Under the pieces are notes generated by a model, which saw only the letters and a list, made by a program, of their open reading frames with translations, searched no databases and was not told where the DNA came from. Positions 1 through 64,000 of a DNA stretch of 64,000 bases are shown here, piece after piece (position 1 is the first letter of the stretch; every line of letters starts with the position of its first letter). The translations under genes and the position numbers were made by a program. The stretch covers positions 80,286 to 144,285 of the forward strand of contig CAZBRS010000003.1 of the NCBI GenBank assembly GCA_964494475.1, given 5' to 3'. Origin of the DNA: an uncultured Myxococcales bacterium. Its GTDB lineage: Bacteria; Myxococcota_A; UBA9042; CAZBRS01.

Positions 1-680
1 ACCTGAACCGGGCCTCGACCGTGGTCTTCGGGCACGACGAAGACAACCGCCTGGCCATCTCCGAGGCCGTGCGCGCGTCGACGGCGCTGCCCATCATGTA
101 CAGCCCCGCGCGCCTGGCGGGCAACGAGTACGTCGACGCCGCCGTGCTGAAGACGGCGCACGTCACCCTGGCCGTCGAGAAGGGCGCCGACCTGATCATC
201 GCCTACAACCCGTTCCGACCGCTGGTCGTGCCCCAGGGCGCGGTCGAGCCGCGCGTCGAGGGGCTGGGGCAGCTCGGCATCTTCACCGTCATCAACCAGG
301 CCGCGCGCATGATGCTGCACGCCCGCCTGCAGGAGTCGCTCGACCGCATCCGCGACGAGAGCTCCTTCAAGGGCGACATCATCCTGTTCGAGCCGGTCGA
401 GGCCGACCGCAGCTTCTTCGCCACGAACCCCGTAGCCTTCTGGAAGCTCGCCTCGTCGGCCGAGCACGGCTTCGTCTCGGTCAAGGACAGCATCGAACGC
501 CACCACGACAAGCTGCGCCCCATCCTGCACCGCTACGGCATCGAGGCCGAGTTGGCGGGGCTGCGACGCGACTTCGACGACATCCACACGCGCTCGGCCG
601 GAGAAGACCAGGTCGCGATGGTCGAGCGCATGGGCACGCGCCAGGTGCCCCGCCGACTGCGCCACCTGCGCGCCGTGTGA
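1..680 (+). CDS. Patatin-like phospholipase, C-terminal portion (5' end lies outside the window)
   Basis: The ORF runs to the window edge. It carries a YVDAAVL...IAYNP motif that resembles the patatin D-G-G/A and NxP region. GC3 is high. Confidence 0.5.
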   Translation, partial: LNRASTVVFGHDEDNRLAISEAVRASTALPIMYSPARLAGNEYVDAAVLKTAHVTLAVEKGADLIIAYNPFRPLVVPQGAVEPRVEGLGQLGIFTVINQAARMMLHARLQESLDRIRDESSFKGDIILFEPVEADRSFFATNPVAFWKLASSAEHGFVSVKDSIERHHDKLRPILHRYGIEAELAGLRRDFDDIHTRSAGEDQVAMVERMGTRQVPRRLRHLRAV

Positions 681-702
681 GCGCCTGCCCGCTTTTCCTT
701 TT

Positions 703-731
703 TGAAGGCGCCGGCCGAACGGGCTATACTG
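703..731 (+). promoter_or_regulatory. Sigma70-like promoter, TTGAAG-17nt-TATACT
   Basis: TTGAAG lies at 703-708 and TATACT at 726-731, separated by exactly 17 nt. It sits in a non-coding gap after the patatin stop codon. Confidence 0.45.
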
Positions 732-737
732 AGCCTG

Positions 738-964
738 CCTGTGGGGCTCGTGAGGGGAGCCAGTGTGTTAACCCCTGACTGTTTGTCAGGGATCGATCTC
801 CTGGTCGTGGTGAGCTTCCGCCTCGCGCGGGAAGCCTGAAGCGGCCAAACCCGAACCCACCTGTTGGGTCAAGGGTTAACAAAGTCTCCCCCACGGCTCG
901 CGCGGGTTCCTCGCGCCCCGGATGAGCGGCACGTCGAGGCTGCCTTCCGGGGCGCCTTTTTTTT
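738..964 (+). ncRNA. Candidate structured small RNA of about 225 nt, unclassified
   Basis: The region is bounded by the promoter above and by an intrinsic terminator. The terminator stem is gcgccccgg at 913-921 paired with ccggggcgc at 947-955, followed by a T8 run at 957-964. A 12/13-bp long-range helix pairs 768-780 with 868-880. Internal hairpins include ctgac-tgttt-gtcag and gcttcc...ggaagc. No convincing ORF is present; the only one is a 25-codon GTG ORF that uses rare TTA, CCT, TGT and TCA codons. Confidence 0.45.
913..964 (+). terminator. Rho-independent terminator, 9-bp GC stem followed by a T8 run
   Basis: Inverted repeat gcgccccgg/ccggggcgc with an inner 4-bp ggca/tgcc helix, followed by tttttttt. 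It abuts the stop of the minus-strand gene at 968. Confidence 0.55.
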
Positions 965-967
965 CTT

Positions 968-2068
968 CTAACGACAGAGCGCGTCGGTGGGCGGGCAACG
1001 GAAGCGCACGTGCAGGTGGTCGGCGTGGCCCTTCACGTGCCGGATGATGCCCTCGCGCGTGGTGGACTCGCGCGGGTACTGGAAGAGCCGTTCGAGATCC
1101 TCGGCCGGGTAGCCGAGCGCCTCGGCGTGGGCCCGAAACAGGGGCTGCAGGCCGTGGTCCATGAACACGTACTCGACGCTGTCGGTGCGCAGGCACGACT
1201 CGATCAGCTGCCAGCTCTTCTCGACGTCGACGGTCTCGGGCGTGGCCTCGACGAAGTCGTAGAGTTCCTGGTTTCCGGTCAGGAAGTACGCCAGATCGAC
1301 GTCGCGCCCCGTCTTGTGCGACAGGTGGTGCTGGATGCGCCCGCCGATCGGCCCGCTGAGATCGCCCACGAATACGTCGGACGAGTCGGGATAACGCTCG
1401 TGCAGGTCGGCGATGGCCGTGCGGAGCAGTGCGATGGCCCAAGGTCGGCCGTAGTTCTTGTCGGGGCGCTTGATCACGTAGCCCTCGCCCGGCTCGAGCC
1501 GCGCCCAATCCTTCAGGAAGGGCCGCACCTCCTCGGCCTTGCGGGGGTCGCCCTTCTTGATGAGCACGAGCTGACCGGGGTGCAGCATGCGCAGCTTCTT
1601 CTCGCCGTTCAGGCGACGAAGGTCGGCCGCCGTCACGTCGTACTTGCGCGCGATGCTCCAGACCGAGTCGCCCTTGCGGACGCGGTGCACCTTGTCGAGG
1701 TCGCCCCAGGCCGGCTCGCGCTTGGCCTTGCCGGCCTTGCCCTTCGCGGTCGTCGCGCTACCCTTGCCCTTCACGGTCGTCGCGCTACCCTTGGCCTTCG
1801 TGGCGGGCTTCGCCGCGGCCTTGGCCGGCGTGGTCACGGCCTTTCCGCTCTTCCCGGCCTTCTCGGCCTTCTTCGCGGCCTTCTTTCCCGCCTTGGTGCC
1901 CCCAGCGGACTTGGTGGCCTTCTTGCCCGGGCCCTTGGCCTTCGTCGCCAGAGCGGGCTTGGCGGTGACCTTGGCCGCGGCCTCGGCCCGGAAGCCCCGG
2001 GGGTTCGGGAGCCCGCAGAGCGCGAGCACGATGAGGGCGATGAGCAGCTTGGTCCAACGACGCGCCAT
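968..2068 (-). CDS. LysM-domain murein endopeptidase, MepA-like LAS-family zinc peptidase, secreted
   Basis: There is a signal peptide, MARRWTKLLIALIVLALCG. An Ala/Lys/Pro-rich low-complexity linker follows. The LysM domain is GDSVWSIARKYDVTAADLRRLNG. The MepA zinc motifs are HHLSHKTGRDVDL and GHADHLHVRF. The start codon was chosen at 2068 (M of MARRW). Confidence 0.75.
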   Translation of the reverse strand: MARRWTKLLIALIVLALCGLPNPRGFRAEAAAKVTAKPALATKAKGPGKKATKSAGGTKAGKKAAKKAEKAGKSGKAVTTPAKAAAKPATKAKGSATTVKGKGSATTAKGKAGKAKREPAWGDLDKVHRVRKGDSVWSIARKYDVTAADLRRLNGEKKLRMLHPGQLVLIKKGDPRKAEEVRPFLKDWARLEPGEGYVIKRPDKNYGRPWAIALLRTAIADLHERYPDSSDVFVGDLSGPIGGRIQHHLSHKTGRDVDLAYFLTGNQELYDFVEATPETVDVEKSWQLIESCLRTDSVEYVFMDHGLQPLFRAHAEALGYPAEDLERLFQYPRESTTREGIIRHVKGHADHLHVRFRCPPTDALCR

Positions 2069-2279
2069 GGGCGCAGGATGGCCCAAGTCCGGGCAGGCGT
2101 CAATTCGCGAGCCGCGCTTGTCAGAATGACAACGTTTCGGGCGCCGACTCCGGCGTCGTGTCAACGAGACAGAGTTGCGGCGTGTGAAGCAGGGCCGCGC
2201 CGCTCGCTGTGCCGTTCGGATTCGCTGGCATCGAAGTTGCTTCCTGGTACCCTACGGTCGGAACCGTCGCGGGGTTCGG

Positions 2280-3473
2280 ATGATCCTACGTCGCCTCCTC
2301 ATCGCTGCGCTCGTCGTGCTCTGGAGCCAGGTGGCCACCGCCGAGATCTACGGCTTCGCCATCAACAAGATCGAGGGCTTGAACGGCGTCGAGCTCGACG
2401 ACCGCTTCGGCGTCACCGCGTCGGCCACCGAGCACCTCGTGAACTACAAGGACTGCCTGGCCTACCTGAACATCGACGCGGGCCAGAGCCTCGATCCCGA
2501 GAGCACCGTCGAAGAGGTCGTCGAGGCGACCACGACCGACGTCGTCGAGACGGTCGACGTCGCCGAAACGGTCGACGCGGCCGACGCCGCGAGCGACTCG
2601 GCCTCGCCGGCCGACACGTCGACCGACGGCTCCGGCGGGGGCGGCGGCGCAACCACCGAGGGCATCCGCAAGATCTCGATCGACTTCAGCGTCAACGACT
2701 CGCTGATCGGCAAGTGGTGGTACTCCATCCGCATCGGCAGCTGCACCGAGTCGTCCGAGGTCGACGAGGCCGCCACCGACTCGTGCACCTACCTGCGCCA
2801 GAAGACCGAGCTCACGCGCTACTCGACCGACACCATCGAGATCCCCGTCACGCGCATCCTCGGCTACGAGTGTGCCAAGGGCTCCACCGACGACGTGCGC
2901 CTCTACTTCACCATCCAGAGCGACCTCGACTACAACCAGCGCGGCACCGAGACCGTCGACATCGAGCTCGACTACGACGCGCCCAAGCCGGTGACGAACC
3001 TCACGCTCGAGGCGGGCGAGGAGAACCTCTCGGTGGCGTGGGACGATGAAGCCAACGCCGACACCGAGACCGTCACCTACCGGGTCTACTGGTACGACGC
3101 CTCGTTCGACGAGGACACCCTCGACGACGTGTCGAGCAAGGGCGATCTCACCGCCAAGGCGTTCCAGATTACCGGGCTCGAGAACGGCAAGGACTACTGG
3201 GTCGGCGTGGTCGCCCTCGACGACTTCGACAACGAGTCCACGCTCCCCGATCTGGTCGAGGGCACGCCCGTGCTGGTCACCGACGGCTTCGAGGCCTACA
3301 AGGACGCCGGGGGCGCCGAGAAGGGTGGCTTCGGCTGCACGGTGAATGGCGGCAGCGCGACCTCGGGCGCCGAAGCCTCGGCGAAGGCGGCGGCCGTGCT
3401 GCTGCTCCTGGCGGTCGCGCTGCTCGCGGTGCTGCCGCGGGGCGGGCGCCGCAACGCCGGGAGGGGAGCATGA
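2280..3473 (+). CDS. Secreted fibronectin-III-like domain protein with a MYXO-CTERM-like C-terminal sorting tail
   Basis: There is a signal peptide, MILRRLLIAALVVLWSQVATA. An acidic Thr/Asp-rich region follows, then an FN3-like segment (SVAWDD...YRVYWYD...GLENGKDYWV). The C-terminal tail GGFGCTVNGG...AAAVLLLLAVALLAVLPRGGRR is MYXO-CTERM-like. Confidence 0.7.
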   Translation: MILRRLLIAALVVLWSQVATAEIYGFAINKIEGLNGVELDDRFGVTASATEHLVNYKDCLAYLNIDAGQSLDPESTVEEVVEATTTDVVETVDVAETVDAADAASDSASPADTSTDGSGGGGGATTEGIRKISIDFSVNDSLIGKWWYSIRIGSCTESSEVDEAATDSCTYLRQKTELTRYSTDTIEIPVTRILGYECAKGSTDDVRLYFTIQSDLDYNQRGTETVDIELDYDAPKPVTNLTLEAGEENLSVAWDDEANADTETVTYRVYWYDASFDEDTLDDVSSKGDLTAKAFQITGLENGKDYWVGVVALDDFDNESTLPDLVEGTPVLVTDGFEAYKDAGGAEKGGFGCTVNGGSATSGAEASAKAAAVLLLLAVALLAVLPRGGRRNAGRGA

Positions 3474-4189
3474 ACCGCGTCGTCCTCGCCCTGCTGTTCA
3501 GCCTGGCCCTGCCCGCCAGCCTGGGGGCCGAGAGCCCGCGCAGCGTGAACCTCGAGTTCAAGCTGGCCGCCTGGTACGTACCCGAGGTCGACGACGAGTT
3601 CCCCGCGGGGGTGCACCCCTACCGCGACGTCTACGGCGACGGCTCGCTGCTGCTCTTCCAGATGCGCAGTGACTACATCTTCTACTCCGGCGTCTTCGGC
3701 ACCGTCGGGGCGGGCGGCGGTTTCGGCTACGGCCAGAAGACGGGCCATGGCTTCCTGACCGACGGCAGCCCCTCCAGCGACGACACCACGCTGCACCTGC
3801 TGCCCCTCGAGGGCGGCCTGCTCTACCAGTACGACTACCTGGCGACCCGATGGAACATCCCGGTGGTCCCCTACGGCCGCGCCGACCTGGCCTACGCCTT
3901 CTGGTGGATCACGAACGGCGTCGGCGACACGGCGGCCTACGTCGTGAACGGCGAGAAGCAGGCCGACGGCAAGGGCGGGACCTGGGGCTTCCGCCTGGCG
4001 GGTGGGGGCAAGCTGCTCCTCGACGTCTTCGCGCCCTCCATGGCCCGCACGTTCGACGTGGACTTCGGCGTGAACAACTCGTACGTGCTGGTCGAGTACG
4101 TCTGGACGCGCCTCGACGACTTCGGCTCCGCCTCCAGCATCCGGCTGGGCGGCGGGTACGTGAACTTCGGCCTGGCCTTCGAGTTCTGA
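3470..4189 (+). CDS. Outer-membrane beta-barrel protein
   Basis: There is a signal peptide. The protein is rich in Gly and aromatic residues, with an alternating pattern. The C-terminus ends FEF, with a terminal Phe. ATGA overlap with the upstream gene suggests translational coupling. Confidence 0.6.
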   Translation: MNRVVLALLFSLALPASLGAESPRSVNLEFKLAAWYVPEVDDEFPAGVHPYRDVYGDGSLLLFQMRSDYIFYSGVFGTVGAGGGFGYGQKTGHGFLTDGSPSSDDTTLHLLPLEGGLLYQYDYLATRWNIPVVPYGRADLAYAFWWITNGVGDTAAYVVNGEKQADGKGGTWGFRLAGGGKLLLDVFAPSMARTFDVDFGVNNSYVLVEYVWTRLDDFGSASSIRLGGGYVNFGLAFEF

Positions 4190-4192
4190 GCG

Positions 4193-5002
4193 GTGCGCTC
4201 CCTCCGGCTGCTCATCGCCTTCGACGGCACCGACTTCTCGGGATTCCAGCGCCAACCGAACGTCCGCACCGTGCAGGGCGAGCTCGAGGCCGCGGTCCTC
4301 GCGCTCACGGGCGAGACCACGCGCGTGCGCGGCTCGAGCCGCACCGACGCGGGCGTCCACGCGCGCGAACTGCTCGTGAGCTTCCAGACCGAGCGCGCCT
4401 ACCCGCTCCGAGCCTTCCACCTGGGACTGAACGCGCTGCTGCCGCCCGACGTGGCGGTGATGGAGGCCGCCGAGGCCCCCGACGGCTTCAACGCCCGCTG
4501 GGCCTCGCTCGGCAAGACCTACTCGTACACCCTCTGGAACGCGCGCTCGCCGAACCCGCTGCTCCGTCGCACCGCGTGGCACCTGAAGAAGCCCCTCGAC
4601 GTCGACCTCGTCCGCGCCGCCCTGCCCGACCTGGTGGGCTCGCGCGACTTCGCGTCGTTCCGGGCCGCGCACTGCGACGCGCCGACCACCGAGAGGGAGG
4701 TCTGGCGGGCCACGTGGGACGTCGAGGGCGACACGCACCGCTTCACCATCTGCGGCAACGCCTTCCTGCGCAACATGGTGCGCATCGTGGTGGGCACGTT
4801 GGTCGAGATCGGGCTCGGTCGACGTCCCCCCGACGATCTTCGGCGCCTCTTCGAGGTCCTCGATCGAACCCAGGCGGGCGAGACCGCGCCGCCCCAGGGC
4901 CTCACGCTCGAGCGCGTCTTCCTGACGCGCGCGGCGCTGTTCGAGCACCTGGGCCGCGAGGTCCGGGTGTACAAGGAGCCGTTGGTCGACGACCCCACCT
5001 GA
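4193..5002 (+). CDS. truA: tRNA pseudouridine(38-40) synthase TruA
   Basis: GTG start. The conserved RTDAGVHA motif is present, and the overall TruA signature includes FLRNMVR. Confidence 0.85.
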   Translation: MRSLRLLIAFDGTDFSGFQRQPNVRTVQGELEAAVLALTGETTRVRGSSRTDAGVHARELLVSFQTERAYPLRAFHLGLNALLPPDVAVMEAAEAPDGFNARWASLGKTYSYTLWNARSPNPLLRRTAWHLKKPLDVDLVRAALPDLVGSRDFASFRAAHCDAPTTEREVWRATWDVEGDTHRFTICGNAFLRNMVRIVVGTLVEIGLGRRPPDDLRRLFEVLDRTQAGETAPPQGLTLERVFLTRAALFEHLGREVRVYKEPLVDDPT

Positions 5003-5011
5003 TGCAGCGAC

Positions 5012-5470
5012 CTACTCGGGGAAGAGGCGCGAGACGTGCGATCCGTCGGGCGCGTGGGCGGCCAGCAGGAATCGCCCCCGCAGGTTGGCCCCCAGGGGGT
5101 CGAAGACGGCGCGCGGCTCGGAGGCGGCGGCCAGCCAGGCACGAACCTCCACGTCGGCCAGCAACTCGGCCAGCAGCGCGTCGAAGCGAGCGCTGAAGTC
5201 GGCCACCACGTCGGACAGATCGGGGTCGGAGGGCTCGTCGGGCCGGAGGGGGAACGCCACCTCGGTGAGCACGAGCAGCCGCGGAGGCACGTCGACGGTG
5301 CGCGACAGCGTGAGCTCGATTCGCTCCTGCAGGGGGGGATCGAGCGCCGCCACGCGCGCCGACGCCACCTTCCACGACGCCAGCAGCGGAGCGGCCGAGC
5401 CGCGGCGCGCGCGCTCGAGCGCCTGCTCGACGGTCAGGGTGGGCGCGACTTCGTTGGGGGGAGTGGCCAC
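5012..5470 (-). CDS. Hypothetical acidic protein downstream of the calpain-like protease
   Basis: High GC3 on the same strand and in the same operon as the calpain-like gene. No recognisable domain. Confidence 0.45.
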   Translation of the reverse strand: MATPPNEVAPTLTVEQALERARRGSAAPLLASWKVASARVAALDPPLQERIELTLSRTVDVPPRLLVLTEVAFPLRPDEPSDPDLSDVVADFSARFDALLAELLADVEVRAWLAAASEPRAVFDPLGANLRGRFLLAAHAPDGSHVSRLFPE

Positions 5471-5498
5471 GGCGAACCTCCGATGATGCGGCCGGTGC

Positions 5499-6662
5499 TC
5501 AGGCGTACTGCAGCTCGGCGAAGATGTCGTCGAACTCCGGGAGCGACAACGTGAAGACGCCCGTGGCCTCGCCCGGCGCGCCCTTGGGGTTCGACCCCCA
5601 CGGGTTCCGGATCGTGATGCGATCGGCCTTGGCGTCCCAACCGATTACGCTGTAGGCGTGCCCCTTGGGCAGCTTGAGCCGGTTCTCGGTCATCACGGCC
5701 GCCGTCACGATGCGGCCCTCCTTGAAGGCACGCGTGAGCTTGCCCCGGGTCGCGGCCAGCCCCGTGAGCGCCAGGAAGTCGTGGTCGCCGCGATGCCCGC
5801 TGAACGTGAGGACGCCCTCGCTCAGCAGGTTGCCATCGCCGACCTCGGCCTGACGATCCGTCTGGGCGCTCTTGCCCTTCACCTGGCCGTAGGCCTTCTC
5901 GAGCACCGGCAGCCACAGCCCGTCGCCGCCCGACGACGAGTAACGCGCCACTTCGGCGTCGGTGGGCGGCGCGATGGTCACCGTCCCCCGGCCCGGGAAG
6001 TCGACCGTATAGCCGACGACCTGCTTGCCCTTGCGGTTCTCGCGAATCATGCGGACCACGGCCAGGGGGTCGCGCGCGATGACGCTGCCGAGAGCCGCCA
6101 GGAAATAGCAGTCGCCCAGGCCGCCCTGCCTGAGCGCCGAGAGGGTGGGCGCGCCGTTCGGGAACAGCACGCGGGACTGACCCGCGATCCGCGCCAGCCC
6201 GTTCGAGTGCGACAGGTCGACGCCGCGCTTCTTTCCGGCCTCGTAGGCCACGAGATCGGTGCGCGAGAGCCCGTCGTTCTCGTCGCCGAGCTCGTCGTTC
6301 GACAGCTCTTCGAGATCCTCGATGGCCTTGTGCAACGCCGCCACGGCCGCCGCCTCGGCGCCCGTGATGCGGGGGTCGAGCATCAGCGAGTTGGCCTCGG
6401 CCCGCGAGATGAAGCCGTCGCCGTTCCGGTCCCACGTCGAAAAGCGCGCGCGCGCGATGGTGGCCCACCCCGACGCCGGCACCGCCGGCTTCACCGCCGT
6501 GGCGCCGGCCCCGGCGGCCGTCGTCGGACGCAGCGCCGCGGTCTGGGCTCCGTAGCCCGTGGCGGGCACGTTGGCGCGCGCGACCGTCGTACGCGTCTTG
6601 TCGGCCGGCGCTACCGAGGGGGTCGCAGCGGTCTTCGGTTGGGGCTTCTGGTCGTGGGGCAA
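5499..6662 (-). CDS. Calpain-like cysteine protease (peptidase C2 catalytic domain) with an N-terminal EF-hand
   Basis: The EF-hand loop is DRNGDGFISRAE. The calpain catalytic triad motifs are QGGLGDCYFLAALG, KGHAYSVIGW and RNPWG. A TTG start at 6662 is proposed, preceded by GGGAGG with a 6-nt spacer. The upstream part of the 597-aa ORF is an S/T/R-rich frame artefact that collides with the lipoprotein gene at 6781. Confidence 0.7.
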   Translation of the reverse strand: MPHDQKPQPKTAATPSVAPADKTRTTVARANVPATGYGAQTAALRPTTAAGAGATAVKPAVPASGWATIARARFSTWDRNGDGFISRAEANSLMLDPRITGAEAAAVAALHKAIEDLEELSNDELGDENDGLSRTDLVAYEAGKKRGVDLSHSNGLARIAGQSRVLFPNGAPTLSALRQGGLGDCYFLAALGSVIARDPLAVVRMIRENRKGKQVVGYTVDFPGRGTVTIAPPTDAEVARYSSSGGDGLWLPVLEKAYGQVKGKSAQTDRQAEVGDGNLLSEGVLTFSGHRGDHDFLALTGLAATRGKLTRAFKEGRIVTAAVMTENRLKLPKGHAYSVIGWDAKADRITIRNPWGSNPKGAPGEATGVFTLSLPEFDDIFAELQYA

Positions 6663-6780
6663 GCGGGCCTCCCGCCCCGACGAGGGGCGATGCGTTCCTT
6701 CTGCGGCGTCGATGGTATAGAATTCACCCGCGACCCGCAAGGCGAGCGCCCCCGGGGCCCGCTGCCGGGGAGGGAGGCCC

Positions 6781-7320
6781 ATGCCACGTCTCGTGACCGC
6801 GCTGCTCGTGCTCGTGCTCCTCGGCTGCCGCGGCGCGCCCGCCGCCGTGCCTCCCGAGTGCGGGCCGACGCGCCTCGACGAAAGTCGCGTCAGGGCGGCG
6901 CTCCCCCTGGTGTTGCCCCCCGAGCTCGCCGCCTGGAACGTGATCGCGCTCCAGCAGGACGCCTGCCCGGGCGCCGAGGCCTGGGAGCGGGTCGACGTGA
7001 CGCTCGAGGCCGCCCCTCGCGAGGGAGCACCGACCTGGCGGGCCGTGCTGACGCTGCGGCTCTCCGTACCCGAGGCGCGCCTGGTCGAAGGCGACGAGAT
7101 GCCCGCGGTGCGCGCAGTGGCCGAAGCGGCCGGGCGATGTCGCGAGCTCGAGGCCCTGGAGCCCGTCGTCGCCTGGCTCGCGACGCACGGCCCCGCGCTG
7201 GCCGTCCTCGAGCCCGGCGCACCCGACCTGGCCGTGGTGCACCTTCGGCCCCGCGAGGCGTCGGCTGGCGGGACCGAGCTCCGCTTCGCCACCCGGCTCG
7301 GTCGTCCCCTCCCGCCCTAG
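6781..7320 (+). CDS. Lipoprotein, hypothetical
   Basis: The ribosome binding site GGGAGGGAGG precedes the ATG. The signal peptide carries an LLGC lipobox. GC3 is high. Confidence 0.6.
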   Translation: MPRLVTALLVLVLLGCRGAPAAVPPECGPTRLDESRVRAALPLVLPPELAAWNVIALQQDACPGAEAWERVDVTLEAAPREGAPTWRAVLTLRLSVPEARLVEGDEMPAVRAVAEAAGRCRELEALEPVVAWLATHGPALAVLEPGAPDLAVVHLRPREASAGGTELRFATRLGRPLPP

Positions 7321-7392
7321 GAACGTGGACTTTTCGCCCGAATCGGCGACAATGCGCTCGATTCCGGGCCCCGCCCCAACGGAGACCACGCC

Positions 7393-8712
7393 ATGCGGCT
7401 CGCGAGCTTCCTCCTGCTCCTGATCGGACTCTCTCCGGCCCCCGTGTCAGCTCAGGCTCCCCTCGGCGGCCTGTCGGCGCTGGGCGGCGAGAACGTCGAC
7501 ATCTTCTCGATCCACGTGGTCGTGGGCCCCTCCGAGCGCGATCTGGAGTCGGTGGCGCTGTGGATCAAGGAGTGCGAGCCGTCCGATCGTCCGGCAGTCT
7601 GCGGCGAGCTGATGCGCCTCCTGAACAAGGACCTGCAGCTGACCGGGCTCTTCCGCCTGGTCGACCCCACGGCCCTGATCGTCGATCGCGACAAGGAGAG
7701 CTACGAGACCACCCAGTACCAGGGCTGGTTCGACAGCGGCGCGCGCTACCTGGTGAAGGGCGCCGTGCGCGACGGCAAGGTCTCGCTCAAGCTGCACAAC
7801 GTGCTCGAGAAGGGCTCGTTCCGGTTCAAGAACGAGTCGTTCGCCGCCGACGAGAAGAGCCTCGTCAAGGGCGTGCACGGCTTCATGAACGAGCTCGTCC
7901 TCGCCCTGTCGGGCCAGAAGGGGCTGTTCGACTCGGTCATCTGGTTCGTCGCCATGGGCGCCAAGGGCACCAAGTCCATCCGCTCGTGCTATCTCGACGG
8001 CACCGGCCTCTCGACGCTCATCGACAACGGCTCGGTCAACCTCTTTCCGGCACCCGCGCCGGGCGGCAAGGTGCTCTACACATCGTTCCTGGCCGGCCTG
8101 CCGCAGATCTTCATCGGCGACAAGCGCCTCACCCACGACGATCTGCAGTACCGCGGCGCGCAGTTCTCACCCGACGGCAAGCGGTTGGCCGTGGCGGTCA
8201 ACGTCGACGGCGACGGCGATCGCGAGAGCCAGACCGACATCTTCCTCATGGACCCCGAGTCGGGCCGGCTCGGCAAGAACCTGACCGAGTCCGACGCCGA
8301 CGAGGTCACCCCCTCGTGGTCGCCCGACGGCGGGCAGCTCGCGTTCGTGTCGAACCGCAGCGGCAACCCCCACATCTACGTCATGAACGCCGACGGCACC
8401 GGCGCGCGCCGCCTCACCTACGCCGGCATCTACAACAGCACGCCCGACTGGGGCCCCAACGGCCTCATCGTGTTCACCGGGCTCGACGAGGGCAACGCCG
8501 ACATCTTCACCGTCGACCTCGGCGGCAACCTGCGGCGCCTCACCCAGGACCAGGGCAAGAACAAGGACCCGCGCTGGGGCCCCGACGGCCGGTACATCAC
8601 CTACGTGTCGCGCCGCAGCGGCTCGTGGAACCTGTACCTCATGACCCCCGACGGTCGCTATCAGTGGATGATCGTGAACGGGGAAGGCGATCTGTCGACG
8701 CCCTGGTGGTAA
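7393..8712 (+). CDS. tolB: Tol-Pal system beta-propeller protein TolB
   Basis: There is a signal peptide and a TolB N-domain. PD40/WD40-like repeats are present (SPDGKRLA, SWSPDGGQLAF and NPHIYVMNADG). Confidence 0.85.
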   Translation: MRLASFLLLLIGLSPAPVSAQAPLGGLSALGGENVDIFSIHVVVGPSERDLESVALWIKECEPSDRPAVCGELMRLLNKDLQLTGLFRLVDPTALIVDRDKESYETTQYQGWFDSGARYLVKGAVRDGKVSLKLHNVLEKGSFRFKNESFAADEKSLVKGVHGFMNELVLALSGQKGLFDSVIWFVAMGAKGTKSIRSCYLDGTGLSTLIDNGSVNLFPAPAPGGKVLYTSFLAGLPQIFIGDKRLTHDDLQYRGAQFSPDGKRLAVAVNVDGDGDRESQTDIFLMDPESGRLGKNLTESDADEVTPSWSPDGGQLAFVSNRSGNPHIYVMNADGTGARRLTYAGIYNSTPDWGPNGLIVFTGLDEGNADIFTVDLGGNLRRLTQDQGKNKDPRWGPDGRYITYVSRRSGSWNLYLMTPDGRYQWMIVNGEGDLSTPWW

Positions 8713-10446
8713 CTAACCTGCCGGATTGAACACGAACGGCCACTTGACGATGCAGATGCCGCCCTTGGGCTTCTGGAACGTCATGCGACGGATGCTGCGG
8801 AGCACGCAGTCCTCGACCTGCCCGTTCTTCAGGGTGGTCGCGATCACCGTGGCGTTCTGGGCCTTGCCTTCCTGGTCGATGGTCCAGCGCACGTCGATCT
8901 TGCCGGCCAGATCGGGGTTCAGGATGAGCTGGCTCTCGTAGCACGCCTTGATGGCGTTCTTGCGGCGCATCACCATGTTGCGGATGTTGCTCTTCTCGCA
9001 GAAGCCCTCGGCGCTGCCCTGGCCGAAGTTGATCTGCGACACCTTCTTGGTGCCCTTGCGACCCAGGCTGGCCTTCATGCCCACGCCGCCCCCGGTATCG
9101 ATCTTGCCGAGGCCCTGGATGCGCCCGTAGCCGCCAGCGCCACCGCCGCCCTTGCCCGTTCCGCGGAAGCCGAGGCCTCCGGATCCGTGGCCGAGGACGA
9201 ACTCGGCGCCCGTGCCGCTCATGGCGACGGCCAGCTTGTTGTTGAACCCCTCGTCGTTGGACATGAGGTTCGAGAGCGCGCTGTTGTTGTTCAGGTTGTC
9301 GGACAGCATGGAGTTCAGGCCGATCTTCTTGGGATCGATCTCCTTGACCATCTTGCCGTCGCGCTTCGGCACCTTGCTCTCGAGGTCGGGATCGACGTCG
9401 GTGTCGCCGAACTTGCCCTCGTCGCCTTCGGCCTGCTTGCCGGTGGTGTCTTCCTCTTCGCCGAGATCCTGCTGCTTCTGCTCCTCGAACGTCTCGAACT
9501 CGACCTTGAGCGTCTTGTTCGGGTCGTCGATCTTGGGCTTGGCGGGGGACTCGACCCAACTGAACAGCGAGAACGCCAGCAGCCCGAACTGCAACACGAC
9601 CGACGCCAGGAACACGCCCATGAGGTCACGGTCGAACACCATGCCGAGCGAGCCGAAGCGCCGGTGCTGCCGCACGAAGCGGAAGAACAGGTTCACGCGG
9701 CCGATGTTCCACACACCCCAGTCGCCGTCGTTGAACGGCACGTAGTTGACGCCCGAGACGTTGAAGGTGTTGGCCTTCAGGAACTCGGCGATCTCGCTCT
9801 TCTTTCCGCCGATGGAGACCTGGCCCTTCATGGCGGTCGACAGACCGATCTTGTATTCACCGGCGCCCGTGGCCGTGAACAGCTTGAACGACTTGGGCAG
9901 GTCGGTCGAGGGCACCGTGAACGTGTTGGCGATGCCCTCGCCCGCCGTGACGTCTTGCGGTTCGGTGAACATGAGCTCGTGCACGACCTCGCCGTGGAAG
10001 AACTGCGCCACGCGCAGGAACGGCCCGTGCGGCAGCCAGCCCGTCTCGGCGTTGACCGTGGCCAGGCCGCCGACCAGCAGCGCCACCGAACCCAGCATGA
10101 CGAAGTAGTACCCCACCAGCGCGATGATGACATCGGTCTGGAAGATCTGCGGACAGGCCAGGAAGATGTAGCCGAGGGTGGCCATCGTCCAGAGCCCGAA
10201 CACGATGTTCGCGGCGCCGTAGGCCCGCCGCATCTTGCGAACGAAGATGACCGCGCTGACCCCGAGCGAGAGCACGAGCGTCGCGATGAGCATCGCGATC
10301 GAGCCGGTGGGCCCCTCGAGGCCCAACAACCACTCGAGCCCCGTGACGTTCATGAGGAGTTGTTCGAGCTCGAAGAACGGAAGGACCGTCGCCCCGATGA
10401 GCGCGACGAACGCGCCCACGACGGAGATCAGGAGTCCTTTCTTCAT
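8713..10446 (-). CDS. Polytopic inner-membrane protein with a C-terminal TonB/TolA-C-like (AgmX/PglI-type) domain
   Basis: There are about five N-terminal TM helices. A Lys/Glu/Asp/Gly-rich low-complexity linker follows. The C-terminal 100 aa (AIKACYESQLILNPDLAGKIDVRWTIDQEGK...VLRSIRRMTFQKP) fit a TonB_C-like pattern. The stop codon directly abuts the tolB stop, with 0 nt between them. Confidence 0.6.
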   Translation of the reverse strand: MKKGLLISVVGAFVALIGATVLPFFELEQLLMNVTGLEWLLGLEGPTGSIAMLIATLVLSLGVSAVIFVRKMRRAYGAANIVFGLWTMATLGYIFLACPQIFQTDVIIALVGYYFVMLGSVALLVGGLATVNAETGWLPHGPFLRVAQFFHGEVVHELMFTEPQDVTAGEGIANTFTVPSTDLPKSFKLFTATGAGEYKIGLSTAMKGQVSIGGKKSEIAEFLKANTFNVSGVNYVPFNDGDWGVWNIGRVNLFFRFVRQHRRFGSLGMVFDRDLMGVFLASVVLQFGLLAFSLFSWVESPAKPKIDDPNKTLKVEFETFEEQKQQDLGEEEDTTGKQAEGDEGKFGDTDVDPDLESKVPKRDGKMVKEIDPKKIGLNSMLSDNLNNNSALSNLMSNDEGFNNKLAVAMSGTGAEFVLGHGSGGLGFRGTGKGGGGAGGYGRIQGLGKIDTGGGVGMKASLGRKGTKKVSQINFGQGSAEGFCEKSNIRNMVMRRKNAIKACYESQLILNPDLAGKIDVRWTIDQEGKAQNATVIATTLKNGQVEDCVLRSIRRMTFQKPKGGICIVKWPFVFNPAG

Positions 10447-10555
10447 TGTCGCCCCCGTGCGGATGCGGCCCCGAGCGGCCAGACCTGCGGTATGGTAGTA
10501 AGGTCGCCTTGGGGCGTCAAGCGTTTTGGGCTCGCGCGTCGAGCCAGGAAATTCG

Positions 10556-10584
10556 TTGACAGCCCTCTACCCCGTCGATATCAT
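10556..10584 (+). promoter_or_regulatory. Sigma70-like promoter, TTGACA-17nt-TATCAT, upstream of the tolQ/aglR-like operon
   Basis: TTGACA lies at 10556-10561 and TATCAT at 10579-10584. They sit in the divergent intergenic region about 65 nt upstream of the ATG at 10653. Confidence 0.4.
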
Positions 10585-10652
10585 CCCGTCCGTTGCCCGG
10601 CCGTGGTATTGGCCGCGGTAGGTTCATTCCTGTCTATTCTGGGAGGAGCCAG

Positions 10653-11312
10653 ATGAGCTTCATCGCGGAGTCGTTCGAGAAGGGCGGATGGATGATGTGG
10701 CCGATCCTCATCACGAGCATCTTCGTGTGGGGTGTGGCAATCGAGAGAACCATTTACCTGTTCTTCCGGGCCAGCGCCCCCGCGGAGGCGCTCCTGCACC
10801 TGCTCGAGCGGTCCATCATGTCGGGCGACCTCGCCCGCGCCATCAAGGACTCCTTGACGCAGAACTCGCCCCTGGCGCGCATCATCCGCTCGGGCCTCAC
10901 CAAGGTCGAGCGCGGCACCGACGAGGTGCAGGCCGCCATCGACGAGGCCGCCCTCCGCGAGCTGCCGAAGATCGAGAAGCGCACGGCCTACCTTGCCATG
11001 TTCGGCAACGTCGCCATGCTCCTCGGCCTGCTCGGCACCATCACGGGCATGATCATTTCGTTCGGCGCCGTCGCGAACGCTGATCCGTCCGAGAAGGCCT
11101 CCCTGCTGGCCCGCGGCATCTCCGAAGCCATGAACTGCACCGCCTTCGGTCTGATCACGGCCATCCCGGCGCTGCTGTTCTTCGCCATCCTCCAGGGCAA
11201 GACGCAGAAGCTCATCGACGACATCAACGAGGGCTCGATCCGCGTCGTCAACCTGGTGCTGGCGCACAAGGACCAGCTCCTGTCGAAGGAGTCCACGCGT
11301 ACGAAGGGCTAA
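10653..11312 (+). CDS. MotA/TolQ/ExbB-family proton channel, AglR/TolQ-like
   Basis: The ribosome binding site GGGAGGAG precedes the ATG. There are three TM helices with the conserved family architecture. Confidence 0.8.
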   Translation: MSFIAESFEKGGWMMWPILITSIFVWGVAIERTIYLFFRASAPAEALLHLLERSIMSGDLARAIKDSLTQNSPLARIIRSGLTKVERGTDEVQAAIDEAALRELPKIEKRTAYLAMFGNVAMLLGLLGTITGMIISFGAVANADPSEKASLLARGISEAMNCTAFGLITAIPALLFFAILQGKTQKLIDDINEGSIRVVNLVLAHKDQLLSKESTRTKG

Positions 11313-11367
11313 ACACCCGTCGTCGCGTTCCTGACTCCCTCCAACCTGCCTTCGGGAGGAGCACAGC

Positions 11368-11850
11368 ATGGCTGGCGGTGGATCCCCGACTCCGAGCAAG
11401 AGTGGCAAGAAGTCCTTGGACTTCGTCGTCAATCTTGTGCCGATGATTGACCTTCTCTCCGTGCTGATCTCGTTCCTGCTCATCACCGCCGTGTGGACCG
11501 AGTTGGCTCGCATCAACACGGACAACGTGATGGACAAGTCCGACGTCAAGCCCAAGCAGGAGCAGCAGGAAGAACGCAAGGACCTGAAGATCCTGCTCGA
11601 CGACAAGGGCGGCGTTCAGATGCGCTTCACGGGCGAAGAGCCCGTTCGCGTCGAGCGGGGTGACGACCTCATGGGTCGCTTCCGCGAGAAGATCACCGAG
11701 CTCAAGAAGCGCGCCAAGGAGAACCAGAAGGTCATCGTCGCCGCCGAAGACAAAGTCCAGTACGAGCTGCTCATCCAGGTCATGGACATTTGCCTCGACG
11801 TCGGCCTGAAGGCGCTCTCGGTCGGTGATCCGAGCGCGTTCGAGTCCTAG
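11368..11850 (+). CDS. ExbD/TolR-family protein, copy 1
   Basis: There is a single TM helix carrying the conserved Asp (VPMIDLLSVL) and a periplasmic ExbD fold. Confidence 0.8.
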   Translation: MAGGGSPTPSKSGKKSLDFVVNLVPMIDLLSVLISFLLITAVWTELARINTDNVMDKSDVKPKQEQQEERKDLKILLDDKGGVQMRFTGEEPVRVERGDDLMGRFREKITELKKRAKENQKVIVAAEDKVQYELLIQVMDICLDVGLKALSVGDPSAFES

Positions 11851-11877
11851 TCTGGCACTGCGCCGCGGGAGGTTCCG

Positions 11878-12438
11878 ATGCCCGTAAAGAAGCCCCAGAA
11901 GCAGATCGGCAAATCGATCAGCTTGAGGTTCTACAAGAAGAGCGCGCACGGCAAGGCCTCGATGCTGGCCGACCTCAACGTGACGCCCATGGTCGACATG
12001 CTCATGATGCTCGTCGTGTTCCTGCTGATGTCGTTCAGCGCCTCCGGCGAGATCCTGTTCATCTCCAAGGACATCACCCTGCCCAAGGCCTACAACTCCG
12101 TGACCCTCGACCGCGCCCCCGTAATCGCGGTCTCCGCGTCGTCCGTGGCGCTCGAAGGCGAACTGGTCATGCGCACCGGCGACGTCGATGAGCGCTGGTA
12201 CTCCGACTGGAAGCTCCCGCCCGTCATCGAACGCCTGGAGCGCATGCGTCGCCTCGCGCAGGAGGCCAACCCCGACAGGCCGTTCAAGGGCGAGGTCATC
12301 ATCCAGTCCGACGGACAAGTGCAGTTCGCGGTCATCAAGATGGTCATGTTCTCGTGCGCCCAGGCTGGCTACGTGAACGTGAACTTCGCCGTTCAGAAGG
12401 GTGGCAAGGCCGTCGTCACCACCGGCGGCGAGCACTGA
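11878..12438 (+). CDS. ExbD/TolR-family protein, copy 2
   Basis: The TM helix carries the conserved Asp (TPMVDMLMML). It is a second paralog in the same operon. Confidence 0.8.
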   Translation: MPVKKPQKQIGKSISLRFYKKSAHGKASMLADLNVTPMVDMLMMLVVFLLMSFSASGEILFISKDITLPKAYNSVTLDRAPVIAVSASSVALEGELVMRTGDVDERWYSDWKLPPVIERLERMRRLAQEANPDRPFKGEVIIQSDGQVQFAVIKMVMFSCAQAGYVNVNFAVQKGGKAVVTTGGEH

Positions 12439-12464
12439 GCCGCGGCCCTTCGTCAGGGGGTCCC

Positions 12465-13505
12465 GTGCCCCTCTTCTTCTTTCGCTTCTTCCCTCGACAT
12501 CGCCTCGGGTTGGTGCTCGCGCTCGGCTTCCTGCTGCTCGTGGCCGGGGCCTTCGTGTTCTTCACCTGGCGCGGCCGCGACGTCCTGACCGACTTCTACG
12601 AGCCCAAGCTGCTGACCCTGCGCGTGGGGGGCGTGACCGTCTATCCCTCCACCAGCGCCATGGCCGAGGTCATGGCCGGTCTGCCGGTCGAGGTGACCTG
12701 CGAGGTCGTGGCGCCCGCGCGCCCGGGTGAGCAGTCGCACTTCGTCCTGCAGGGGGGCGGAGAGCCCGTGAGCGCGAAGGGATGCAACGCGAAGCTCGCG
12801 TGGAGCGGTCCCTCCGGCCAGGAGGGGCGCGTGTCGGTCGAGTACCACGTGCGTGGGGCCGACGGCACCGATCGGCTCATCGAGCGCCGCGAGGCCAAGG
12901 TCACCCTGGTCGCGCAGCGCGAGTACCTCCGCATCCGCTCGCTGGAAGACGATCAGCAGCGTCCGCTCCCCACCCTGACCGTACCGCGCTCGGTCGTGCC
13001 GTTCGTCGACGCGGCGTTGCGCCTCGAGGGCAGCCCGGAGCACTACGCCGTGCTCTTCTTCGTGCGCAGGCAAGGCGGCACCTCCCCGGTGCTGCAGGTT
13101 CTGGTGCCGCCCGACGATCCCAAGGCCTGGCGCCCCGTGGTCGCGCCGTTGCGAAAGTTCCGCTCGTGGGGCGAGGGTCTGAATGGCTTCGCTGCCTGGC
13201 CCGGGGGCCGCGACCCGCGCAAGGATCAGCCGGCCGACCCCATCCAGATCGGCAACCAGGAAGAGACCCGCGTGGCGTTCGAGCTCTTCGCGGGCCTGTT
13301 CCGCCTGGCCGACGTGCCGCGCGTGACCGAGGCCGCCATCAGCCTCAAGGAGGTCGGCGGCGAGCGCGCGGTGTTCCAGGTCAAGGGGCTCGAGCTCGAG
13401 GCCCTGCGCCAGATCGCGTACAAGGGCTGGCTGAGCGAGCCCGTCACCGTGGTTCGCGCCGAGGTCGCCCCCAAGGCCACCACGTTCGAGTGGCGCGCCG
13501 AGTAG
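12465..13505 (+). CDS. Hypothetical membrane-anchored periplasmic protein, last gene of the motor operon
   Basis: A GTG start is proposed at 12465, after AGGGGG. There is a single N-terminal TM helix (LGLVLALGFLLLVAGAFVFF). It lacks the TolA-like Ala/Lys/Glu-rich helical region. Confidence 0.5.
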   Translation: MPLFFFRFFPRHRLGLVLALGFLLLVAGAFVFFTWRGRDVLTDFYEPKLLTLRVGGVTVYPSTSAMAEVMAGLPVEVTCEVVAPARPGEQSHFVLQGGGEPVSAKGCNAKLAWSGPSGQEGRVSVEYHVRGADGTDRLIERREAKVTLVAQREYLRIRSLEDDQQRPLPTLTVPRSVVPFVDAALRLEGSPEHYAVLFFVRRQGGTSPVLQVLVPPDDPKAWRPVVAPLRKFRSWGEGLNGFAAWPGGRDPRKDQPADPIQIGNQEETRVAFELFAGLFRLADVPRVTEAAISLKEVGGERAVFQVKGLELEALRQIAYKGWLSEPVTVVRAEVAPKATTFEWRAE

Positions 13506-13529
13506 TTCCCCGCCTGAACCGGAGTCACC

Positions 13530-15221
13530 ATGAAGATCCTGGGCCTCAACTTCTCGAACGACTCGGCGGCGGCCCTGGTCGTCGACGGGCGCATCGAAGC
13601 GGCCGTCCAGGAGGAGCGCTTCTCCCGCGTCAAGCACGACCGCGCCTTCCCCTTCCAGGCGGTGCAGTACTGCCTGGCCCACGGAGGCCTGCAGCTCGCC
13701 GAGCTGGACGCAGTGGCGTTCTTCTGGAACCCGCTCCAGCACATGGACACCTACAGCGCGCGCATGAACAGCGCGTTTCGGCACCACCTCGAGTACCTGT
13801 ACGACGTGCCCGCCAGCCTGGCCCGCTATCTTCCCACGGCTTGGACGCGCGCCCCCTACGTCAAGCTCAGCGTTCCGCTGCCCGACGGGCGCGAGCTGCC
13901 GTTCTACTTCGTCGAGCACCACCTGGCGCACGCCGCCTCGGCCTTCCTGGGCTCGCCTTGGGACGAGGCCGCCATCCTGACCGTCGACGGCTACGGCGAG
14001 CGCACCACGACCCTCCTGGCGCGTGGCAAAGGCACGTCGCTCGAGGTGCTCGGGCGCGTCGACTTTCCGCACTCCATCGGCTCGGTCTACGCGGCCGTCA
14101 CCGAGTTCCTGGGCTTCAAGCCCAACCGCGACGAGGGCAAGGTCATGGGCCTCGCCTCCTACGGACAGCCGCGCTACCTCGAGGCGTTCCGCGAGCTGGT
14201 GCGGCTCACCGACGACGGCTACGAGGTCGACCTCAACGCGTTCCGGTACTACCTGGAGGCGCCCCACCGCTTCTCGGACGCCTTCGTGGCCCGCTTCGGC
14301 GCCCCGCGCGCGGCCGAGGCTCCGCTGACCGAGCGCGACCAGGACCTGGCCGCCAGCCTGCAGGCGCGCACCGAGGAGGTGCTCCTGCACCTGGCGCGGC
14401 GCCTGCGCGAGAAGACGGGCCTGAAAGCCCTGGCCATGGCCGGCGGGGTCACGCTCAACTGCGTGGCCAACGGTCGTCTCCAGCGCGAGGCCGGCTTCGA
14501 CGAGTACTTCTTCCTGCCCGCCTCGAGCGACGCCGGGGCCAGCCTGGGCGCCGCGCTCTACGTCGAGCACGTGCTCGGCAAGAACCCGGCGCGCTTGCCC
14601 TTCCCGGGCGAGTACCTGGGCCCGTGTTACACCGACGCACAGATCGAAGAGCGCCTGGCGCGCGGGGGCGTCCGGGCCGTACGCGTCGACGGCATCGAGC
14701 AGCGCGTGGCCGAGCTGCTGGCCGAAGGCAGGATCGTGGGCTGGTTCCAGGGCCGGGCCGAGTTCGGGCCCCGCGCGCTCGGCAACCGGAGCATCCTGGC
14801 CGATCCGCGCCGAGTCGACATGAAGGACGTGCTGAACGCGCGCGTGAAGTTCCGTGAACCGTTCCGACCCTTCGCCCCCTCTATCTGCGAGGAGGCCTGC
14901 GGGCAGTTCTTCTCGAGCGCGGTACCGTCGCCTTACATGCTGCGCGTCTACGACACGCTGCCCGACAAGCGGGGCGTGCTGCCCGCCATCACCCACGTCG
15001 ACGGCGGCGCGCGCGTGCAGACCGTGAACCGGCAACAGAACCCGAAGTACTACGACCTCATCCGCGCCTTCGGCGACCTCACGGGCGTGCCCTGCGTGGT
15101 GAACACCTCGTTCAACGTGCGGGGCGAGCCCATCGTCACGACCCCCGAAGAGGCGTACCGCTGCTACGCCAGCACCGACATGGACGCGCTGGCGATCGGA
15201 TCCTATCTATTCGTGAAGTAG
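13530..15221 (+). CDS. NodU/CmcH-family carbamoyltransferase
   Basis: The N-terminus is MKILGLN..DSAAAL..DGRI..AVQEERFSRVKHD. Both the N and C carbamoyltransferase domains are conserved. Confidence 0.8.
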   Translation: MKILGLNFSNDSAAALVVDGRIEAAVQEERFSRVKHDRAFPFQAVQYCLAHGGLQLAELDAVAFFWNPLQHMDTYSARMNSAFRHHLEYLYDVPASLARYLPTAWTRAPYVKLSVPLPDGRELPFYFVEHHLAHAASAFLGSPWDEAAILTVDGYGERTTTLLARGKGTSLEVLGRVDFPHSIGSVYAAVTEFLGFKPNRDEGKVMGLASYGQPRYLEAFRELVRLTDDGYEVDLNAFRYYLEAPHRFSDAFVARFGAPRAAEAPLTERDQDLAASLQARTEEVLLHLARRLREKTGLKALAMAGGVTLNCVANGRLQREAGFDEYFFLPASSDAGASLGAALYVEHVLGKNPARLPFPGEYLGPCYTDAQIEERLARGGVRAVRVDGIEQRVAELLAEGRIVGWFQGRAEFGPRALGNRSILADPRRVDMKDVLNARVKFREPFRPFAPSICEEACGQFFSSAVPSPYMLRVYDTLPDKRGVLPAITHVDGGARVQTVNRQQNPKYYDLIRAFGDLTGVPCVVNTSFNVRGEPIVTTPEEAYRCYASTDMDALAIGSYLFVK

Positions 15222-15241
15222 GGGCGCTGCTCGCTGCGCCC
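15222..15241. terminator. GC hairpin between convergent genes, possible bidirectional terminator
   Basis: The stem gggcgc/gcgccc flanks an 8-nt loop. There is no U-tract. Confidence 0.25.
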
Positions 15242-15258
15242 TGGCTCGCGACGCCCTG

Positions 15259-15816
15259 TCAGTTCAACCGCGGATCCTCGGGCTCTTCGTCGACGCCCAG
15301 GTTCAGGCGCGCCAGGTTGCCGAAGAGATCGTCGGACGAGACGGGCGGGGCCGCGATCTCGTCGGCTTCGGTGAGGCCGAGTTCGTCGGCCTCGGGCAGG
15401 GGCTCCTCGAAGCCGGGCAGACCGAGAGCGTTCATCGACTCGGGGTCGCGGCCCAGGATCGTGCGCAGCATGCGCACCAGATCGGTCTTGCGGAAGCGCG
15501 GCAGATCGTCGAGGAACTCGACCAGATCGAAGAAGCTCTCCTCGTCGCCCACGTAGGCCATGGCCACGGCCACCGCGTGCTCGCAGTACCGCACGGCCTC
15601 GCCGCAGTCGCAGCGCGTGGTGAAGCTGTAGGCCCCCACGTCGACCTCGACGTGGCAGACCATCTCGTCGGTCAGCACGTCGGCCAGCAGCGCGTCGCCG
15701 TTCTTCACGCGCCGGAAGACGCGCCCGTCGTTCACGAGGGTTGCCGCACGCTCGAGCCTGCGACGGCTGACGAGATCGCGAAGGTGACGATCGAGCTTCT
15801 CGGCCTTGTCGGACAT
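15259..15816 (-). CDS. SWIM zinc-finger domain protein
   Basis: The ribosome binding site GGAGG sits 5 nt before the ATG at 15816. The SWIM motif is CHVEV...CDCGEAVRYCEHAVAV (CxC...CxH). The C-terminus is acidic. Confidence 0.55.
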   Translation of the reverse strand: MSDKAEKLDRHLRDLVSRRRLERAATLVNDGRVFRRVKNGDALLADVLTDEMVCHVEVDVGAYSFTTRCDCGEAVRYCEHAVAVAMAYVGDEESFFDLVEFLDDLPRFRKTDLVRMLRTILGRDPESMNALGLPGFEEPLPEADELGLTEADEIAAPPVSSDDLFGNLARLNLGVDEEPEDPRLN

Positions 15817-15862
15817 GCGGGCCTCCGATTCGGCCGAAAGGATAGCCACCCCTGGCGCGGAT

Positions 15863-16822
15863 TCAACCCGATTGCGCAGCCTCGCCTGGATCGGAGGCCA
15901 GGCGCCGGGACGGGAGGAAGCCGAAGAGCCCGACGAGCACGGCGAACCACAGCGTGGCGAAGCGGATGAGCAGCGTGGCGAAGACCGCGACCGACTGATC
16001 GTGACAGACGCCGAGCAGCAAGAGCAACCCCACCATGCTGCCCTCGGTGGCGATCAGCCCCCCCGGCAGCATGGAGACGGCGCCCGCCAGGGCCGCCACC
16101 GTGTAGACGAACATGGCCGACTGCGGCGTGACGTTGGCGCCGAGGGCCTCGAGCACCAGGTAGAAGGCCAGGGCCTCGGCGCCCCACGCCACGACGCCCA
16201 ACGTGTTCCCGATCAGCAACGGCCACGGCCGCAACAACGTCGACAGCCGGTCGAACACCACCTCGGCCTTGGACGCCAGCCCGGCCAGGCGCGGCCTGCG
16301 CTCGAGGCGCCGGAACACGAAGCGAAGTGGCGCGCGCCACAGGACGAGCAGCAGGAAGGCGCCGATCATCAACGCGCCGCCCAGCACCAGGTCGCCGCCC
16401 ACGCCGAGCCCGGCGAAGCCGATCAGGGCCAGGAGCAGCACCGAGGTGAGGTCGGTGAAGCGCTCGCTGACCACGACCGCCGCCGTCTCGGAGATGGGGA
16501 TGCCGAAGCGACGCTTCAGGAGCACGGACTTCAGGACCTCGCCCACCTTGCCGGGCGAGATGGCCATGAACAGCCCCGCGAGAAAGATGGAGAAGCTGGC
16601 CGGGGCCGGCACGCGATGCCCCTGCTGGCCGAGGTAGATCTGCCAGCGCGCGAAGCGCACCAGGTAATTGGCGGCCGAAAGCGCCAGCAGCAGGGGGAAC
16701 CCGCTCCAGGCGTAGGCTCGCGACAGCTCGGCCAGCTTGCGCACGTCGGCCAGGAGCATGAACGCCACGTACAGGACGAACGCCGCCACGACCACGGCCA
16801 CGAGAACCCGCGTGCGCGTCAT
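15863..16822 (-). CDS. Lysylphosphatidylglycerol-synthase-TM-like (UPF0104) integral membrane protein
   Basis: The protein has multiple TM helices with an LPG_synthase_TM-type architecture. Its ATG overlaps the folK stop as ATGA. Confidence 0.6.
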   Translation of the reverse strand: MTRTRVLVAVVVAAFVLYVAFMLLADVRKLAELSRAYAWSGFPLLLALSAANYLVRFARWQIYLGQQGHRVPAPASFSIFLAGLFMAISPGKVGEVLKSVLLKRRFGIPISETAAVVVSERFTDLTSVLLLALIGFAGLGVGGDLVLGGALMIGAFLLLVLWRAPLRFVFRRLERRPRLAGLASKAEVVFDRLSTLLRPWPLLIGNTLGVVAWGAEALAFYLVLEALGANVTPQSAMFVYTVAALAGAVSMLPGGLIATEGSMVGLLLLLGVCHDQSVAVFATLLIRFATLWFAVLVGLFGFLPSRRLASDPGEAAQSG

Positions 16823-17355
16823 CCCGCGGCCTCCCCGGCGTCGAGCGGCGCAACCTGCGCGAGGGCGTCGGGGTTCCGGCCGACCCAACGGCTCCACGCG
16901 TCGAGGACCGCGCGGCCGGTGACGGGGTGCGTCCACGTGGGGTCGAGCTCGACCAGCGGGGCCAGCACGAAGCCGCGCTCCTCGACGCCGGGGTGCGGCA
17001 GCACGAGGTCGGACGACGTCAGCACCGTGTCGCCGTGGAAGAGCAGGTCGAGGTCGAGCGTTCGGGGCCCCCAGCGCGTGTGTCGAACACGACCGAAGAG
17101 ATCTTCGATGAAGTGCAGCACGGCCAGCACCTCGCGGGGCGTCAGGTTGGTGCGGGCCCGGAAGGCGCCGTTCACGTAGTCGGGTTGCGCGGGACCCATG
17201 GCCCGGGTCCGGTAGAGCCCCGACACGACCACGTCGGCGAAGGCGCCGTGCTGCTCGACGACCGTGAGCGCGTTCTCGAGGATCTGGCGGGAGTCGCCCA
17301 CGTTGGAGCCGAACGAGACGAACACGATGGACGACGGGGCTCGCATGGGGCTCAT
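16819..17355 (-). CDS. folK: 2-amino-4-hydroxy-6-hydroxymethyldihydropteridine pyrophosphokinase (HPPK)
   Basis: The conserved HPPK motifs IVFVSFGSNVGD, RWGPRTLDLDLL and LPHP are present. An alternative start lies 3 codons downstream. Confidence 0.85.
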   Translation of the reverse strand: MSPMRAPSSIVFVSFGSNVGDSRQILENALTVVEQHGAFADVVVSGLYRTRAMGPAQPDYVNGAFRARTNLTPREVLAVLHFIEDLFGRVRHTRWGPRTLDLDLLFHGDTVLTSSDLVLPHPGVEERGFVLAPLVELDPTWTHPVTGRAVLDAWSRWVGRNPDALAQVAPLDAGEAAG

Positions 17356-17356
17356 C

Positions 17357-18460
17357 CTACGGAGCAGCCCGGTTTCCGTCGACCCCGGCCTCGGGCTTCG
17401 GGAGCGTGGCCAGCAGCGCCTCGAGCTTCTTCAGGCTCTGCTCGCTCTTCTCCATCCACTCGTTCTCGGCGCGCACGCGGCGGCCCATCTCGAGGTTCTT
17501 GCGGTAGACCTCGATGGCCCTCCGGACGAGCGGCGCGATGTGACGCTTCAGCTCGGCGAAGTAGACCTCGCGCGCCTCGGCGTCGAGCTCGGCAGGCACC
17601 TCGGCCGCGTGCAGGTCGGCGGTGAAGTCCTCGTAGGCCTGCCCGATGCGATATCCCGCGGCCAGGGCCCAGTAATGGTCGCGCATGCGAATGGCCTTGA
17701 GGAAGGCGTTCTGGGCGTTCAACAGCAGGCGTCCCTTGGCCTCGAGGTCGACCCGCATGCGCTCGAGCGGCAACAGCAGCGGAACCTGCGAGGAGCGCTC
17801 GGCGAAGAGGTCGCCCACCTGGTACTGGGCGCGAGCGGCCCACGTGGGGTGGTACTGCAGGAAGAGGTCGGTGGTCTGCCGGTAGAGCTGCACGGCCTCG
17901 CGGTAGTGGGCGCGCGCGGCGTCGTAGTGCCCGGCCCGTTGGCGGCAGATGCCCGCGCGCACGAGCTGCTCGACGCGCTGGGCCGGTGCGCCCTCGGCGA
18001 CGAGCAGGTCTTCGAACGCCTGGGCCGCGGCCTGCCACTGGCCGAGCCCCGCCCAGGCGATGGCCAGGTGGAAGCGCGCGTCGCGAGCGTCGCCGTTCGT
18101 ACCGGCCCACGCCTCGGCCGCCTCGAAGTCACGCACGGCTTCGCGGTAGTCTTCGAGGCGCATGGCGACCAGCCCGCGGTTGAAGGCGTACAGGTCGCGC
18201 CAACGCGACTCGGGGTGGGCGCTCCGGAGCGCCGTGTAGATGCGCCGTGCGGCCGGCAGGTCGTCGCGCTCGTAGGCCCTCACGGCCTCGTCGAAGAGGT
18301 CGCGCTCGTCGCCCATCACGACCGTCGAGCGCCCCCCCCGGTCCATCACGAGCACGTGGGTGTCGTCGAGCGTGATCTGCTCGGCCGGGCGGGAGACCGA
18401 GCCGCACGCGGTCGCGACGAGGAGCAGGAGGACCATGACGGGACGAACCATGACGCCCAT
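17357..18460 (-). CDS. TPR-repeat lipoprotein
   Basis: The signal peptide carries the lipobox LVATAC. Several TPR-like repeats are rich in Ala, Tyr and Arg. Confidence 0.65.
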   Translation of the reverse strand: MGVMVRPVMVLLLLVATACGSVSRPAEQITLDDTHVLVMDRGGRSTVVMGDERDLFDEAVRAYERDDLPAARRIYTALRSAHPESRWRDLYAFNRGLVAMRLEDYREAVRDFEAAEAWAGTNGDARDARFHLAIAWAGLGQWQAAAQAFEDLLVAEGAPAQRVEQLVRAGICRQRAGHYDAARAHYREAVQLYRQTTDLFLQYHPTWAARAQYQVGDLFAERSSQVPLLLPLERMRVDLEAKGRLLLNAQNAFLKAIRMRDHYWALAAGYRIGQAYEDFTADLHAAEVPAELDAEAREVYFAELKRHIAPLVRRAIEVYRKNLEMGRRVRAENEWMEKSEQSLKKLEALLATLPKPEAGVDGNRAAP

Positions 18461-18582
18461 TGTAGAGACACCGCGACCGCGGTCAACCGCCGGACCGCTC
18501 CGTGACTTCGTTCCTGGGGTTCCCGCTGGCTTCAGAAATCGTCTGATCGTAACATACCGACCGTCGGGGAGGGGTGCGCGGT

Positions 18583-19698
18583 ATGACGCACGACGAGCAC
18601 AGGGAGAAGTCGGATCCGCAGGTGCGGTGCCTGGTCGTCGATGACGACGAGGACGATCGGTTCCACCTGATCCGCATGCTCCGCCAGGACGCCGAGGTCA
18701 CGTACCAGTTCAGCGAAGCCGCGACCGGCGAGCTCGGTCTGGCTGCCGCCGGGCGTGACGTCTTCGACCTCATCGTGCTCGACTACCGCCTGCCGGGAGA
18801 CGACGGCCTCTCGCTGCTGCCGCGCTTCCGTAAGGCCTGCCCCACCGCGGCGGTGGTGTTCGTGACCGGCGTGCAGGACATGGAGGTGGCCCGCTGCGCC
18901 CTGGCGGCCGGTGCCCACCACTTCCTGTTCAAGACCGAGCTCTCGACCACGGCGGTCAACCACGGCATGCGCGCGGCCCTCGGCCGGCGGCGCCTCGACG
19001 TCATGTCGGGCGAGTTGAACCGCATGGGCGACATGGCGCGCAACCTCTCGGCGTTCGTGCCGACCGACCTGGTCGACACGGTGATGCACTCCGCCGAGAG
19101 CGGCCACGAGACCGGAGCGCAGCGCCTGCCGGCCGGCATCCTGTTCGGTGACGTGGCCAACTTCTCGAGCATCGTCGAGGTCCTCGGGCCCGAGGGCACC
19201 ATCGAGATCCTGAACCGGTTGGTGGCGCGCTTCGAGTCCACGCTCCGCGAGCGACGCGGCATCCTCGACAAGATCATCGGCGACGGCGTGCTGGCCATCT
19301 TCCCGGGTCGGGCCGTGCCCGACGACGACCGTCGCACGCTCATGGAGAACATGATCCGGAGCGGCGCCGAGATGATCCGCGCGTTCGACGAGGAGTGGCG
19401 GCAGACGCCTTTCCACCAGGGCATCCCCAGCGGCTTCCGCGTAGGGTTGTCGTTCGGCGAGGTGATCCGCGGGCACGTGGGCTCCGAGCGCCGCCGCGAC
19501 TACACGGTGGTGGGCCGCACGGTCACGCTGGCCAAGCGCCTCGAGTCCCAGGCACCCTCCAACGCCATCCTGTTCGACGCGTCGGTCTACCAGCACGTGG
19601 CGCCCCTGCCGCGCGCGCTCGATTTGGGCGCCATGCGGCTGAAGGGCATCCCCGAGACGGTGCGCGTCTACCGGCTCGACGCCGACTGGGTGGGGTGA
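18583..19698 (+). CDS. Response-regulator receiver domain fused to a class III adenylate/guanylate cyclase
   Basis: The ribosome binding site GGGGAGGGG precedes the ATG at 18583. The receiver domain shows the acidic pocket VVDDDEDD. The cyclase domain contains ILFGDVANFSS and KIIGDGVLAIF. Confidence 0.8.
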   Translation: MTHDEHREKSDPQVRCLVVDDDEDDRFHLIRMLRQDAEVTYQFSEAATGELGLAAAGRDVFDLIVLDYRLPGDDGLSLLPRFRKACPTAAVVFVTGVQDMEVARCALAAGAHHFLFKTELSTTAVNHGMRAALGRRRLDVMSGELNRMGDMARNLSAFVPTDLVDTVMHSAESGHETGAQRLPAGILFGDVANFSSIVEVLGPEGTIEILNRLVARFESTLRERRGILDKIIGDGVLAIFPGRAVPDDDRRTLMENMIRSGAEMIRAFDEEWRQTPFHQGIPSGFRVGLSFGEVIRGHVGSERRRDYTVVGRTVTLAKRLESQAPSNAILFDASVYQHVAPLPRALDLGAMRLKGIPETVRVYRLDADWVG

Positions 19699-19742
19699 CG
19701 AACCCCCGTTCTCTCCGACACCGTCCATGGTACACTGCCTCC

Positions 19743-20660
19743 ATGAGCGCCCTCCTCTCCCGGACGTTCGCGACGGCCCGTCGCGCGCTGCAGGTCTTCT
19801 CCGAGGCTCGCGGCTTCCAGCACGCCGCCGCCATCAGCTACTTCGCGGTGCTGTCGCTCCTGCCCTTCCTCATCCTGCTGGTGGCCGCGTTCGGCTTCGT
19901 GGCGACCTTCCTCGGCTCGCGTTCGGGCTCCGAGGAGTCGCTGCTCGAGATGATCGCGCGAGCGCTGCAAGACCTGGCGCCCTTCCTGGTCGACCAGGTC
20001 ACCTCGCGCCTGCGCTCGGTCATCCAGGCCCGCGATGCCCTGGGGCTGGTCGGCGTGGTCGTGCTGCTGGTCACGGCCAGCCTGGTGTTCGAGGCCATCG
20101 AGACCGCCGCGCGTGAGATCCTGCAGGCGCCGCGCACGCGCCACGTCCTGCTGGCGCGCGTGCTGTTCCTGGCGCTCTTCGCCGGCGTGTCGCTGCTGGT
20201 GGCCGTCGCGGGCGTGCTGCTGGCGCTGGTGCGCTCGTGGCTGGCCGTCAGCGACGACGCCTCGCTCGTGACGCTGGTCGCGCGCTACCGCTTCCTCGAC
20301 TGGGCGGTCTCGGTGGGCCTCCTGGCCAGCCTCTTCGTGGGTATCGTGGGGTACGTTTCGCGCGAGCACCGCGCGCGCTGGCCGCTCGCGGGGGGTGCCC
20401 TGGTGTTCCTGGCGCTCTTCGCGCTGTCGCGCTTCGCCTTCGGCGTCTACGTCGAGCGGTTCGCCCGCTTCGACCTGGTGTACGGCTCCCTGGCCACGAT
20501 CGTGATCGGCCTCGTGTGGATCTACTACGTGGCGCTCGTGTTCCTGCTCGCGGTGGCGGTGGTTCGCGTGCTGGGGGAGGAGCCCTCACCGCGCCCCGAA
20601 GAGGTCGGTGCCGACCCGCACGAAGGTGGCCCCCTCGGCGATGGCGACCTCGAGGTCTGA
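19743..20660 (+). CDS. yihY: YihY/BrkB-family inner membrane protein
   Basis: The protein has six TM helices and the conserved N-terminus FSEARGFQHAAAISYFAVLSLLP. Confidence 0.7.
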   Translation: MSALLSRTFATARRALQVFSEARGFQHAAAISYFAVLSLLPFLILLVAAFGFVATFLGSRSGSEESLLEMIARALQDLAPFLVDQVTSRLRSVIQARDALGLVGVVVLLVTASLVFEAIETAAREILQAPRTRHVLLARVLFLALFAGVSLLVAVAGVLLALVRSWLAVSDDASLVTLVARYRFLDWAVSVGLLASLFVGIVGYVSREHRARWPLAGGALVFLALFALSRFAFGVYVERFARFDLVYGSLATIVIGLVWIYYVALVFLLAVAVVRVLGEEPSPRPEEVGADPHEGGPLGDGDLEV

Positions 20661-21287
20661 GCTCATGCCCATGCTGAGCTCGCGGAAGGCGTCGCCGAGC
20701 CCCGGGAGTCGGGCGCGAAGATCGTCGCGAAGCCGGCGCAGCCGCCGGAAGTAGGGCCTCGCCATCTCGGGCTCGACGAACGGGGGAATGCCCATGAGCC
20801 CCCGGAGGGCCACCCCCGGCGAGGCTGCGGCGCGGGCCACCAGGGCTTCGAGCTCGGCCTCGGAGCAACCCGACTTGGTCTCTTCGTTGCCCACGTTGAC
20901 CTCGACGAGCACGCCCGTGACCAGGCCCGCGCGCGCGGAGCGCGTCGAGATCTCGTCGAGCACCGAGGCGCGATCGACCGAGTGCACCAGGTGCACGCGC
21001 CCCACCAGGTACTTGACCTTGTTGCTCTGGAGCGCGCCGATGAAGTGCCAGCGCAGGTCGCGATCCGCGAGCGCGTCGGCCTTGCCGCGCCACTCCTGCA
21101 CGTAGTTCTCGCCGAAGTCGCGGAGCCCCGCGGCCCAGGCGGCGCCGAGCAGGTCGGGCGGCTGCGTCTTCCCCACGCCCACGAGCGTAATCTCGGCGGG
21201 CTCGCGCCCGGCCAGGCGCGCCGCCGCCGCGATGCGCTCGCGAACGACGGCCAACCGGCCGGCGACGTCAGAAGGGGAGGATGTCAT
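20586..21287 (-). CDS. yggS: YggS-family PLP-binding protein (PLP homeostasis)
   Basis: The TLVGVGKTQP, FGENYVQE and HFIGALQSNK motifs are present. Confidence 0.85.
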   Translation of the reverse strand: MTSSPSDVAGRLAVVRERIAAAARLAGREPAEITLVGVGKTQPPDLLGAAWAAGLRDFGENYVQEWRGKADALADRDLRWHFIGALQSNKVKYLVGRVHLVHSVDRASVLDEISTRSARAGLVTGVLVEVNVGNEETKSGCSEAELEALVARAAASPGVALRGLMGIPPFVEPEMARPYFRRLRRLRDDLRARLPGLGDAFRELSMGMSSDLEVAIAEGATFVRVGTDLFGAR

Positions 21288-21927
21288 CGGCGCCCATCTC
21301 CTGCATCATCTCGACCAACTGGCAGAGCGGGAGCCCGACGATGTTCGTGTAGGAGCCGGCCAGCGAATCGACCAGGTACCCGCCCACGCCCTGGATGGCG
21401 TAGGCTCCCGCCTTGTCGGCCGACTCGCCGAGCGAGATGTACTTCTCGACCTCGCGCGGCCGCAACTGCTTGAAGCGCACGACCGACGTGACCGCCTGCA
21501 GTCCCTCGCGGTTCTTGACGAGGTCGTACAGGCAGAAGCCCGTGATGACCACGTGCTCGCGCCCGGACAGCCCGTTCAGCATGCGAATGGCCTCGTCGTT
21601 GTCGCGGGGCTTGCCCATGATCTCTTCGCCCGCCACCACGACGGTGTCGGCGCCGACGATCCAGCGGACGTTGGTGAAGCGCTCGATGGCACGCGCCTGC
21701 GTGTAGGGGAGCTGCTTGTGATCCTCGGGGAGCGCGGTGGCCTTCAGGCGCTCGACCACGGCCAGCACCTTCTCGCGGGCGATGCGCTTCACGAAGTTCT
21801 CGGGCAACTCGTCGGGCCGAATCTCCTCGGGGATGTTCGGCGGCATGACCTTGACCTGGAAGCCCAGGCCCTCGAGGAGCTCGCGTCGCCGCGGCGACGC
21901 GGAGGCCAGGATGATCTGCTCCGGCAT
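21268..21927 (-). CDS. maf: Maf-family nucleoside triphosphate pyrophosphatase
   Basis: The ribosome binding site AGGGAGG precedes the ATG at 21927. The ILASASPRRRELL motif is present. Confidence 0.85.
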   Translation of the reverse strand: MPEQIILASASPRRRELLEGLGFQVKVMPPNIPEEIRPDELPENFVKRIAREKVLAVVERLKATALPEDHKQLPYTQARAIERFTNVRWIVGADTVVVAGEEIMGKPRDNDEAIRMLNGLSGREHVVITGFCLYDLVKNREGLQAVTSVVRFKQLRPREVEKYISLGESADKAGAYAIQGVGGYLVDSLAGSYTNIVGLPLCQLVEMMQEMGADDILPF

Positions 21928-22075
21928 CGCACCCTCCCTTGTGGGGCCTCTCGTATAGCGCCCCGGAGGCCCGCGCGTCAAGCTCGTGGCGCGCGCCGGT
22001 CTCGGAGCGGCATCCGGGGCTTCGCGCGGACCCTGGCTCGGCGTATACTGGCAAGACAGAACCCGGGAGGAGCCC

Positions 22076-22945
22076 ATGCACCTCGACTCGTCGCTCGTCG
22101 GTCTCTCGCTGCGACCCATCGAGGCCCACGTCACGTGGCGCCAGACCACGAACTTCGCGGCCGCCGTCGGCGATCTCAACCCGCTCTACCTCGACGACAC
22201 GCTCGACGACGGTCTGGTGGCGCCACCCACGTTCCCCGTGGCGCTCAGTTGGCCGCTGCTGGCCGCCTTGCCGGACCACGCCGACCTGCCGTTCGGGTCC
22301 GAGATCCTGTTGTCGCTCGTGCACTACAGCGAAGCCCTGGTGCTGCACCGCCTGGTGCGCCCCGAGGACCACCTCCGCATCGGCGGCGAGATCGCGGCGC
22401 TCCTCCCGCACCGCGCCGGCTCGCACCTGGTCCTGAAGCTGGTGGCCAGCGACGAGCGCAACCGCGTGGTCTTCACCGAGTACGTGGGCGCGCTGCTCAT
22501 GGGCATCCCCTGCTCCGACGGCGGCGCGGGGGCCGAGGATCTGCCCCACGTCCCGCCGCCCCCCGGCGGCGAGCCCCTCTGGGAGGTGAACCTGCCCATC
22601 GCGACCGAGGCCCCCTGGGTCTACGACGGCTGCACGGGCATCGAGAATCCCCTCCACACGTCCGTCGCCTTCGCACGCCAGGCCGGGCTCCCGGGCCCCG
22701 TCCTGCAGGGCACGGCCACCCTCGCCAAGGCCGTCGCCGAGATCGTGAACCGCGAACTGAATGGCGACCCCAGCCGCGTCGAGTTCGTCTCGGCGCGCTT
22801 CACCGATCTGGTCGTTCCGGGCACCGAGGTGCGCGTGCAGTTGCTCGGCAGCGACGACCTCGAACGGGGGCGCGGCCTGCACTTCCGCGTGCTCGGCCCG
22901 AGCGGTCGACCGGCCGTCAACCGGGGGTTCTTGCGCGTGAAGTAG
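22076..22945 (+). CDS. MaoC-like double hot-dog dehydratase family protein
   Basis: The ribosome binding site GGGAGGAG precedes the ATG at 22076. There is two-domain hot-dog-like conservation. Confidence 0.6.
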   Translation: MHLDSSLVGLSLRPIEAHVTWRQTTNFAAAVGDLNPLYLDDTLDDGLVAPPTFPVALSWPLLAALPDHADLPFGSEILLSLVHYSEALVLHRLVRPEDHLRIGGEIAALLPHRAGSHLVLKLVASDERNRVVFTEYVGALLMGIPCSDGGAGAEDLPHVPPPPGGEPLWEVNLPIATEAPWVYDGCTGIENPLHTSVAFARQAGLPGPVLQGTATLAKAVAEIVNRELNGDPSRVEFVSARFTDLVVPGTEVRVQLLGSDDLERGRGLHFRVLGPSGRPAVNRGFLRVK

Positions 22946-22986
22946 CCGTGTAGGATGGCATGGTATCGCCGGTTTCGGAGCCTCGC

Positions 22987-24207
22987 ATGCGCTGGATCTT
23001 CAGGCTGCTCCTCCTGTTGCCCCTGGTGGCCCTCGGCCTGTTGGCGCTGGCCTGGGCGCTGTTGGTCCACACCGACGCCCCCGCGCACGTCGTGACCACC
23101 GGATTCAACGACGAGAACACCCGGCTGTGGCTCGAGGCCCGAACGGCTCGCCTGCACGGCGACCTGATGGGCCTGCGGATCGAGGACCTCTCGCTGGCCG
23201 AGCGCACGCGCACGCAGCCCATGGTGCGCGTCGAACGCTTCGATGCGAGCTTGAGCGCGCTGCCCACCGATGACCTCGTCGACATCGATCGCGTCGAGGT
23301 GAGCGGACTCGACATCGATCTCGACGTGGCCTGCCTGCCCGCCCTGCAGGAGTTCGCGATCCGCAAGGCCGAGCCCCCGAAGCCCGGCGGGCCGGCGCCG
23401 TCGGTCCGCTTCGGGAGGCTCGTGCTCACCGACGCGTCCTTCGCGTGGCGGGGCGCCGCGTCGTCCGTCGAGATCCCCGACCTCGACCTCGAGCTCTCGG
23501 GCGTCACGGGACCGGCCACCGACGTGACGCTCGCCGCGAGCCTGGCGGGCGCCACCATCGGCGCCGCGTCCACGGCGGTCAAGCTGGGCAAGCTGAAGCT
23601 CGACGGCTCGTTGAAGGGCAGCACGGAGGGCTCGGGAGAGTTGAAGCTCGACGCCGTCGCGCTCGAGAGCGTCGAGGCCGGCGCCTGGCGGATCGGGGGG
23701 CTGGCGCTCGGGGAAACGACGCTGACCTTGCAGGGACTCGGTGGGCGGCTGGTCCTCGGCGCGCTCGGGCTCCGCAGCCTCACCGGCCCCGACTTCGATC
23801 TGGCCGACGCCACCCTCTCGCTCGACGCCACGGGAGGGCTGGCCGGCGTCGAGCTCACGCGGGCCGCGCTCTCCTCGCCGCGCCTCTCGATCACGCTCGA
23901 CGGCACCGCGAAGCCCACCCTCGGCCTCACGGGCAGCGGCCTCGAGGTCAAGCTGCAGGGCTCGTTCCAGGTCGAGCCCGCGGCGCTGCTGCCGAAGGCC
24001 TGCGCCGGCGTCACCCGCGCGAGCGGGCGCTTCCTCGTCACGGGCGGATCGAAGGGCGGCCTGAAGCTCGACTCGCTCACGCTCACGATGACCGGCGCCG
24101 ACGGCGACCACGAGTTCACGCGCTCGGGCGTGGCGCTGACCGAAGGTGCGGTCGTACGAGCCCTCTTCAGTGAACTGTGCTCCACGGTGGGCACCGGAGC
24201 GCCGTGA
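22987..24207 (+). CDS. AsmA-like membrane-anchored protein, first gene of the TamB/Omp85 operon
   Basis: The ribosome binding site GGAG precedes the ATG at 22987. There is an N-terminal TM anchor, followed by beta-rich repeats rich in Gly and Leu. Confidence 0.55.
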   Translation: MRWIFRLLLLLPLVALGLLALAWALLVHTDAPAHVVTTGFNDENTRLWLEARTARLHGDLMGLRIEDLSLAERTRTQPMVRVERFDASLSALPTDDLVDIDRVEVSGLDIDLDVACLPALQEFAIRKAEPPKPGGPAPSVRFGRLVLTDASFAWRGAASSVEIPDLDLELSGVTGPATDVTLAASLAGATIGAASTAVKLGKLKLDGSLKGSTEGSGELKLDAVALESVEAGAWRIGGLALGETTLTLQGLGGRLVLGALGLRSLTGPDFDLADATLSLDATGGLAGVELTRAALSSPRLSITLDGTAKPTLGLTGSGLEVKLQGSFQVEPAALLPKACAGVTRASGRFLVTGGSKGGLKLDSLTLTMTGADGDHEFTRSGVALTEGAVVRALFSELCSTVGTGAP

Positions 24208-27200
24208 CCACGCCGTCGGCCAGGGAGACCCCCCCGCGCACGCGCCCACCCCGCAGGGGAGGCTTGCGGCGCCTCGGCCGCTGGGCCGTGCGCCTGCTGG
24301 CGACCCCCTTCCTGCTGCTCGCCCTCTCCTACCCGGTGGCCTGGTTCGCGCTCAATTCACCCGAATTCCTGACCCGCGCGCTCACGACCGTCAACGAGGC
24401 CATCCCTGGCACCATCCGGGTACGCGAGCTGGAGTGGGGGCCCCTGCCCTGGAGGCTCCACCTCACGGGCGTTCGCATCCTGGCGCCCGGCGACCCCGAG
24501 CCCGTGATCGCGGTGAACGACCTGGTGGTCGACCTCGCGCTGACCGACGCGCTGCGGAGCGCCCTCGCCACGCTCCTGCGGGGCGAGGGCTTCTTCCTGC
24601 CCGTCGACTCCGTGACGATGCGGGGCTACTCGTGCACGCTCACCTTCGACGACGACTTCGACCTGCGCCTGAAGCACGCGTTCGTGACCCCGACCCCCGC
24701 TGCCGAGGAGCCCCCGGACCCCGAGGACACGGACGACGACGCCAGGGGCTTCTCGATGGACGTTCGACGGGTGGTGGGACGCGGAGGCCGCTTCCGCATC
24801 GACTACCCGGCGTGGGGAGCGTCGACCGACGGCATCGACCTGTACGCGGTGTTCCGCCTCGAGAGCGACGGGACCCCCTTCGTGCTGGCGTCGACCGTCA
24901 CGAGCCGACGGGGTGAACTGCGGGTGGGCGACGGCGGACAGCCGGTGGTCTTCCCCTTCGAGGACCTCGAGGTCCACGGCTACATGCTCGATCACCTCTT
25001 CGAGCGCTTCGGGAGCGTCCGCTTCTCCAGCGAGGGCCTCCGGGTGCTGGCCACCGGACACCTGGCCACCGACGATCCCGCGCGCTGGTCCGAGCTCATC
25101 GCCAAGATCGAGGTGCCCGTCGACGCCCCGGGTCTGCTGCGATGGACGGGCGACCACGTGAGCCTGGCCGCGCCGGCCTCGTTCGAGGGACGCCTCGAGG
25201 GCCCCCTGGCGAGCCCGTCCCTGACCTTGGCGGCGGGGCCCCTGGCGATCACCAGCCCCTGGGTCCCGGGCCGGGTCTCGGTCGAACCGTTCCAGGCCAC
25301 CCTCGCCTTCCGGCCCATCGACGACGAGCTCAGCATCTCGCGCCTGGCCTTCGCGGGCGACTGCCTGCCGGCCGTCGAGGCCCGTGGGCTGCGGTTGGGC
25401 CTGGGCTCGCTGAACATCGAGGGCGAACTGCACGCCGGCGAGCTCTCGCGCGCGTTGTGGCCGCTCGACTGGCCCGTGGTGCTCGAGGCCGTGAAGAAGG
25501 CGGGGGGCTCTCTGCGCGTGGCGGGTCAGTTGCCCCTCGGCGAGGTCTGCGGACGACGGCTGGAGCTCGACGCCGACCTCGATCTCGGTGGGCACAGGGG
25601 ATTGACGGGCCGGCTCACGTGGGACCCCACGCGCCTCGAGTTGACCGATCTGCGCCTGGCGATGGACGTGGGCGAGGCCTCGGCCACCGGCTGGATCGAG
25701 CCCGGATCGGGCCGGCTCGACCTGCGCACCGAGGGCAAGGTGCGCGACCTCGCGACGTTCGTCGAGCGCCTGCACCTGCCTCCACGGGTGGCCGGCTCGG
25801 CGGTGTGGTCGGCCGAGGCCCGCGGCGCGTGGCCCGACCTCGACGGGAGGGGTTCGCTCGACGCCACGGCGCTGCACGTGGCCGGCCTCGACCTGGGCGC
25901 CGTTCGAGCGCGGGCCACGTTCGAGGAGCGGGTGCTCCGAGCCACGCGCTTCGAGATGACGGGGCCCCTCGGCGCCTATGCCGGGCGCGGCCTCGTCGAG
26001 CTCGACGAGGCCTGGCGGCCGACGCACGTTCGGCTCGACGAGGTGCGGGCCGCGCTCGACGCGCCCTCCATCCTCCTGCCCGATCTTCCCCTCGGCGCGC
26101 GGCTCGAGGTCAGCGCGACCGACCTCGAGCTCGAGGTCTCGGCGCCGCTGGCCTCGCTTCGGGGGAACGCGACGGTGCGGGCGGCCGGCGTGTCGTGGCT
26201 GGGCGAACCCATCGGCGACGTACAGGCCGACGTGCACGCGCCCGCTGGCGGCGATCTGCGGCTCGATCGCGTCGAGGTCCGCCGAGGGGGCAAGCGCCTG
26301 CTGGCCGCGGGGCTGACCGTCGATCGCGGCCTCGAGCGCGTGGCGGGCTCGGCGTCCGTCTCGGCGACCGTGGCGGAGCTCCCGTTCCTCCAAGGCCTGC
26401 CGTTCCCGCTGTCCGCCGAGGTCGCGCTCTCGCTCAGCGTCGAGGGTGCGCTCCTCGACCCCCTGGTGAGCGGCGTGCTTCGGCTCGACGACTGGGAGGT
26501 GCGCCCGCGTCCGGGCCTGCGGGTCCGGGGCAACGAGGCCACCGTGCGCCTGTGGGGTCGGCCCTCGACCGGCCTGCACCTGGCCTCGGACGACCTCTAC
26601 CCCGGCGTGCGGCTCAGCGAGCAGTCCACGCTGCGGCCCCTCGACGTCGACCTCTTCCTCGAGGTCGAGGGCCTGCAGCCCCTCGAGTTCTTCGAGGCGG
26701 CGGCCGACCTGCCCCTCTCCATCACGCTCGGCGGCACCTACCGCGTGAGCGCCCGCTTCGGCGGGCCCGCCTCGGTCACGGTGCTCGGCCGCATCCCGCG
26801 CCGGTCGCTCGGGGTGTCGCTGCAGGACGAAGAGGTGACCCTCTGGAACGAGGAGGAGACCGTCTTCGGCGTGTCGCCCCTGGGGCTCTTCGTGAACCGC
26901 CTCCACCTGACCGGCCAGAGCCTCGAGGCCGCCCTGTGCGGCGAGATCGGCCCCGACGGGGCGCTCGACGTGTCGGCCTCGCTGCAGGCCCGCGTCGCCA
27001 ACCTGCCGGGCCTGAAGGAGTTCCTCATCGAGCGGGGCGGCGAGCTCCGGACCGAGGGGCGGGGCGACGCGGCCTCGTGCCTGCCCGACGCTGGCGGCAT
27101 CCACGTGGGGGGCACGTTGGACCGACCTCGCTTCTCGGGGGCCGTGGTGCTGCAGGACCTGGCGCTGCGCCCGCGCGGCTTCGCGAGCACGATCCAGGTG

Positions 27201-28415
27201 CCCGGCCGGGCGCGCCTGCTCGTGAGCCAGGAGGACGACGAGACCTGGGTGCGCGTCGACCCTGAGGCGCCGCTGAAGGGCGTGCTCGACGAGGGCGCCT
27301 TCGAGGTGTCCGGCTCGGCCCGCTTCCGGCGCTTCCGGTTCGAGGAGGGCTCCGTCACCGTGACCGGCGCCAACGTGGCCTATGCGCTCCCCGGCGTGAC
27401 CGAGTTCACGGCCAACCCGAAGCTCACCCTCACCGCGCGCCCCGGCACCGACGACCCCTACGTGCTCTCGGGCGACGTGCGGTTCGTGAGCGGCCTGTTC
27501 TACAAGGACTTCGACCAACTGCGGCAGATGCTGACGGGAGTGCTCGGCGACCGTCACGCCGCCGCCTACTCGCGCCCCATCGACGAGCTCCTGCCCTTCG
27601 TCAAGGACCTGCGCTTCGACGTGCGCCTGCGGGGCCAGAACTACGACGTGCGCTGCCGCCTGCCGTTCGGCGAGACGGATCTGGCGTTGAACCTCGACCT
27701 CCGCCTGGCCGGTACGTACAGCCAGCCCGAGCTCTACGATCGCGTCGAGATCGTGCCCGGCTCCATGGTCACGTACCAGCTCGTGAAGCGCGACTTCGAG
27801 GTGACCCACGGCACCCTCGACTTCACGGGCGAGCCGGCGCGCCCCGAAGTCGAGATCCGCGCCAAGACCGACATCGACGTGCTGGTGCGCGCGGGGTCCA
27901 CGGGAGGCGCGACCACGGCCTGGATCGACACCGATCGCGAGGAGACGGTCACGCTCGTGCTGGCCCTCTCGGGGCGCCCCCCCGATCTGCGCTTCGACCT
28001 GTCGTCGAACCGCACCGACTTCGACCAGGAGGATCTGCAGTACCTGCTGGTGACGGGCCAGCCCAAGCAGGCGGGCAGCTCGGGCCTCGTGAGCGGCGTC
28101 AGCCTGAACCTGCTGACCCAGGATCTCGTGAAGTCGCTCTCGAGCTTCTTCCTGGCTCCCTTCCTCGACCGGGTCAGCCTGGGCTTCACGGCCGAGGGGG
28201 GCGTGAACGCCGACCTCATGACCCGGCTGGGTCGCCGCGTACAGCTTCGCACTCGCATCCTGCAGGAGGGCACCGACGTACGCTACTCGGCCGGCTTCAC
28301 GTTGAAGCTGAGCGATCGCCTGAGCCTCGACGGCCGCATGAAGGCCATCGAGACCGAGGGCTTCCAGAGCCGCACCTACGAGGCCAAGCTGCGCTACCGC
28401 ATCGAGGTCGACTGA
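24204..28415 (+). CDS. TamB-like translocation and assembly module protein (AsmA family, DUF490-type C-terminus)
   Basis: The GTG start overlaps the upstream stop as GTGA. There is an N-terminal TM anchor. The protein is about 1400 aa of beta-rich sequence. The C-terminal region (LDLRLAGTYSQPELYDRVEIVPGS...) resembles TamB DUF490. Confidence 0.7.
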   Translation: MTTPSARETPPRTRPPRRGGLRRLGRWAVRLLATPFLLLALSYPVAWFALNSPEFLTRALTTVNEAIPGTIRVRELEWGPLPWRLHLTGVRILAPGDPEPVIAVNDLVVDLALTDALRSALATLLRGEGFFLPVDSVTMRGYSCTLTFDDDFDLRLKHAFVTPTPAAEEPPDPEDTDDDARGFSMDVRRVVGRGGRFRIDYPAWGASTDGIDLYAVFRLESDGTPFVLASTVTSRRGELRVGDGGQPVVFPFEDLEVHGYMLDHLFERFGSVRFSSEGLRVLATGHLATDDPARWSELIAKIEVPVDAPGLLRWTGDHVSLAAPASFEGRLEGPLASPSLTLAAGPLAITSPWVPGRVSVEPFQATLAFRPIDDELSISRLAFAGDCLPAVEARGLRLGLGSLNIEGELHAGELSRALWPLDWPVVLEAVKKAGGSLRVAGQLPLGEVCGRRLELDADLDLGGHRGLTGRLTWDPTRLELTDLRLAMDVGEASATGWIEPGSGRLDLRTEGKVRDLATFVERLHLPPRVAGSAVWSAEARGAWPDLDGRGSLDATALHVAGLDLGAVRARATFEERVLRATRFEMTGPLGAYAGRGLVELDEAWRPTHVRLDEVRAALDAPSILLPDLPLGARLEVSATDLELEVSAPLASLRGNATVRAAGVSWLGEPIGDVQADVHAPAGGDLRLDRVEVRRGGKRLLAAGLTVDRGLERVAGSASVSATVAELPFLQGLPFPLSAEVALSLSVEGALLDPLVSGVLRLDDWEVRPRPGLRVRGNEATVRLWGRPSTGLHLASDDLYPGVRLSEQSTLRPLDVDLFLEVEGLQPLEFFEAAADLPLSITLGGTYRVSARFGGPASVTVLGRIPRRSLGVSLQDEEVTLWNEEETVFGVSPLGLFVNRLHLTGQSLEAALCGEIGPDGALDVSASLQARVANLPGLKEFLIERGGELRTEGRGDAASCLPDAGGIHVGGTLDRPRFSGAVVLQDLALRPRGFASTIQVPGRARLLVSQEDDETWVRVDPEAPLKGVLDEGAFEVSGSARFRRFRFEEGSVTVTGANVAYALPGVTEFTANPKLTLTARPGTDDPYVLSGDVRFVSGLFYKDFDQLRQMLTGVLGDRHAAAYSRPIDELLPFVKDLRFDVRLRGQNYDVRCRLPFGETDLALNLDLRLAGTYSQPELYDRVEIVPGSMVTYQLVKRDFEVTHGTLDFTGEPARPEVEIRAKTDIDVLVRAGSTGGATTAWIDTDREETVTLVLALSGRPPDLRFDLSSNRTDFDQEDLQYLLVTGQPKQAGSSGLVSGVSLNLLTQDLVKSLSSFFLAPFLDRVSLGFTAEGGVNADLMTRLGRRVQLRTRILQEGTDVRYSAGFTLKLSDRLSLDGRMKAIETEGFQSRTYEAKLRYRIEVD

Positions 28416-28416
28416 C

Positions 28417-31400
28417 GTGAACCGGCCCCGCACCAGGAGGCTCGCCCTGTTCTTGGGGCTCTTGCTGGCGGCAGCGCCCCGCCTCGCGGCGCAGGTCGTC
28501 TCGGTCGAGGGCGTGCCCGACGCCGGCCCCTGCCTCGGACACCCGCTGGCCGACGTGCGCGTGACCGCCTGCACCCTCGATCGCTGCGCCGACCCCGACT
28601 TCGTGGCGTCCCTGGTGGGCTCGCTCGGGCTGTTGCCGGGCCTGGTGCTGCAGGTCGACGACCTCGCGCGCGCCAGCGGAAGGCTCGCGGCGCTGCAGGT
28701 CTTTCGCGGGATCGAGCTCCGCTGCGTGGCCGCCTCGGGCGATCCGCCGTCACCCGCGGAGGGGCTCGTGGCTCCGGTCGTCCTCGAGCTCTCGCTCGAG
28801 GGACGGTACGTGGTCGACGACGTCACGATCAGCGGCCATCGCGACCTGTACAAGTCCGACATCCTGAAGCGCACCTACCTGCGCGCAGGCCAGTACCTGG
28901 AAGACGCGTCGCCCGACGCCGAGGCGTTCCGCAGCCAGGCCCGCGCCCTGGAGGCGCTGCACGAGCGCGAGGGCTTCGAGGGCGCGAAGGTCGAGGTCGT
29001 GCCCGTCCCGCTCCCGAACAACCGCGTCCGCGTCGAGATCCGAATCCAGCCGGGCCTCCGCCACGTGCTCGAGCGCATCGACGTGACGCTGGGCGAGCCC
29101 GACCCCTCGTCGGGATGCGCGGCGCTCGGAGAAAGCGAGGTGCGCTCGGCCTTCGGCCTGAAGGCCGGCGCGACGCTGACCCCCAAGGTGCTGAAGGACG
29201 CGCGCCGCGCGCTGCTCGCTCGACTCTGGGCGCACGGCGCGACCAATGCCCGGGTGACGACCGAGCTCGACGAGGAGGGGTCGATCGTCCGCCTCGCCGT
29301 GCACCACTCGCAGTGCTGGCGCGTGCAGTTCTGGACGTCGCGGGACGATCCGGCGCGGCCCTACGTGCCCGCCGACCCGTCGGACTGGCGCGACGTGCTC
29401 ACGTTCAAGGAGAGCGGGACCTTCGACTGGGAGGAGGCCGAGATCGGTCGCCTGGCCCTGATCGATCACCTGCGCGAGCGCGGCTACGTCGACGCCCGCG
29501 TGACGATGGAGGTGCGCACGCTCCCGACCGACGGCAGCCCCGCCGTGCTCGGCCAGGTCGACTACTTCCTCGACCTCGGGCGCCCACCGACCATCGACCG
29601 CATCACCTTCGTGGGCCGCGAGCACCTGGCCGAGTCCGACCTGCGCGAGCTGATGCAGACCGAGGAGTACAGCCTGTTCTCGCAGGGAGGCACGCTGCTG
29701 GTCGAGCAGCTCTTCTCGGACCTGGGCCGCATCGCCGAGCGTTACCGGGCCGAGGGCTTCCACGCCTTCGCGTTCGAGGGCGCCCGCGCCGACGACGACA
29801 CGCGCCAGCGCATCGAGCGCAACCCCGACCCTGCCGTCGGCGGCCCGGGCGACCAGGGGACCGAGCGCGAGGTGTGGCGCTGGTCCCGTGGCGAGTTGGC
29901 GTTCGATCTGGTGCGCCGGAAGGGCAAGGGCGGGGTCGAGGTCCAGATTCGGTTGCTCGAGGGACCCCGCAGCGTGCTCGAGGCCGTCGACGTGGCGGGG
30001 GCCTCGCGCCTCAGCGAGGAGCGGCTGCGCCGCGCGCTCGGCCTGACCGCCAACCTGCCCTGGAGCCTGCCGGTGCTGCAGCGCCTCGAGGGCGCGCTGC
30101 GCAACACGTACAGCGCGCGGGGCTTCTCGATGATGACCTTCGAGAGCCGCTGCGCCGCGCGCGAACCCGACGTGGAGTGGGGGCCCTGCGACGTCGACCG
30201 CCTGAAGAGCCGACGCGTCCTGCTGCGCTTCACCATCGACGAGGGCGAGAAGGCCGTCGTCCGGCACGTCTTCGTCTTCGGCAACCGCGTGACGCGCTCG
30301 TCGTTCGTGCTGGCCAGCCTGCCGAAGCCCGGAGAACCCTACGACATCGAGCGCGTGCGCGCCGGCATCACCGACCTGCGCAACACCGGCCTGTTCGCGT
30401 CGGTGCAGGCCAGCGCGCTCGGCCCCGACGAGCAGCCCCCGAGCCGCGACGTGACCCTGGTCGTGCACGTCGAAGAGCTCGACTACCAGACGTTCGACGT
30501 GGCCGCCGGCTTCGAGACCATCAACCGCCCCGGCGAGAGCGCGCCGGCCTTCGTCTCGACCCTCGTGCGCAACAGCGTGGCGGTCGCCGACGCCTCGCTC
30601 ACGGGCAACGAGGAGCCCTTCCTGACCGAACTGCCCGACCTGTTGATCACGGCCGAGGTGGCGTACACCAACATGAACTTCCTGGGCCGCGCCCGCCAGC
30701 TCTACGTGCCGCTCAAGTACGGCTTCTCGATGACGCATCCCCTCCGCTACGCCTCGTTCGCGCCCATGTACACCGACCCCTACTTCACGCGCCCGCGCCT
30801 CACGTTGCAGGTCTCGCCCTTCGTCACCTACGACCGCGCCACCGAGGCCATCGACAAGGCGCTGCTCGGGCTGACCACGGCGCTCTCGAAGTCGTTCCTG
30901 GGGCACTTCCACGTGTCGCTCGGCTACGAGATCTCCGAGATCACCTACCGCCTGCCCGGCGACCCCGTGCGCGGCGACTGGAGCCCCTGGGGCCTGCAGA
31001 ACAAGGTGAACCTGCGCGGCTCGATCACGTACCTCGACAACCCCATCCACCCCACGCGCGGCGTCTTCCTCGGCGCGAGCACCACCTACCTGAACGCGCT
31101 GCAGCAGGGCGACTTCCGCAACTTCGTGAAGTGGGATCTGCAGGTGAAGGGCTTCCTGCCCGTGCGCCGTTGGCTGGTCATCGGCTCGATGGCGCGCTAC
31201 GCCGACAGCCGCTCGTTCGAGGGCGCCGCCCTGCCCGACTACGAGCGCTACAAGCTGGGCGGCTCGAAGGGCCTGCGCGGCTTCGACGACGACGCCGTGA
31301 CCCAGTACTACGCCGACGGCTCCCTGCGCTACGCGCCCGTCGAGACCGTCGACGGCGAGACCCGCGCGGTGCAGGCGCTGCAACCCTTCGGTGGCGACGT

Positions 31401-31725
31401 GCTGATCCAGGGCTCCGAAGAGCTGCGCGTGCCCATCTGGCGCGCCATGGGGCTGTGGGCCGGGGGCTTCTTCGATTGGGGCGCCGTGGCCGAGCGCGCG
31501 GTCGAGCTGCACGCCAAAAGCTTCCGCACCTCCGCGGGCTTCGGTCTGCGCTGGCTGCTCGGCGGCCAGGTGCCCCTGCGCATCGACTACGGCTTCAAGC
31601 TCGAGCGGCGCTGCGAGAAGCTGGGCTACGCCGACCCCGCCAACGCCACGGCGGCCGACGAGCCGGTGTGCCTGGCGAAGGAGAACCTGGGCGCGCTGCA
31701 CTTCGGGTTCTTGTATACGTTCTGA
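28417..31725 (+). CDS. Omp85-family outer-membrane protein (BamA/TamA-like), unusually long at 1102 aa
   Basis: The GTG start lies 1 nt after the TamB-like stop. There is a signal peptide, a POTRA-like region and a C-terminal surface-antigen barrel (GGSKGLRGFDDD...LHFGFLYTF). Confidence 0.75.
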   Translation: MNRPRTRRLALFLGLLLAAAPRLAAQVVSVEGVPDAGPCLGHPLADVRVTACTLDRCADPDFVASLVGSLGLLPGLVLQVDDLARASGRLAALQVFRGIELRCVAASGDPPSPAEGLVAPVVLELSLEGRYVVDDVTISGHRDLYKSDILKRTYLRAGQYLEDASPDAEAFRSQARALEALHEREGFEGAKVEVVPVPLPNNRVRVEIRIQPGLRHVLERIDVTLGEPDPSSGCAALGESEVRSAFGLKAGATLTPKVLKDARRALLARLWAHGATNARVTTELDEEGSIVRLAVHHSQCWRVQFWTSRDDPARPYVPADPSDWRDVLTFKESGTFDWEEAEIGRLALIDHLRERGYVDARVTMEVRTLPTDGSPAVLGQVDYFLDLGRPPTIDRITFVGREHLAESDLRELMQTEEYSLFSQGGTLLVEQLFSDLGRIAERYRAEGFHAFAFEGARADDDTRQRIERNPDPAVGGPGDQGTEREVWRWSRGELAFDLVRRKGKGGVEVQIRLLEGPRSVLEAVDVAGASRLSEERLRRALGLTANLPWSLPVLQRLEGALRNTYSARGFSMMTFESRCAAREPDVEWGPCDVDRLKSRRVLLRFTIDEGEKAVVRHVFVFGNRVTRSSFVLASLPKPGEPYDIERVRAGITDLRNTGLFASVQASALGPDEQPPSRDVTLVVHVEELDYQTFDVAAGFETINRPGESAPAFVSTLVRNSVAVADASLTGNEEPFLTELPDLLITAEVAYTNMNFLGRARQLYVPLKYGFSMTHPLRYASFAPMYTDPYFTRPRLTLQVSPFVTYDRATEAIDKALLGLTTALSKSFLGHFHVSLGYEISEITYRLPGDPVRGDWSPWGLQNKVNLRGSITYLDNPIHPTRGVFLGASTTYLNALQQGDFRNFVKWDLQVKGFLPVRRWLVIGSMARYADSRSFEGAALPDYERYKLGGSKGLRGFDDDAVTQYYADGSLRYAPVETVDGETRAVQALQPFGGDVLIQGSEELRVPIWRAMGLWAGGFFDWGAVAERAVELHAKSFRTSAGFGLRWLLGGQVPLRIDYGFKLERRCEKLGYADPANATAADEPVCLAKENLGALHFGFLYTF

Positions 31726-31744
31726 CCGCCCGGCGGTCCGCCCC

Positions 31745-34700
31745 TCAGCGGCTCGCGGTCCCTCGGAGCAGCGCGCTGGCCGGATACACCCCCGGGTGCC
31801 TCGCCACGAACCGCAGGAGCGGCTCCCGCGCCTTGGGATCTTCCTCCAGGGCCGCGTTCAGGCCCCACAACAGGTCGCGCAGGTCGGCCAGGGCCAGGGG
31901 CTGCTTCAGCCAGCCCGTGGGGTCGGGCACGGGCGCGGCGGGGAGCGGCGTGGGCCAGGCGGCCAGCACGTCGTGGCGGCCGGCGCGGGCCAGGGCCACG
32001 AAGACGTCGCGCAGGAACGTGGGGTCGGCGCTCGCGGCGCCGGGCGTGCCCAGCCAGGCGCCGAGGGCCTCGACGAAAGGCACGGCGTTCGGCTCGTAGA
32101 ACATGGAGGTGGCGTGGGCCAGCAGCCAGGCCTGGGCCTCGAGCCAGGCGCGCTCGGGCCTGGGAGCCGCCGCCACCAGGGCCTCGACGTTCGGCTCGCC
32201 GTGCCGCGCGAAGAGCTGTTGCCCGAAGGCGTCGCCCGGGAAGAGCAGGCGCCAGGCCCAGGCGAGCGAGCGCAGCAGCGCGCGGTCGGTGGTGCCCTGG
32301 CGCGCCTCGAGGTAGGCCACCAGGGCCTCGATGGTCTTCGACGACAGGCGGTGCGCGCGGATCACGTCGGCCAGGTGCGTGCGGTTGCGGTCGAGCGGCG
32401 CCAGGCGCTCGTCGACGCGCCACAGCAGGTTCGAACGGGCGCCCGCGAAGAAGGCCTTCGGGGCGGCGTACTCGAGCACGGGCCGGGTGTCGGAGTTGAA
32501 GGGCGGCTCGCCGGGGAAGAGCTTGCGGAAGCGCCCGGCCGAGAGGATCTGGTTCGCGAGCAGCACCTCGGCGTCGTGCAGGGGCTGGCCCACCACCTCG
32601 CGGTTCAGGTCGTCGTGCACCGCAGGCAGCGCCAGGCGGGAGCGCACGTGCGCCAGGTCGAGCTTCAGGGGCTCGGCCGAGGCCACCACCAGGATGTCGC
32701 GCGTGTTGCACTGCCACAGCTCGACGTTCGGGAACACGGCGGCGAGCGTGTTGAGGATGACGCGCAGGAGGGCGTCGTTCAGCTCGTACAGGTGCACCCA
32801 CTGCACGAGCACGCCGCCCGGCGCGAGGTGCGCGCGGATCTCGGTGAAGTACTCGAGGCTGAACAGGTTGCCGATGCCGGCGATCCACGGGTTCGAGGGC
32901 TCGCTGACGATGACGTCCCAGCGATCGTCGGGCTTCAGCTTGAAGAACTCCTTGGCGTCGCCCACGTGCAGGCGAAAGCGCGGGTCCTCGAGCAGGTTGC
33001 CGTTGTAGGGCGCGAAGTAGCGGGCGCCCTCGACCACCGTGTCGGCGATCTCGACCAGGTCGACGTCGGCGCCCGGGTGGGTGAGCACGGCCGAGGCCGT
33101 GATGCCGCTTCCGAGCCCGATGATCATGGCGTGCTTCGCGGCGGGGTTCAGGAACATGCCGAGGTGCCCCAGCCACAGCTGGGTGGTCATGTCGTGGCCC
33201 GTGCCCGCGTCGGTCTTGCCGTTGACCTTCAGGTACAGGTGGTCGGTGCGCGTGTCGCGGATGACCGCCACCGACGTGTCGGCGCCGTCGCGGGCGTACT
33301 CGACCCGGAAGGGCTTCAGCTCGCCCAGCATGGCCTCGAACGACTCGGCGGCGAACTGCTTGTGCCGGAAGAGGCCGAAGTGCAACGCCAGCGGGCTCCA
33401 GGCGGGCAGCACCGCCAGCGCGAGCGCGAGGGCGGCCAGCACGCCGGCCGACGTACCCACGCGACGCGCGCGCGGCAGGTCGGAGGCCCAGAACAACAAG
33501 ACCCCGAGCAGCGCCGACAGCACGAGGCCGAGCTCGAGCGCGTGCCGGAGCCCCAGCGCCGGCAAGAGCACGAGGCCCGTGAGGACCGAGCCCACCACGG
33601 TGCCGAGGGTGTTGATCGAGAAGACCGAGCCCACGCGGCGGGCGACGCGGCCGACATCGTCGACGCGCACGCGGCTGGCCAGCGGCAGCGTCATGCCGAT
33701 GAAGAAGGTGGGCAGGAACATGAGCGCCACCGACACGGCCACCTGGATGGCCAGATAACCCCAGAAGGCCTCGGGCGAACGGGGCAGCAGGGACGCAATG
33801 GCCGCGAAGGTGTAGGGCAGCCGATCGTAGAGCGGGATGAGGGGCAGGATGGAGGCGAACACACCGACCTCGGCCCAGGCGAGCCAGCGCACGGGATCGT
33901 GCCGCTCGCCGAAGGTGCGGCCCACGGCCCAGGCACCCGCCGTGATGCCCGCGATGAAGGTCAGGAGCATGATCGAGAACGAGTACGCCGACGAGCCGAG
34001 CACGAGCGACAGGAGGCGCACCCACACGAGCTCGTAGAGCATGGACGCGCCACCCGAGACACCGATGGCGACGAAGACGGCGCGCTGCTGCCGACGGGTG
34101 AACGTGCGCGCCTCGGACTCCGGGGCGAGCACGCCCTCCGGGGCCGAGACGACGGCAGGCGTGGGGCAGGGAGCGATCGGCGCGGCCGCGCGAAGGCGCC
34201 GCGAGGCCACCAGGAAGGCCGCGGCCAGCCCGATGTTGAGGAGCGCGCTCAGGCGGATGGTCCAGGCGAAGCCGAGGGCCGGCACCAGCACGAAGCCACC
34301 GAGCACCACGCCGAGCACGGCGCCCAGGCTGTTGACCGTGTACAGGTGGGCCACCGACACCGTCACGTCGGACAGGCTGCGCACGATGGCGCGCGTGAGC
34401 ACCGGCAGCGTGCCCCCCATGAGGAAGGTGGGGACCAGCACCACCGACGCCGACAGCGCCACCTTCAGGGGCAGCGTGAGCGGGTCGCCGAAGCCCAGAG
34501 GGCCGGCCAGGCGCACGTACAGGTCGCCCAGCACGGCGAAGAGCTCGGGGAAGAAGAAGCACGCGAGCCCCACGCCGAGCTCGAGGCGCGCGTAGAGGCC
34601 GAGCGGGTCGGGGCTGCGATCGGCGCGCGGCGCGAGCAACCAGTTGCCGAGGGCCAGCCCCCCCATGAAGGTGGCGAGCACGACCGTCTGCGCCAAGGTG

Positions 34701-34828
34701 GTGCCGCCGATGAGCAGCGTGAGCGCCTTGGACCAGACGATCTCGTCGACCAGCCCGGCCAGGCCCGACACCAGGAAGCCGGCGGTGATGAGCCGGCGCA
34801 GTCCGACGGAGGGGACCGACGCGCTCAT
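31745..34828 (-). CDS. Fused MFS/spermidine-synthase family protein
   Basis: There are two 6-TM halves. A spermidine-synthase-like domain follows (DVDLVEIADTVVEGARYF...VIVSEPSNPWIAG). The C-terminus is TPR-like. Confidence 0.7.
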   Translation of the reverse strand: MSASVPSVGLRRLITAGFLVSGLAGLVDEIVWSKALTLLIGGTTLAQTVVLATFMGGLALGNWLLAPRADRSPDPLGLYARLELGVGLACFFFPELFAVLGDLYVRLAGPLGFGDPLTLPLKVALSASVVLVPTFLMGGTLPVLTRAIVRSLSDVTVSVAHLYTVNSLGAVLGVVLGGFVLVPALGFAWTIRLSALLNIGLAAAFLVASRRLRAAAPIAPCPTPAVVSAPEGVLAPESEARTFTRRQQRAVFVAIGVSGGASMLYELVWVRLLSLVLGSSAYSFSIMLLTFIAGITAGAWAVGRTFGERHDPVRWLAWAEVGVFASILPLIPLYDRLPYTFAAIASLLPRSPEAFWGYLAIQVAVSVALMFLPTFFIGMTLPLASRVRVDDVGRVARRVGSVFSINTLGTVVGSVLTGLVLLPALGLRHALELGLVLSALLGVLLFWASDLPRARRVGTSAGVLAALALALAVLPAWSPLALHFGLFRHKQFAAESFEAMLGELKPFRVEYARDGADTSVAVIRDTRTDHLYLKVNGKTDAGTGHDMTTQLWLGHLGMFLNPAAKHAMIIGLGSGITASAVLTHPGADVDLVEIADTVVEGARYFAPYNGNLLEDPRFRLHVGDAKEFFKLKPDDRWDVIVSEPSNPWIAGIGNLFSLEYFTEIRAHLAPGGVLVQWVHLYELNDALLRVILNTLAAVFPNVELWQCNTRDILVVASAEPLKLDLAHVRSRLALPAVHDDLNREVVGQPLHDAEVLLANQILSAGRFRKLFPGEPPFNSDTRPVLEYAAPKAFFAGARSNLLWRVDERLAPLDRNRTHLADVIRAHRLSSKTIEALVAYLEARQGTTDRALLRSLAWAWRLLFPGDAFGQQLFARHGEPNVEALVAAAPRPERAWLEAQAWLLAHATSMFYEPNAVPFVEALGAWLGTPGAASADPTFLRDVFVALARAGRHDVLAAWPTPLPAAPVPDPTGWLKQPLALADLRDLLWGLNAALEEDPKAREPLLRFVARHPGVYPASALLRGTASR

Positions 34829-34835
34829 GGAGGGG

Positions 34836-35702
34836 TCAGCCCCGCTTTTTTCGACGCGCGGGGACGGGCACGGGCGTCGGCGTGTCGCAGGCGGGCACCT
34901 TGAGCCGCCCGAACGTGCCTCGGAGAGCCAGGGCCAACCAGATGTACCCGACCACCGCGAAGGGGATGCTGAGATACTGGCCCTCGGTCAGCCACGACTG
35001 ATCCGGGCTCAAGGCCTGGTATTCCTTGAAGAACTCGACCACGAAGCGCCCCGTGAAGTAGAGCGACATGAACAGCCCGAAGAGGATGCCGCGCTTGCGG
35101 CCGTTATCGGGCAGCAGCCGGTCGACCAGCAGGACGACGCCGAAGATCGCGAAGCCGAGGCCGGCCTCGTACAGTTGGCTGGGATGGCGCGCGTGGGCGC
35201 CATGGTCGTCGTAGCGCGGGAAGCACACGGCCCAGGGCGCGTCGGACACGCGGCCCACGATCTCGCTGTTCATGAAGTTGCCGAGCCGCACGAACGTGGC
35301 CCCCATGGTGGTGGGGATGGCCATGCGGTCGAGGACCTCGATGTAGGGGATGCGGTACTTGCGACTGTACAGCCACAACGTGAAGATGATGCCGAGCGTG
35401 GCGCCGTGGCTGGCCAGCCCGCCCTTCCAGACGAACAGGATCTCGAGGGGGTGCTTGAGGTAGTACAGGGGCTCGTAGAACAGGCAGTGCCCCAGGCGCG
35501 AGCCGGCCACCACGGCCACGACGCCCCACACCAGCCACTTGTCGGCCACGACCAGGTCGTACCCCAGCCGCTTGCTCTGGCTCATCCAGAACCTGAAGCC
35601 GAGCAGCAGCCCCGCCACGAAGAGCAGGCTGTAGTAACGAATGGCCAGCGGTCCGATGCGGAAGATCTCGGGATCGGGGTTCCAGACGAAGCAGTCGGGC
35701 AT
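34836..35702 (-). CDS. lgt: Prolipoprotein diacylglyceryl transferase
   Basis: The Lgt signature region is present, including GLASHGATLG. The ATG lies at 35702. Confidence 0.8.
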   Translation of the reverse strand: MPDCFVWNPDPEIFRIGPLAIRYYSLLFVAGLLLGFRFWMSQSKRLGYDLVVADKWLVWGVVAVVAGSRLGHCLFYEPLYYLKHPLEILFVWKGGLASHGATLGIIFTLWLYSRKYRIPYIEVLDRMAIPTTMGATFVRLGNFMNSEIVGRVSDAPWAVCFPRYDDHGAHARHPSQLYEAGLGFAIFGVVLLVDRLLPDNGRKRGILFGLFMSLYFTGRFVVEFFKEYQALSPDQSWLTEGQYLSIPFAVVGYIWLALALRGTFGRLKVPACDTPTPVPVPARRKKRG

Positions 35703-35809
35703 TTTTCCGCGTTCCCGCACAAGGTTGGCGGCGGGACGATATCGGAGGCTGCGGGCAGCGTCAACGGATTCTCCTTGCACCCCGCAAACCGGTGCTGGAT
35801 AAGCCCTCT

Positions 35810-36736
35810 ATGGACACCCGGCCGGTCGTGGAGCTCGAAGACGTCCGCAAGCGCTACGGCGAGGTCGTAGCCGTCAACGGCGTGTCGCTGGCCGTCGCCG
35901 GGGGCACGTGCTTCGGCCTGATCGGACCGAACGGCGCAGGCAAGACCTCGCTCTTGAAGATGATCGTGGGCCTCAGCCCGCTCACGGCCGGGCGCATCCG
36001 CGTGTTCGGGCACGACGTGGCCACCCACCGCCGCGAGGTGAACCGGCGCCTGGGCGTGGTGCCCCAGGAGGGCAGCCTCGACACGGCGGTCACCGCGTTC
36101 GACAACCTGGTCATCTACGCCACGTACTTCGGCCTGCCCCGCCGCGAGGCGCGCGTCCGCGCTGAAAAGCTCCTGGCCTTCGTGCAGCTCTCCGAGAAGA
36201 AGGCCACGGAGATCAGCGCCCTCTCGGGCGGCATGGTGCGGCGCCTGGTGCTGGCGCGCGCGCTCATGAACGACCCCGAGCTGTTGGTGCTCGACGAGCC
36301 CACCACGGGCCTCGACCCCCAGGCCCGCCACCTGTTGTGGGACCGCGTGCGCCAGCTGCGGGCCGAGGGCCGCTCGGTGCTCCTGACCACGCACTACATG
36401 GACGAGGCGGAACAGCTCTGCGATCGCATCGCGGTCATCGACCACGGCCGCGTGCTGGCCGAAGACACCCCCCCCTCGCTCGTCGAGCGCTTCGCGGGCG
36501 GCGACGTGATCGAGGCCACGCTCGCCGACGCGGAGCACGCCGCCCCGCACGTCCGGGCCGCGCTCGAGCCGGCCTACGCGGTCGAGGTGCACGGAGACGT
36601 CGCGCGCGGCTACGGCCGTGGCGGCCTCTCGCTCGACGCCCTCGCCGGCCTCCCGGGCGTGGTCGCCGTCACCCGCCGACGGGCCAACCTCGAAGACGTG
36701 TTCCTGCGCCTGGCGGGGCGGGAGATCCGCGAATGA
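35810..36736 (+). CDS. ABC transporter ATP-binding protein
   Basis: Walker A GPNGAGKTS, the signature motif LSGGMVRR and Walker B LLVLDEPT are present. Confidence 0.85.
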   Translation: MDTRPVVELEDVRKRYGEVVAVNGVSLAVAGGTCFGLIGPNGAGKTSLLKMIVGLSPLTAGRIRVFGHDVATHRREVNRRLGVVPQEGSLDTAVTAFDNLVIYATYFGLPRREARVRAEKLLAFVQLSEKKATEISALSGGMVRRLVLARALMNDPELLVLDEPTTGLDPQARHLLWDRVRQLRAEGRSVLLTTHYMDEAEQLCDRIAVIDHGRVLAEDTPPSLVERFAGGDVIEATLADAEHAAPHVRAALEPAYAVEVHGDVARGYGRGGLSLDALAGLPGVVAVTRRRANLEDVFLRLAGREIRE

Positions 36737-37533
36737 GATCCTTGCAGCTCGGCGCGATCCTGGGGGCCCTGTTCAACCGCTACACGGCCCGCGTGGTGGC
36801 TCGCAACCTCTACGTGTGGCGCAAATTCCTCGTCCCGAGCTTCCTCGGCAACTTCGGCGAGCCCTTCCTCTACCTGCTGGCGCTCGGCTTCGGCCTGGGC
36901 ACCATGATCTCGCCCGAGGCGCTGGGGGGCGAGGACTACGCCCACTTCATCGCGCCTGGCCTGGTGCTGTCGACCGCCATGTACACCGCCACCTTCGAGT
37001 GCACGTTCGGCACCTTCACGCGCATGAAGACGCTGCGCATCTTCGAGGGCATCCTGGCCACGCCGGTGCGCATCGAGGAGGTGGTGGCCGGCGAGGTGTG
37101 GTTCTCGACGCTGAAGGGGGTGGTGGGCTCGCTGGTGGTCTTCGGGGTCGTGCTTCTCTTCGGCCTGGTCGACCACGCCACCGCGCTCTTCGGCTTCGGC
37201 GTGGCGCTGCTCGTGGCCTTCCTCTTCTCGGCCATGGCCATGATCGTGACGGCCCTCGCGCCCAGCTACGACTTCTTCAGCTACTTCTTCACCATCTTCG
37301 TGAGCCCCATGTTCCTGTTCTCGGGCATCTTCTTTCCGCTCGAGAACCTGCCCGACTGGGCCCGCGCCATCGCCTGGGTGTTCCCGCTCACCCACGCGGT
37401 CAGCCTGATCCGACCGCTGTTCCGGGGGCAGGTGCCCCCCGCGCTCGTCTCCGACCTCGCCTGGCTGCTCGTGGCGGCGCTGCTCTGCTACATCGTGGCG
37501 GCGGTGGCGCTGCGCAAGCGCGTCATCGTGTAG
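36733..37533 (+). CDS. ABC-2 type transporter permease
   Basis: The ATG overlaps the stop of the ATPase gene as ATGA. The protein has six TM helices. Confidence 0.75.
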   Translation: MRSLQLGAILGALFNRYTARVVARNLYVWRKFLVPSFLGNFGEPFLYLLALGFGLGTMISPEALGGEDYAHFIAPGLVLSTAMYTATFECTFGTFTRMKTLRIFEGILATPVRIEEVVAGEVWFSTLKGVVGSLVVFGVVLLFGLVDHATALFGFGVALLVAFLFSAMAMIVTALAPSYDFFSYFFTIFVSPMFLFSGIFFPLENLPDWARAIAWVFPLTHAVSLIRPLFRGQVPPALVSDLAWLLVAALLCYIVAAVALRKRVIV

Positions 37534-37540
37534 GGGGAGC

Positions 37541-38953
37541 ATGGCCGTCGTCTTCCTGCACCCGCGCCGCATGGCGCGCACGTACCGCGCCGACACGGTG
37601 ACCGCCGTGTACCGGGCGGCGCTAGCGCGCGAGGCGCTCCCCTCGTTCCGGCTCGACGTCGTGCTCGACGAGCCCGCATCCGAGGCCGCGCGGCTGGCCG
37701 AGATGACCGCGTGGCTCGTTGAGCGCAAGGCCCGCGTGGTCGTGGTCGAGCACGGCTTCTCGGGCGCGCTGCTGGCGGCCGTGCGGGCCGCCGGCGTGGC
37801 CCACGTGGTCGCCGTTGGGCGGCCCTCGGAGATCCATCGACCGGGCCTCGACGCGGCCACCGAGACGGTGTCGGCGGCCACGTTCTGCCGCCTGGTGCTG
37901 ACGCTGCACGACGGCGTGCGCGGGCCCGAGCTGCCCGGGGTCTGGCGGCGCGACGGAGCGCGCGTGCTCGAGCCGAGCGCCCGCGAGCGCTTCGACGTGC
38001 GCCACGAACTGGCGCATCGCCCGCTGTGGGCCGACGAGCACCGCCTGGGGGGCCCGGCTTCGGAGCCCTGGCTCTCGCGCGGGGTGCTGGCCGATCTGGG
38101 CTGCCCCTACCGCGCCCGGGCCTGCACGTCGCCCCTGCTGCAGGGGGTCGCGCTGCCCGCCGACGTGCCCTCGGGCGGGTGCGCCTTCTGCGAACGCCCG
38201 CCGGCCGCGCGCCTGCCCACGTCGCTGCGGATCGAGCTGCTCGTGAACCAGGCCCGGCACCTGGCCCGCGAGCGGCCCGAGGTCACGCGCCTGCAGGTGG
38301 TCGACGAGCTGTTCGTGGCCTACGTCGACCGCTTCGCGCGCGCCCTGCTGGCCGCCGACCTGCCCCCTCGCGAGCTGCTGATCGCGGCGCGCCCCGACTG
38401 GCTGCTGACCCACGCCGACCGGCTCGAGACCGCCGCGGCCGCGCTGGAAGGCCGGCACCGCCTGGTGCTGTTCTCGGTGGGCGTCGAGAGCTTCTCCGAC
38501 GCCGAGCTCGCGCGCTTCGGCAAGGGCTTCGGCGCTCGCGTGAACCTCGACGCCCTCGCGCGGCTCGACCTGGCCTTGGCCCGCCACCCGAACCTCGGCG
38601 TGGAGCCCGCCTTCGGCTTCATCTTGTTCACGCCGTGGACGCGCCTGCGCGACCTGGCCGCCAACGCCCGGGCCCTGCGCGCCACCCGCTTCGCGCGGTT
38701 CCGCGAGGGCGTGATCCACTCGCGGCTGCGGCTCTATCCCGAGATCCCGCTCTTCCACCGCGCGCGGGCCGAGGGCCTGCTGGTGGCGCCCGAGCGCAGC
38801 GTGGGGCCCGACTTCGGCTACGGCGACGCCGAGTGGCGCTTCAAGGACCCCGCCGTGGCGGCCGTGTACGCGGCGGTGCAGGCCGAGGGGCTGGGGGGCG
38901 ACGACCTCGACGCGTTCGCGCGGCTGGTGGCGAAGGCAGCGCTCGAACGCTGA
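37541..38953 (+). CDS. Hypothetical protein, B12-binding/radical-SAM-like with a non-canonical Cys cluster
   Basis: It is the third gene of the ABC-2 operon. The N-terminus is Rossmann-like (VVVVEHGFSGALLAAVRAAG). GCPYRARAC, followed by 22 aa and then GGCAFC, resembles a disrupted GCPYxCxFC radical-SAM motif. Confidence 0.45.
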   Translation: MAVVFLHPRRMARTYRADTVTAVYRAALAREALPSFRLDVVLDEPASEAARLAEMTAWLVERKARVVVVEHGFSGALLAAVRAAGVAHVVAVGRPSEIHRPGLDAATETVSAATFCRLVLTLHDGVRGPELPGVWRRDGARVLEPSARERFDVRHELAHRPLWADEHRLGGPASEPWLSRGVLADLGCPYRARACTSPLLQGVALPADVPSGGCAFCERPPAARLPTSLRIELLVNQARHLARERPEVTRLQVVDELFVAYVDRFARALLAADLPPRELLIAARPDWLLTHADRLETAAAALEGRHRLVLFSVGVESFSDAELARFGKGFGARVNLDALARLDLALARHPNLGVEPAFGFILFTPWTRLRDLAANARALRATRFARFREGVIHSRLRLYPEIPLFHRARAEGLLVAPERSVGPDFGYGDAEWRFKDPAVAAVYAAVQAEGLGGDDLDAFARLVAKAALER

Positions 38954-38960
38954 CGCAAGC

Positions 38961-40154
38961 TTACTTGGGCACCGGCACGGGCGCGGGGTCGCCGAGCAGC
39001 GGCGCGAGCACGGCGTCCCACTTCTCGGCCGACAGGTAGCCGGGCATGACCTTGCCGTTCACCACGAAGGTGGGCGTGCCCTGAATCTTGTACTGGCGGG
39101 CCCGCTCGATGTCGGCGGCCACCGAACGCTTGAGGCTGCCCTCGGGATCGGACAGGCAGGCCTTGAACGCCGGAAGGTCGAGCCCGGCCTTCCCGGCCAG
39201 GTCGAGGACGACCCGATCGTCGAGCTCTTTCTGGTGGTCGAAGAGCAGGTGGTGATAGTGCCAGTACTTGCCCTGCCGGGCGGCGCACCGGCTGGCGTAG
39301 GCGGCGTAGCAGGCCAGGCGGTGGAAGGGCTTGGGGATGTACGGGTTGCAGGCCTGGTCGAGGGGGTAGTCGATGTGCTCGAAGCGGATGCGATCGCCGT
39401 ACTTCTCGAGCACGTGTTCGACGGCCTGGGCCGCACGCCCGCAGTAGGGGCACTGGAAGTCGGTGATGCCGAGGACGGTCACGGGCGCGCCGAGGGGGCC
39501 GCGCACGGGCTCGGTGCCAGGCTGCGAGGGGCGATCGGTCGTCGAGGGGCTGAGCTGGAGCCCGCCCATGGGGTGCGCCCAGAACCAGCCCACGGCGACC
39601 AGGCCGGCCACGACCGCGCCGGCGCTCACGTAAGCCCGCACCCCGGAGAAGAGCCAGACCAGGTCGGCCCGGGCCTCGCGCGCCAGGCCGACCAGCCCGA
39701 AGCGCCGCTCGAGCAGGAGGGCGAGCACCAGCAGCAGATTCAGCCCGTACGTGACGACGCAGACGATGCACACCGAGCCGATGCAGGTGAACTGCAGGTA
39801 GACCAGGTAGACGTCGTCGAGCAGCACCACGAAGGGCAGCCAGAAGAAGACGGCGTCCCAGCGGAAGGCCCCCTCGTCGCGCCGGATCAACCGGACGACG
39901 GCACCCAACAGCAAGAGGCCGTAGAGCCCGATGCCCCACAGCGCGTACGGAACGCCGAGGAAGACCGAGTACTCGCTGGCGGCCACCTTCTCGCAGTCGA
40001 GCGCGTCGGAGAGGGTGCAGAAGCTGTCGCCGGTGGCCTCGCCCTGCCGGACCTCGAAGAACACGTCGAGCAGGTAGACGCTGGCGACCAGCCCCGCCAG
40101 GGAGATGAGCGCCACGACGATCGGAGTGACGATGCCTCGCCGGTTTGCCTGCAC
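38961..40154 (-). CDS. Vitamin K epoxide reductase (VKOR) domain fused to a DsbA-like thioredoxin domain
   Basis: The N-terminal 4-5 TM helices carry a CIVC (CxxC) motif. The C-terminal thioredoxin fold carries CPYC. Confidence 0.75.
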   Translation of the reverse strand: MQANRRGIVTPIVVALISLAGLVASVYLLDVFFEVRQGEATGDSFCTLSDALDCEKVAASEYSVFLGVPYALWGIGLYGLLLLGAVVRLIRRDEGAFRWDAVFFWLPFVVLLDDVYLVYLQFTCIGSVCIVCVVTYGLNLLLVLALLLERRFGLVGLAREARADLVWLFSGVRAYVSAGAVVAGLVAVGWFWAHPMGGLQLSPSTTDRPSQPGTEPVRGPLGAPVTVLGITDFQCPYCGRAAQAVEHVLEKYGDRIRFEHIDYPLDQACNPYIPKPFHRLACYAAYASRCAARQGKYWHYHHLLFDHQKELDDRVVLDLAGKAGLDLPAFKACLSDPEGSLKRSVAADIERARQYKIQGTPTFVVNGKVMPGYLSAEKWDAVLAPLLGDPAPVPVPK

Positions 40155-40295
40155 GGTGACTCCTGGCGTGCGCCGCGGCCAAGCGGGCTCAAAGCGGGCT
40201 CATTCTAGGCTGGGCCCCCGGCAAATCAACTGGAAAGCCCGGTTGCCTTTCGTATACTGAGGGCATCGATCGGCACGAAGGGCGCGGCCATCTCC

Positions 40296-40970
40296 ATGGA
40301 CGCCATCGAGAAAGACAAGCTGCTCCAGCGACTGACGAAGCGCACGGGCGAAGGCACCGGCGGCGAACGCTTCGTGTCGGGGCTGCTCAAGAAGTACCGT
40401 GCCGGACAGGGCGCCGACGGACGCGAGGCCGGCCAGGTGAAGCACGCCGCCCGCGCCATCGGCGACGACGCCCCGAAGCGCCTCGACGTGCCGACGCAGG
40501 CCCGCATGGAGGCCATGCTGGGCGTCGATCTCTCCGACGTGCGCATCCACACGGGCGAGGCCGCGCAGCAGGTCGCCGAAGGCGCCGGAGCCCGCGCGTT
40601 CACGCTGAACGATCGCGACATCTACTTCGCCCGCGAAGAGTTCGTGCCCACCAGCACCGAGGGCCGCGCCCTGCTGGCCCACGAGCTCACGCACGTGGCC
40701 GAGCGCCGCGAGGGCGCCTTCCCGTCGCTGCGGGCACCCTCAGCACGCCACGACAGCGAGCGCAGCGCCGAGCACACCGAGGCCCTCACGCTGGCGCTCG
40801 AGGAGTCCTCGGCCGAGGTGGTCGAGCGGGTGCTGCGCACCGAGCGCATCGAAGAGGTCATCGACGAGAGCATGTCGCTCGACGAAAAGAAGCGCTGGCT
40901 GGTCGAGCAGGCCTGGCGGCGCTTCATCGAAGCCGAGCGGCGTCAGGTCGACCGGCTGGGGTCGTTCTAA
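40296..40970 (+). CDS. DUF4157-domain protein, putative HExxH zinc metallopeptidase-like
   Basis: The DUF4157 signature is LGVDLSDVRIHTGEAA...AFT...IYF...LLAHELTHV. Confidence 0.65.
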   Translation: MDAIEKDKLLQRLTKRTGEGTGGERFVSGLLKKYRAGQGADGREAGQVKHAARAIGDDAPKRLDVPTQARMEAMLGVDLSDVRIHTGEAAQQVAEGAGARAFTLNDRDIYFAREEFVPTSTEGRALLAHELTHVAERREGAFPSLRAPSARHDSERSAEHTEALTLALEESSAEVVERVLRTERIEEVIDESMSLDEKKRWLVEQAWRRFIEAERRQVDRLGSF

Positions 40971-40973
40971 CCG

Positions 40974-42173
40974 TCAGAACATCTGACCGACCACGAAATC
41001 AATCGTCGTGGCCTCTGACGACATGCCCAGGTCGACACGCATGAGCGTGACCTCGTCCCAGGCCGCCCGCAGGCCCGCGCCCCCCGAGGCGTGCAGCAGC
41101 TTCGACGGGCTCCAGCCGCCGTCGTCCTCGCGGCTCCACACGCGGCCCAGGTCCGAGAAGAGCACGCCGCCCAGATCGAAGCGTTGGCCCCACACGAAGA
41201 GGGTGAGCGGCATCCAGCGCACCTCGAGGTTCGCGAGCAGCTTGACGGGGCCCACGAAGCGCCGGCGGGGCACGCCGCGCATGGACGTGCCGCCGCCGAG
41301 CCCCAGGAAGGGCTCGTAGTCACGGAACGCCGAGAGCTCGAGGAACGGCACGTCGCCGAAGACGGCGTCGAGCGCGAAGCGGCCGGCGAGCACGAGCCTC
41401 GAGAGCGGAGACCAGTACCCGCGCGCGGTCCAGTTGCCCCCCCCGAGCCAATGCAGCCCGCCCACGAAGGGCCCCGCCGCGCGCACCGTCATGGCCGTGA
41501 GCGTGCCGCGCGTGGGCAGCCACTCGCTGTCGCGCGTGTCGGCCAGCACCCCGAAGAACACGAAGCCGTGGCGCCCGCCGTCGGCGCCCGAGGGCTCGTC
41601 GACGGCCAGCAGCGACGTGGCCGGGGCGTCGATCACGCTCCACTCGAACTGCACGCCGTGCACCAGCGAGAGGGGCGGCGCGAGCGCCACGCGCGCCGTC
41701 AGGCGAACCCAGGGCCGGCGCAGGCGGAAGAACGTCAGGCGTTCGGCGCGGAAGCCGTCGGCGCCCGGCGTCTCCCACGCGGGCTCCCAGGGCGCGGCGT
41801 TGCCCACCCCGAAGTAGCGATCGTCGGGCAGATCGGTGTAGCCGGCCGCCACGTGCAGGCGCAGGCGCGAGCCGCCCACGCGCGGCAGGTCGAGCGCCAC
41901 GAAGTGATCGTGCATGCGGCGCCAGGTGCCGACGCTCTGGGCCTGCAGCCGCCAGCGGTACGGCGCGGCCCCGTCACCGTAGTCGACCAGATCGCCGTAG
42001 GCCCCCAGCAGCCAGCCGAACTCGCCGCGGTACGAGCAGATGGGCCAGCCGGTCAGGTCGACGCCGCGATGGTAGTCGGGCGGGGGCTCCTCGGCCCCGC
42101 GGGCGGGCAGCGCTGCCAGCAGGAGGAGGCAGACGACGGACGACACGGCGCGGATCAAGGGTTCGGGCTCCAA
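40974..42173 (-). CDS. Omp85-superfamily outer-membrane beta-barrel protein without POTRA domains
   Basis: There is a signal peptide. The barrel motifs include GGTSMRGVP and ANLEVRW. The C-terminus ends in Phe. Confidence 0.55.
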   Translation of the reverse strand: MEPEPLIRAVSSVVCLLLLAALPARGAEEPPPDYHRGVDLTGWPICSYRGEFGWLLGAYGDLVDYGDGAAPYRWRLQAQSVGTWRRMHDHFVALDLPRVGGSRLRLHVAAGYTDLPDDRYFGVGNAAPWEPAWETPGADGFRAERLTFFRLRRPWVRLTARVALAPPLSLVHGVQFEWSVIDAPATSLLAVDEPSGADGGRHGFVFFGVLADTRDSEWLPTRGTLTAMTVRAAGPFVGGLHWLGGGNWTARGYWSPLSRLVLAGRFALDAVFGDVPFLELSAFRDYEPFLGLGGGTSMRGVPRRRFVGPVKLLANLEVRWMPLTLFVWGQRFDLGGVLFSDLGRVWSREDDGGWSPSKLLHASGGAGLRAAWDEVTLMRVDLGMSSEATTIDFVVGQMF

Positions 42174-42354
42174 CGGGCGCAGTTCACGCGCCGATCCTCA
42201 TGGTACCTGGTTCGAGCCAAGTGGCAATCCGGGCGCACCGCAGCGCGCCGCGAACGACCCGGCCCTCCGTGGCCTGCAGTCCGCGAAGGCGGACTTGATA
42301 GCCTGAGCCGCGACTTCAGTCGACGGCTTGCTCGGCCCGCGCTACCATCACCCC

Positions 42355-44478
42355 ATGCGCCCTGCCCTGCTGCTCCTCCTGCTGCTGACCCGCTGCGCCG
42401 CGGACGCGCCCGACGACGCGGGCCCCTGGCGCGTGGGCGCCACCGTCGCCAGCGGCTGGCGCCTGACCGCGCTCGAGCGCCAGCCCGAGTTCGCGCGGCT
42501 GCGCTGGCAGCACGGCGCTGACGCCACGGTCGTCGAGCTCGGCGCGCGCGCCGACGCTCCGTCGGAGTGGGCCACGCTGCTGCACCGCGTGCAACCGGCG
42601 CCCGGGGAGACGCCGCCCGAAGCGCTGCTGGTCGCCGTGCGCGACGGGCTGCGTGCCTGGGAGGCGGGGCCGACGGGTCGCTCGCTGCTTGCCCCCGGCG
42701 TGGCGGCGACGCCGCGGCGCTCGGCCGCCGCGCCGCTCCTCGGAGCCCTGGTCGCGGCGTGGGCGCTCGCCCTGGCGGGCGCGCTCGGGCTGCTCTGGCG
42801 ACGCGAGCCCCGGGCTCGCCGCCCGCTCGCGCTGGTCGCGGCGGCCCTCGCCGCCGCCGCACTGGCGGCCGCGCTGGAGCCCGCCTCGCGCCTTCCCGTG
42901 GGCTGGCTCACGGTGCTGCACGAGGGCACGGGGCGCTGGCACGTCGAGCAGCTGTACGCGCGCGGCGTGCACGCCGGACCGCTCGCCGCCTGGCTGGCCC
43001 GGCTCGCCGCAGGAGGCGCCGAGCCGGGCCTCCGCGACGTGGTTTGGCTGAACACCTGGCTGGCGGTCGTGAACCTCGGCGCCGGCGCCGCGAGCGCCTG
43101 GCTCGCGACGGGGCGGGTGTGGGCCGCCCTGCTGTTCGCCGGCGCGCTGGTGCTCTGCCCGCCCTTCGTGCTGTCGGCCGGCTCCGAGTTGGTGGCCCAG
43201 CCGGCGCTCACGCTCGCGTTCGGGGCGGCGGCCGGTCTCGCCCTGCTGGCGCGCACGCCGAACCTTGGCGAGCGGGCCCTCGCCTGCGCGAGCCTGGCCC
43301 TGGCCGTCGCGCTGGTCGGCCTGCTGCGCACCGAACTGCTGCTGCCCGCGGGCGCGGCGCTGGGGGGCGCGCTGGCGCGCACGTTGCTCGGCGACGCCGG
43401 CCTCGCGGCGTTGACCGAACGAGCGAGGATACGCCTCGGCTCGTTGCCGGCCCGCGCGGCCCTGGCCGCGCTGCTGATCGGAGCGGGGCTGGCCGCCACG
43501 GCGTGGAGCGGCCCGCACCTCGGCAAATTGGAGTGGGCCGTGGCGGGTCTGAACCCGCTTCACCCGTCGATCTGGCACGTGCCCGCGGCGTTGACGCTGA
43601 CCCTGCCCCTGGGTGGGGCGCTGCTCGTGCTGGTCGCGCTCACGCGCGCGCTGGTCGTCCCCGGCGCGCCCTGGCTGATGCCCCTGGCCCTGCTCGTGCT
43701 CGTGAAGACGGCCGTGGCGGCCAGCCTCGACAACCCGTACGTGCTCACGCGCCTGTTGGCCTACGTGGCACCCCTCGCGCTGCTCGCGAGCCTGCCGGCC
43801 TGGCCCGCCCTGGTCAGCGGTGCGCGTCGATGGAACGCCCGGGCGCGCCACCCCCGCCTGGCCGGCGCCGCGCTCGCCGCGCTGGCGCTGACGCCGGGCG
43901 GCCTCGCCGGCCTGTCGGCGCTCGCGCCCTGGCACGCGGCCCTCGCCCGCGACGGGGCCCCCGCCTTCACCCTCGATCGCGACACCCAGGCCGAGGTGCG
44001 CGCCCTGGTCCGCTGGACCGAGGCGCACCCCGACTGCGTGGTGCTCACGCGGCTGGTGGCGGCCGACCGCGTGAGCAGCGCCCCCCTGCCCTGGCAATGG
44101 AAGGCGTTCGGCCGCCCCCTGGCCGAGCCCATCGAGCTCGCCTGGCGACAGGGCGACGACCCCGCGCGGGTCGCCGCCGAGGCCGCGCCCCGCGCGACCT
44201 GCCGGCTTCTCTACTGCGGGCTCGACACCAACCTGACGCTGGCCGACGGCCCTGTCCCGAACGAAGTCGAGGGATGCCCCGAGGCCGCGGGCCTGCCCGT
44301 GGTCGAGGAGTGGCGCTTCGCGTCACGCCCCTACGTGCGCGCGCAGACGTTCGGCGAGCACCGCAGCGACATCCGGCTGCGCCTGGTTCGTCTGCCGCGT
44401 CCGGGAACGCAGCCCGACGTCACGCCGAGGGTTTCGCCGCCAGATCGCGGCGCAGATCGTGCGCCGCCTGACGAATGA
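42355..44478 (+). CDS. Hypothetical polytopic membrane protein, Ala/Leu-rich, at least 10 TM helices
   Basis: GC3 is high on the plus strand. The competing minus-strand ORF is an R/G/Q-rich artefact. Possibly a glycosyltransferase-like membrane protein. Confidence 0.45.
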
Positions 44479-46102
44479 CCGTGGCGTCGGCGCCCAGGTG
44501 CAGCAGGGCCTGCCGGGTGAGCTCGAGGGCGGCCTCCAGTTCGGGTTGCACCACGCGCACGGCCCCCAGCCCCGCCAGCGAGGCCGCCAGCGCCGGGTCG
44601 GACGCTCGAGCGGTCACGTGCAGATCGGGGCGCAGTCCGCGCGCCTGCCGAACGATCTCGGTGGCCACCAACGGGCCCGGGACCGTGATGAGCAGCAAGC
44701 TGGCCTTGTCGAGCCCGGCGGCCTTCAGCACCACCGGATGCGCGGCGTCGCCGTAGATCGTGGCGAACCCCGCCTCGCGCGCCTGCTCGAAGCGGCGTTG
44801 ATCCAGCTCGACCAGCACGAAGGGCTTGCCCGCCCGCGCCAGCACGGTGGCCACGTGCCAGCCCGTGCGGCCGACCCCCGCGATGATCACGTGGTCGGCC
44901 AGCCCGCCCTTCGGCAGGTGCACGTTGCGCAGCGGCTCTCCCGGATAACGGCGACGAACCAGCGCGTACAGGCGGGCCGTCTGGCCCGAGAGCAGGGGCG
45001 TGAGGGCCATCGACACCACGGCCGCCGCCAACACCTGGCCGTAGAAGGCCTTGGAGATCGAGCCGCTCGACACGCCCAGCCGGGCCAGCACGAACGAGAA
45101 CTCGCCGATCTGGAAGAGGCCGAGGCCCACGGCCAGCGGGATCACGTTGCCGTAGCCGAAGAGGCGCACGATACCGGCGAAGAGCAGCCCCTTGATCAGC
45201 CCCACCGCCACCACCAGCCCGAGCACGGCACCCAGGTGGTCGAACACGAAGCGCGGGTCGAACAGCATGCCCACCGACACGAAGAACAGGAGGCCGAACA
45301 CGTCGCGCAGCGGCGCGATCTCGGCCAGCGCCTGGTGCCCGTGCTCCGACTCGGCCAGCACCAACCCGGCCACGAACGCGCCGAAGGCGAACGACAGGCC
45401 CACCAGGTAGGTGGCGTAGCCGACGCCGAGCCCGATGGCCGTGGCCGTCAGGAGGAACAGCTCGCGCGACCGCCAGCGCGCCACGCGGGCCATCAGCAGC
45501 GGCAACACGCGTGCCCCCACCAGCAGCATGGCCGCCAGGAAGCCGGCTGCCTTCAGGACCGCCAGGCCGAGCGCCGGCAGCCCCACCAGGGGGTCGTCGA
45601 GGATGGGCAACACCAGGATCAGGGGCACGACGGCCAGATCCTGCACCACGAGCATGCCGATCATCACGCGGCTCGACAACGTGCCCAGCCAACCCTGGTT
45701 CGCGAGCGTCTTCAGGAGCACCATGGTCGACGACAGCGACACCAGCGCCCCGAGCCACACGCTCTCCTTCCACTCGAGCCCAAGGGCGCGGCCGAGACCA
45801 TAGCCCGCGGCGATGGTCAGGATCATCTGCAGGGGCGTGCCCAGAAGTGCCACGCGGCGGACGGGCGCCAACTCGCCGAGCGAGAATTCGAGGCCCAGCC
45901 CGAACAGCAGCAGCGCCACGCCGATCTCGGCCAGCAGCTCGATGTCGTGCACGTCGGTGACGGTCACGCCGCCGGTGTAGGGGCCGACCAGCACGCCGGC
46001 CAGGATGTAGCCGAGCACGAGGGGCTGGCCCAGGCGCCTCGCGACCATGCCGCCGAGCAGCGCCGCCAGCACGACGATGACGATGTCGGTGGCGATCCCC
46101 AT
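44420..46102 (-). CDS. CPA2-family monovalent cation:proton antiporter with an RCK/TrkA-N domain (KefB-like)
   Basis: The Na_H exchanger TM core starts [18 protein letters not shown]. The C-terminal Rossmann motif is IIAGVGRTG. Confidence 0.8.
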
Positions 46103-46122
46103 CTTCCCCTCTCGAGGCCACG

Positions 46123-47181
46123 TCAGGCCGCGGGGGCGGCCCCCACCATCTCGCGCAGCACGCGCACCGACTCGCGCGGACCGAGCACGATGAGGTGCGT
46201 TCCGGCCGTCAGCGTGAGGTCGGGGCCGGGGTTGTAGGTGAAGGTGCTGTTGCCCTCGTCGCGAATGCCGACCACCAGCAGGTTGGTGCGCTTGCGGATC
46301 TCGGAGTCGGCCAGCCGCCGCCCGTGAAGCGACGAGCCGGCGGGGATGAGGACCTCGTCGAAGACCAGGCCCTGGCCCTTGTCGAGCAGCAGGTAATCGA
46401 CGAAGTCGGTCACGTTCGGGCGGATCATCTGCAGGAACATGCGGTAGCCGCCCATGGCGCTCGGCGACACCACGTGGTCGGCGCCCACCTGCTTGAACTT
46501 CTTCAGCGAGCGCTGCTCGTTGATCTTCGACACGACGTGCAGGCCGGGGTTCAACTCCTTGGCCGACAGGATGAGGAAGAGGTTGTCCTCGTCCTCGGGC
46601 AGCGCGGCCATGAGGCCCCGGGCCCGCTGCACGCCGGCCTTCAGCAGCACCTCGTCGTCGTGCGTGACGTCGCCGATTACGTACGAGAGGTCCATGCCGT
46701 GGGTCTTCAGGAAGCCCTGGACGGCCTCCTCGGAGCGGTCGATCACGACCACCGGATGGCCCGCGCTCACGAGCTGCGCGGCCGCGTACTCGCCATTGCG
46801 CCCCACGCCGCAGACCAGGTAGTGGTCGCGCATCCCCTCGATCGCCTTGTCCATGCGCCGCCTCCGGATGATCTGGTTCAGGTTGCCCTCGACCAGGAAG
46901 GCCGTCACCGTCGAGAGCAGGTACAGCATGGACCCCGCGCCCAGGAAGATGAGCGTAATCGTGTAGATGCGCAGAATCGGATCATCGCCCACCGGGACCA
47001 CCTCACGGAAGCCCACGGTCGAGATGGTGGTGGCCGTCATGTACGCGCAGTCGGAAAGGCTCCAGGCCCCGGCGCCCAGCGCGAAGTAGCCCGCCGTGCC
47101 CGTGACGAAGATGCCCCCGACGATCAGGAGCGGCAGCACGAAGGGCCGGATCGGGTTCTCGGCGGCGGGCCGCGTGGGCAT
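46123..47181 (-). CDS. Two-TM ion channel with TrkA-N/TrkA-C (RCK) domains and an atypical pore motif
   Basis: The ATG lies at 47181. The pore region is [10 protein letters not shown] where TVGYG would be canonical. The RCK domain carries VCGVGRNG. Confidence 0.7.
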
Positions 47182-47197
47182 CGCTGCTCTCCTCGGG

Positions 47198-48661
47198 TCA
47201 GGCCTCCGGGGGCTTCGCGGGCAGGGCCTTGAGCTTCGAGACCGCGTCGCGCAGGCGGAACTGGCAGATGGGCTTGCCGAGCGCCTCCATGGTCTCGAAG
47301 AGGCCCGGCGACGCGGCGCGGCCCGTGGTCGCGATGCGCACGGCCATGAACAGGTCGCCGGCCTTCCAGCCCTGCTCCTCGGTCCACGCGCGGAGCACGG
47401 CTTCGACGTTCGCGAGCGTCCACTCGACCACCTTGTCGAGGCGCTCGGCCACGGCCTCGAGGGCACCCTGCACCTCCTTCGCGTCGTGGCGCTTGCGGCA
47501 CTTGTCGAAGAGCAGATCGGGGTCGTACTCGAGGCGCCCGTTGAAGAAGAACGAGGTCGCGTCGATGAACTCGTCGAGCCGCCGGATGCGGGGCTGGATG
47601 TGCTCGACGAACGAGCGCACGTAGTCGCGCCGCAGCACGGTCTCGAACACGCGGTCGACCATCTGGTCGGGCGTGAGCGCGCGCAGGTAGTGGCCGTTCA
47701 GCCACTCGAGCTTCTCGAGGTCGAACACGGGGCCGCCCAGGCTGACGCGGGCCCAGTCGAAGGTGGCGACCATCTGCTCGAGGGTGACGATCTCGTTTTC
47801 GTCGCCCGTCGAGTAGCCCATGAGCGCCAGGAAGTTGAGCACCGCCTCGGGCAGGAAGCCCGCGCGGCGGTAGTAGTCGAGCGACACCGGGTTCTTGCGC
47901 TTCGAGATCTTCGAGCGGTCCTGGTTGCGCAGGAGCGGCAAATGAAAGAAGCGCGGGGGCTCCCAGCCGAAGAGCTCGTACAGGCGCAGGTGCTTGGGCG
48001 TCGAGGGGATCCACTCCTCGGCGCGGATCACGTGGGTGATGCCCATCAGGTGATCGTCGACCACGTTGGCCAGGTGGTAGGTGGGGAAGCCGTCGGTCTT
48101 CAGGAGCACCTGGTCGTCCATCTGGCTGTTGAGGTAGCTGACCTCGCCGCGGAGGCCGTCCTGGATCAGGGTGGCGCCCTCCCGGGGCATCTTGAGGCGG
48201 ATGACGAAGGGCTCCCCCGCGTCGGCGCGGCGGCGGGCCTCGGCCGTGTCGAGTTCACGACAGGCGCCGTCGTAGCGGATGTCCTGCTTGTTGACGCGCT
48301 GCTCCTCGCGCAGCGCGCCCAGGCGCTCGGCCGTGCAGAAGCAGGGGTAGGCGCCGCCGGTCTCGACGAGCTTCCAGGCGTGCTCGCGGTAGATGGCGGT
48401 GCGCTCCGACTGGCGGTAGGGCCCGCACGGCCCGCCCACGTCGGGGCCTTCGTCCCAGGTGAGGCCCAGCCAGTGCAGGGCGCGCAGGATGGCCTCCTCG
48501 GACTGGCGCGTGGAGCGCGTCTGGTCGGTGTCCTCGATGCGCAGCACGAACGTGCCGCCGTGGTGACGCGCGAAGGCGTAGTTGAACAGGGCGATGTAGG
48601 CGGTGCCCACGTGGGGGTCGCCCGTGGGGCTGGGCGCGATGCGGACCTTGACGGTGGCCAT
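47198..48661 (-). CDS. gltX: Glutamate--tRNA ligase
   Basis: The conserved N-terminal signature is RIAPSPTGDPHVGTAY, followed by the KISKR motif. The ATG lies at 48661. Confidence 0.9.
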   Translation of the reverse strand: MATVKVRIAPSPTGDPHVGTAYIALFNYAFARHHGGTFVLRIEDTDQTRSTRQSEEAILRALHWLGLTWDEGPDVGGPCGPYRQSERTAIYREHAWKLVETGGAYPCFCTAERLGALREEQRVNKQDIRYDGACRELDTAEARRRADAGEPFVIRLKMPREGATLIQDGLRGEVSYLNSQMDDQVLLKTDGFPTYHLANVVDDHLMGITHVIRAEEWIPSTPKHLRLYELFGWEPPRFFHLPLLRNQDRSKISKRKNPVSLDYYRRAGFLPEAVLNFLALMGYSTGDENEIVTLEQMVATFDWARVSLGGPVFDLEKLEWLNGHYLRALTPDQMVDRVFETVLRRDYVRSFVEHIQPRIRRLDEFIDATSFFFNGRLEYDPDLLFDKCRKRHDAKEVQGALEAVAERLDKVVEWTLANVEAVLRAWTEEQGWKAGDLFMAVRIATTGRAASPGLFETMEALGKPICQFRLRDAVSKLKALPAKPPEA

Positions 48662-48675
48662 GACGGTTTCTCCGT

Positions 48676-49314
48676 TCAGCGGGACGGTGCGGGGTTCGGG
48701 CCCTCGAAGGTGGCCAGGACGGCGCGGGCCAGGGCGCCACGTCGCGAGGTCGCGGAGCGCTCGGCGCGCACGATGGCGGCCAGGTCGGCCGTGGCCACCT
48801 CGAGGTCGTCGTTCACGATCAGGTAACGATACACCTCGTGGCCCTGGCACTGCGAGGCCACCAGGCCGAGGCGCCGCTCGATGGTGGCCGCGTCGTCCTT
48901 GCCACGGGCCTCGAGCCGGGCGCGCAGATCGGCGTAGCGCGGCGGCAACACGAACACGCTGACCACGTCGGGCAATTGGCGGAGGAGGGCGTGCCCCCCG
49001 ACGATGTCGAGATCGAAGAGGGCGTCGCGCCCCGCGGCGTGCAGGCGCGCCACCTCGCTGCGGGGCGTGCCGTAGCGGTAGCCGTACACGCTGGCCCACT
49101 CGAGCAGGGCGTCGGCGGCCAGCAGCCGATCGAACTCGGCCTCGGTCGCGAAGTGGTAGTCGCGACCGTCAACCTCGCCGAGCCGAGGCGCGCGCGTGGT
49201 CACCGACACCGAGAAGCCGAGGCGCGCGTCGGCCTGCAGCAGGCGCCCGATGAGCGTGGACTTGCCCGAGCCCGAGGGTCCGGACACCAACAGGGTCAGA
49301 GCATCAGTACACAT
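48676..49314 (-). CDS. gmk: Guanylate kinase
   Basis: The P-loop is GPSGSGKST. GMP-binding region motifs are present. The ATG lies at 49314. Confidence 0.85.
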   Translation of the reverse strand: MCTDALTLLVSGPSGSGKSTLIGRLLQADARLGFSVSVTTRAPRLGEVDGRDYHFATEAEFDRLLAADALLEWASVYGYRYGTPRSEVARLHAAGRDALFDLDIVGGHALLRQLPDVVSVFVLPPRYADLRARLEARGKDDAATIERRLGLVASQCQGHEVYRYLIVNDDLEVATADLAAIVRAERSATSRRGALARAVLATFEGPNPAPSR

Positions 49315-50176
49315 TGGCGGACTGCTCCCGGATCTGCTCGTTCCAGAGGCGGGCCTCGATGAGCGGCGCCGTGACCTCGGGCGCCGCGTTCTTCGAGGCG
49401 CAGGTGTTGAGCTCGCGGTGGATCTCGACGCACAGGTAGTCGAGCTTCTTGCCCTTCGGCGCGGCCTTCGGCTCGGCGAGCAGGCGCTGGAGCTCGGCCA
49501 GGTGGGAGCGCAGGCGCGTGAGCTCTTCGCCCACGTCGGCGCGCTCGACCAGCAGCGCCACCTCCTGTTCGAGCCGCGCCGGATCGAGGGCGCCGCCCAC
49601 CGCGTCACGGATGCGCGCGAGCAGCGCCTCGCGACGCTTGGGCTGCAAGGCAGCGAGCAGCGCCGCGGCCTTGTCGACCTCGGTGCCGAGGCCCGCCACG
49701 CACCGGCGTACGTGCGCCTCGGTGCGGGCGCCCTCGCGCTCGGCCATCTCGCGGTGGTGCTCCAGGGCCTCGTCGACCGCGGCCAGCGCCGTGGCCTCGT
49801 CGAGCGCCTCGTCGGGAGGGGGGCTGGCCAGGAGCGCGTCCTTCACCTGCAGCACGTGCTCGAGCTGCACCGGCCAGTCGCGGCCGGCGGCGCCCGCCAG
49901 GCCCTCGAGCCAGTGCACGACCGCACGCACGCGCGCGGGATCGGTCGCCGGCACGGTCGCCTCGGCCGTTCGCGTGAGCCGGAGGCGCACGTCGACCTTG
50001 CCGCGCGGGATGCGCTCCTTGACCCTGGCCTCGACGAGGGCCTGCAGGCCCGCCAACTCGTCGGGGCCCACCACGCGCACGTCGAGGAAGCGCGCGTTCA
50101 CCGAGCGGATCAGCACGCTGAGGGAATAGCCCGCCGCGCTCCGCGAGGCCTGTCCGAAGCCGCTCATGCTGATCAT
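49304..50176 (-). CDS. yicC: YicC-family stress-induced protein
   Basis: The N-terminus MISMSGFG... aligns with the YicC start, and the C-terminal DUF1732-like region aligns. It sits immediately upstream of gmk, which is conserved synteny. Confidence 0.8.
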   Translation of the reverse strand: MISMSGFGQASRSAAGYSLSVLIRSVNARFLDVRVVGPDELAGLQALVEARVKERIPRGKVDVRLRLTRTAEATVPATDPARVRAVVHWLEGLAGAAGRDWPVQLEHVLQVKDALLASPPPDEALDEATALAAVDEALEHHREMAEREGARTEAHVRRCVAGLGTEVDKAAALLAALQPKRREALLARIRDAVGGALDPARLEQEVALLVERADVGEELTRLRSHLAELQRLLAEPKAAPKGKKLDYLCVEIHRELNTCASKNAAPEVTAPLIEARLWNEQIREQSANVY

Positions 50177-51642
50177 GCCGTCTCTCCGTTGTCGCCCGAC
50201 GAGCCCTCGCGGAACGTGAGAACGAAGGTCGCGCCCTTGCCGGGCACGCTCTCGACGTCGAGGTCGCCGCCGTGGTCCTGGGCGAGGAAGCTCGAGATCG
50301 TGAGGCCGAGCCCCGTGCCCCGATCGCCTTTGGTAGAATAGAACGGACGGAAGATGTTGTCCAACTCGTCGAGGGGGATGCCGGGCCCGAAGTCCTTGAC
50401 GCGAATACGGACCTTTCCGTCGCGGGCGCCGGCCCGGATCTCGACCACGCCCTTGCCGTCCATGGCGTCGGAGGCGTTCAGCAGCAGGTTCATGAGGATC
50501 TGGTGCAACCGCGAGCCCGGGATGGCCACCCGCAAGGGCTCGCGGTCGAGCAGCAGCTTCAGGCTGATGTTCTTGAACTTCTTCTGCGCCTCGAGGAACC
50601 GCCACAGCTCCCGCACCGTCTCGCCCACCTCGCAGTCCTCGGCCTCGTCGCTGGTGGGCCGGCTGAAGTTCAAGAGATCCTTCACGATACGCTTGATACG
50701 CGCGATCGAGTCGTCGAGGATGCGCAGGATCTCGTTGCGCTCGTCGGGCCCCAGGTCGCTGCGCTCGAGCACCGACAGGTAGCCCTGGATGACCCCCAGG
50801 GGGTTGCCGATCTCGTGCGCGATGCCGGCGCTCATCTCGCCGATGGTGGCCAGCTTGCCGCTCTGGACCAGGTGACCCTGGGTCATCTCGAGCTCCCGGT
50901 TGACGCGGCGCAGCTGCTGGTGCTGGCGCTGGGCGCGCTCGGACTCCTCGCTGCGCCCGGCCGCGAGGGCCTGGAGCGACGCCGCAAGGCGCCGGAACTC
51001 GGCCAGGAACGGCCGCGGCAGCTCCTGCCAGTCGTCGTCGGGCACGTCGACGTGGAGCGCCGCCTCGCGCACCAGGCGCTGGACGGGCCGAACCACCAGC
51101 GCCGTGAGCCAGGTGTCGGTGAAGAGCCACGAGAACAGGAAGGCCACGCCCGCCAGCAGCAGGGCCAGGCGGCGGAAGGCAGACAGCCGGGCGTCGAGCG
51201 GCGCGGTCGAGGACACGCCGACCAACACGCGCGTCGGCGCCAGGGCCCGGCAGGTGAGCAGCACGTCGCGGCCGTCGACGGCGAAGTACCGGGACCGGGG
51301 ACCTGGGCCCTGGCCGCACTGCTCGAGGAACCCTTGGGGGATGCCGACTCGCGCGGCCGAACGGCGCAGCGAGAGGAAGCGCGCCTGGGCCAGATCGATG
51401 AGCAGCACGTCGTCGTCGGCGTGGGGCAACTTGGCGGCCGCGTCGCGGAGCCCGGGCTCGTCGGTCGCCGAGAGCGCGGAGAGAGCGGCCAGGCGCGTGG
51501 CCGTGAAGCCCTCGAGCAACGCCACGTAGTACAGCCGCTCGACGGCCACGTACGTGAAGCCGAGCGCCGACACCGTCAGCAGCCCCGTGATCAGGAGCAT
51601 CCAGGGCCGGAGCCCCACGCGGCTCAGGACAGCGCGGACCAT
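50173..51642 (-). CDS. Sensor histidine kinase (2 TM helices, HisKA and HATPase_c domains)
   Basis: The H-box is IAHEIGNPLG. The N, G1 and G2 boxes are present (GTGLGLTIS). Its stop overlaps the yicC ATG as ATGA. Confidence 0.8.
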   Translation of the reverse strand: MVRAVLSRVGLRPWMLLITGLLTVSALGFTYVAVERLYYVALLEGFTATRLAALSALSATDEPGLRDAAAKLPHADDDVLLIDLAQARFLSLRRSAARVGIPQGFLEQCGQGPGPRSRYFAVDGRDVLLTCRALAPTRVLVGVSSTAPLDARLSAFRRLALLLAGVAFLFSWLFTDTWLTALVVRPVQRLVREAALHVDVPDDDWQELPRPFLAEFRRLAASLQALAAGRSEESERAQRQHQQLRRVNRELEMTQGHLVQSGKLATIGEMSAGIAHEIGNPLGVIQGYLSVLERSDLGPDERNEILRILDDSIARIKRIVKDLLNFSRPTSDEAEDCEVGETVRELWRFLEAQKKFKNISLKLLLDREPLRVAIPGSRLHQILMNLLLNASDAMDGKGVVEIRAGARDGKVRIRVKDFGPGIPLDELDNIFRPFYSTKGDRGTGLGLTISSFLAQDHGGDLDVESVPGKGATFVLTFREGSSGDNGETA

Positions 51643-52457
51643 GACTCGAACCTCGCCAGCAGCAGGTCGGAGAGGAAGAGCCACTCGAGCGCTGCGAGCG
51701 CCAGGAACGGGCCGAACGGGATGCGCAACCCCTGAGCGCTGACGCGCCGCCAGAACAACCCCGTGAAGAGCAGCCCCTGCAGCGACGAGGCCAGGAAGAC
51801 GAACAGCAGCGAGAGGGGCCCCAGGAAGGCGCCGATGAACATGACGAGCAGCACGTCGCCCTCTCCCATCCCCTCCTTGCGGCGAACGAACAAGAAGCCG
51901 AGCGCCAACAGCAGCAGCGAGCCTCCGCCCGCGGCCGCGCCGATCAGCGACGACGTGAACGACGTGAGCACCCGGCCGCCGGCGGCCTCGGCCACCAGCG
52001 GCGCGAGCGCCCCCACCGCGATGCCGGGGGTGACCCAGGAGCCCGGGATGACGAACGACTCGGCGTCGATGAACACCACCGCCAGCAGCACGAACACGAA
52101 GAAGAAGAGCGGCAGGTACGAGGCGAGCCACGCCACGGGCTCGGCGCCGGCGGGCAGGAGCCCCGCCACGCGCAGGTGGAGCGCCACGGCGAGGAGCCCC
52201 GTGAGCAGCTCGACCAGGGCGTAGCGCACCGAGAAGGGCGCGCGGCAGTCGGCGCACCGCCCCCGGAGCACCAGCCACCCGAGCACCGGCACGTTGTGGC
52301 GAGCCCGGACGGGCGCCCCGCAGGCCGGGCAGCACGAGCCGGGACGCACCAGCGAGAGCCCGCGCGGCAGACGGTAGACGACCACGTTGAGGAAGCTGCC
52401 GAAGACCGCCCCCCACACGAACCAGAACGCAATGACGAGTGCCTGGACCGCGAGCAT
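51624..52457 (-). CDS. pilD: Type IV prepilin leader peptidase (A24 family)
   Basis: The Zn-binding CCPACG...CADC motif is present. The A24 membrane core includes catalytic Asp regions. Confidence 0.8.
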   Translation of the reverse strand: MLAVQALVIAFWFVWGAVFGSFLNVVVYRLPRGLSLVRPGSCCPACGAPVRARHNVPVLGWLVLRGRCADCRAPFSVRYALVELLTGLLAVALHLRVAGLLPAGAEPVAWLASYLPLFFFVFVLLAVVFIDAESFVIPGSWVTPGIAVGALAPLVAEAAGGRVLTSFTSSLIGAAAGGGSLLLLALGFLFVRRKEGMGEGDVLLVMFIGAFLGPLSLLFVFLASSLQGLLFTGLFWRRVSAQGLRIPFGPFLALAALEWLFLSDLLLARFESWSALS

Positions 52458-52597
52458 GGCGCCATCCTAACGGAAGGCGGTCGCGCTGTCAGCCAGAGAG
52501 CTTGCGAATGTACTACGGTAACTCAGAAGTTTTCGGATTGCCGAGGCCACGCCGGCCGGTTATGCTCCGCGCGGGTACTGCACGCCACGGGTGGGGG

Positions 52598-53575
52598 ATG
52601 GGCGAGCAGGTCGAGCGACGCCAATATCCGCGCAAACCGCTCCAGAAGCAGGTCTTCTGCTACGTCGAGGGCCAGCGCCTCGACGCCGAGACCGCCGACA
52701 TCAGCGCCCGGGGTGCCCTGATCCGCACCGTCTGGACCGACTCGGCCAACGGCGAGGCGCTGGTCTCGGTGTCGTTCCGCTCTCGCGAGCCCGAGGTGCG
52801 CGACGTGTTCCTGTTCGGGCGCGTCGAGCGCGTGCAGGAAGGGCCCACGCGCGGCTTCGCGCTTTCGTGGGTGCGCGCCGTGACCACCGGCCCGCGCGTG
52901 GGGCTGGTCACGCTGCTGCGCGACGTGCTCAGCGTTCCGGAGGACCTCATCGAGGGCCAGCGCCTGACCCCCGACGGCAAGCCCTGCAAGGTCTTCCACT
53001 TCGACGGCCTCGACGCGCGCAAGGAGGCCGCCGCCGTTCGACCCGCCACCGTGCCGGGGCTCCGCGAGCCCCGCGTCCCGACCTCCGAGCACGACTGGAA
53101 GCGCTACCCCACGCGCGGGCCGCTGACCCGCACGCTCGAGGCCACGACCGACCGCGAGCCCATCACCCTGAAGGCCCTGCTGGTCTCGGGCGAGACGCGC
53201 CGCAACGTGCGCATCACGTCGCTGGGGCAGGTCTCGCTGGCGCTCGATCTGAAGGGCAACCTCGAGGGCATCGGCGAGACGGCCACCGTGCGCTTCAACG
53301 TGCCGCTCCGGCGCGGCGTGGGGCTGGTGGCGGTGACGGGACGGGTCACCAGGTCGGCGACGCGCCCGGCCGAGGGCATCGCGTTGCTCGAACTGAGCAT
53401 CGACAGCCTCGACGAGGCCGATCGCCCGGGCGTGCTCGAGCGCTACCTCCGCTGGCTGCGCCAGCGCACCCTGGGCACCACGCCCGAGACCGCGCCGCTG
53501 CCGCCCGACGCGCCCGGCCCGAGCGAAGCCGAGGGGCCTGAAGCCGACGGCATCGAGCCCGGGGCGGGCACGTAG
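52598..53575 (+). CDS. PilZ-domain protein
   Basis: The PilZ motifs are RRQYPRKP and DISARGALI. The start is ambiguous between 52562 and 52598. Confidence 0.55.
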   Translation: MGEQVERRQYPRKPLQKQVFCYVEGQRLDAETADISARGALIRTVWTDSANGEALVSVSFRSREPEVRDVFLFGRVERVQEGPTRGFALSWVRAVTTGPRVGLVTLLRDVLSVPEDLIEGQRLTPDGKPCKVFHFDGLDARKEAAAVRPATVPGLREPRVPTSEHDWKRYPTRGPLTRTLEATTDREPITLKALLVSGETRRNVRITSLGQVSLALDLKGNLEGIGETATVRFNVPLRRGVGLVAVTGRVTRSATRPAEGIALLELSIDSLDEADRPGVLERYLRWLRQRTLGTTPETAPLPPDAPGPSEAEGPEADGIEPGAGT

Positions 53576-53608
53576 CGCACCTCTCGCGGCCCCTTCGATG
53601 GTTCCGGA

Positions 53609-55993
53609 TCAGTAGTAGACATCCCCCGACAGCGCCCCGTCGACCGTCTCTTCGATCGCGTAGGTGGCGCCGCGCGCGGGGTCGGCGAAGAAGAGCGACG
53701 AGATCTCGTCGACCCAGACCATCTCTTCCGGGAGACCGCCCGTGGCGATCCAGCGGGGCTGCACGCCTCCCGTGATGCGGAAGCGCCAGCGCACGTCGCG
53801 CTCGGGCGCGACGGGGCGGTACTTCAGCGACTCGAGGCGCTCGCAGCCCGGGTAGAGGGTGAGCTGGAACGAGGGGTTCTGGAAGGTCTCGGCCTCGAAG
53901 GCGACCGCGTCGCCGAGGGCGGGGCAGGCGTCGAGCTCGACCAGGGGGTCGACGGGTCGGGCCACCTTCGCGCGCGCGGCGAAGAGCGGGTCGGCGTCGG
54001 GCCGCGCCACGCAGCGCCCGGCCTGCGACGTCCAGGGGTGCAGCAGCCCCGTGCGCCCGCCGGTGACCAGGAACGAGCCCGAAGAGCGCACCTCGTAGCG
54101 CAGGCCCGAGCGGCCGCACGCGCCCGCGAGCACCGGCGGCTTGGCCGGGGCCACGCCGTCGGCGGGCGCCAGGGCGTCGAGCGTCACGGTCAGGCGGTCG
54201 CGCGAGACGGCCTCGATGGGCACCTCCCAGTCGCGGCCGAGCAGCGGCGCGCAGTCGGGCTCGACCTCGGGCAGGCGCAGCACCAGGCGATCGCCCGCCT
54301 CGACGCCCAGCTCGCAGAAGTCGGCGGAGGGGTCGATCAGGCTGCCCGAGGCGGCATCGAGCGCGCCCCGCTGCCCGCGGCTCTTCGGCAGCAGGCCCTC
54401 GTACTCGAGCGTCCAGGTCTCGCTGCGCACGTCGGCGCGCGCCGCGGCCGGCACGATGCCGTAGTACACCGAGCTGCCGTCGGGCTGCTCGGCCACCTCC
54501 ATGACCCCGAAGCCGGGGTAGGCGAAGGGGCTGGTCAGGCCCACCTCGACCGCGAGCTCGCCGTCCTGGAGCAGCGGCTTGGTGAGCGAGGTGTCGGAGG
54601 GCTCCTCGATCTCGATCATGCTGAGCTGCCAGGCGCTCGGCGCGGCGGCGTCGGTGGCGTCGGCGGTGTCGGTGGCCAGCAGGCGATAGACCAGGCCGTC
54701 GGCGGCCAGGGCGTAGACGGGCACCGTGCCGTCGTCGGAGGCCGAGGCCGCCACCACGCGCAGGGCCGTGACGGGCAGGGGCACGCCGGGGACCCGCTCG
54801 GCCCGTTGCAGGAGGGGCAGCTCGCCGGTGGGCGTCTCGAGGCCGGCCTCGAGATCGAGCACGTGCAGGGCGCCGTAGCGGCCCTCGGCGACCACGACGC
54901 GCAGGCCGTCGGGCAGGAAGGCGAAGCCGGTCGCGAGGGGCCGGGGGTCGGGGCCCTCGTCGAGATCGAAGACCCCGAGGCAGCCGGCGTCGGCGCGGTC
55001 GATCGCGCCGTCGCCGTCGTTGTCGAGGCCGTCGGCGCAGGGGTACGAGAACAGGCGCGTGCCACAGCGGGGCGTGCCGTCGGAGGCCGCCGTGCAGAGC
55101 AGCGCGTCGGCCCCCTCGGCGTCGCCGTTCGAGCCCCGGCAGCCCGCGTCGGCGGCGTCGATCGTGCCGTCGCCGTCGTCGTCCTGGCCGTTGGCGCACT
55201 CGCCGGCGTCGGCCGCCACCGCAGGATCGACCTCGTCGGCGTCCCACTCGTGCTCGCAGCCCGGGTCGCGGGCGTCGGCCAGCCCGTCGCCGTCGTCGTC
55301 GAGGCCGTTCTCGCAGGCGCGCAGGAACGGCACCAGGTGCAGGTCGCGGGTCGCGAGGTCGACCCAGCCGACGGCGGCCACGTCGCGGTACGTCCAGGCC
55401 AGCACGCCCGGCAGCGACGAGAGCGCCAGGCGGTCGGGCACGTGGGGCAGGTCGAGGGTGTCGACGAGCTCGAGGGTGGTCGGGTCACGCAGCTCGAGGC
55501 GGGGCTGGCCATCCAGCAGCAGGGCCAGGAAGCGGCCATCGGGGGTCTCGAACCACTCGAGCGCGCGGGGCGAGGCGTCGACGTCGGCCACCGTGGTGGC
55601 CGTGTCGGTCAGCGAGAAGCGGACCAGGCGGTCGGGCTCGCTCACGCCGGCCACGAGGCCCGGGCCGCCGGACTCCGCGACCACCGCCCGCGGCAGCCCC
55701 TCGAAGCTCCAGCCGTTGAAGCCCGGCGTGGTCGCGCTCGCGTCGAGGTACTCGCCGGCGACCCAGTCGATGGCCTTGATCTCGTAGAGGGCGGGGTCGA
55801 GCACGAGCGCCAGCAGCGAGCCCCCCTCGGAGAGGCAGTCGCCGCCCCCGCGGAACGAGCCGGTGGCGTCGCGACAGGCCACGCGCACGCCCATGGGGTA
55901 CTCGAGGGTGTTGGGGACCGACGAGGCCGTCTGCTGGCAGGCCAGCAGGCCGAGGACCACGAGGAGGGGGAGGCGGCGTGCCATGGTGCTCAC
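53609..55993 (-). CDS. Lipoprotein with three MopE-like Cys-bounded DDDGDG putative metal/Ca-binding repeats
   Basis: The lipobox is VVLGLLAC. The repeats are CENGLDDDGDGLADARDPGC, CANGQDDDGDGTIDAADAGC and CADGLDNDGDGAIDRADAGC. Confidence 0.65.
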   Translation of the reverse strand: MSTMARRLPLLVVLGLLACQQTASSVPNTLEYPMGVRVACRDATGSFRGGGDCLSEGGSLLALVLDPALYEIKAIDWVAGEYLDASATTPGFNGWSFEGLPRAVVAESGGPGLVAGVSEPDRLVRFSLTDTATTVADVDASPRALEWFETPDGRFLALLLDGQPRLELRDPTTLELVDTLDLPHVPDRLALSSLPGVLAWTYRDVAAVGWVDLATRDLHLVPFLRACENGLDDDGDGLADARDPGCEHEWDADEVDPAVAADAGECANGQDDDGDGTIDAADAGCRGSNGDAEGADALLCTAASDGTPRCGTRLFSYPCADGLDNDGDGAIDRADAGCLGVFDLDEGPDPRPLATGFAFLPDGLRVVVAEGRYGALHVLDLEAGLETPTGELPLLQRAERVPGVPLPVTALRVVAASASDDGTVPVYALAADGLVYRLLATDTADATDAAAPSAWQLSMIEIEEPSDTSLTKPLLQDGELAVEVGLTSPFAYPGFGVMEVAEQPDGSSVYYGIVPAAARADVRSETWTLEYEGLLPKSRGQRGALDAASGSLIDPSADFCELGVEAGDRLVLRLPEVEPDCAPLLGRDWEVPIEAVSRDRLTVTLDALAPADGVAPAKPPVLAGACGRSGLRYEVRSSGSFLVTGGRTGLLHPWTSQAGRCVARPDADPLFAARAKVARPVDPLVELDACPALGDAVAFEAETFQNPSFQLTLYPGCERLESLKYRPVAPERDVRWRFRITGGVQPRWIATGGLPEEMVWVDEISSLFFADPARGATYAIEETVDGALSGDVYY

Positions 55994-57138
55994 CGGATGA
56001 AGGCGATGGTCTGGAGGTAGCGTTCACTGTCCGGATCGAGGTCGAGCACCCCGACGCGGTGCTCGGAGAACGACGAGAAGTAGGCCCGGCGGAGGCCCGC
56101 GGACGGCAGGTCGACCAGGGCGAGCTCGTAGGGGCGGCGCGTGAGCCCCAACACCTTCTCGAGCTGGCCCGAGGCCGGATCGAGCACGGCCAGGCGGCGC
56201 TGGTCGAAGGAGGTCAGGATCAGCTTGCCCTCCGCCGACGCGGCCATGCCGGTCACGCCCGGGATGGCGGGCAGCGTGCGGACCACCGTGTTGCTGCGGG
56301 CGTCGATGACCACCACGCGGTCGGTGTTGCGATCGGCCACGTAGAGCGTGTCGCCCACGGCGAGCAGGCGTCGGAAGTAGTCGCCGGTGGCGAGCCCGAC
56401 CGGCAACGAGAGGTCGTGGCGATCGCTGATCTCGAGGGGCGCCGTGCCGTAGTCGAGCTCGAACGACGTGAGCGTGTTGTAGAACTTGTTCGGGATGTAG
56501 AGGCGGCCCGTGCCGGGCACGAAGACCGGCGTGAGCAGCCCGGGCAGGTCGAGCGCCACGCGGCCGAGGGGCGCGGGAACGCCCGCGTCGTCCAACTGGA
56601 ACACGTCGACCCCGCCGTCGGCGAGCTCGGTGACCACCAGCACGTCGGCGTCGAGCCTCGGCTCGTGGAACACGGCCGCGCCAAAGGGATCGGAGCCGAT
56701 GACGGTCTCGTCGTCGATGACGGACACCCGGTGGGCGTCGTCGCACACGGGAGAGCCGTCGGCGCTGCAAGAGAGCTGCAGCGTTCCGTCGGAGGTGTCG
56801 AGGTCGACCACCACCACCTCGTCGTCTTCGCGCAGCGGCACGTAGGCCTTCAGGGGTACGCCGTTCCTCACCAGCAACGCGATGTCGCCGGCAAAGTTGC
56901 CGATCTCGACGCCGCGGTCCTTCAGCACCGCGTTGCGCTCGACGTCGAGCACGGAGAGGCCACCCGCGCGGTACTGCAGATCGAAGTTGGCGCTGGCCAC
57001 GAGCAGGAAGCGCTGGTCGGGCGTGGCGGTCAGGGAGATCGGGAAGCGCAGCTCACCGATGGGATAGGGCACCCCGCCGAAGTCGCGCGACTCACAGGCC
57101 ACGAGCAGGAGGACGAACAGCGGGGCGAGCCTCTTCAT
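55990..57138 (-). CDS. Beta-propeller lipoprotein, YVTN/PD40-like repeats
   Basis: The lipobox is LLLVAC. Repeated beta-strand blocks are present. Its stop overlaps the downstream ATG as ATGA. Confidence 0.6.
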   Translation of the reverse strand: MKRLAPLFVLLLVACESRDFGGVPYPIGELRFPISLTATPDQRFLLVASANFDLQYRAGGLSVLDVERNAVLKDRGVEIGNFAGDIALLVRNGVPLKAYVPLREDDEVVVVDLDTSDGTLQLSCSADGSPVCDDAHRVSVIDDETVIGSDPFGAAVFHEPRLDADVLVVTELADGGVDVFQLDDAGVPAPLGRVALDLPGLLTPVFVPGTGRLYIPNKFYNTLTSFELDYGTAPLEISDRHDLSLPVGLATGDYFRRLLAVGDTLYVADRNTDRVVVIDARSNTVVRTLPAIPGVTGMAASAEGKLILTSFDQRRLAVLDPASGQLEKVLGLTRRPYELALVDLPSAGLRRAYFSSFSEHRVGVLDLDPDSERYLQTIAFIR

Positions 57139-57151
57139 GCGTGGACACCCT

Positions 57152-59353
57152 TCAGAACTGGACGCGGGCGAAGTCGGCGAAGCGCCGGAAGCGGTCGGCC
57201 ACGGCCCGCACGAGCCCCAGGCGGTTCGCGCGCACGACGGGGTCGTCGGCCATGACCAGCACGCCGTCGAAGAACGCGTCGATGGCCGGCTTGAGGCCGA
57301 CGATGGAGGAGAGCGCCCGGTCGTAGTCGCGCTCCTCCATGGCGCCGTCGAAGACGACGACCATGCGCTCGAAGGCGTCGGCCAGGGCGTGCTCGGCGGC
57401 CTCGAAGAGGCCCCGCTGGTACGCGGACGCCTCGTGATCCTTCGTGATGTTCATGACGCGCTTGAAGGCGATCATCATGGGCGCGAACTCGGCCGAGCCG
57501 GCGATGGCCTCGAGGGCCATGAGGCGGCGCAGCAGGTCGGCGGGGTTGCCCGAGCCGGTGCCCAGGGTGGCGCCGACCAGGTTGTTGTCGTGCCCGTCGT
57601 CCTGCAGCTTGACGCGGAGGCGCCCCAGCAGGAAGTCGGTCACCTTGTCGACCAGCGCCGCGCGATCCTTGACGATGGCCGGGCCCAACGCCTCGGCCGC
57701 GAGGCCCACGAGGTCGCGCACGTCGAGATCGAGGGGCGCGGGTGCGTGGGGCCCCTGGCCGGCGCCGTCCTGCAACAGGATGCGCAGCACGCCGATGGCC
57801 TGGCGCCGCAGGGCGTAGGGATCCTGGCTGCCGCTGGGCTCGAGCCCCAGGGCGAAGGCGCCCGTGATCGAGTCGAGCTTGTCGGCGAGCGAGACGATGG
57901 TGCCTTCGCGCGTGGTCGGGATGGCGTCGCCGGCGAAGCGCGGCTGGTAGTGCTCGTCGATGGCGCGGCACACGTCGGCGTGCTCGCCATCGGCCGTGGC
58001 GTAGTGCCGGCCCATGACCCCCTGCAGTTCGGGGAACTCGCCGACCACGTGGGTGCCCAGATCGGCCTTGGCCAGGCGCGCGGCGCGCACGGCCCGCGCG
58101 GCCAGGTCGGGCCCGGCGAAGCACGGCGCCAGCCCGGCGAAGCGGCCCACGAGCCCGGCGGCCAGGACCTCGAGCCGCGCGGCCTTGTCGTACACCGTGC
58201 CCAGGCCCTGCAGGAAGATGCGACCCTTCAGCGCCTCGACGAAGGAGGCCAGGGGCTGCTTGCGATCGTCGTCGAAGAAGAACGCGGCGTCGGCCAGGCG
58301 GGCCCGCAGCACGCGCTCGTTGCCGGCCACGACCGTGCGGCACACCTCGGCCGGGGCGTCGGGCGGCAGGTTGGTGACCACGGCGAAGCGCGCCAGCAGC
58401 TTGTCGGCGTCGTGGCCGGCGGCCCCCTCGGGGTGCACCCAGACGGGGAAGTAGCGCTGGTGGTGCTTCATGGCGGTCACGAGGATCTCGGCCGGGATGG
58501 CCAGGTGCCGCTCGTCGAACGAACCGACCAGCACGCGCGGCGACTCGGTGAGGTTCGAGACCTCGCGCAGGAACTCGTGATCGGACATCACCTCGCGGAT
58601 GCGGTACCCGGCGCCGGCCGGGGGCGCGCCCAGCGAGGCCACGGCCTCGCGGAGGCCCAGGGCGATGCGGTCGGCGCGCACGTCGGCGTCGAACTCGACG
58701 TGCGCGGCGCGCAGCATGAGGGCGTAGTCGCTGAAGTCGGCCACGGTCAGCGGGGCATTGCCGCGGAAGCGGTGGCCGCGCGTGGCCGAACCGGCCTTCA
58801 CGCCGGCGATCTCCACGGGGATGACCTCGCCGCCCAGCAGCGCGACGATCCAGTGGATGGGGCGCAGGAACTGGAAGCGCTCGGCGCCCCAGCGCATGGT
58901 CTTCGGCTGCGGCAGGGTGCGCAGGATTTCGGGCACGGCCTCGGCCAGGATCTCGGCGGTGGTGCGCCCCTTCACGAACTTGTTCGCGACCAGCACCTCG
59001 CCCTTGGGGGTGACCAGGCGCAGGAGATCGGCCACGGCCACGCCCTGCGTCTTGGCGAAGCCCTCGGCGGCCTTGGTGGGGACGCCGGCGGCGTCGAAGG
59101 CGATGCGCACGGGGGGCCCCTGGACCGCGACGGTCTGGTCGGCCTGGCCCGAGAGCACGCGCGGGGCCACGAACACCAGGCGCCGCGGGCCGCTGTACGA
59201 GCGGGGGATCTCGCCCGGCGGCAGCAGGCCGGCGTCGGTCAGCTTCTTGACCAGGGCCGTGTGCAGCTCGGCGTGCAGGGCGTTCAGGTGGTTCGACGGG
59301 ATCTCCTCGCAGCCGATCTCGAGCAGCAGCTCGCGGGTGTCGACGTGGCTCAT
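57152..59353 (-). CDS. glyS: Glycine--tRNA ligase beta subunit
   Basis: The ribosome binding site GGAGGTGG precedes the ATG at 59353. The GlyS N-terminus ([11 protein letters not shown]) and the anticodon-binding C-terminus are conserved. Confidence 0.9.
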
Positions 59354-60255
59354 ACCGCCACCTCCTTCGCGGCCGCCAGGAGGGGATGGCCCAGGGCTTC
59401 GCGCTTCTTGACCCAGCCCTGAGCACACAGCCGCGCCAGCTTGCGCACGCGGCCGATGTACTTCTGACGCTCGGCCACGCTGATGGCGCCACGTGCGTCG
59501 AGCACGTTGAAGGCGTGCGAGCACTTCAGGCAGAAGTCGTACGCGGGCCGCACCAGATCGAGCTCAATCAGGCGCAGGCTCTCGCGCTCGTAGTCGTCGA
59601 ACCAGCGCAGATGGGCGGCCACGTCGGCCTGCTCGAAGTTGAAGGTCGAGAACTCGACCTCGTCGGCGTGGTGCACGTTGCCGTACGTCACGCCCGGCGC
59701 CCACAGGAGGTCGTACACGCTCGCGACGTTCTGAAGGATCGTGGTGATGCGCTCGAGGCCGTAGGTGATCTCACCGGTGATGGGAGAGAGGTCGATCCCG
59801 CCGGCCTGCTGGAAGTACGTGAACTGCGTGACCTCCTGCCCGTCGAGCCAGACCTCCCACCCGAGACCCCAGGCGCCCAGGGTGGGGCTCTCCCAGTCGT
59901 CCTCGACGAAGCGGATGTCGTGCTCGTCGGCGCGAATGCCGAGCTCGGCCAGGCTGGCCAGGTACAGGTCCTGGATGTCCTTGGGGCTCGGCTTCAGCAC
60001 CACCTGGAACTGGTAGTAGTGCTGCAGGCGGTTCGGGTTCTCGCCGTAGCGCCCGTCGGTGGGCCGGCGCGAAGGCTCGACGTAGGCGGCCTTCCAGGGC
60101 TCGGGCCCGAGGCAACGCAAGAACGTGTTGGGATTGAACGTGCCGGCGCCGGTCTCGAGGTCGATCGGCTGCGTGAGCAGGCACCCCTGGCGAGCCCAGA
60201 ACTGGCTGAGCCGCAGGATGACGTCGTGGAAGTAGAGGAACGAGTCGCGAGCCAC
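59350..60255 (-). CDS. glyQ: Glycine--tRNA ligase alpha subunit
   Basis: The protein aligns with E. coli GlyQ ([33 protein letters not shown]). A GTG start is proposed at 60255, after AGGGA. Its stop overlaps the glyS ATG as ATGA. Confidence 0.9.
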
Positions 60256-60384
60256 GGTGATCCCTGGTCGGTTCGAGGCGCACAACTATAGGAAGCGCCC
60301 CTCCGGATTGTCAACGTCGGCTTGACCTCGCGCGGTCGAAGAGGTATTCCTAGGCCGATTTGCGAACGGAGACGGGTAGACGCC

Positions 60385-61362
60385 ATGTTGCAAAGCTCAC
60401 GCGCGTGGTCGATCTCGCTGTTGGCGGTGGCGTTCCTGATGTTCGGCTGCGGCGACATCCAGCAGAGCAGCGACGACTCCGACAACGTCCAGACCAAGGC
60501 GCTGCTGCTCCCCCCCAACATGCTGGTGAAGGACACCATCAACGCCAACGAGGGCGACCTCGAAGACTGGCGCGATCTCACCGTGTTCGTCGACTCGAGC
60601 GTGACGCTCCTCTACGTGGTCGGCGGCATGGGCGCCAAGCACGACGTGGTGGGCGACATCACCTGCTTCGACATGAAGTCGCGCGAGATCGCGGGCGAGC
60701 CCGTGTCGCCCGAGAAGCCGAGCTACGAACTGTCGTTCGAGGCCATGGGCAAGGAGCACTACTTCTGCCGCTTCCGGGTCAAATCGGGCTCCAGCGCCTA
60801 CACCGTCAACACCGAGACCCGGGCCATCCTCAAGGATCCCTGCGCCGCGTGCGGTGTCGAAGAGCGCTGCGTCGAGGGCCAGTGCATCGGCAAGAACGAG
60901 TGCTACCCCGGCTGCACGTCGGGCCAGGAGTGCGCCGGCGGCATGTGCGTCTGCCCCCGGGGCACCGAGTGGGACACCAAGAAGAACGCGTGCCTCGCCC
61001 AGAAGAAGAAGGGCGGGGGCAAGACCCAGGTCGCGCTCCCCGAGCCCAGCGTGCCGTGCAACCCGGCCTGCGGGGCGGGCCTGACCTGCGACACCAAGGT
61101 CGGGCAGTGCGTGAAGACCGCCGCGCCGGCGCCCGCCTCGAAGGGCGGTGCCAAGGTGCTGAGCGCCATCCCCGACGGCTCGAAGGGCTCGGTCCTCACC
61201 CTCAACCGGGGCAGCCACCACGGCGTGCAGAAGAAGCAACGCGGCACGCTCGAGAACGGCGCGGCCATCGAGGTGATCGAGGTCTTCCCGTTCCGCTGCC
61301 GGGCCAGCACCAAGCTTCCCGCGTCGGCCATCAAGGCCGACATGGGCGTCACCCTCGAGTAA
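60385..61362 (+). CDS. Lipoprotein with Myxococcus-type Cys-rich (EGF-like) repeats
   Basis: The lipobox is LMFGCG. The Cys-rich repeats are CAACGVEERCVEGQC, CYPGCTSGQECAGGMCVC and CNPACGAGLTCD. Confidence 0.65.
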   Translation: MLQSSRAWSISLLAVAFLMFGCGDIQQSSDDSDNVQTKALLLPPNMLVKDTINANEGDLEDWRDLTVFVDSSVTLLYVVGGMGAKHDVVGDITCFDMKSREIAGEPVSPEKPSYELSFEAMGKEHYFCRFRVKSGSSAYTVNTETRAILKDPCAACGVEERCVEGQCIGKNECYPGCTSGQECAGGMCVCPRGTEWDTKKNACLAQKKKGGGKTQVALPEPSVPCNPACGAGLTCDTKVGQCVKTAAPAPASKGGAKVLSAIPDGSKGSVLTLNRGSHHGVQKKQRGTLENGAAIEVIEVFPFRCRASTKLPASAIKADMGVTLE

Positions 61363-61396
61363 TCCGGGCCCCTCGTGGTCCGTTCAGGAGACGCGA

Positions 61397-62401
61397 ATGC
61401 GCCGCTCCCCCCTCACGCTCGTCGCCCTGACCGCGCTGGTCGCGGCGCTGTCGATCGCTGCGTGTTCGAAGAAAGAGGCCCCGAACGAAGCCGACCCCAA
61501 AGCCGGCGACGTCGACCCGGGCGCGGTCGATGCGGCGAAGGCCGAGGCCTCGGCCGCCGAGGCGCCCGACGCGGCCCCGGCCGCCGGCAAGAACCGCCAG
61601 GTCGCCATGGCCGAGAAGGTCAAGGCGCGCGAGGCCGCCCGCAAAGCGGCCAAGGCCGCCCGCGAAGCCCGCGCCACCGCCGAGGCCGACGCGCCCCCTG
61701 CCCCCGAGGGCGAACCCTCCGACGATGAGCAGGTCGCGGAGGCCCAGGCCGGGACCCCGACCCCCGTCACGCCCGCGGAGGCCGCTGCCGCCCGCGCCGC
61801 CGGGGCCGCCCACCTCGTGGCCAGGGCCGACGGCTCGCACCTGCCCCCCGGCGCCGCCGCCGCCGCCTCGTCGTTGGTCTCCCGCACCGAACCGGGCGCC
61901 GTGGCCCCCACCCCGCCGGCGCCGGCGCCCCACGCCGAGGCGCCCGCCGACGCCCCCGGCGGCGTCGAGTTCGTGGTGCGCGACGACGCCCCGCTCGACC
62001 TGTCGAAGCTGGTCACGCTGGCCGACGTCCAGAAGATCATGAAGAAGACGGCCCTCCGCGAGAGCGAGCCCCTGGCCGGGAGCCTCCCGGCGCGCGACTA
62101 CAACGGCGTGCGCTTCTTCGCGGCGCCGAACGAGACCCTCGGCGTCGCCGTCCAGGTCTGGCGCTTCTCCACGACCATCGACGCCCGACGGCGCTACGAC
62201 GTCTATTCGAGCCACTACCCCAACGCCGAAAAGACCGACGCGGTGGCGACCCAGGGCTTCTTCGCGCAATCGGGCGACCTGCTCTACCTCGGTTTCCTCG
62301 ATCAGGCCAAGAAGGCCGTGGCCATCGTGAGCTGCTCCGAAGACGCCTGCGACATGAAGGACCTTTACGTGCTCGCGCGCGACCTGCAGAAGAAGCTCTA
62401 G
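61397..62401 (+). CDS. Lipoprotein, hypothetical, with an Ala/Pro/Glu-rich N-terminal half
   Basis: The lipobox is LSIAAC. GC3 is high. Confidence 0.5.
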   Translation: MRRSPLTLVALTALVAALSIAACSKKEAPNEADPKAGDVDPGAVDAAKAEASAAEAPDAAPAAGKNRQVAMAEKVKAREAARKAAKAAREARATAEADAPPAPEGEPSDDEQVAEAQAGTPTPVTPAEAAAARAAGAAHLVARADGSHLPPGAAAAASSLVSRTEPGAVAPTPPAPAPHAEAPADAPGGVEFVVRDDAPLDLSKLVTLADVQKIMKKTALRESEPLAGSLPARDYNGVRFFAAPNETLGVAVQVWRFSTTIDARRRYDVYSSHYPNAEKTDAVATQGFFAQSGDLLYLGFLDQAKKAVAIVSCSEDACDMKDLYVLARDLQKKL

Positions 62402-62425
62402 GTGGACCAGCACAGGAGCCCCCGC

Positions 62426-63763
62426 ATGGCGACCGCACAGGTCCTCCTCATGGACGACGATCCGCGGATGGAGGCCCTCCTGTTGGGTGCGGTCCGACTG
62501 CCTCCGAGCCTGCTCGTGCGGGACCCGGCGGGCATCTTCGAGCCCGACCCGCTGAAGCACGGGCTCGTGCTGTTGAACGCCGAGTTCCAGAAGAGCTTCG
62601 GCCTGTGTCGGCGCTTCAAGAAGAAACGCGAGACCGCTGGCGTACCCATCGCGTTCTTCACGTTCTCGCACGACCGGGAGCACCTGCGCATCCTGGCCGA
62701 GCACCGGGCGCTGCCGACCCACGCCGACCACTACCTGCTGCCCCCCACCACGGCCGAGCGCGTCCTCGATCTGCTGACGAAGACCATCGGCGCGTTCGAA
62801 GCCGCACTTCCCGCGGAGCCCCCGACGCCCCGCGAGCCCGACGCCGACGAGCTCCCCCCCGACCTCGAGGCCGGCGACGACGACGCGCCGAGCTTCGACC
62901 GGGAAGAAGCCCACGAGCCGACCCGCGAAGACACCGAGGCCCCCGCTGCGACCCCGGAGTTGGTCGCCGAGCGCGCGCTGCCCTCCGGCGACGACGACGA
63001 GTTCTCGTACGAGGCCCCCGACTCCGGCGACGACGACGACGTGCCGCCTCCGCCCCCCGAGGGCATGCTCGAGCCCCTGGCGGCGGACCCCTCCATCGGC
63101 CAGGGCGAGCCCAGCCTCGGCGGCTTCCGGACCGACCGCCTCACGAGCGTCGAGCGCTACGTGTCGGGCCTGCACGACGAGATCGCGCGGCGCGAAGACC
63201 AGATCGAAGCGCGCCGCGCCGAGCTCGACCGCGAGGAGGCCCAGCTGCGGGCCGAGTCTGCCGCCGCCGTGATCGAGGCGCAGCGCAAGGCGTCGGCGCT
63301 GGCCGAGGAGGCCGCGCGCCTGCGCGACGAGCTGCAGGCCGCGCTGTCCGCGCACGGCGACGCCGCCGAGCTGGAGCGGGTGCAGGCCGAAGTGGCGACC
63401 CTGCGGGCCGAGCTCGAGTGGGCGCGCGCCGAGGCCGAGCAGAACCAGACAGAACTGAAGCGCCTGCGCGCCGAGGGCGAACGCGTGCTGGCCGAATCCG
63501 ACCGCGTGCGCGGCGAGTCCGAACGCCTGCGCGCCGACGCCGAGCGGCTGCGCGCCGAGTTGGCCGAGGCCACGAAGCGGGCGGCGCTGACCACCGCGCT
63601 CGAGGCCCGCCTCAACCGCTCGGTGCAGCGAACGGCGGCCCTGGGTCAGGCCCTGCTGGCGGCCCGCCCCTCCCTGGTGACCCTCCTCGAGTTCTCGCGC
63701 GACCTCGAGCTCGAGCGACAGGTCGACGCCGACGGCGTTCCGACGGGCCTCGACGATCGATAA
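62426..63763 (+). CDS. Pseudo-receiver domain plus long coiled-coil protein, FrzS/AglZ-like architecture
   Basis: The ribosome binding site AGGAG precedes the ATG at 62426. The N-terminal CheY-like fold (QVLLMDDDP) lacks a clear phospho-acceptor context. The C-terminal 150 aa are heptad-like and Ala/Glu/Arg/Leu-rich. Confidence 0.6.
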   Translation: MATAQVLLMDDDPRMEALLLGAVRLPPSLLVRDPAGIFEPDPLKHGLVLLNAEFQKSFGLCRRFKKKRETAGVPIAFFTFSHDREHLRILAEHRALPTHADHYLLPPTTAERVLDLLTKTIGAFEAALPAEPPTPREPDADELPPDLEAGDDDAPSFDREEAHEPTREDTEAPAATPELVAERALPSGDDDEFSYEAPDSGDDDDVPPPPPEGMLEPLAADPSIGQGEPSLGGFRTDRLTSVERYVSGLHDEIARREDQIEARRAELDREEAQLRAESAAAVIEAQRKASALAEEAARLRDELQAALSAHGDAAELERVQAEVATLRAELEWARAEAEQNQTELKRLRAEGERVLAESDRVRGESERLRADAERLRAELAEATKRAALTTALEARLNRSVQRTAALGQALLAARPSLVTLLEFSRDLELERQVDADGVPTGLDDR

Positions 63764-63778
63764 CGGGACGAGACCCCG

Positions 63779-63797
63779 GGCGGGGGTGAACCCCGCC
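63779..63797. terminator. GC hairpin between convergent genes
   Basis: The stem is ggcgggg-gtgaa-ccccgcc, 7 bp. There is no U-run. Confidence 0.3.
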
Positions 63798-64000
63798 TAC
63801 AGCTCCAAGACGACCTTGCCACACTGGCCGGCGGCCATGAGCTCGAAGCCCTGCTCGTAATCTGCGAACGGCAGGTGGTGCGTGATGACGGGGCGGATGT
63901 CGAGGCTGCCCGACTTGAACAGGCCCGCCATGCGGTACCAGGTGTCCCAGATGCGGCGCCCGGTGACACCCTTGATGGTGAGCGAACGGAAGATGACGTC
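63797..64000 (-). CDS. tdh: L-threonine 3-dehydrogenase, C-terminal 67 codons (gene continues beyond the window)
   Basis: The translated tail DVIFRSLTIKGVTGRRIWDTWYRMAGLFKSGSLDIRPVITHHLPFADYEQGFELMAAGQCGKVVLEL* aligns with the E. coli Tdh C-terminus. Confidence 0.7.
   Translation of the reverse strand, partial: DVIFRSLTIKGVTGRRIWDTWYRMAGLFKSGSLDIRPVITHHLPFADYEQGFELMAAGQCGKVVLEL

Follow-up and report, generated by a model that had tools for sequence, protein, structure and literature searches.

Bridges built from TamB- or AsmA-like proteins are the current leading candidates for phospholipid transport to the bacterial outer membrane, and little work has addressed their pairing with Omp85 proteins in bacteria other than Proteobacteria. 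Seven-POTRA Omp85 proteins (type Mxan5763) occur besides the regular five-POTRA BamA in Myxococcales and Acidobacteria (PMC2878562, Arnold et al., 2010). A tamB gene followed by a gene for a seven-POTRA Omp85 has been described in Bdellovibrio (Bd2494-Bd2495) and in Myxococcus xanthus (MXAN_5764-5763) (PMC3983030, Milner et al., 2014), and the TamB-BamA gene order is also found, in operons, in Spirochaetes (PMC4494059, Heinz et al., 2015). In Borrelia, DUF490 was shown to bind the POTRA domains of BamA (PMC5582053, PMC11361582).

Here we analyzed a 64-kb stretch of DNA (the window) that adds a divergent example of a tamB gene with a seven-POTRA Omp85 gene from an uncultured lineage. Its three genes, designated g1, g2, and g3, probably encode a TAM-like trans-envelope module that works as proposed below and is of the type noted in Myxococcus (MXAN_5765-5763) and Bdellovibrio (Bd2494-Bd2495). 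The features of the locus are as follows:

22987..24207, + strand: g1, 406-aa protein, a membrane-anchored short TamB-N/AsmA-like paralogue without DUF490
22993..23067, + strand: hydrophobic helix of g1 (approximately aa 3-27), presumed inner-membrane signal anchor (Kyte-Doolittle maximum 2.67 over 19 residues)
24204..24207, no strand: g1/g2 junction, where the GTG start of g2 overlaps the TGA stop of g1; it reads ...GGAGCGCC-GTGA-CC
24204..28415, + strand: g2, 1403-aa TamB-like protein, the exact product being present in public gene calls
27288..28346, + strand: DUF490/TamB C-terminal domain of g2, aa 1029-1381 (PF04357, 1.6e-17, 64 bits, cut-off 22.4)
28413..28419, no strand: g2/g3 junction, ...GACTGAcGTG (g2 stop TGA, 1-nt spacer, g3 start GTG)
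28417..31725, + strand: g3, 1102-aa Omp85 with signal peptide, seven POTRA-like units, and BamA-like barrel
28534..30480, + strand: POTRA arm of g3, aa 40-688, seven beta-alpha-alpha-beta-beta units in the AF2 secondary structure
Within this arm, + strand: predicted POTRA units (AF2) at approximately aa 40-130, 131-212, 218-297, 299-387, 393-503, 520-610, and 612-688
30496..31722, + strand: Omp85 beta-barrel of g3, aa 694-1102 (Pfam Omp85 at aa 754-1064; L6-type GLRGF; C-terminal ...GFLYTF)

Ordered by start, the + strand ORFs are 22960/22987-24207, 24177/24204-28415, and 28417-31725. The coding signal of all three genes is strong (GC3 0.93-0.95, GC2 approximately 0.5), and the 406-, 1403-, and 1102-aa products with the same starts are found exactly in public gene calls (NCBI, Logan). 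The ORFs, the junction letters, and the gene calls confirm the sequence-only reading of three coupled genes, with a GTGA overlap at the first junction and a 1-nt spacer at the second. A GGAG sequence lies 8 nt upstream of the g1 start (ATG 22987). For g2, GTG 24204 is the predicted start; as an alternative, the JGI gene call on an identical contig (L013) uses TTG 24264, 60 nt downstream, which leaves a 56-nt spacer after g1. The GGAG...GTGA junction of g1/g2 is identical base for base in L005, an 80%-identical relative, and this conservation speaks for the GTG start. The tamB/Omp85 spacer in L005 is 1 nt as at g2/g3, and the distant homologous locus L007 has 4-nt overlaps at both junctions. 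Promoter and terminator scanning of this DNA (71% GC) was uninformative.

The TamB-like identity of the middle gene, as first read from the sequence, is upheld by the Pfam TamB/DUF490 match (1.6e-17). A weak DUF748 match was seen at aa 26-122, and the hydrophobic segment at approximately aa 28-50 has no counterpart elsewhere in g2. Of the features by which Heinz et al. (2015) define TamB proteins, g2 has the C-terminal DUF490 domain and the single N-terminal signal anchor. The same authors also list an aromatic (F/Y) last residue; g2 ends in an acidic one (...YRIEVD). Its C-terminus reads ...YEAKLRYRIEVD and the clade consensus is YEA+x+YRIP(L/V)D/E; the last TamB residue is D, E, N, or R across the clade and F in the more distant L018 and L020. 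The proteobacterial TamB equivalog NF047952 scores only 13.4 bits on g2 (cut-off 825).

Pfam recognizes POTRA (1.1e-35) and Omp85 (2.3e-30) in g3. In its AF2 model pLDDT averages 58.5, with 70-89 over aa 40-320, lower values afterwards, and a barrel part of low confidence. When the POTRA segments were scanned in isolation, six of the seven matched Pfam POTRA, four above the 21.3-bit cut-off and two at 20.4-20.7 bits; the first segment had no Pfam POTRA match and is supported by the predicted structure only. The POTRA count thus appears to be seven on the AF2 model and the segment scans, compared to five in canonical BamA. The sequence-only reading, which had described an Omp85 of 1102 aa, was correct in the domain call and the size; it had proposed to count the POTRA domains, a normal number speaking against it, and the protein with its seven units also falls below the cut-off of the BamA equivalog TIGR03303 (191 bits, cut-off 297). 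Other clade members score 212 (P0006) and 180 bits (P0007) on this model. The TamA equivalog NF047950 gives 19.7 bits (cut-off 625). The best PDB matches of g3 are BamA without exception.

With seven predicted POTRA units and a barrel, and encoded directly 3' of a DUF490/TamB gene, g3 would fall into the Mxan5763/Bd2495 type. The DUF490/TamB gene directly before the seven-POTRA Omp85 gene is what the window has in common with MXAN_5766(sgmX)-5765-5764-5763 of M. xanthus and Bd2492-Bd2494-Bd2495 of B. bacteriovorus (PMC3983030, PMC7668184). These operons come from the same phylum as the Myxococcota relatives of the window or a neighbouring one, and MXAN_5765, immediately upstream of tamB, takes the same position as g1, to which it is likened by position. 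M. xanthus differs in having sgmX upstream; no SgmX-like TPR gene was found upstream in the window or in the MAG loci L007, L009, and L001. Architecture, gene order, and phylum are the grounds on which the operon may be orthologous to MXAN_5763-5765 and Bd2494-95. Compared to the Mxan5763-type class and the duplicated BamA of Acidobacteria, g3 shares the seven POTRA units, the BamA-like barrel, and the tamB linkage (PMC2878562, PMC4494059). The published order in Acidobacteria, however, is BamA-TamB, while that of the window is tamB-Omp85, and the least BamA-like POTRA unit is the first in g3 but the third, as the most divergent one, according to Heinz et al. (PMC4494059).

Two features that had been taken as unusual have been described before: the reversed tamB-Omp85 order was published for Bd2494-95 and MXAN_5764-63 (PMC3983030) and for Spirochaetes (PMC4494059), and Omp85 proteins with seven POTRA units for Myxococcales and Acidobacteria (PMC2878562). 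Since Myxococcus and Bdellovibrio have the same arrangement, the operon is an ordinary member of a known and poorly studied kind, and the known picture of outer-membrane biogenesis is unchanged by it. Of the suggested distinct module for outer-membrane biogenesis or lipid transport, a dedicated module is still the best reading, but its being distinct or new is not supported, since the arrangement has been published and the tamB pairing is general in our survey.

The closest genomic relatives are Myxococcota MAGs, and the nearest named genomes show 28-32% identity. Word-indexed protein searches gave 9, 3, and 17 matches with no named Myxococcus or Bdellovibrio proteins among them. All retrieved Omp85 relatives with upstream sequence directly follow a tamB-like gene. 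The three-gene order is kept down to approximately 30% Omp85 identity while the flanking genes change, and in the giant-Omp85 clade 9 out of 10 distinct loci have a small TamB-N paralogue upstream of tamB. The small gene is missing in the clade member L033 and in more distant tamB-Omp85 operons, and its product varies from 367 to 623 aa.

The small protein itself has a single hydrophobic segment, at the N-terminus. In the AF2 model of g1, built on a three-sequence alignment (mean pLDDT 37.6), helix 2-27 has pLDDT >70 and everything beyond this helix and the beta-rich content is unreliable. Pfam AsmA gives 15.8 bits, under the gathering score of 29.8, and DUF748 gives 14.7-46.9 bits on the positional homologues (cut-off 50). 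A PDB sequence search with g1 yielded no meaningful match. BLASTP of g1 against g2 and against the small protein of L007 found marginal matches only, so that profile-profile comparison was needed. In hhalign the g1 family matched TamB N-termini over residues 2-169 with 91.5% probability (E 9e-7), and the small proteins of the sister group matched them with 99.7% probability (E 7e-26); the g1 group and the sister small-protein group matched each other at 89%. The pattern TM-YF..NS-LPG..VQWGPxP is common to the sister-group small proteins and TamB N-termini. The profile comparisons identify g1, with its presumed membrane anchor, as a truncated TamB N-terminal paralogue, and they bear out the small AsmA-like anchor protein read before tamB, with the Pfam AsmA score staying below threshold. 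Within the clade this paralogue is a near-constant and translationally linked third gene, and we did not find such a gene before tamB in the literature.

The locus can also be set against better-studied systems. Like proteobacterial TAM (TamA-TamB), it combines an inner-membrane-anchored TamB carrying a C-terminal DUF490 with an Omp85 partner in one operon, and the mode of action of g2-g3 is presumed to be the same. The proteobacterial gene order is reversed relative to the window; g3, the Omp85 partner, is a protein of 1102 aa with seven POTRA units, where TamA has three and approximately 577 aa; the g3 and g2 scores on the TamA and TamB equivalogs given above are far under the cut-offs; the TamB C-terminus is acidic in g2 and aromatic in TAM; and the window has the extra short paralogue g1. 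Borrelia shares the order of tamB followed by a BamA-type Omp85, but its partner is the only BamA, a canonical one with five POTRA domains, while g3 has seven and stays below the BamA cut-off (PMC5582053, PMC11361582). AsmA, YicH, and YhjG of E. coli have in common with g1 the N-terminal anchor and the AsmA/TamB-type N-terminal region without DUF490 (PMC11126948). g1 differs from these short AsmA-like proteins in its genetic coupling to a full TamB and an Omp85, in its smaller size (406 aa), and in its scores, which stay under the Pfam thresholds for AsmA and DUF748.

By analogy with TamAB and Borrelia TamB-BamA, we propose the following working model. One N-terminal helix would anchor g2 in the inner membrane, from which a long beta-rich groove would cross the periplasm, and the C-terminal DUF490 domain would dock on the POTRA arm of g3, which would sit in the outer membrane as a dedicated BamA paralogue with seven POTRA units. 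The likely function of this trans-envelope module is lipid transfer and/or assembly of OMPs: g2 and g3 may carry phospholipid to the outer membrane, assist in the insertion of particular outer-membrane proteins, or both. g1 may have arisen by duplication of the N-terminal part of TamB, retaining the anchor together with the initial stretch of the groove but not the Omp85-docking domain, and may be co-expressed as an accessory subunit on the inner-membrane side. For Myxococcus and Bdellovibrio genetics this raises the question whether MXAN_5765 is a g1-type paralogue, and whether it binds TamB or the POTRA arm.

A more far-reaching form of the model, which we consider possible but rather doubtful, is a three-component machine in the giant-Omp85 clade of Myxococcota-like bacteria, distinct from both BAM and proteobacterial TAM. 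The short g1 and the full-length g2 would share a single elongated seven-POTRA Omp85 as their partner, and the clade-specific acidic TamB C-terminus (YRIPLD) would replace the aromatic, beta-signal-like docking motif. g1 might, for example, act at the inner membrane in loading lipid or substrate, or make contact with the extra-long POTRA arm in mid-periplasm. The idea of a bridge made of several parts has a precedent in the YdbH-YnbE system (PMC11126948).

It is unlikely that g3 is the only and essential BamA of the organism, the operon being a tamB-bamA pair as in Borrelia or Deinococcus and no separate paralogue existing. JGI names the protein BamA, its best NCBIfam and PDB matches are BamA, no canonical bamA was found in the 64-kb window, and some tamB-linked Omp85 proteins exceed the BamA cut-off (P0013 at 367 bits); in addition, deletion of Bd2495 in Bdellovibrio was not achieved (PMC3983030). 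The equivalog score of g3 and its seven instead of five POTRA units argue for a paralogue, however, as does the neighbourhood. Among the scanned ORFs of the 64-kb window there is no skp, lpxD, or fabZ after g3, in place of the order bamA-skp(ompH)-lpxD-fabZ, whereas the regular Omp85 of M. xanthus, MXAN4728, adjoins OmpH, MXAN4727 (PMC3222651). The seven-POTRA proteins of Myxococcales are additional to a regular Omp85 (PMC2878562), and inactivation of mxan_5765 and mxan_5764 is possible in M. xanthus, which also tolerates transposon insertions in MXAN_5765-5761 (PMC7668184, 2026 bioRxiv preprint).

With regard to the accessory role proposed for g1, the gene could instead be what is left of a partial tamB duplication, decaying or without functional relevance, and not a working subunit. 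It evolves very fast (55% identity, compared to 80% for the Omp85), the full search found only 7 homologues among 1.84 billion representatives, and its absence from the loci named above and its variable length point the same way; the fast divergence and the few homologues are also compatible with a weakly constrained accessory gene. We regard a remnant as improbable, since the 9 out of 10 loci retain an intact frame and the N-terminal anchor, with Omp85 identity down to approximately 30%, the GC3 of g1 (0.93) is like that of its neighbours, the junction with tamB has stayed tight or overlapping, and positions including Cys339 are conserved within the g1 subgroup. Finally, the weak, sub-threshold matches of g3 to ShlB-type POTRA_2 in Pfam could hint at an exporter of the two-partner-secretion kind (TpsB/FhaC-like), or at another substrate-specific Omp85 exporter, with no relation to TamB function, but this is very improbable, as TpsB proteins have two POTRA domains and approximately 550 aa against seven and 1102 aa in g3, there is no adjacent TpsA-like cargo gene, the barrel matches BamA-type models, and the pairing with tamB is invariant among the relatives.

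Beyond the operon, a convergent fused MFS/spermidine-synthase-like gene and then lgt lie 3' of g3, and the second Omp85 in the window (40974-42197, - strand) is an NF047779 protein that lacks POTRA domains. Genes of lipid metabolism recur just upstream of tamB: the window and L005 have MaoC at this place, L018 and L020 have accC-BCCP, and L033 has an acyl-CoA dehydrogenase.

The window DNA is chromosomal (71% GC), and three genes of the locus lie on the same strand:

22987-24207 (+), g1, the short gene upstream of tamB, 406-aa ORF
24204-28415 (+), g2, the TamB-like gene, 1403-aa ORF
28417-31725 (+), g3, the giant Omp85 gene, 1102-aa ORF

All three show a GC3 of 0.93-0.95 and codon-position GC as in real genes. 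The sequence-only reading had them joined by a GTGA overlap and a 1-nt spacer, and the ORFs, the junction sequences and the public gene calls (exact 406-, 1403-, and 1102-aa products with the same starts) all confirm this arrangement. At the g1/g2 junction (GGAGCGCC-GTGA) the GTG start of g2 overlaps the TGA stop of g1, and a single nt separates g2 from g3 (TGA-c-GTG). For an identical contig, JGI places the g2 start at a TTG 60 nt downstream; this start is disfavoured since the GGAG...GTGA junction is kept exactly in L005, a locus from an 80%-identical relative.

The domain annotation expected for the three genes was upheld with TamB/DUF490 in g2 and POTRA plus Omp85 in g3. The TamB/DUF490 domain of g2 occupies aa 1029-1381 (PF04357, E 1.6e-17); the N-terminus gives a weak DUF748 match, and there is only one hydrophobic segment (approximately aa 28-50). 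A C-terminal motif, TYEA(K/R)x(K/R)YRIP(L/V)(D/E), found in g2 at approximately 28380-28412, is shared with the TamBs of the giant-Omp85 clade (relatives with an Omp85 of at least 1065 aa). The typical TamB is reported to have an aromatic last residue, whereas the TamBs of this clade have an acidic end instead.

The g3 product carries a Sec-type signal peptide, POTRA repeats and an Omp85 barrel. Its top curated match is BamA (TIGR03303, 191 bits vs. a cut-off of 297), its solved-structure relatives are BamA in every case, and the TamA model stays below threshold (19.7 bits, cut-off 625). The POTRA count was checked in an AF2 model (mean pLDDT 58.5; 70-89 across aa 40-320), where aa 40-688 form seven consecutive beta-alpha-alpha-beta-beta units followed by the barrel. 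When the segments were scanned singly, Pfam POTRA matched six of the seven (four over the cut-off, two slightly under), and the first segment gave no Pfam POTRA match. Nine cysteines (Cys39, 52, 57, 103, 234, 300, 579, 591, and 1066) are invariant in homologues down to ~32% identity, which suggests several periplasmic disulfides in the predicted POTRA arm.

It is improbable that g3 is the sole BamA of the organism, a reading favoured by the lack of a canonical bamA within the 64-kb window, where the sole other Omp85 has no POTRA match and is no BamA candidate:

40974-42197 (-), 407-aa Omp85 (NF047779 Omp85_fam, 233 bits), without POTRA match
40209-40970 (+), eCIS_core/DUF4157 protein gene, adjoining the 407-aa Omp85 gene in divergent orientation

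In M. xanthus the regular Omp85 MXAN4728 adjoins OmpH MXAN4727 (PMC3222651). The locus is an ordinary addition to an already described, functionally uncharacterised module. Seven-POTRA Omp85s were found in Myxococcales and Acidobacteria with Mxan5763 as query (Arnold et al., 2010; PMC2878562). The Bd2492-Bd2494(DUF490)-Bd2495 operon is co-transcribed, its seven-POTRA Omp85 Bd2495 could not be deleted, and MXAN_5766-5763 is syntenic with Bd2492-Bd2495 (Milner et al., 2014; PMC3983030). Spirochaetes have TamB-BamA operons, Acidobacteria a duplicated, TamB-linked seven-POTRA BamA, and extra POTRAs are frequent in TamB-linked Omp85s (Heinz et al., 2015; PMC4494059). Inactivation of mxan_5765 or mxan_5764 is tolerated by M. 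xanthus and leaves S-motility unaffected (PMC7668184). Neither the giant Omp85 nor the gene order is therefore new, and the earlier suggestion of a distinct module is not supported.

Genome relatives came only from Myxococcota or "Deltaproteobacteria" MAGs (Omp85 identity 28-32%). The three-gene order is constant while the neighbouring genes vary, and a tamB-like gene directly precedes every retrieved Omp85 relative having upstream sequence, often with a 1- or 4-nt tamB/Omp85 overlap; the order read earlier as an unusual inversion is therefore a common one. One tamB-linked Omp85 (P0013) passes the BamA cut-off. A metagenome protein in ENA (P0020, 1971 aa) combines DUF748, TamB/DUF490, POTRA and Omp85 in one predicted protein, either as a natural TamB-Omp85 fusion or as a read-through where the tamB and Omp85 genes overlap.

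What is modestly new is a short TamB-N paralogue conserved upstream of tamB; we found no description of this gene as a TamB-N/AsmA-like paralogue in the literature. A small anchored gene lies immediately upstream of tamB in L005 and seven further homologous loci (L004, L001, L007, L009, L011, L028, and L031), and the small gene occurs in nine of the ten distinct loci of the giant-Omp85 clade; L033 has an acyl-CoA dehydrogenase gene there instead. It is absent from the more distant tamB-Omp85 operons (Omp85s of 910-1037 aa). The g1 protein has a single N-terminal helix and a beta-rich, Gly/Leu/Ala-rich remainder. In profile comparison its subgroup matched TamB N-termini over residues 2-169 (91.5%, E 9e-7) and the other, more distant small-protein group at 89%. 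In that group the N-terminal pattern of TamB recurs (TM helix, YF..NS, LPG..V..VQWGPxP), and its match to the TamB N-termini reaches a probability of 99.7% (E 7e-26, 283 columns); the g1 subgroup has diverged further. DUF748 came near threshold on several small proteins (at most 46.9 bits vs. a cut-off of 50), and the DUF490 domain was found in none of them. These profiles identify g1 as a truncated TamB-N paralogue. For g1, read earlier as an AsmA-like anchor protein, the Pfam AsmA match is only sub-threshold. Across 1.84 billion representatives, a full HMMER search returned just seven real homologues of g1 itself, so this gene evolves fast; its AF2 model (pLDDT 37.6) is unusable for fold reading.

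By analogy with TamAB and the Borrelia TamB-BamA pair, g2 would be anchored in the inner membrane and cross the periplasm, and its DUF490 domain may dock onto the g3 POTRA arm. Together, g2 and g3 could then transfer phospholipids and/or assemble particular OMPs, with g1 as a co-expressed accessory at the inner-membrane side. Fatty-acid metabolism genes recur right upstream of tamB across unrelated loci, and these neighbours weakly support a lipid link of the module:

Window 21959-22945, MaoC double-hotdog dehydratase gene; MaoC also in L005
L018/L019 3325-3849 and 3880-8001, accC-BCCP upstream of tamB
L020 3387-3929 and 3926-7915, accC-BCCP upstream of tamB, BCCP overlapping the tamB start by 4 nt
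L033 1464-3257, acyl-CoA dehydrogenase upstream of tamB

Among the other genes of the window, one upstream of the locus (18553-19698, +), as in L005, encodes a fusion of a response-regulator receiver with an adenylate/guanylate cyclase domain. Convergent to g3 is a gene for a fused membrane/spermidine-synthase-like protein (NF037959 MFS_SpdSyn; 31745-34987, -; 1080 aa stop-to-stop), followed by lgt, a pairing kept in L005. A VKOR-DsbA fusion gene (38961-40199, -) is located 7 kb downstream of g3, and the 804-aa product of 53609-56023 (-) contains acidic double-disulfide repeats (NF033662) and matches nothing in Pfam.
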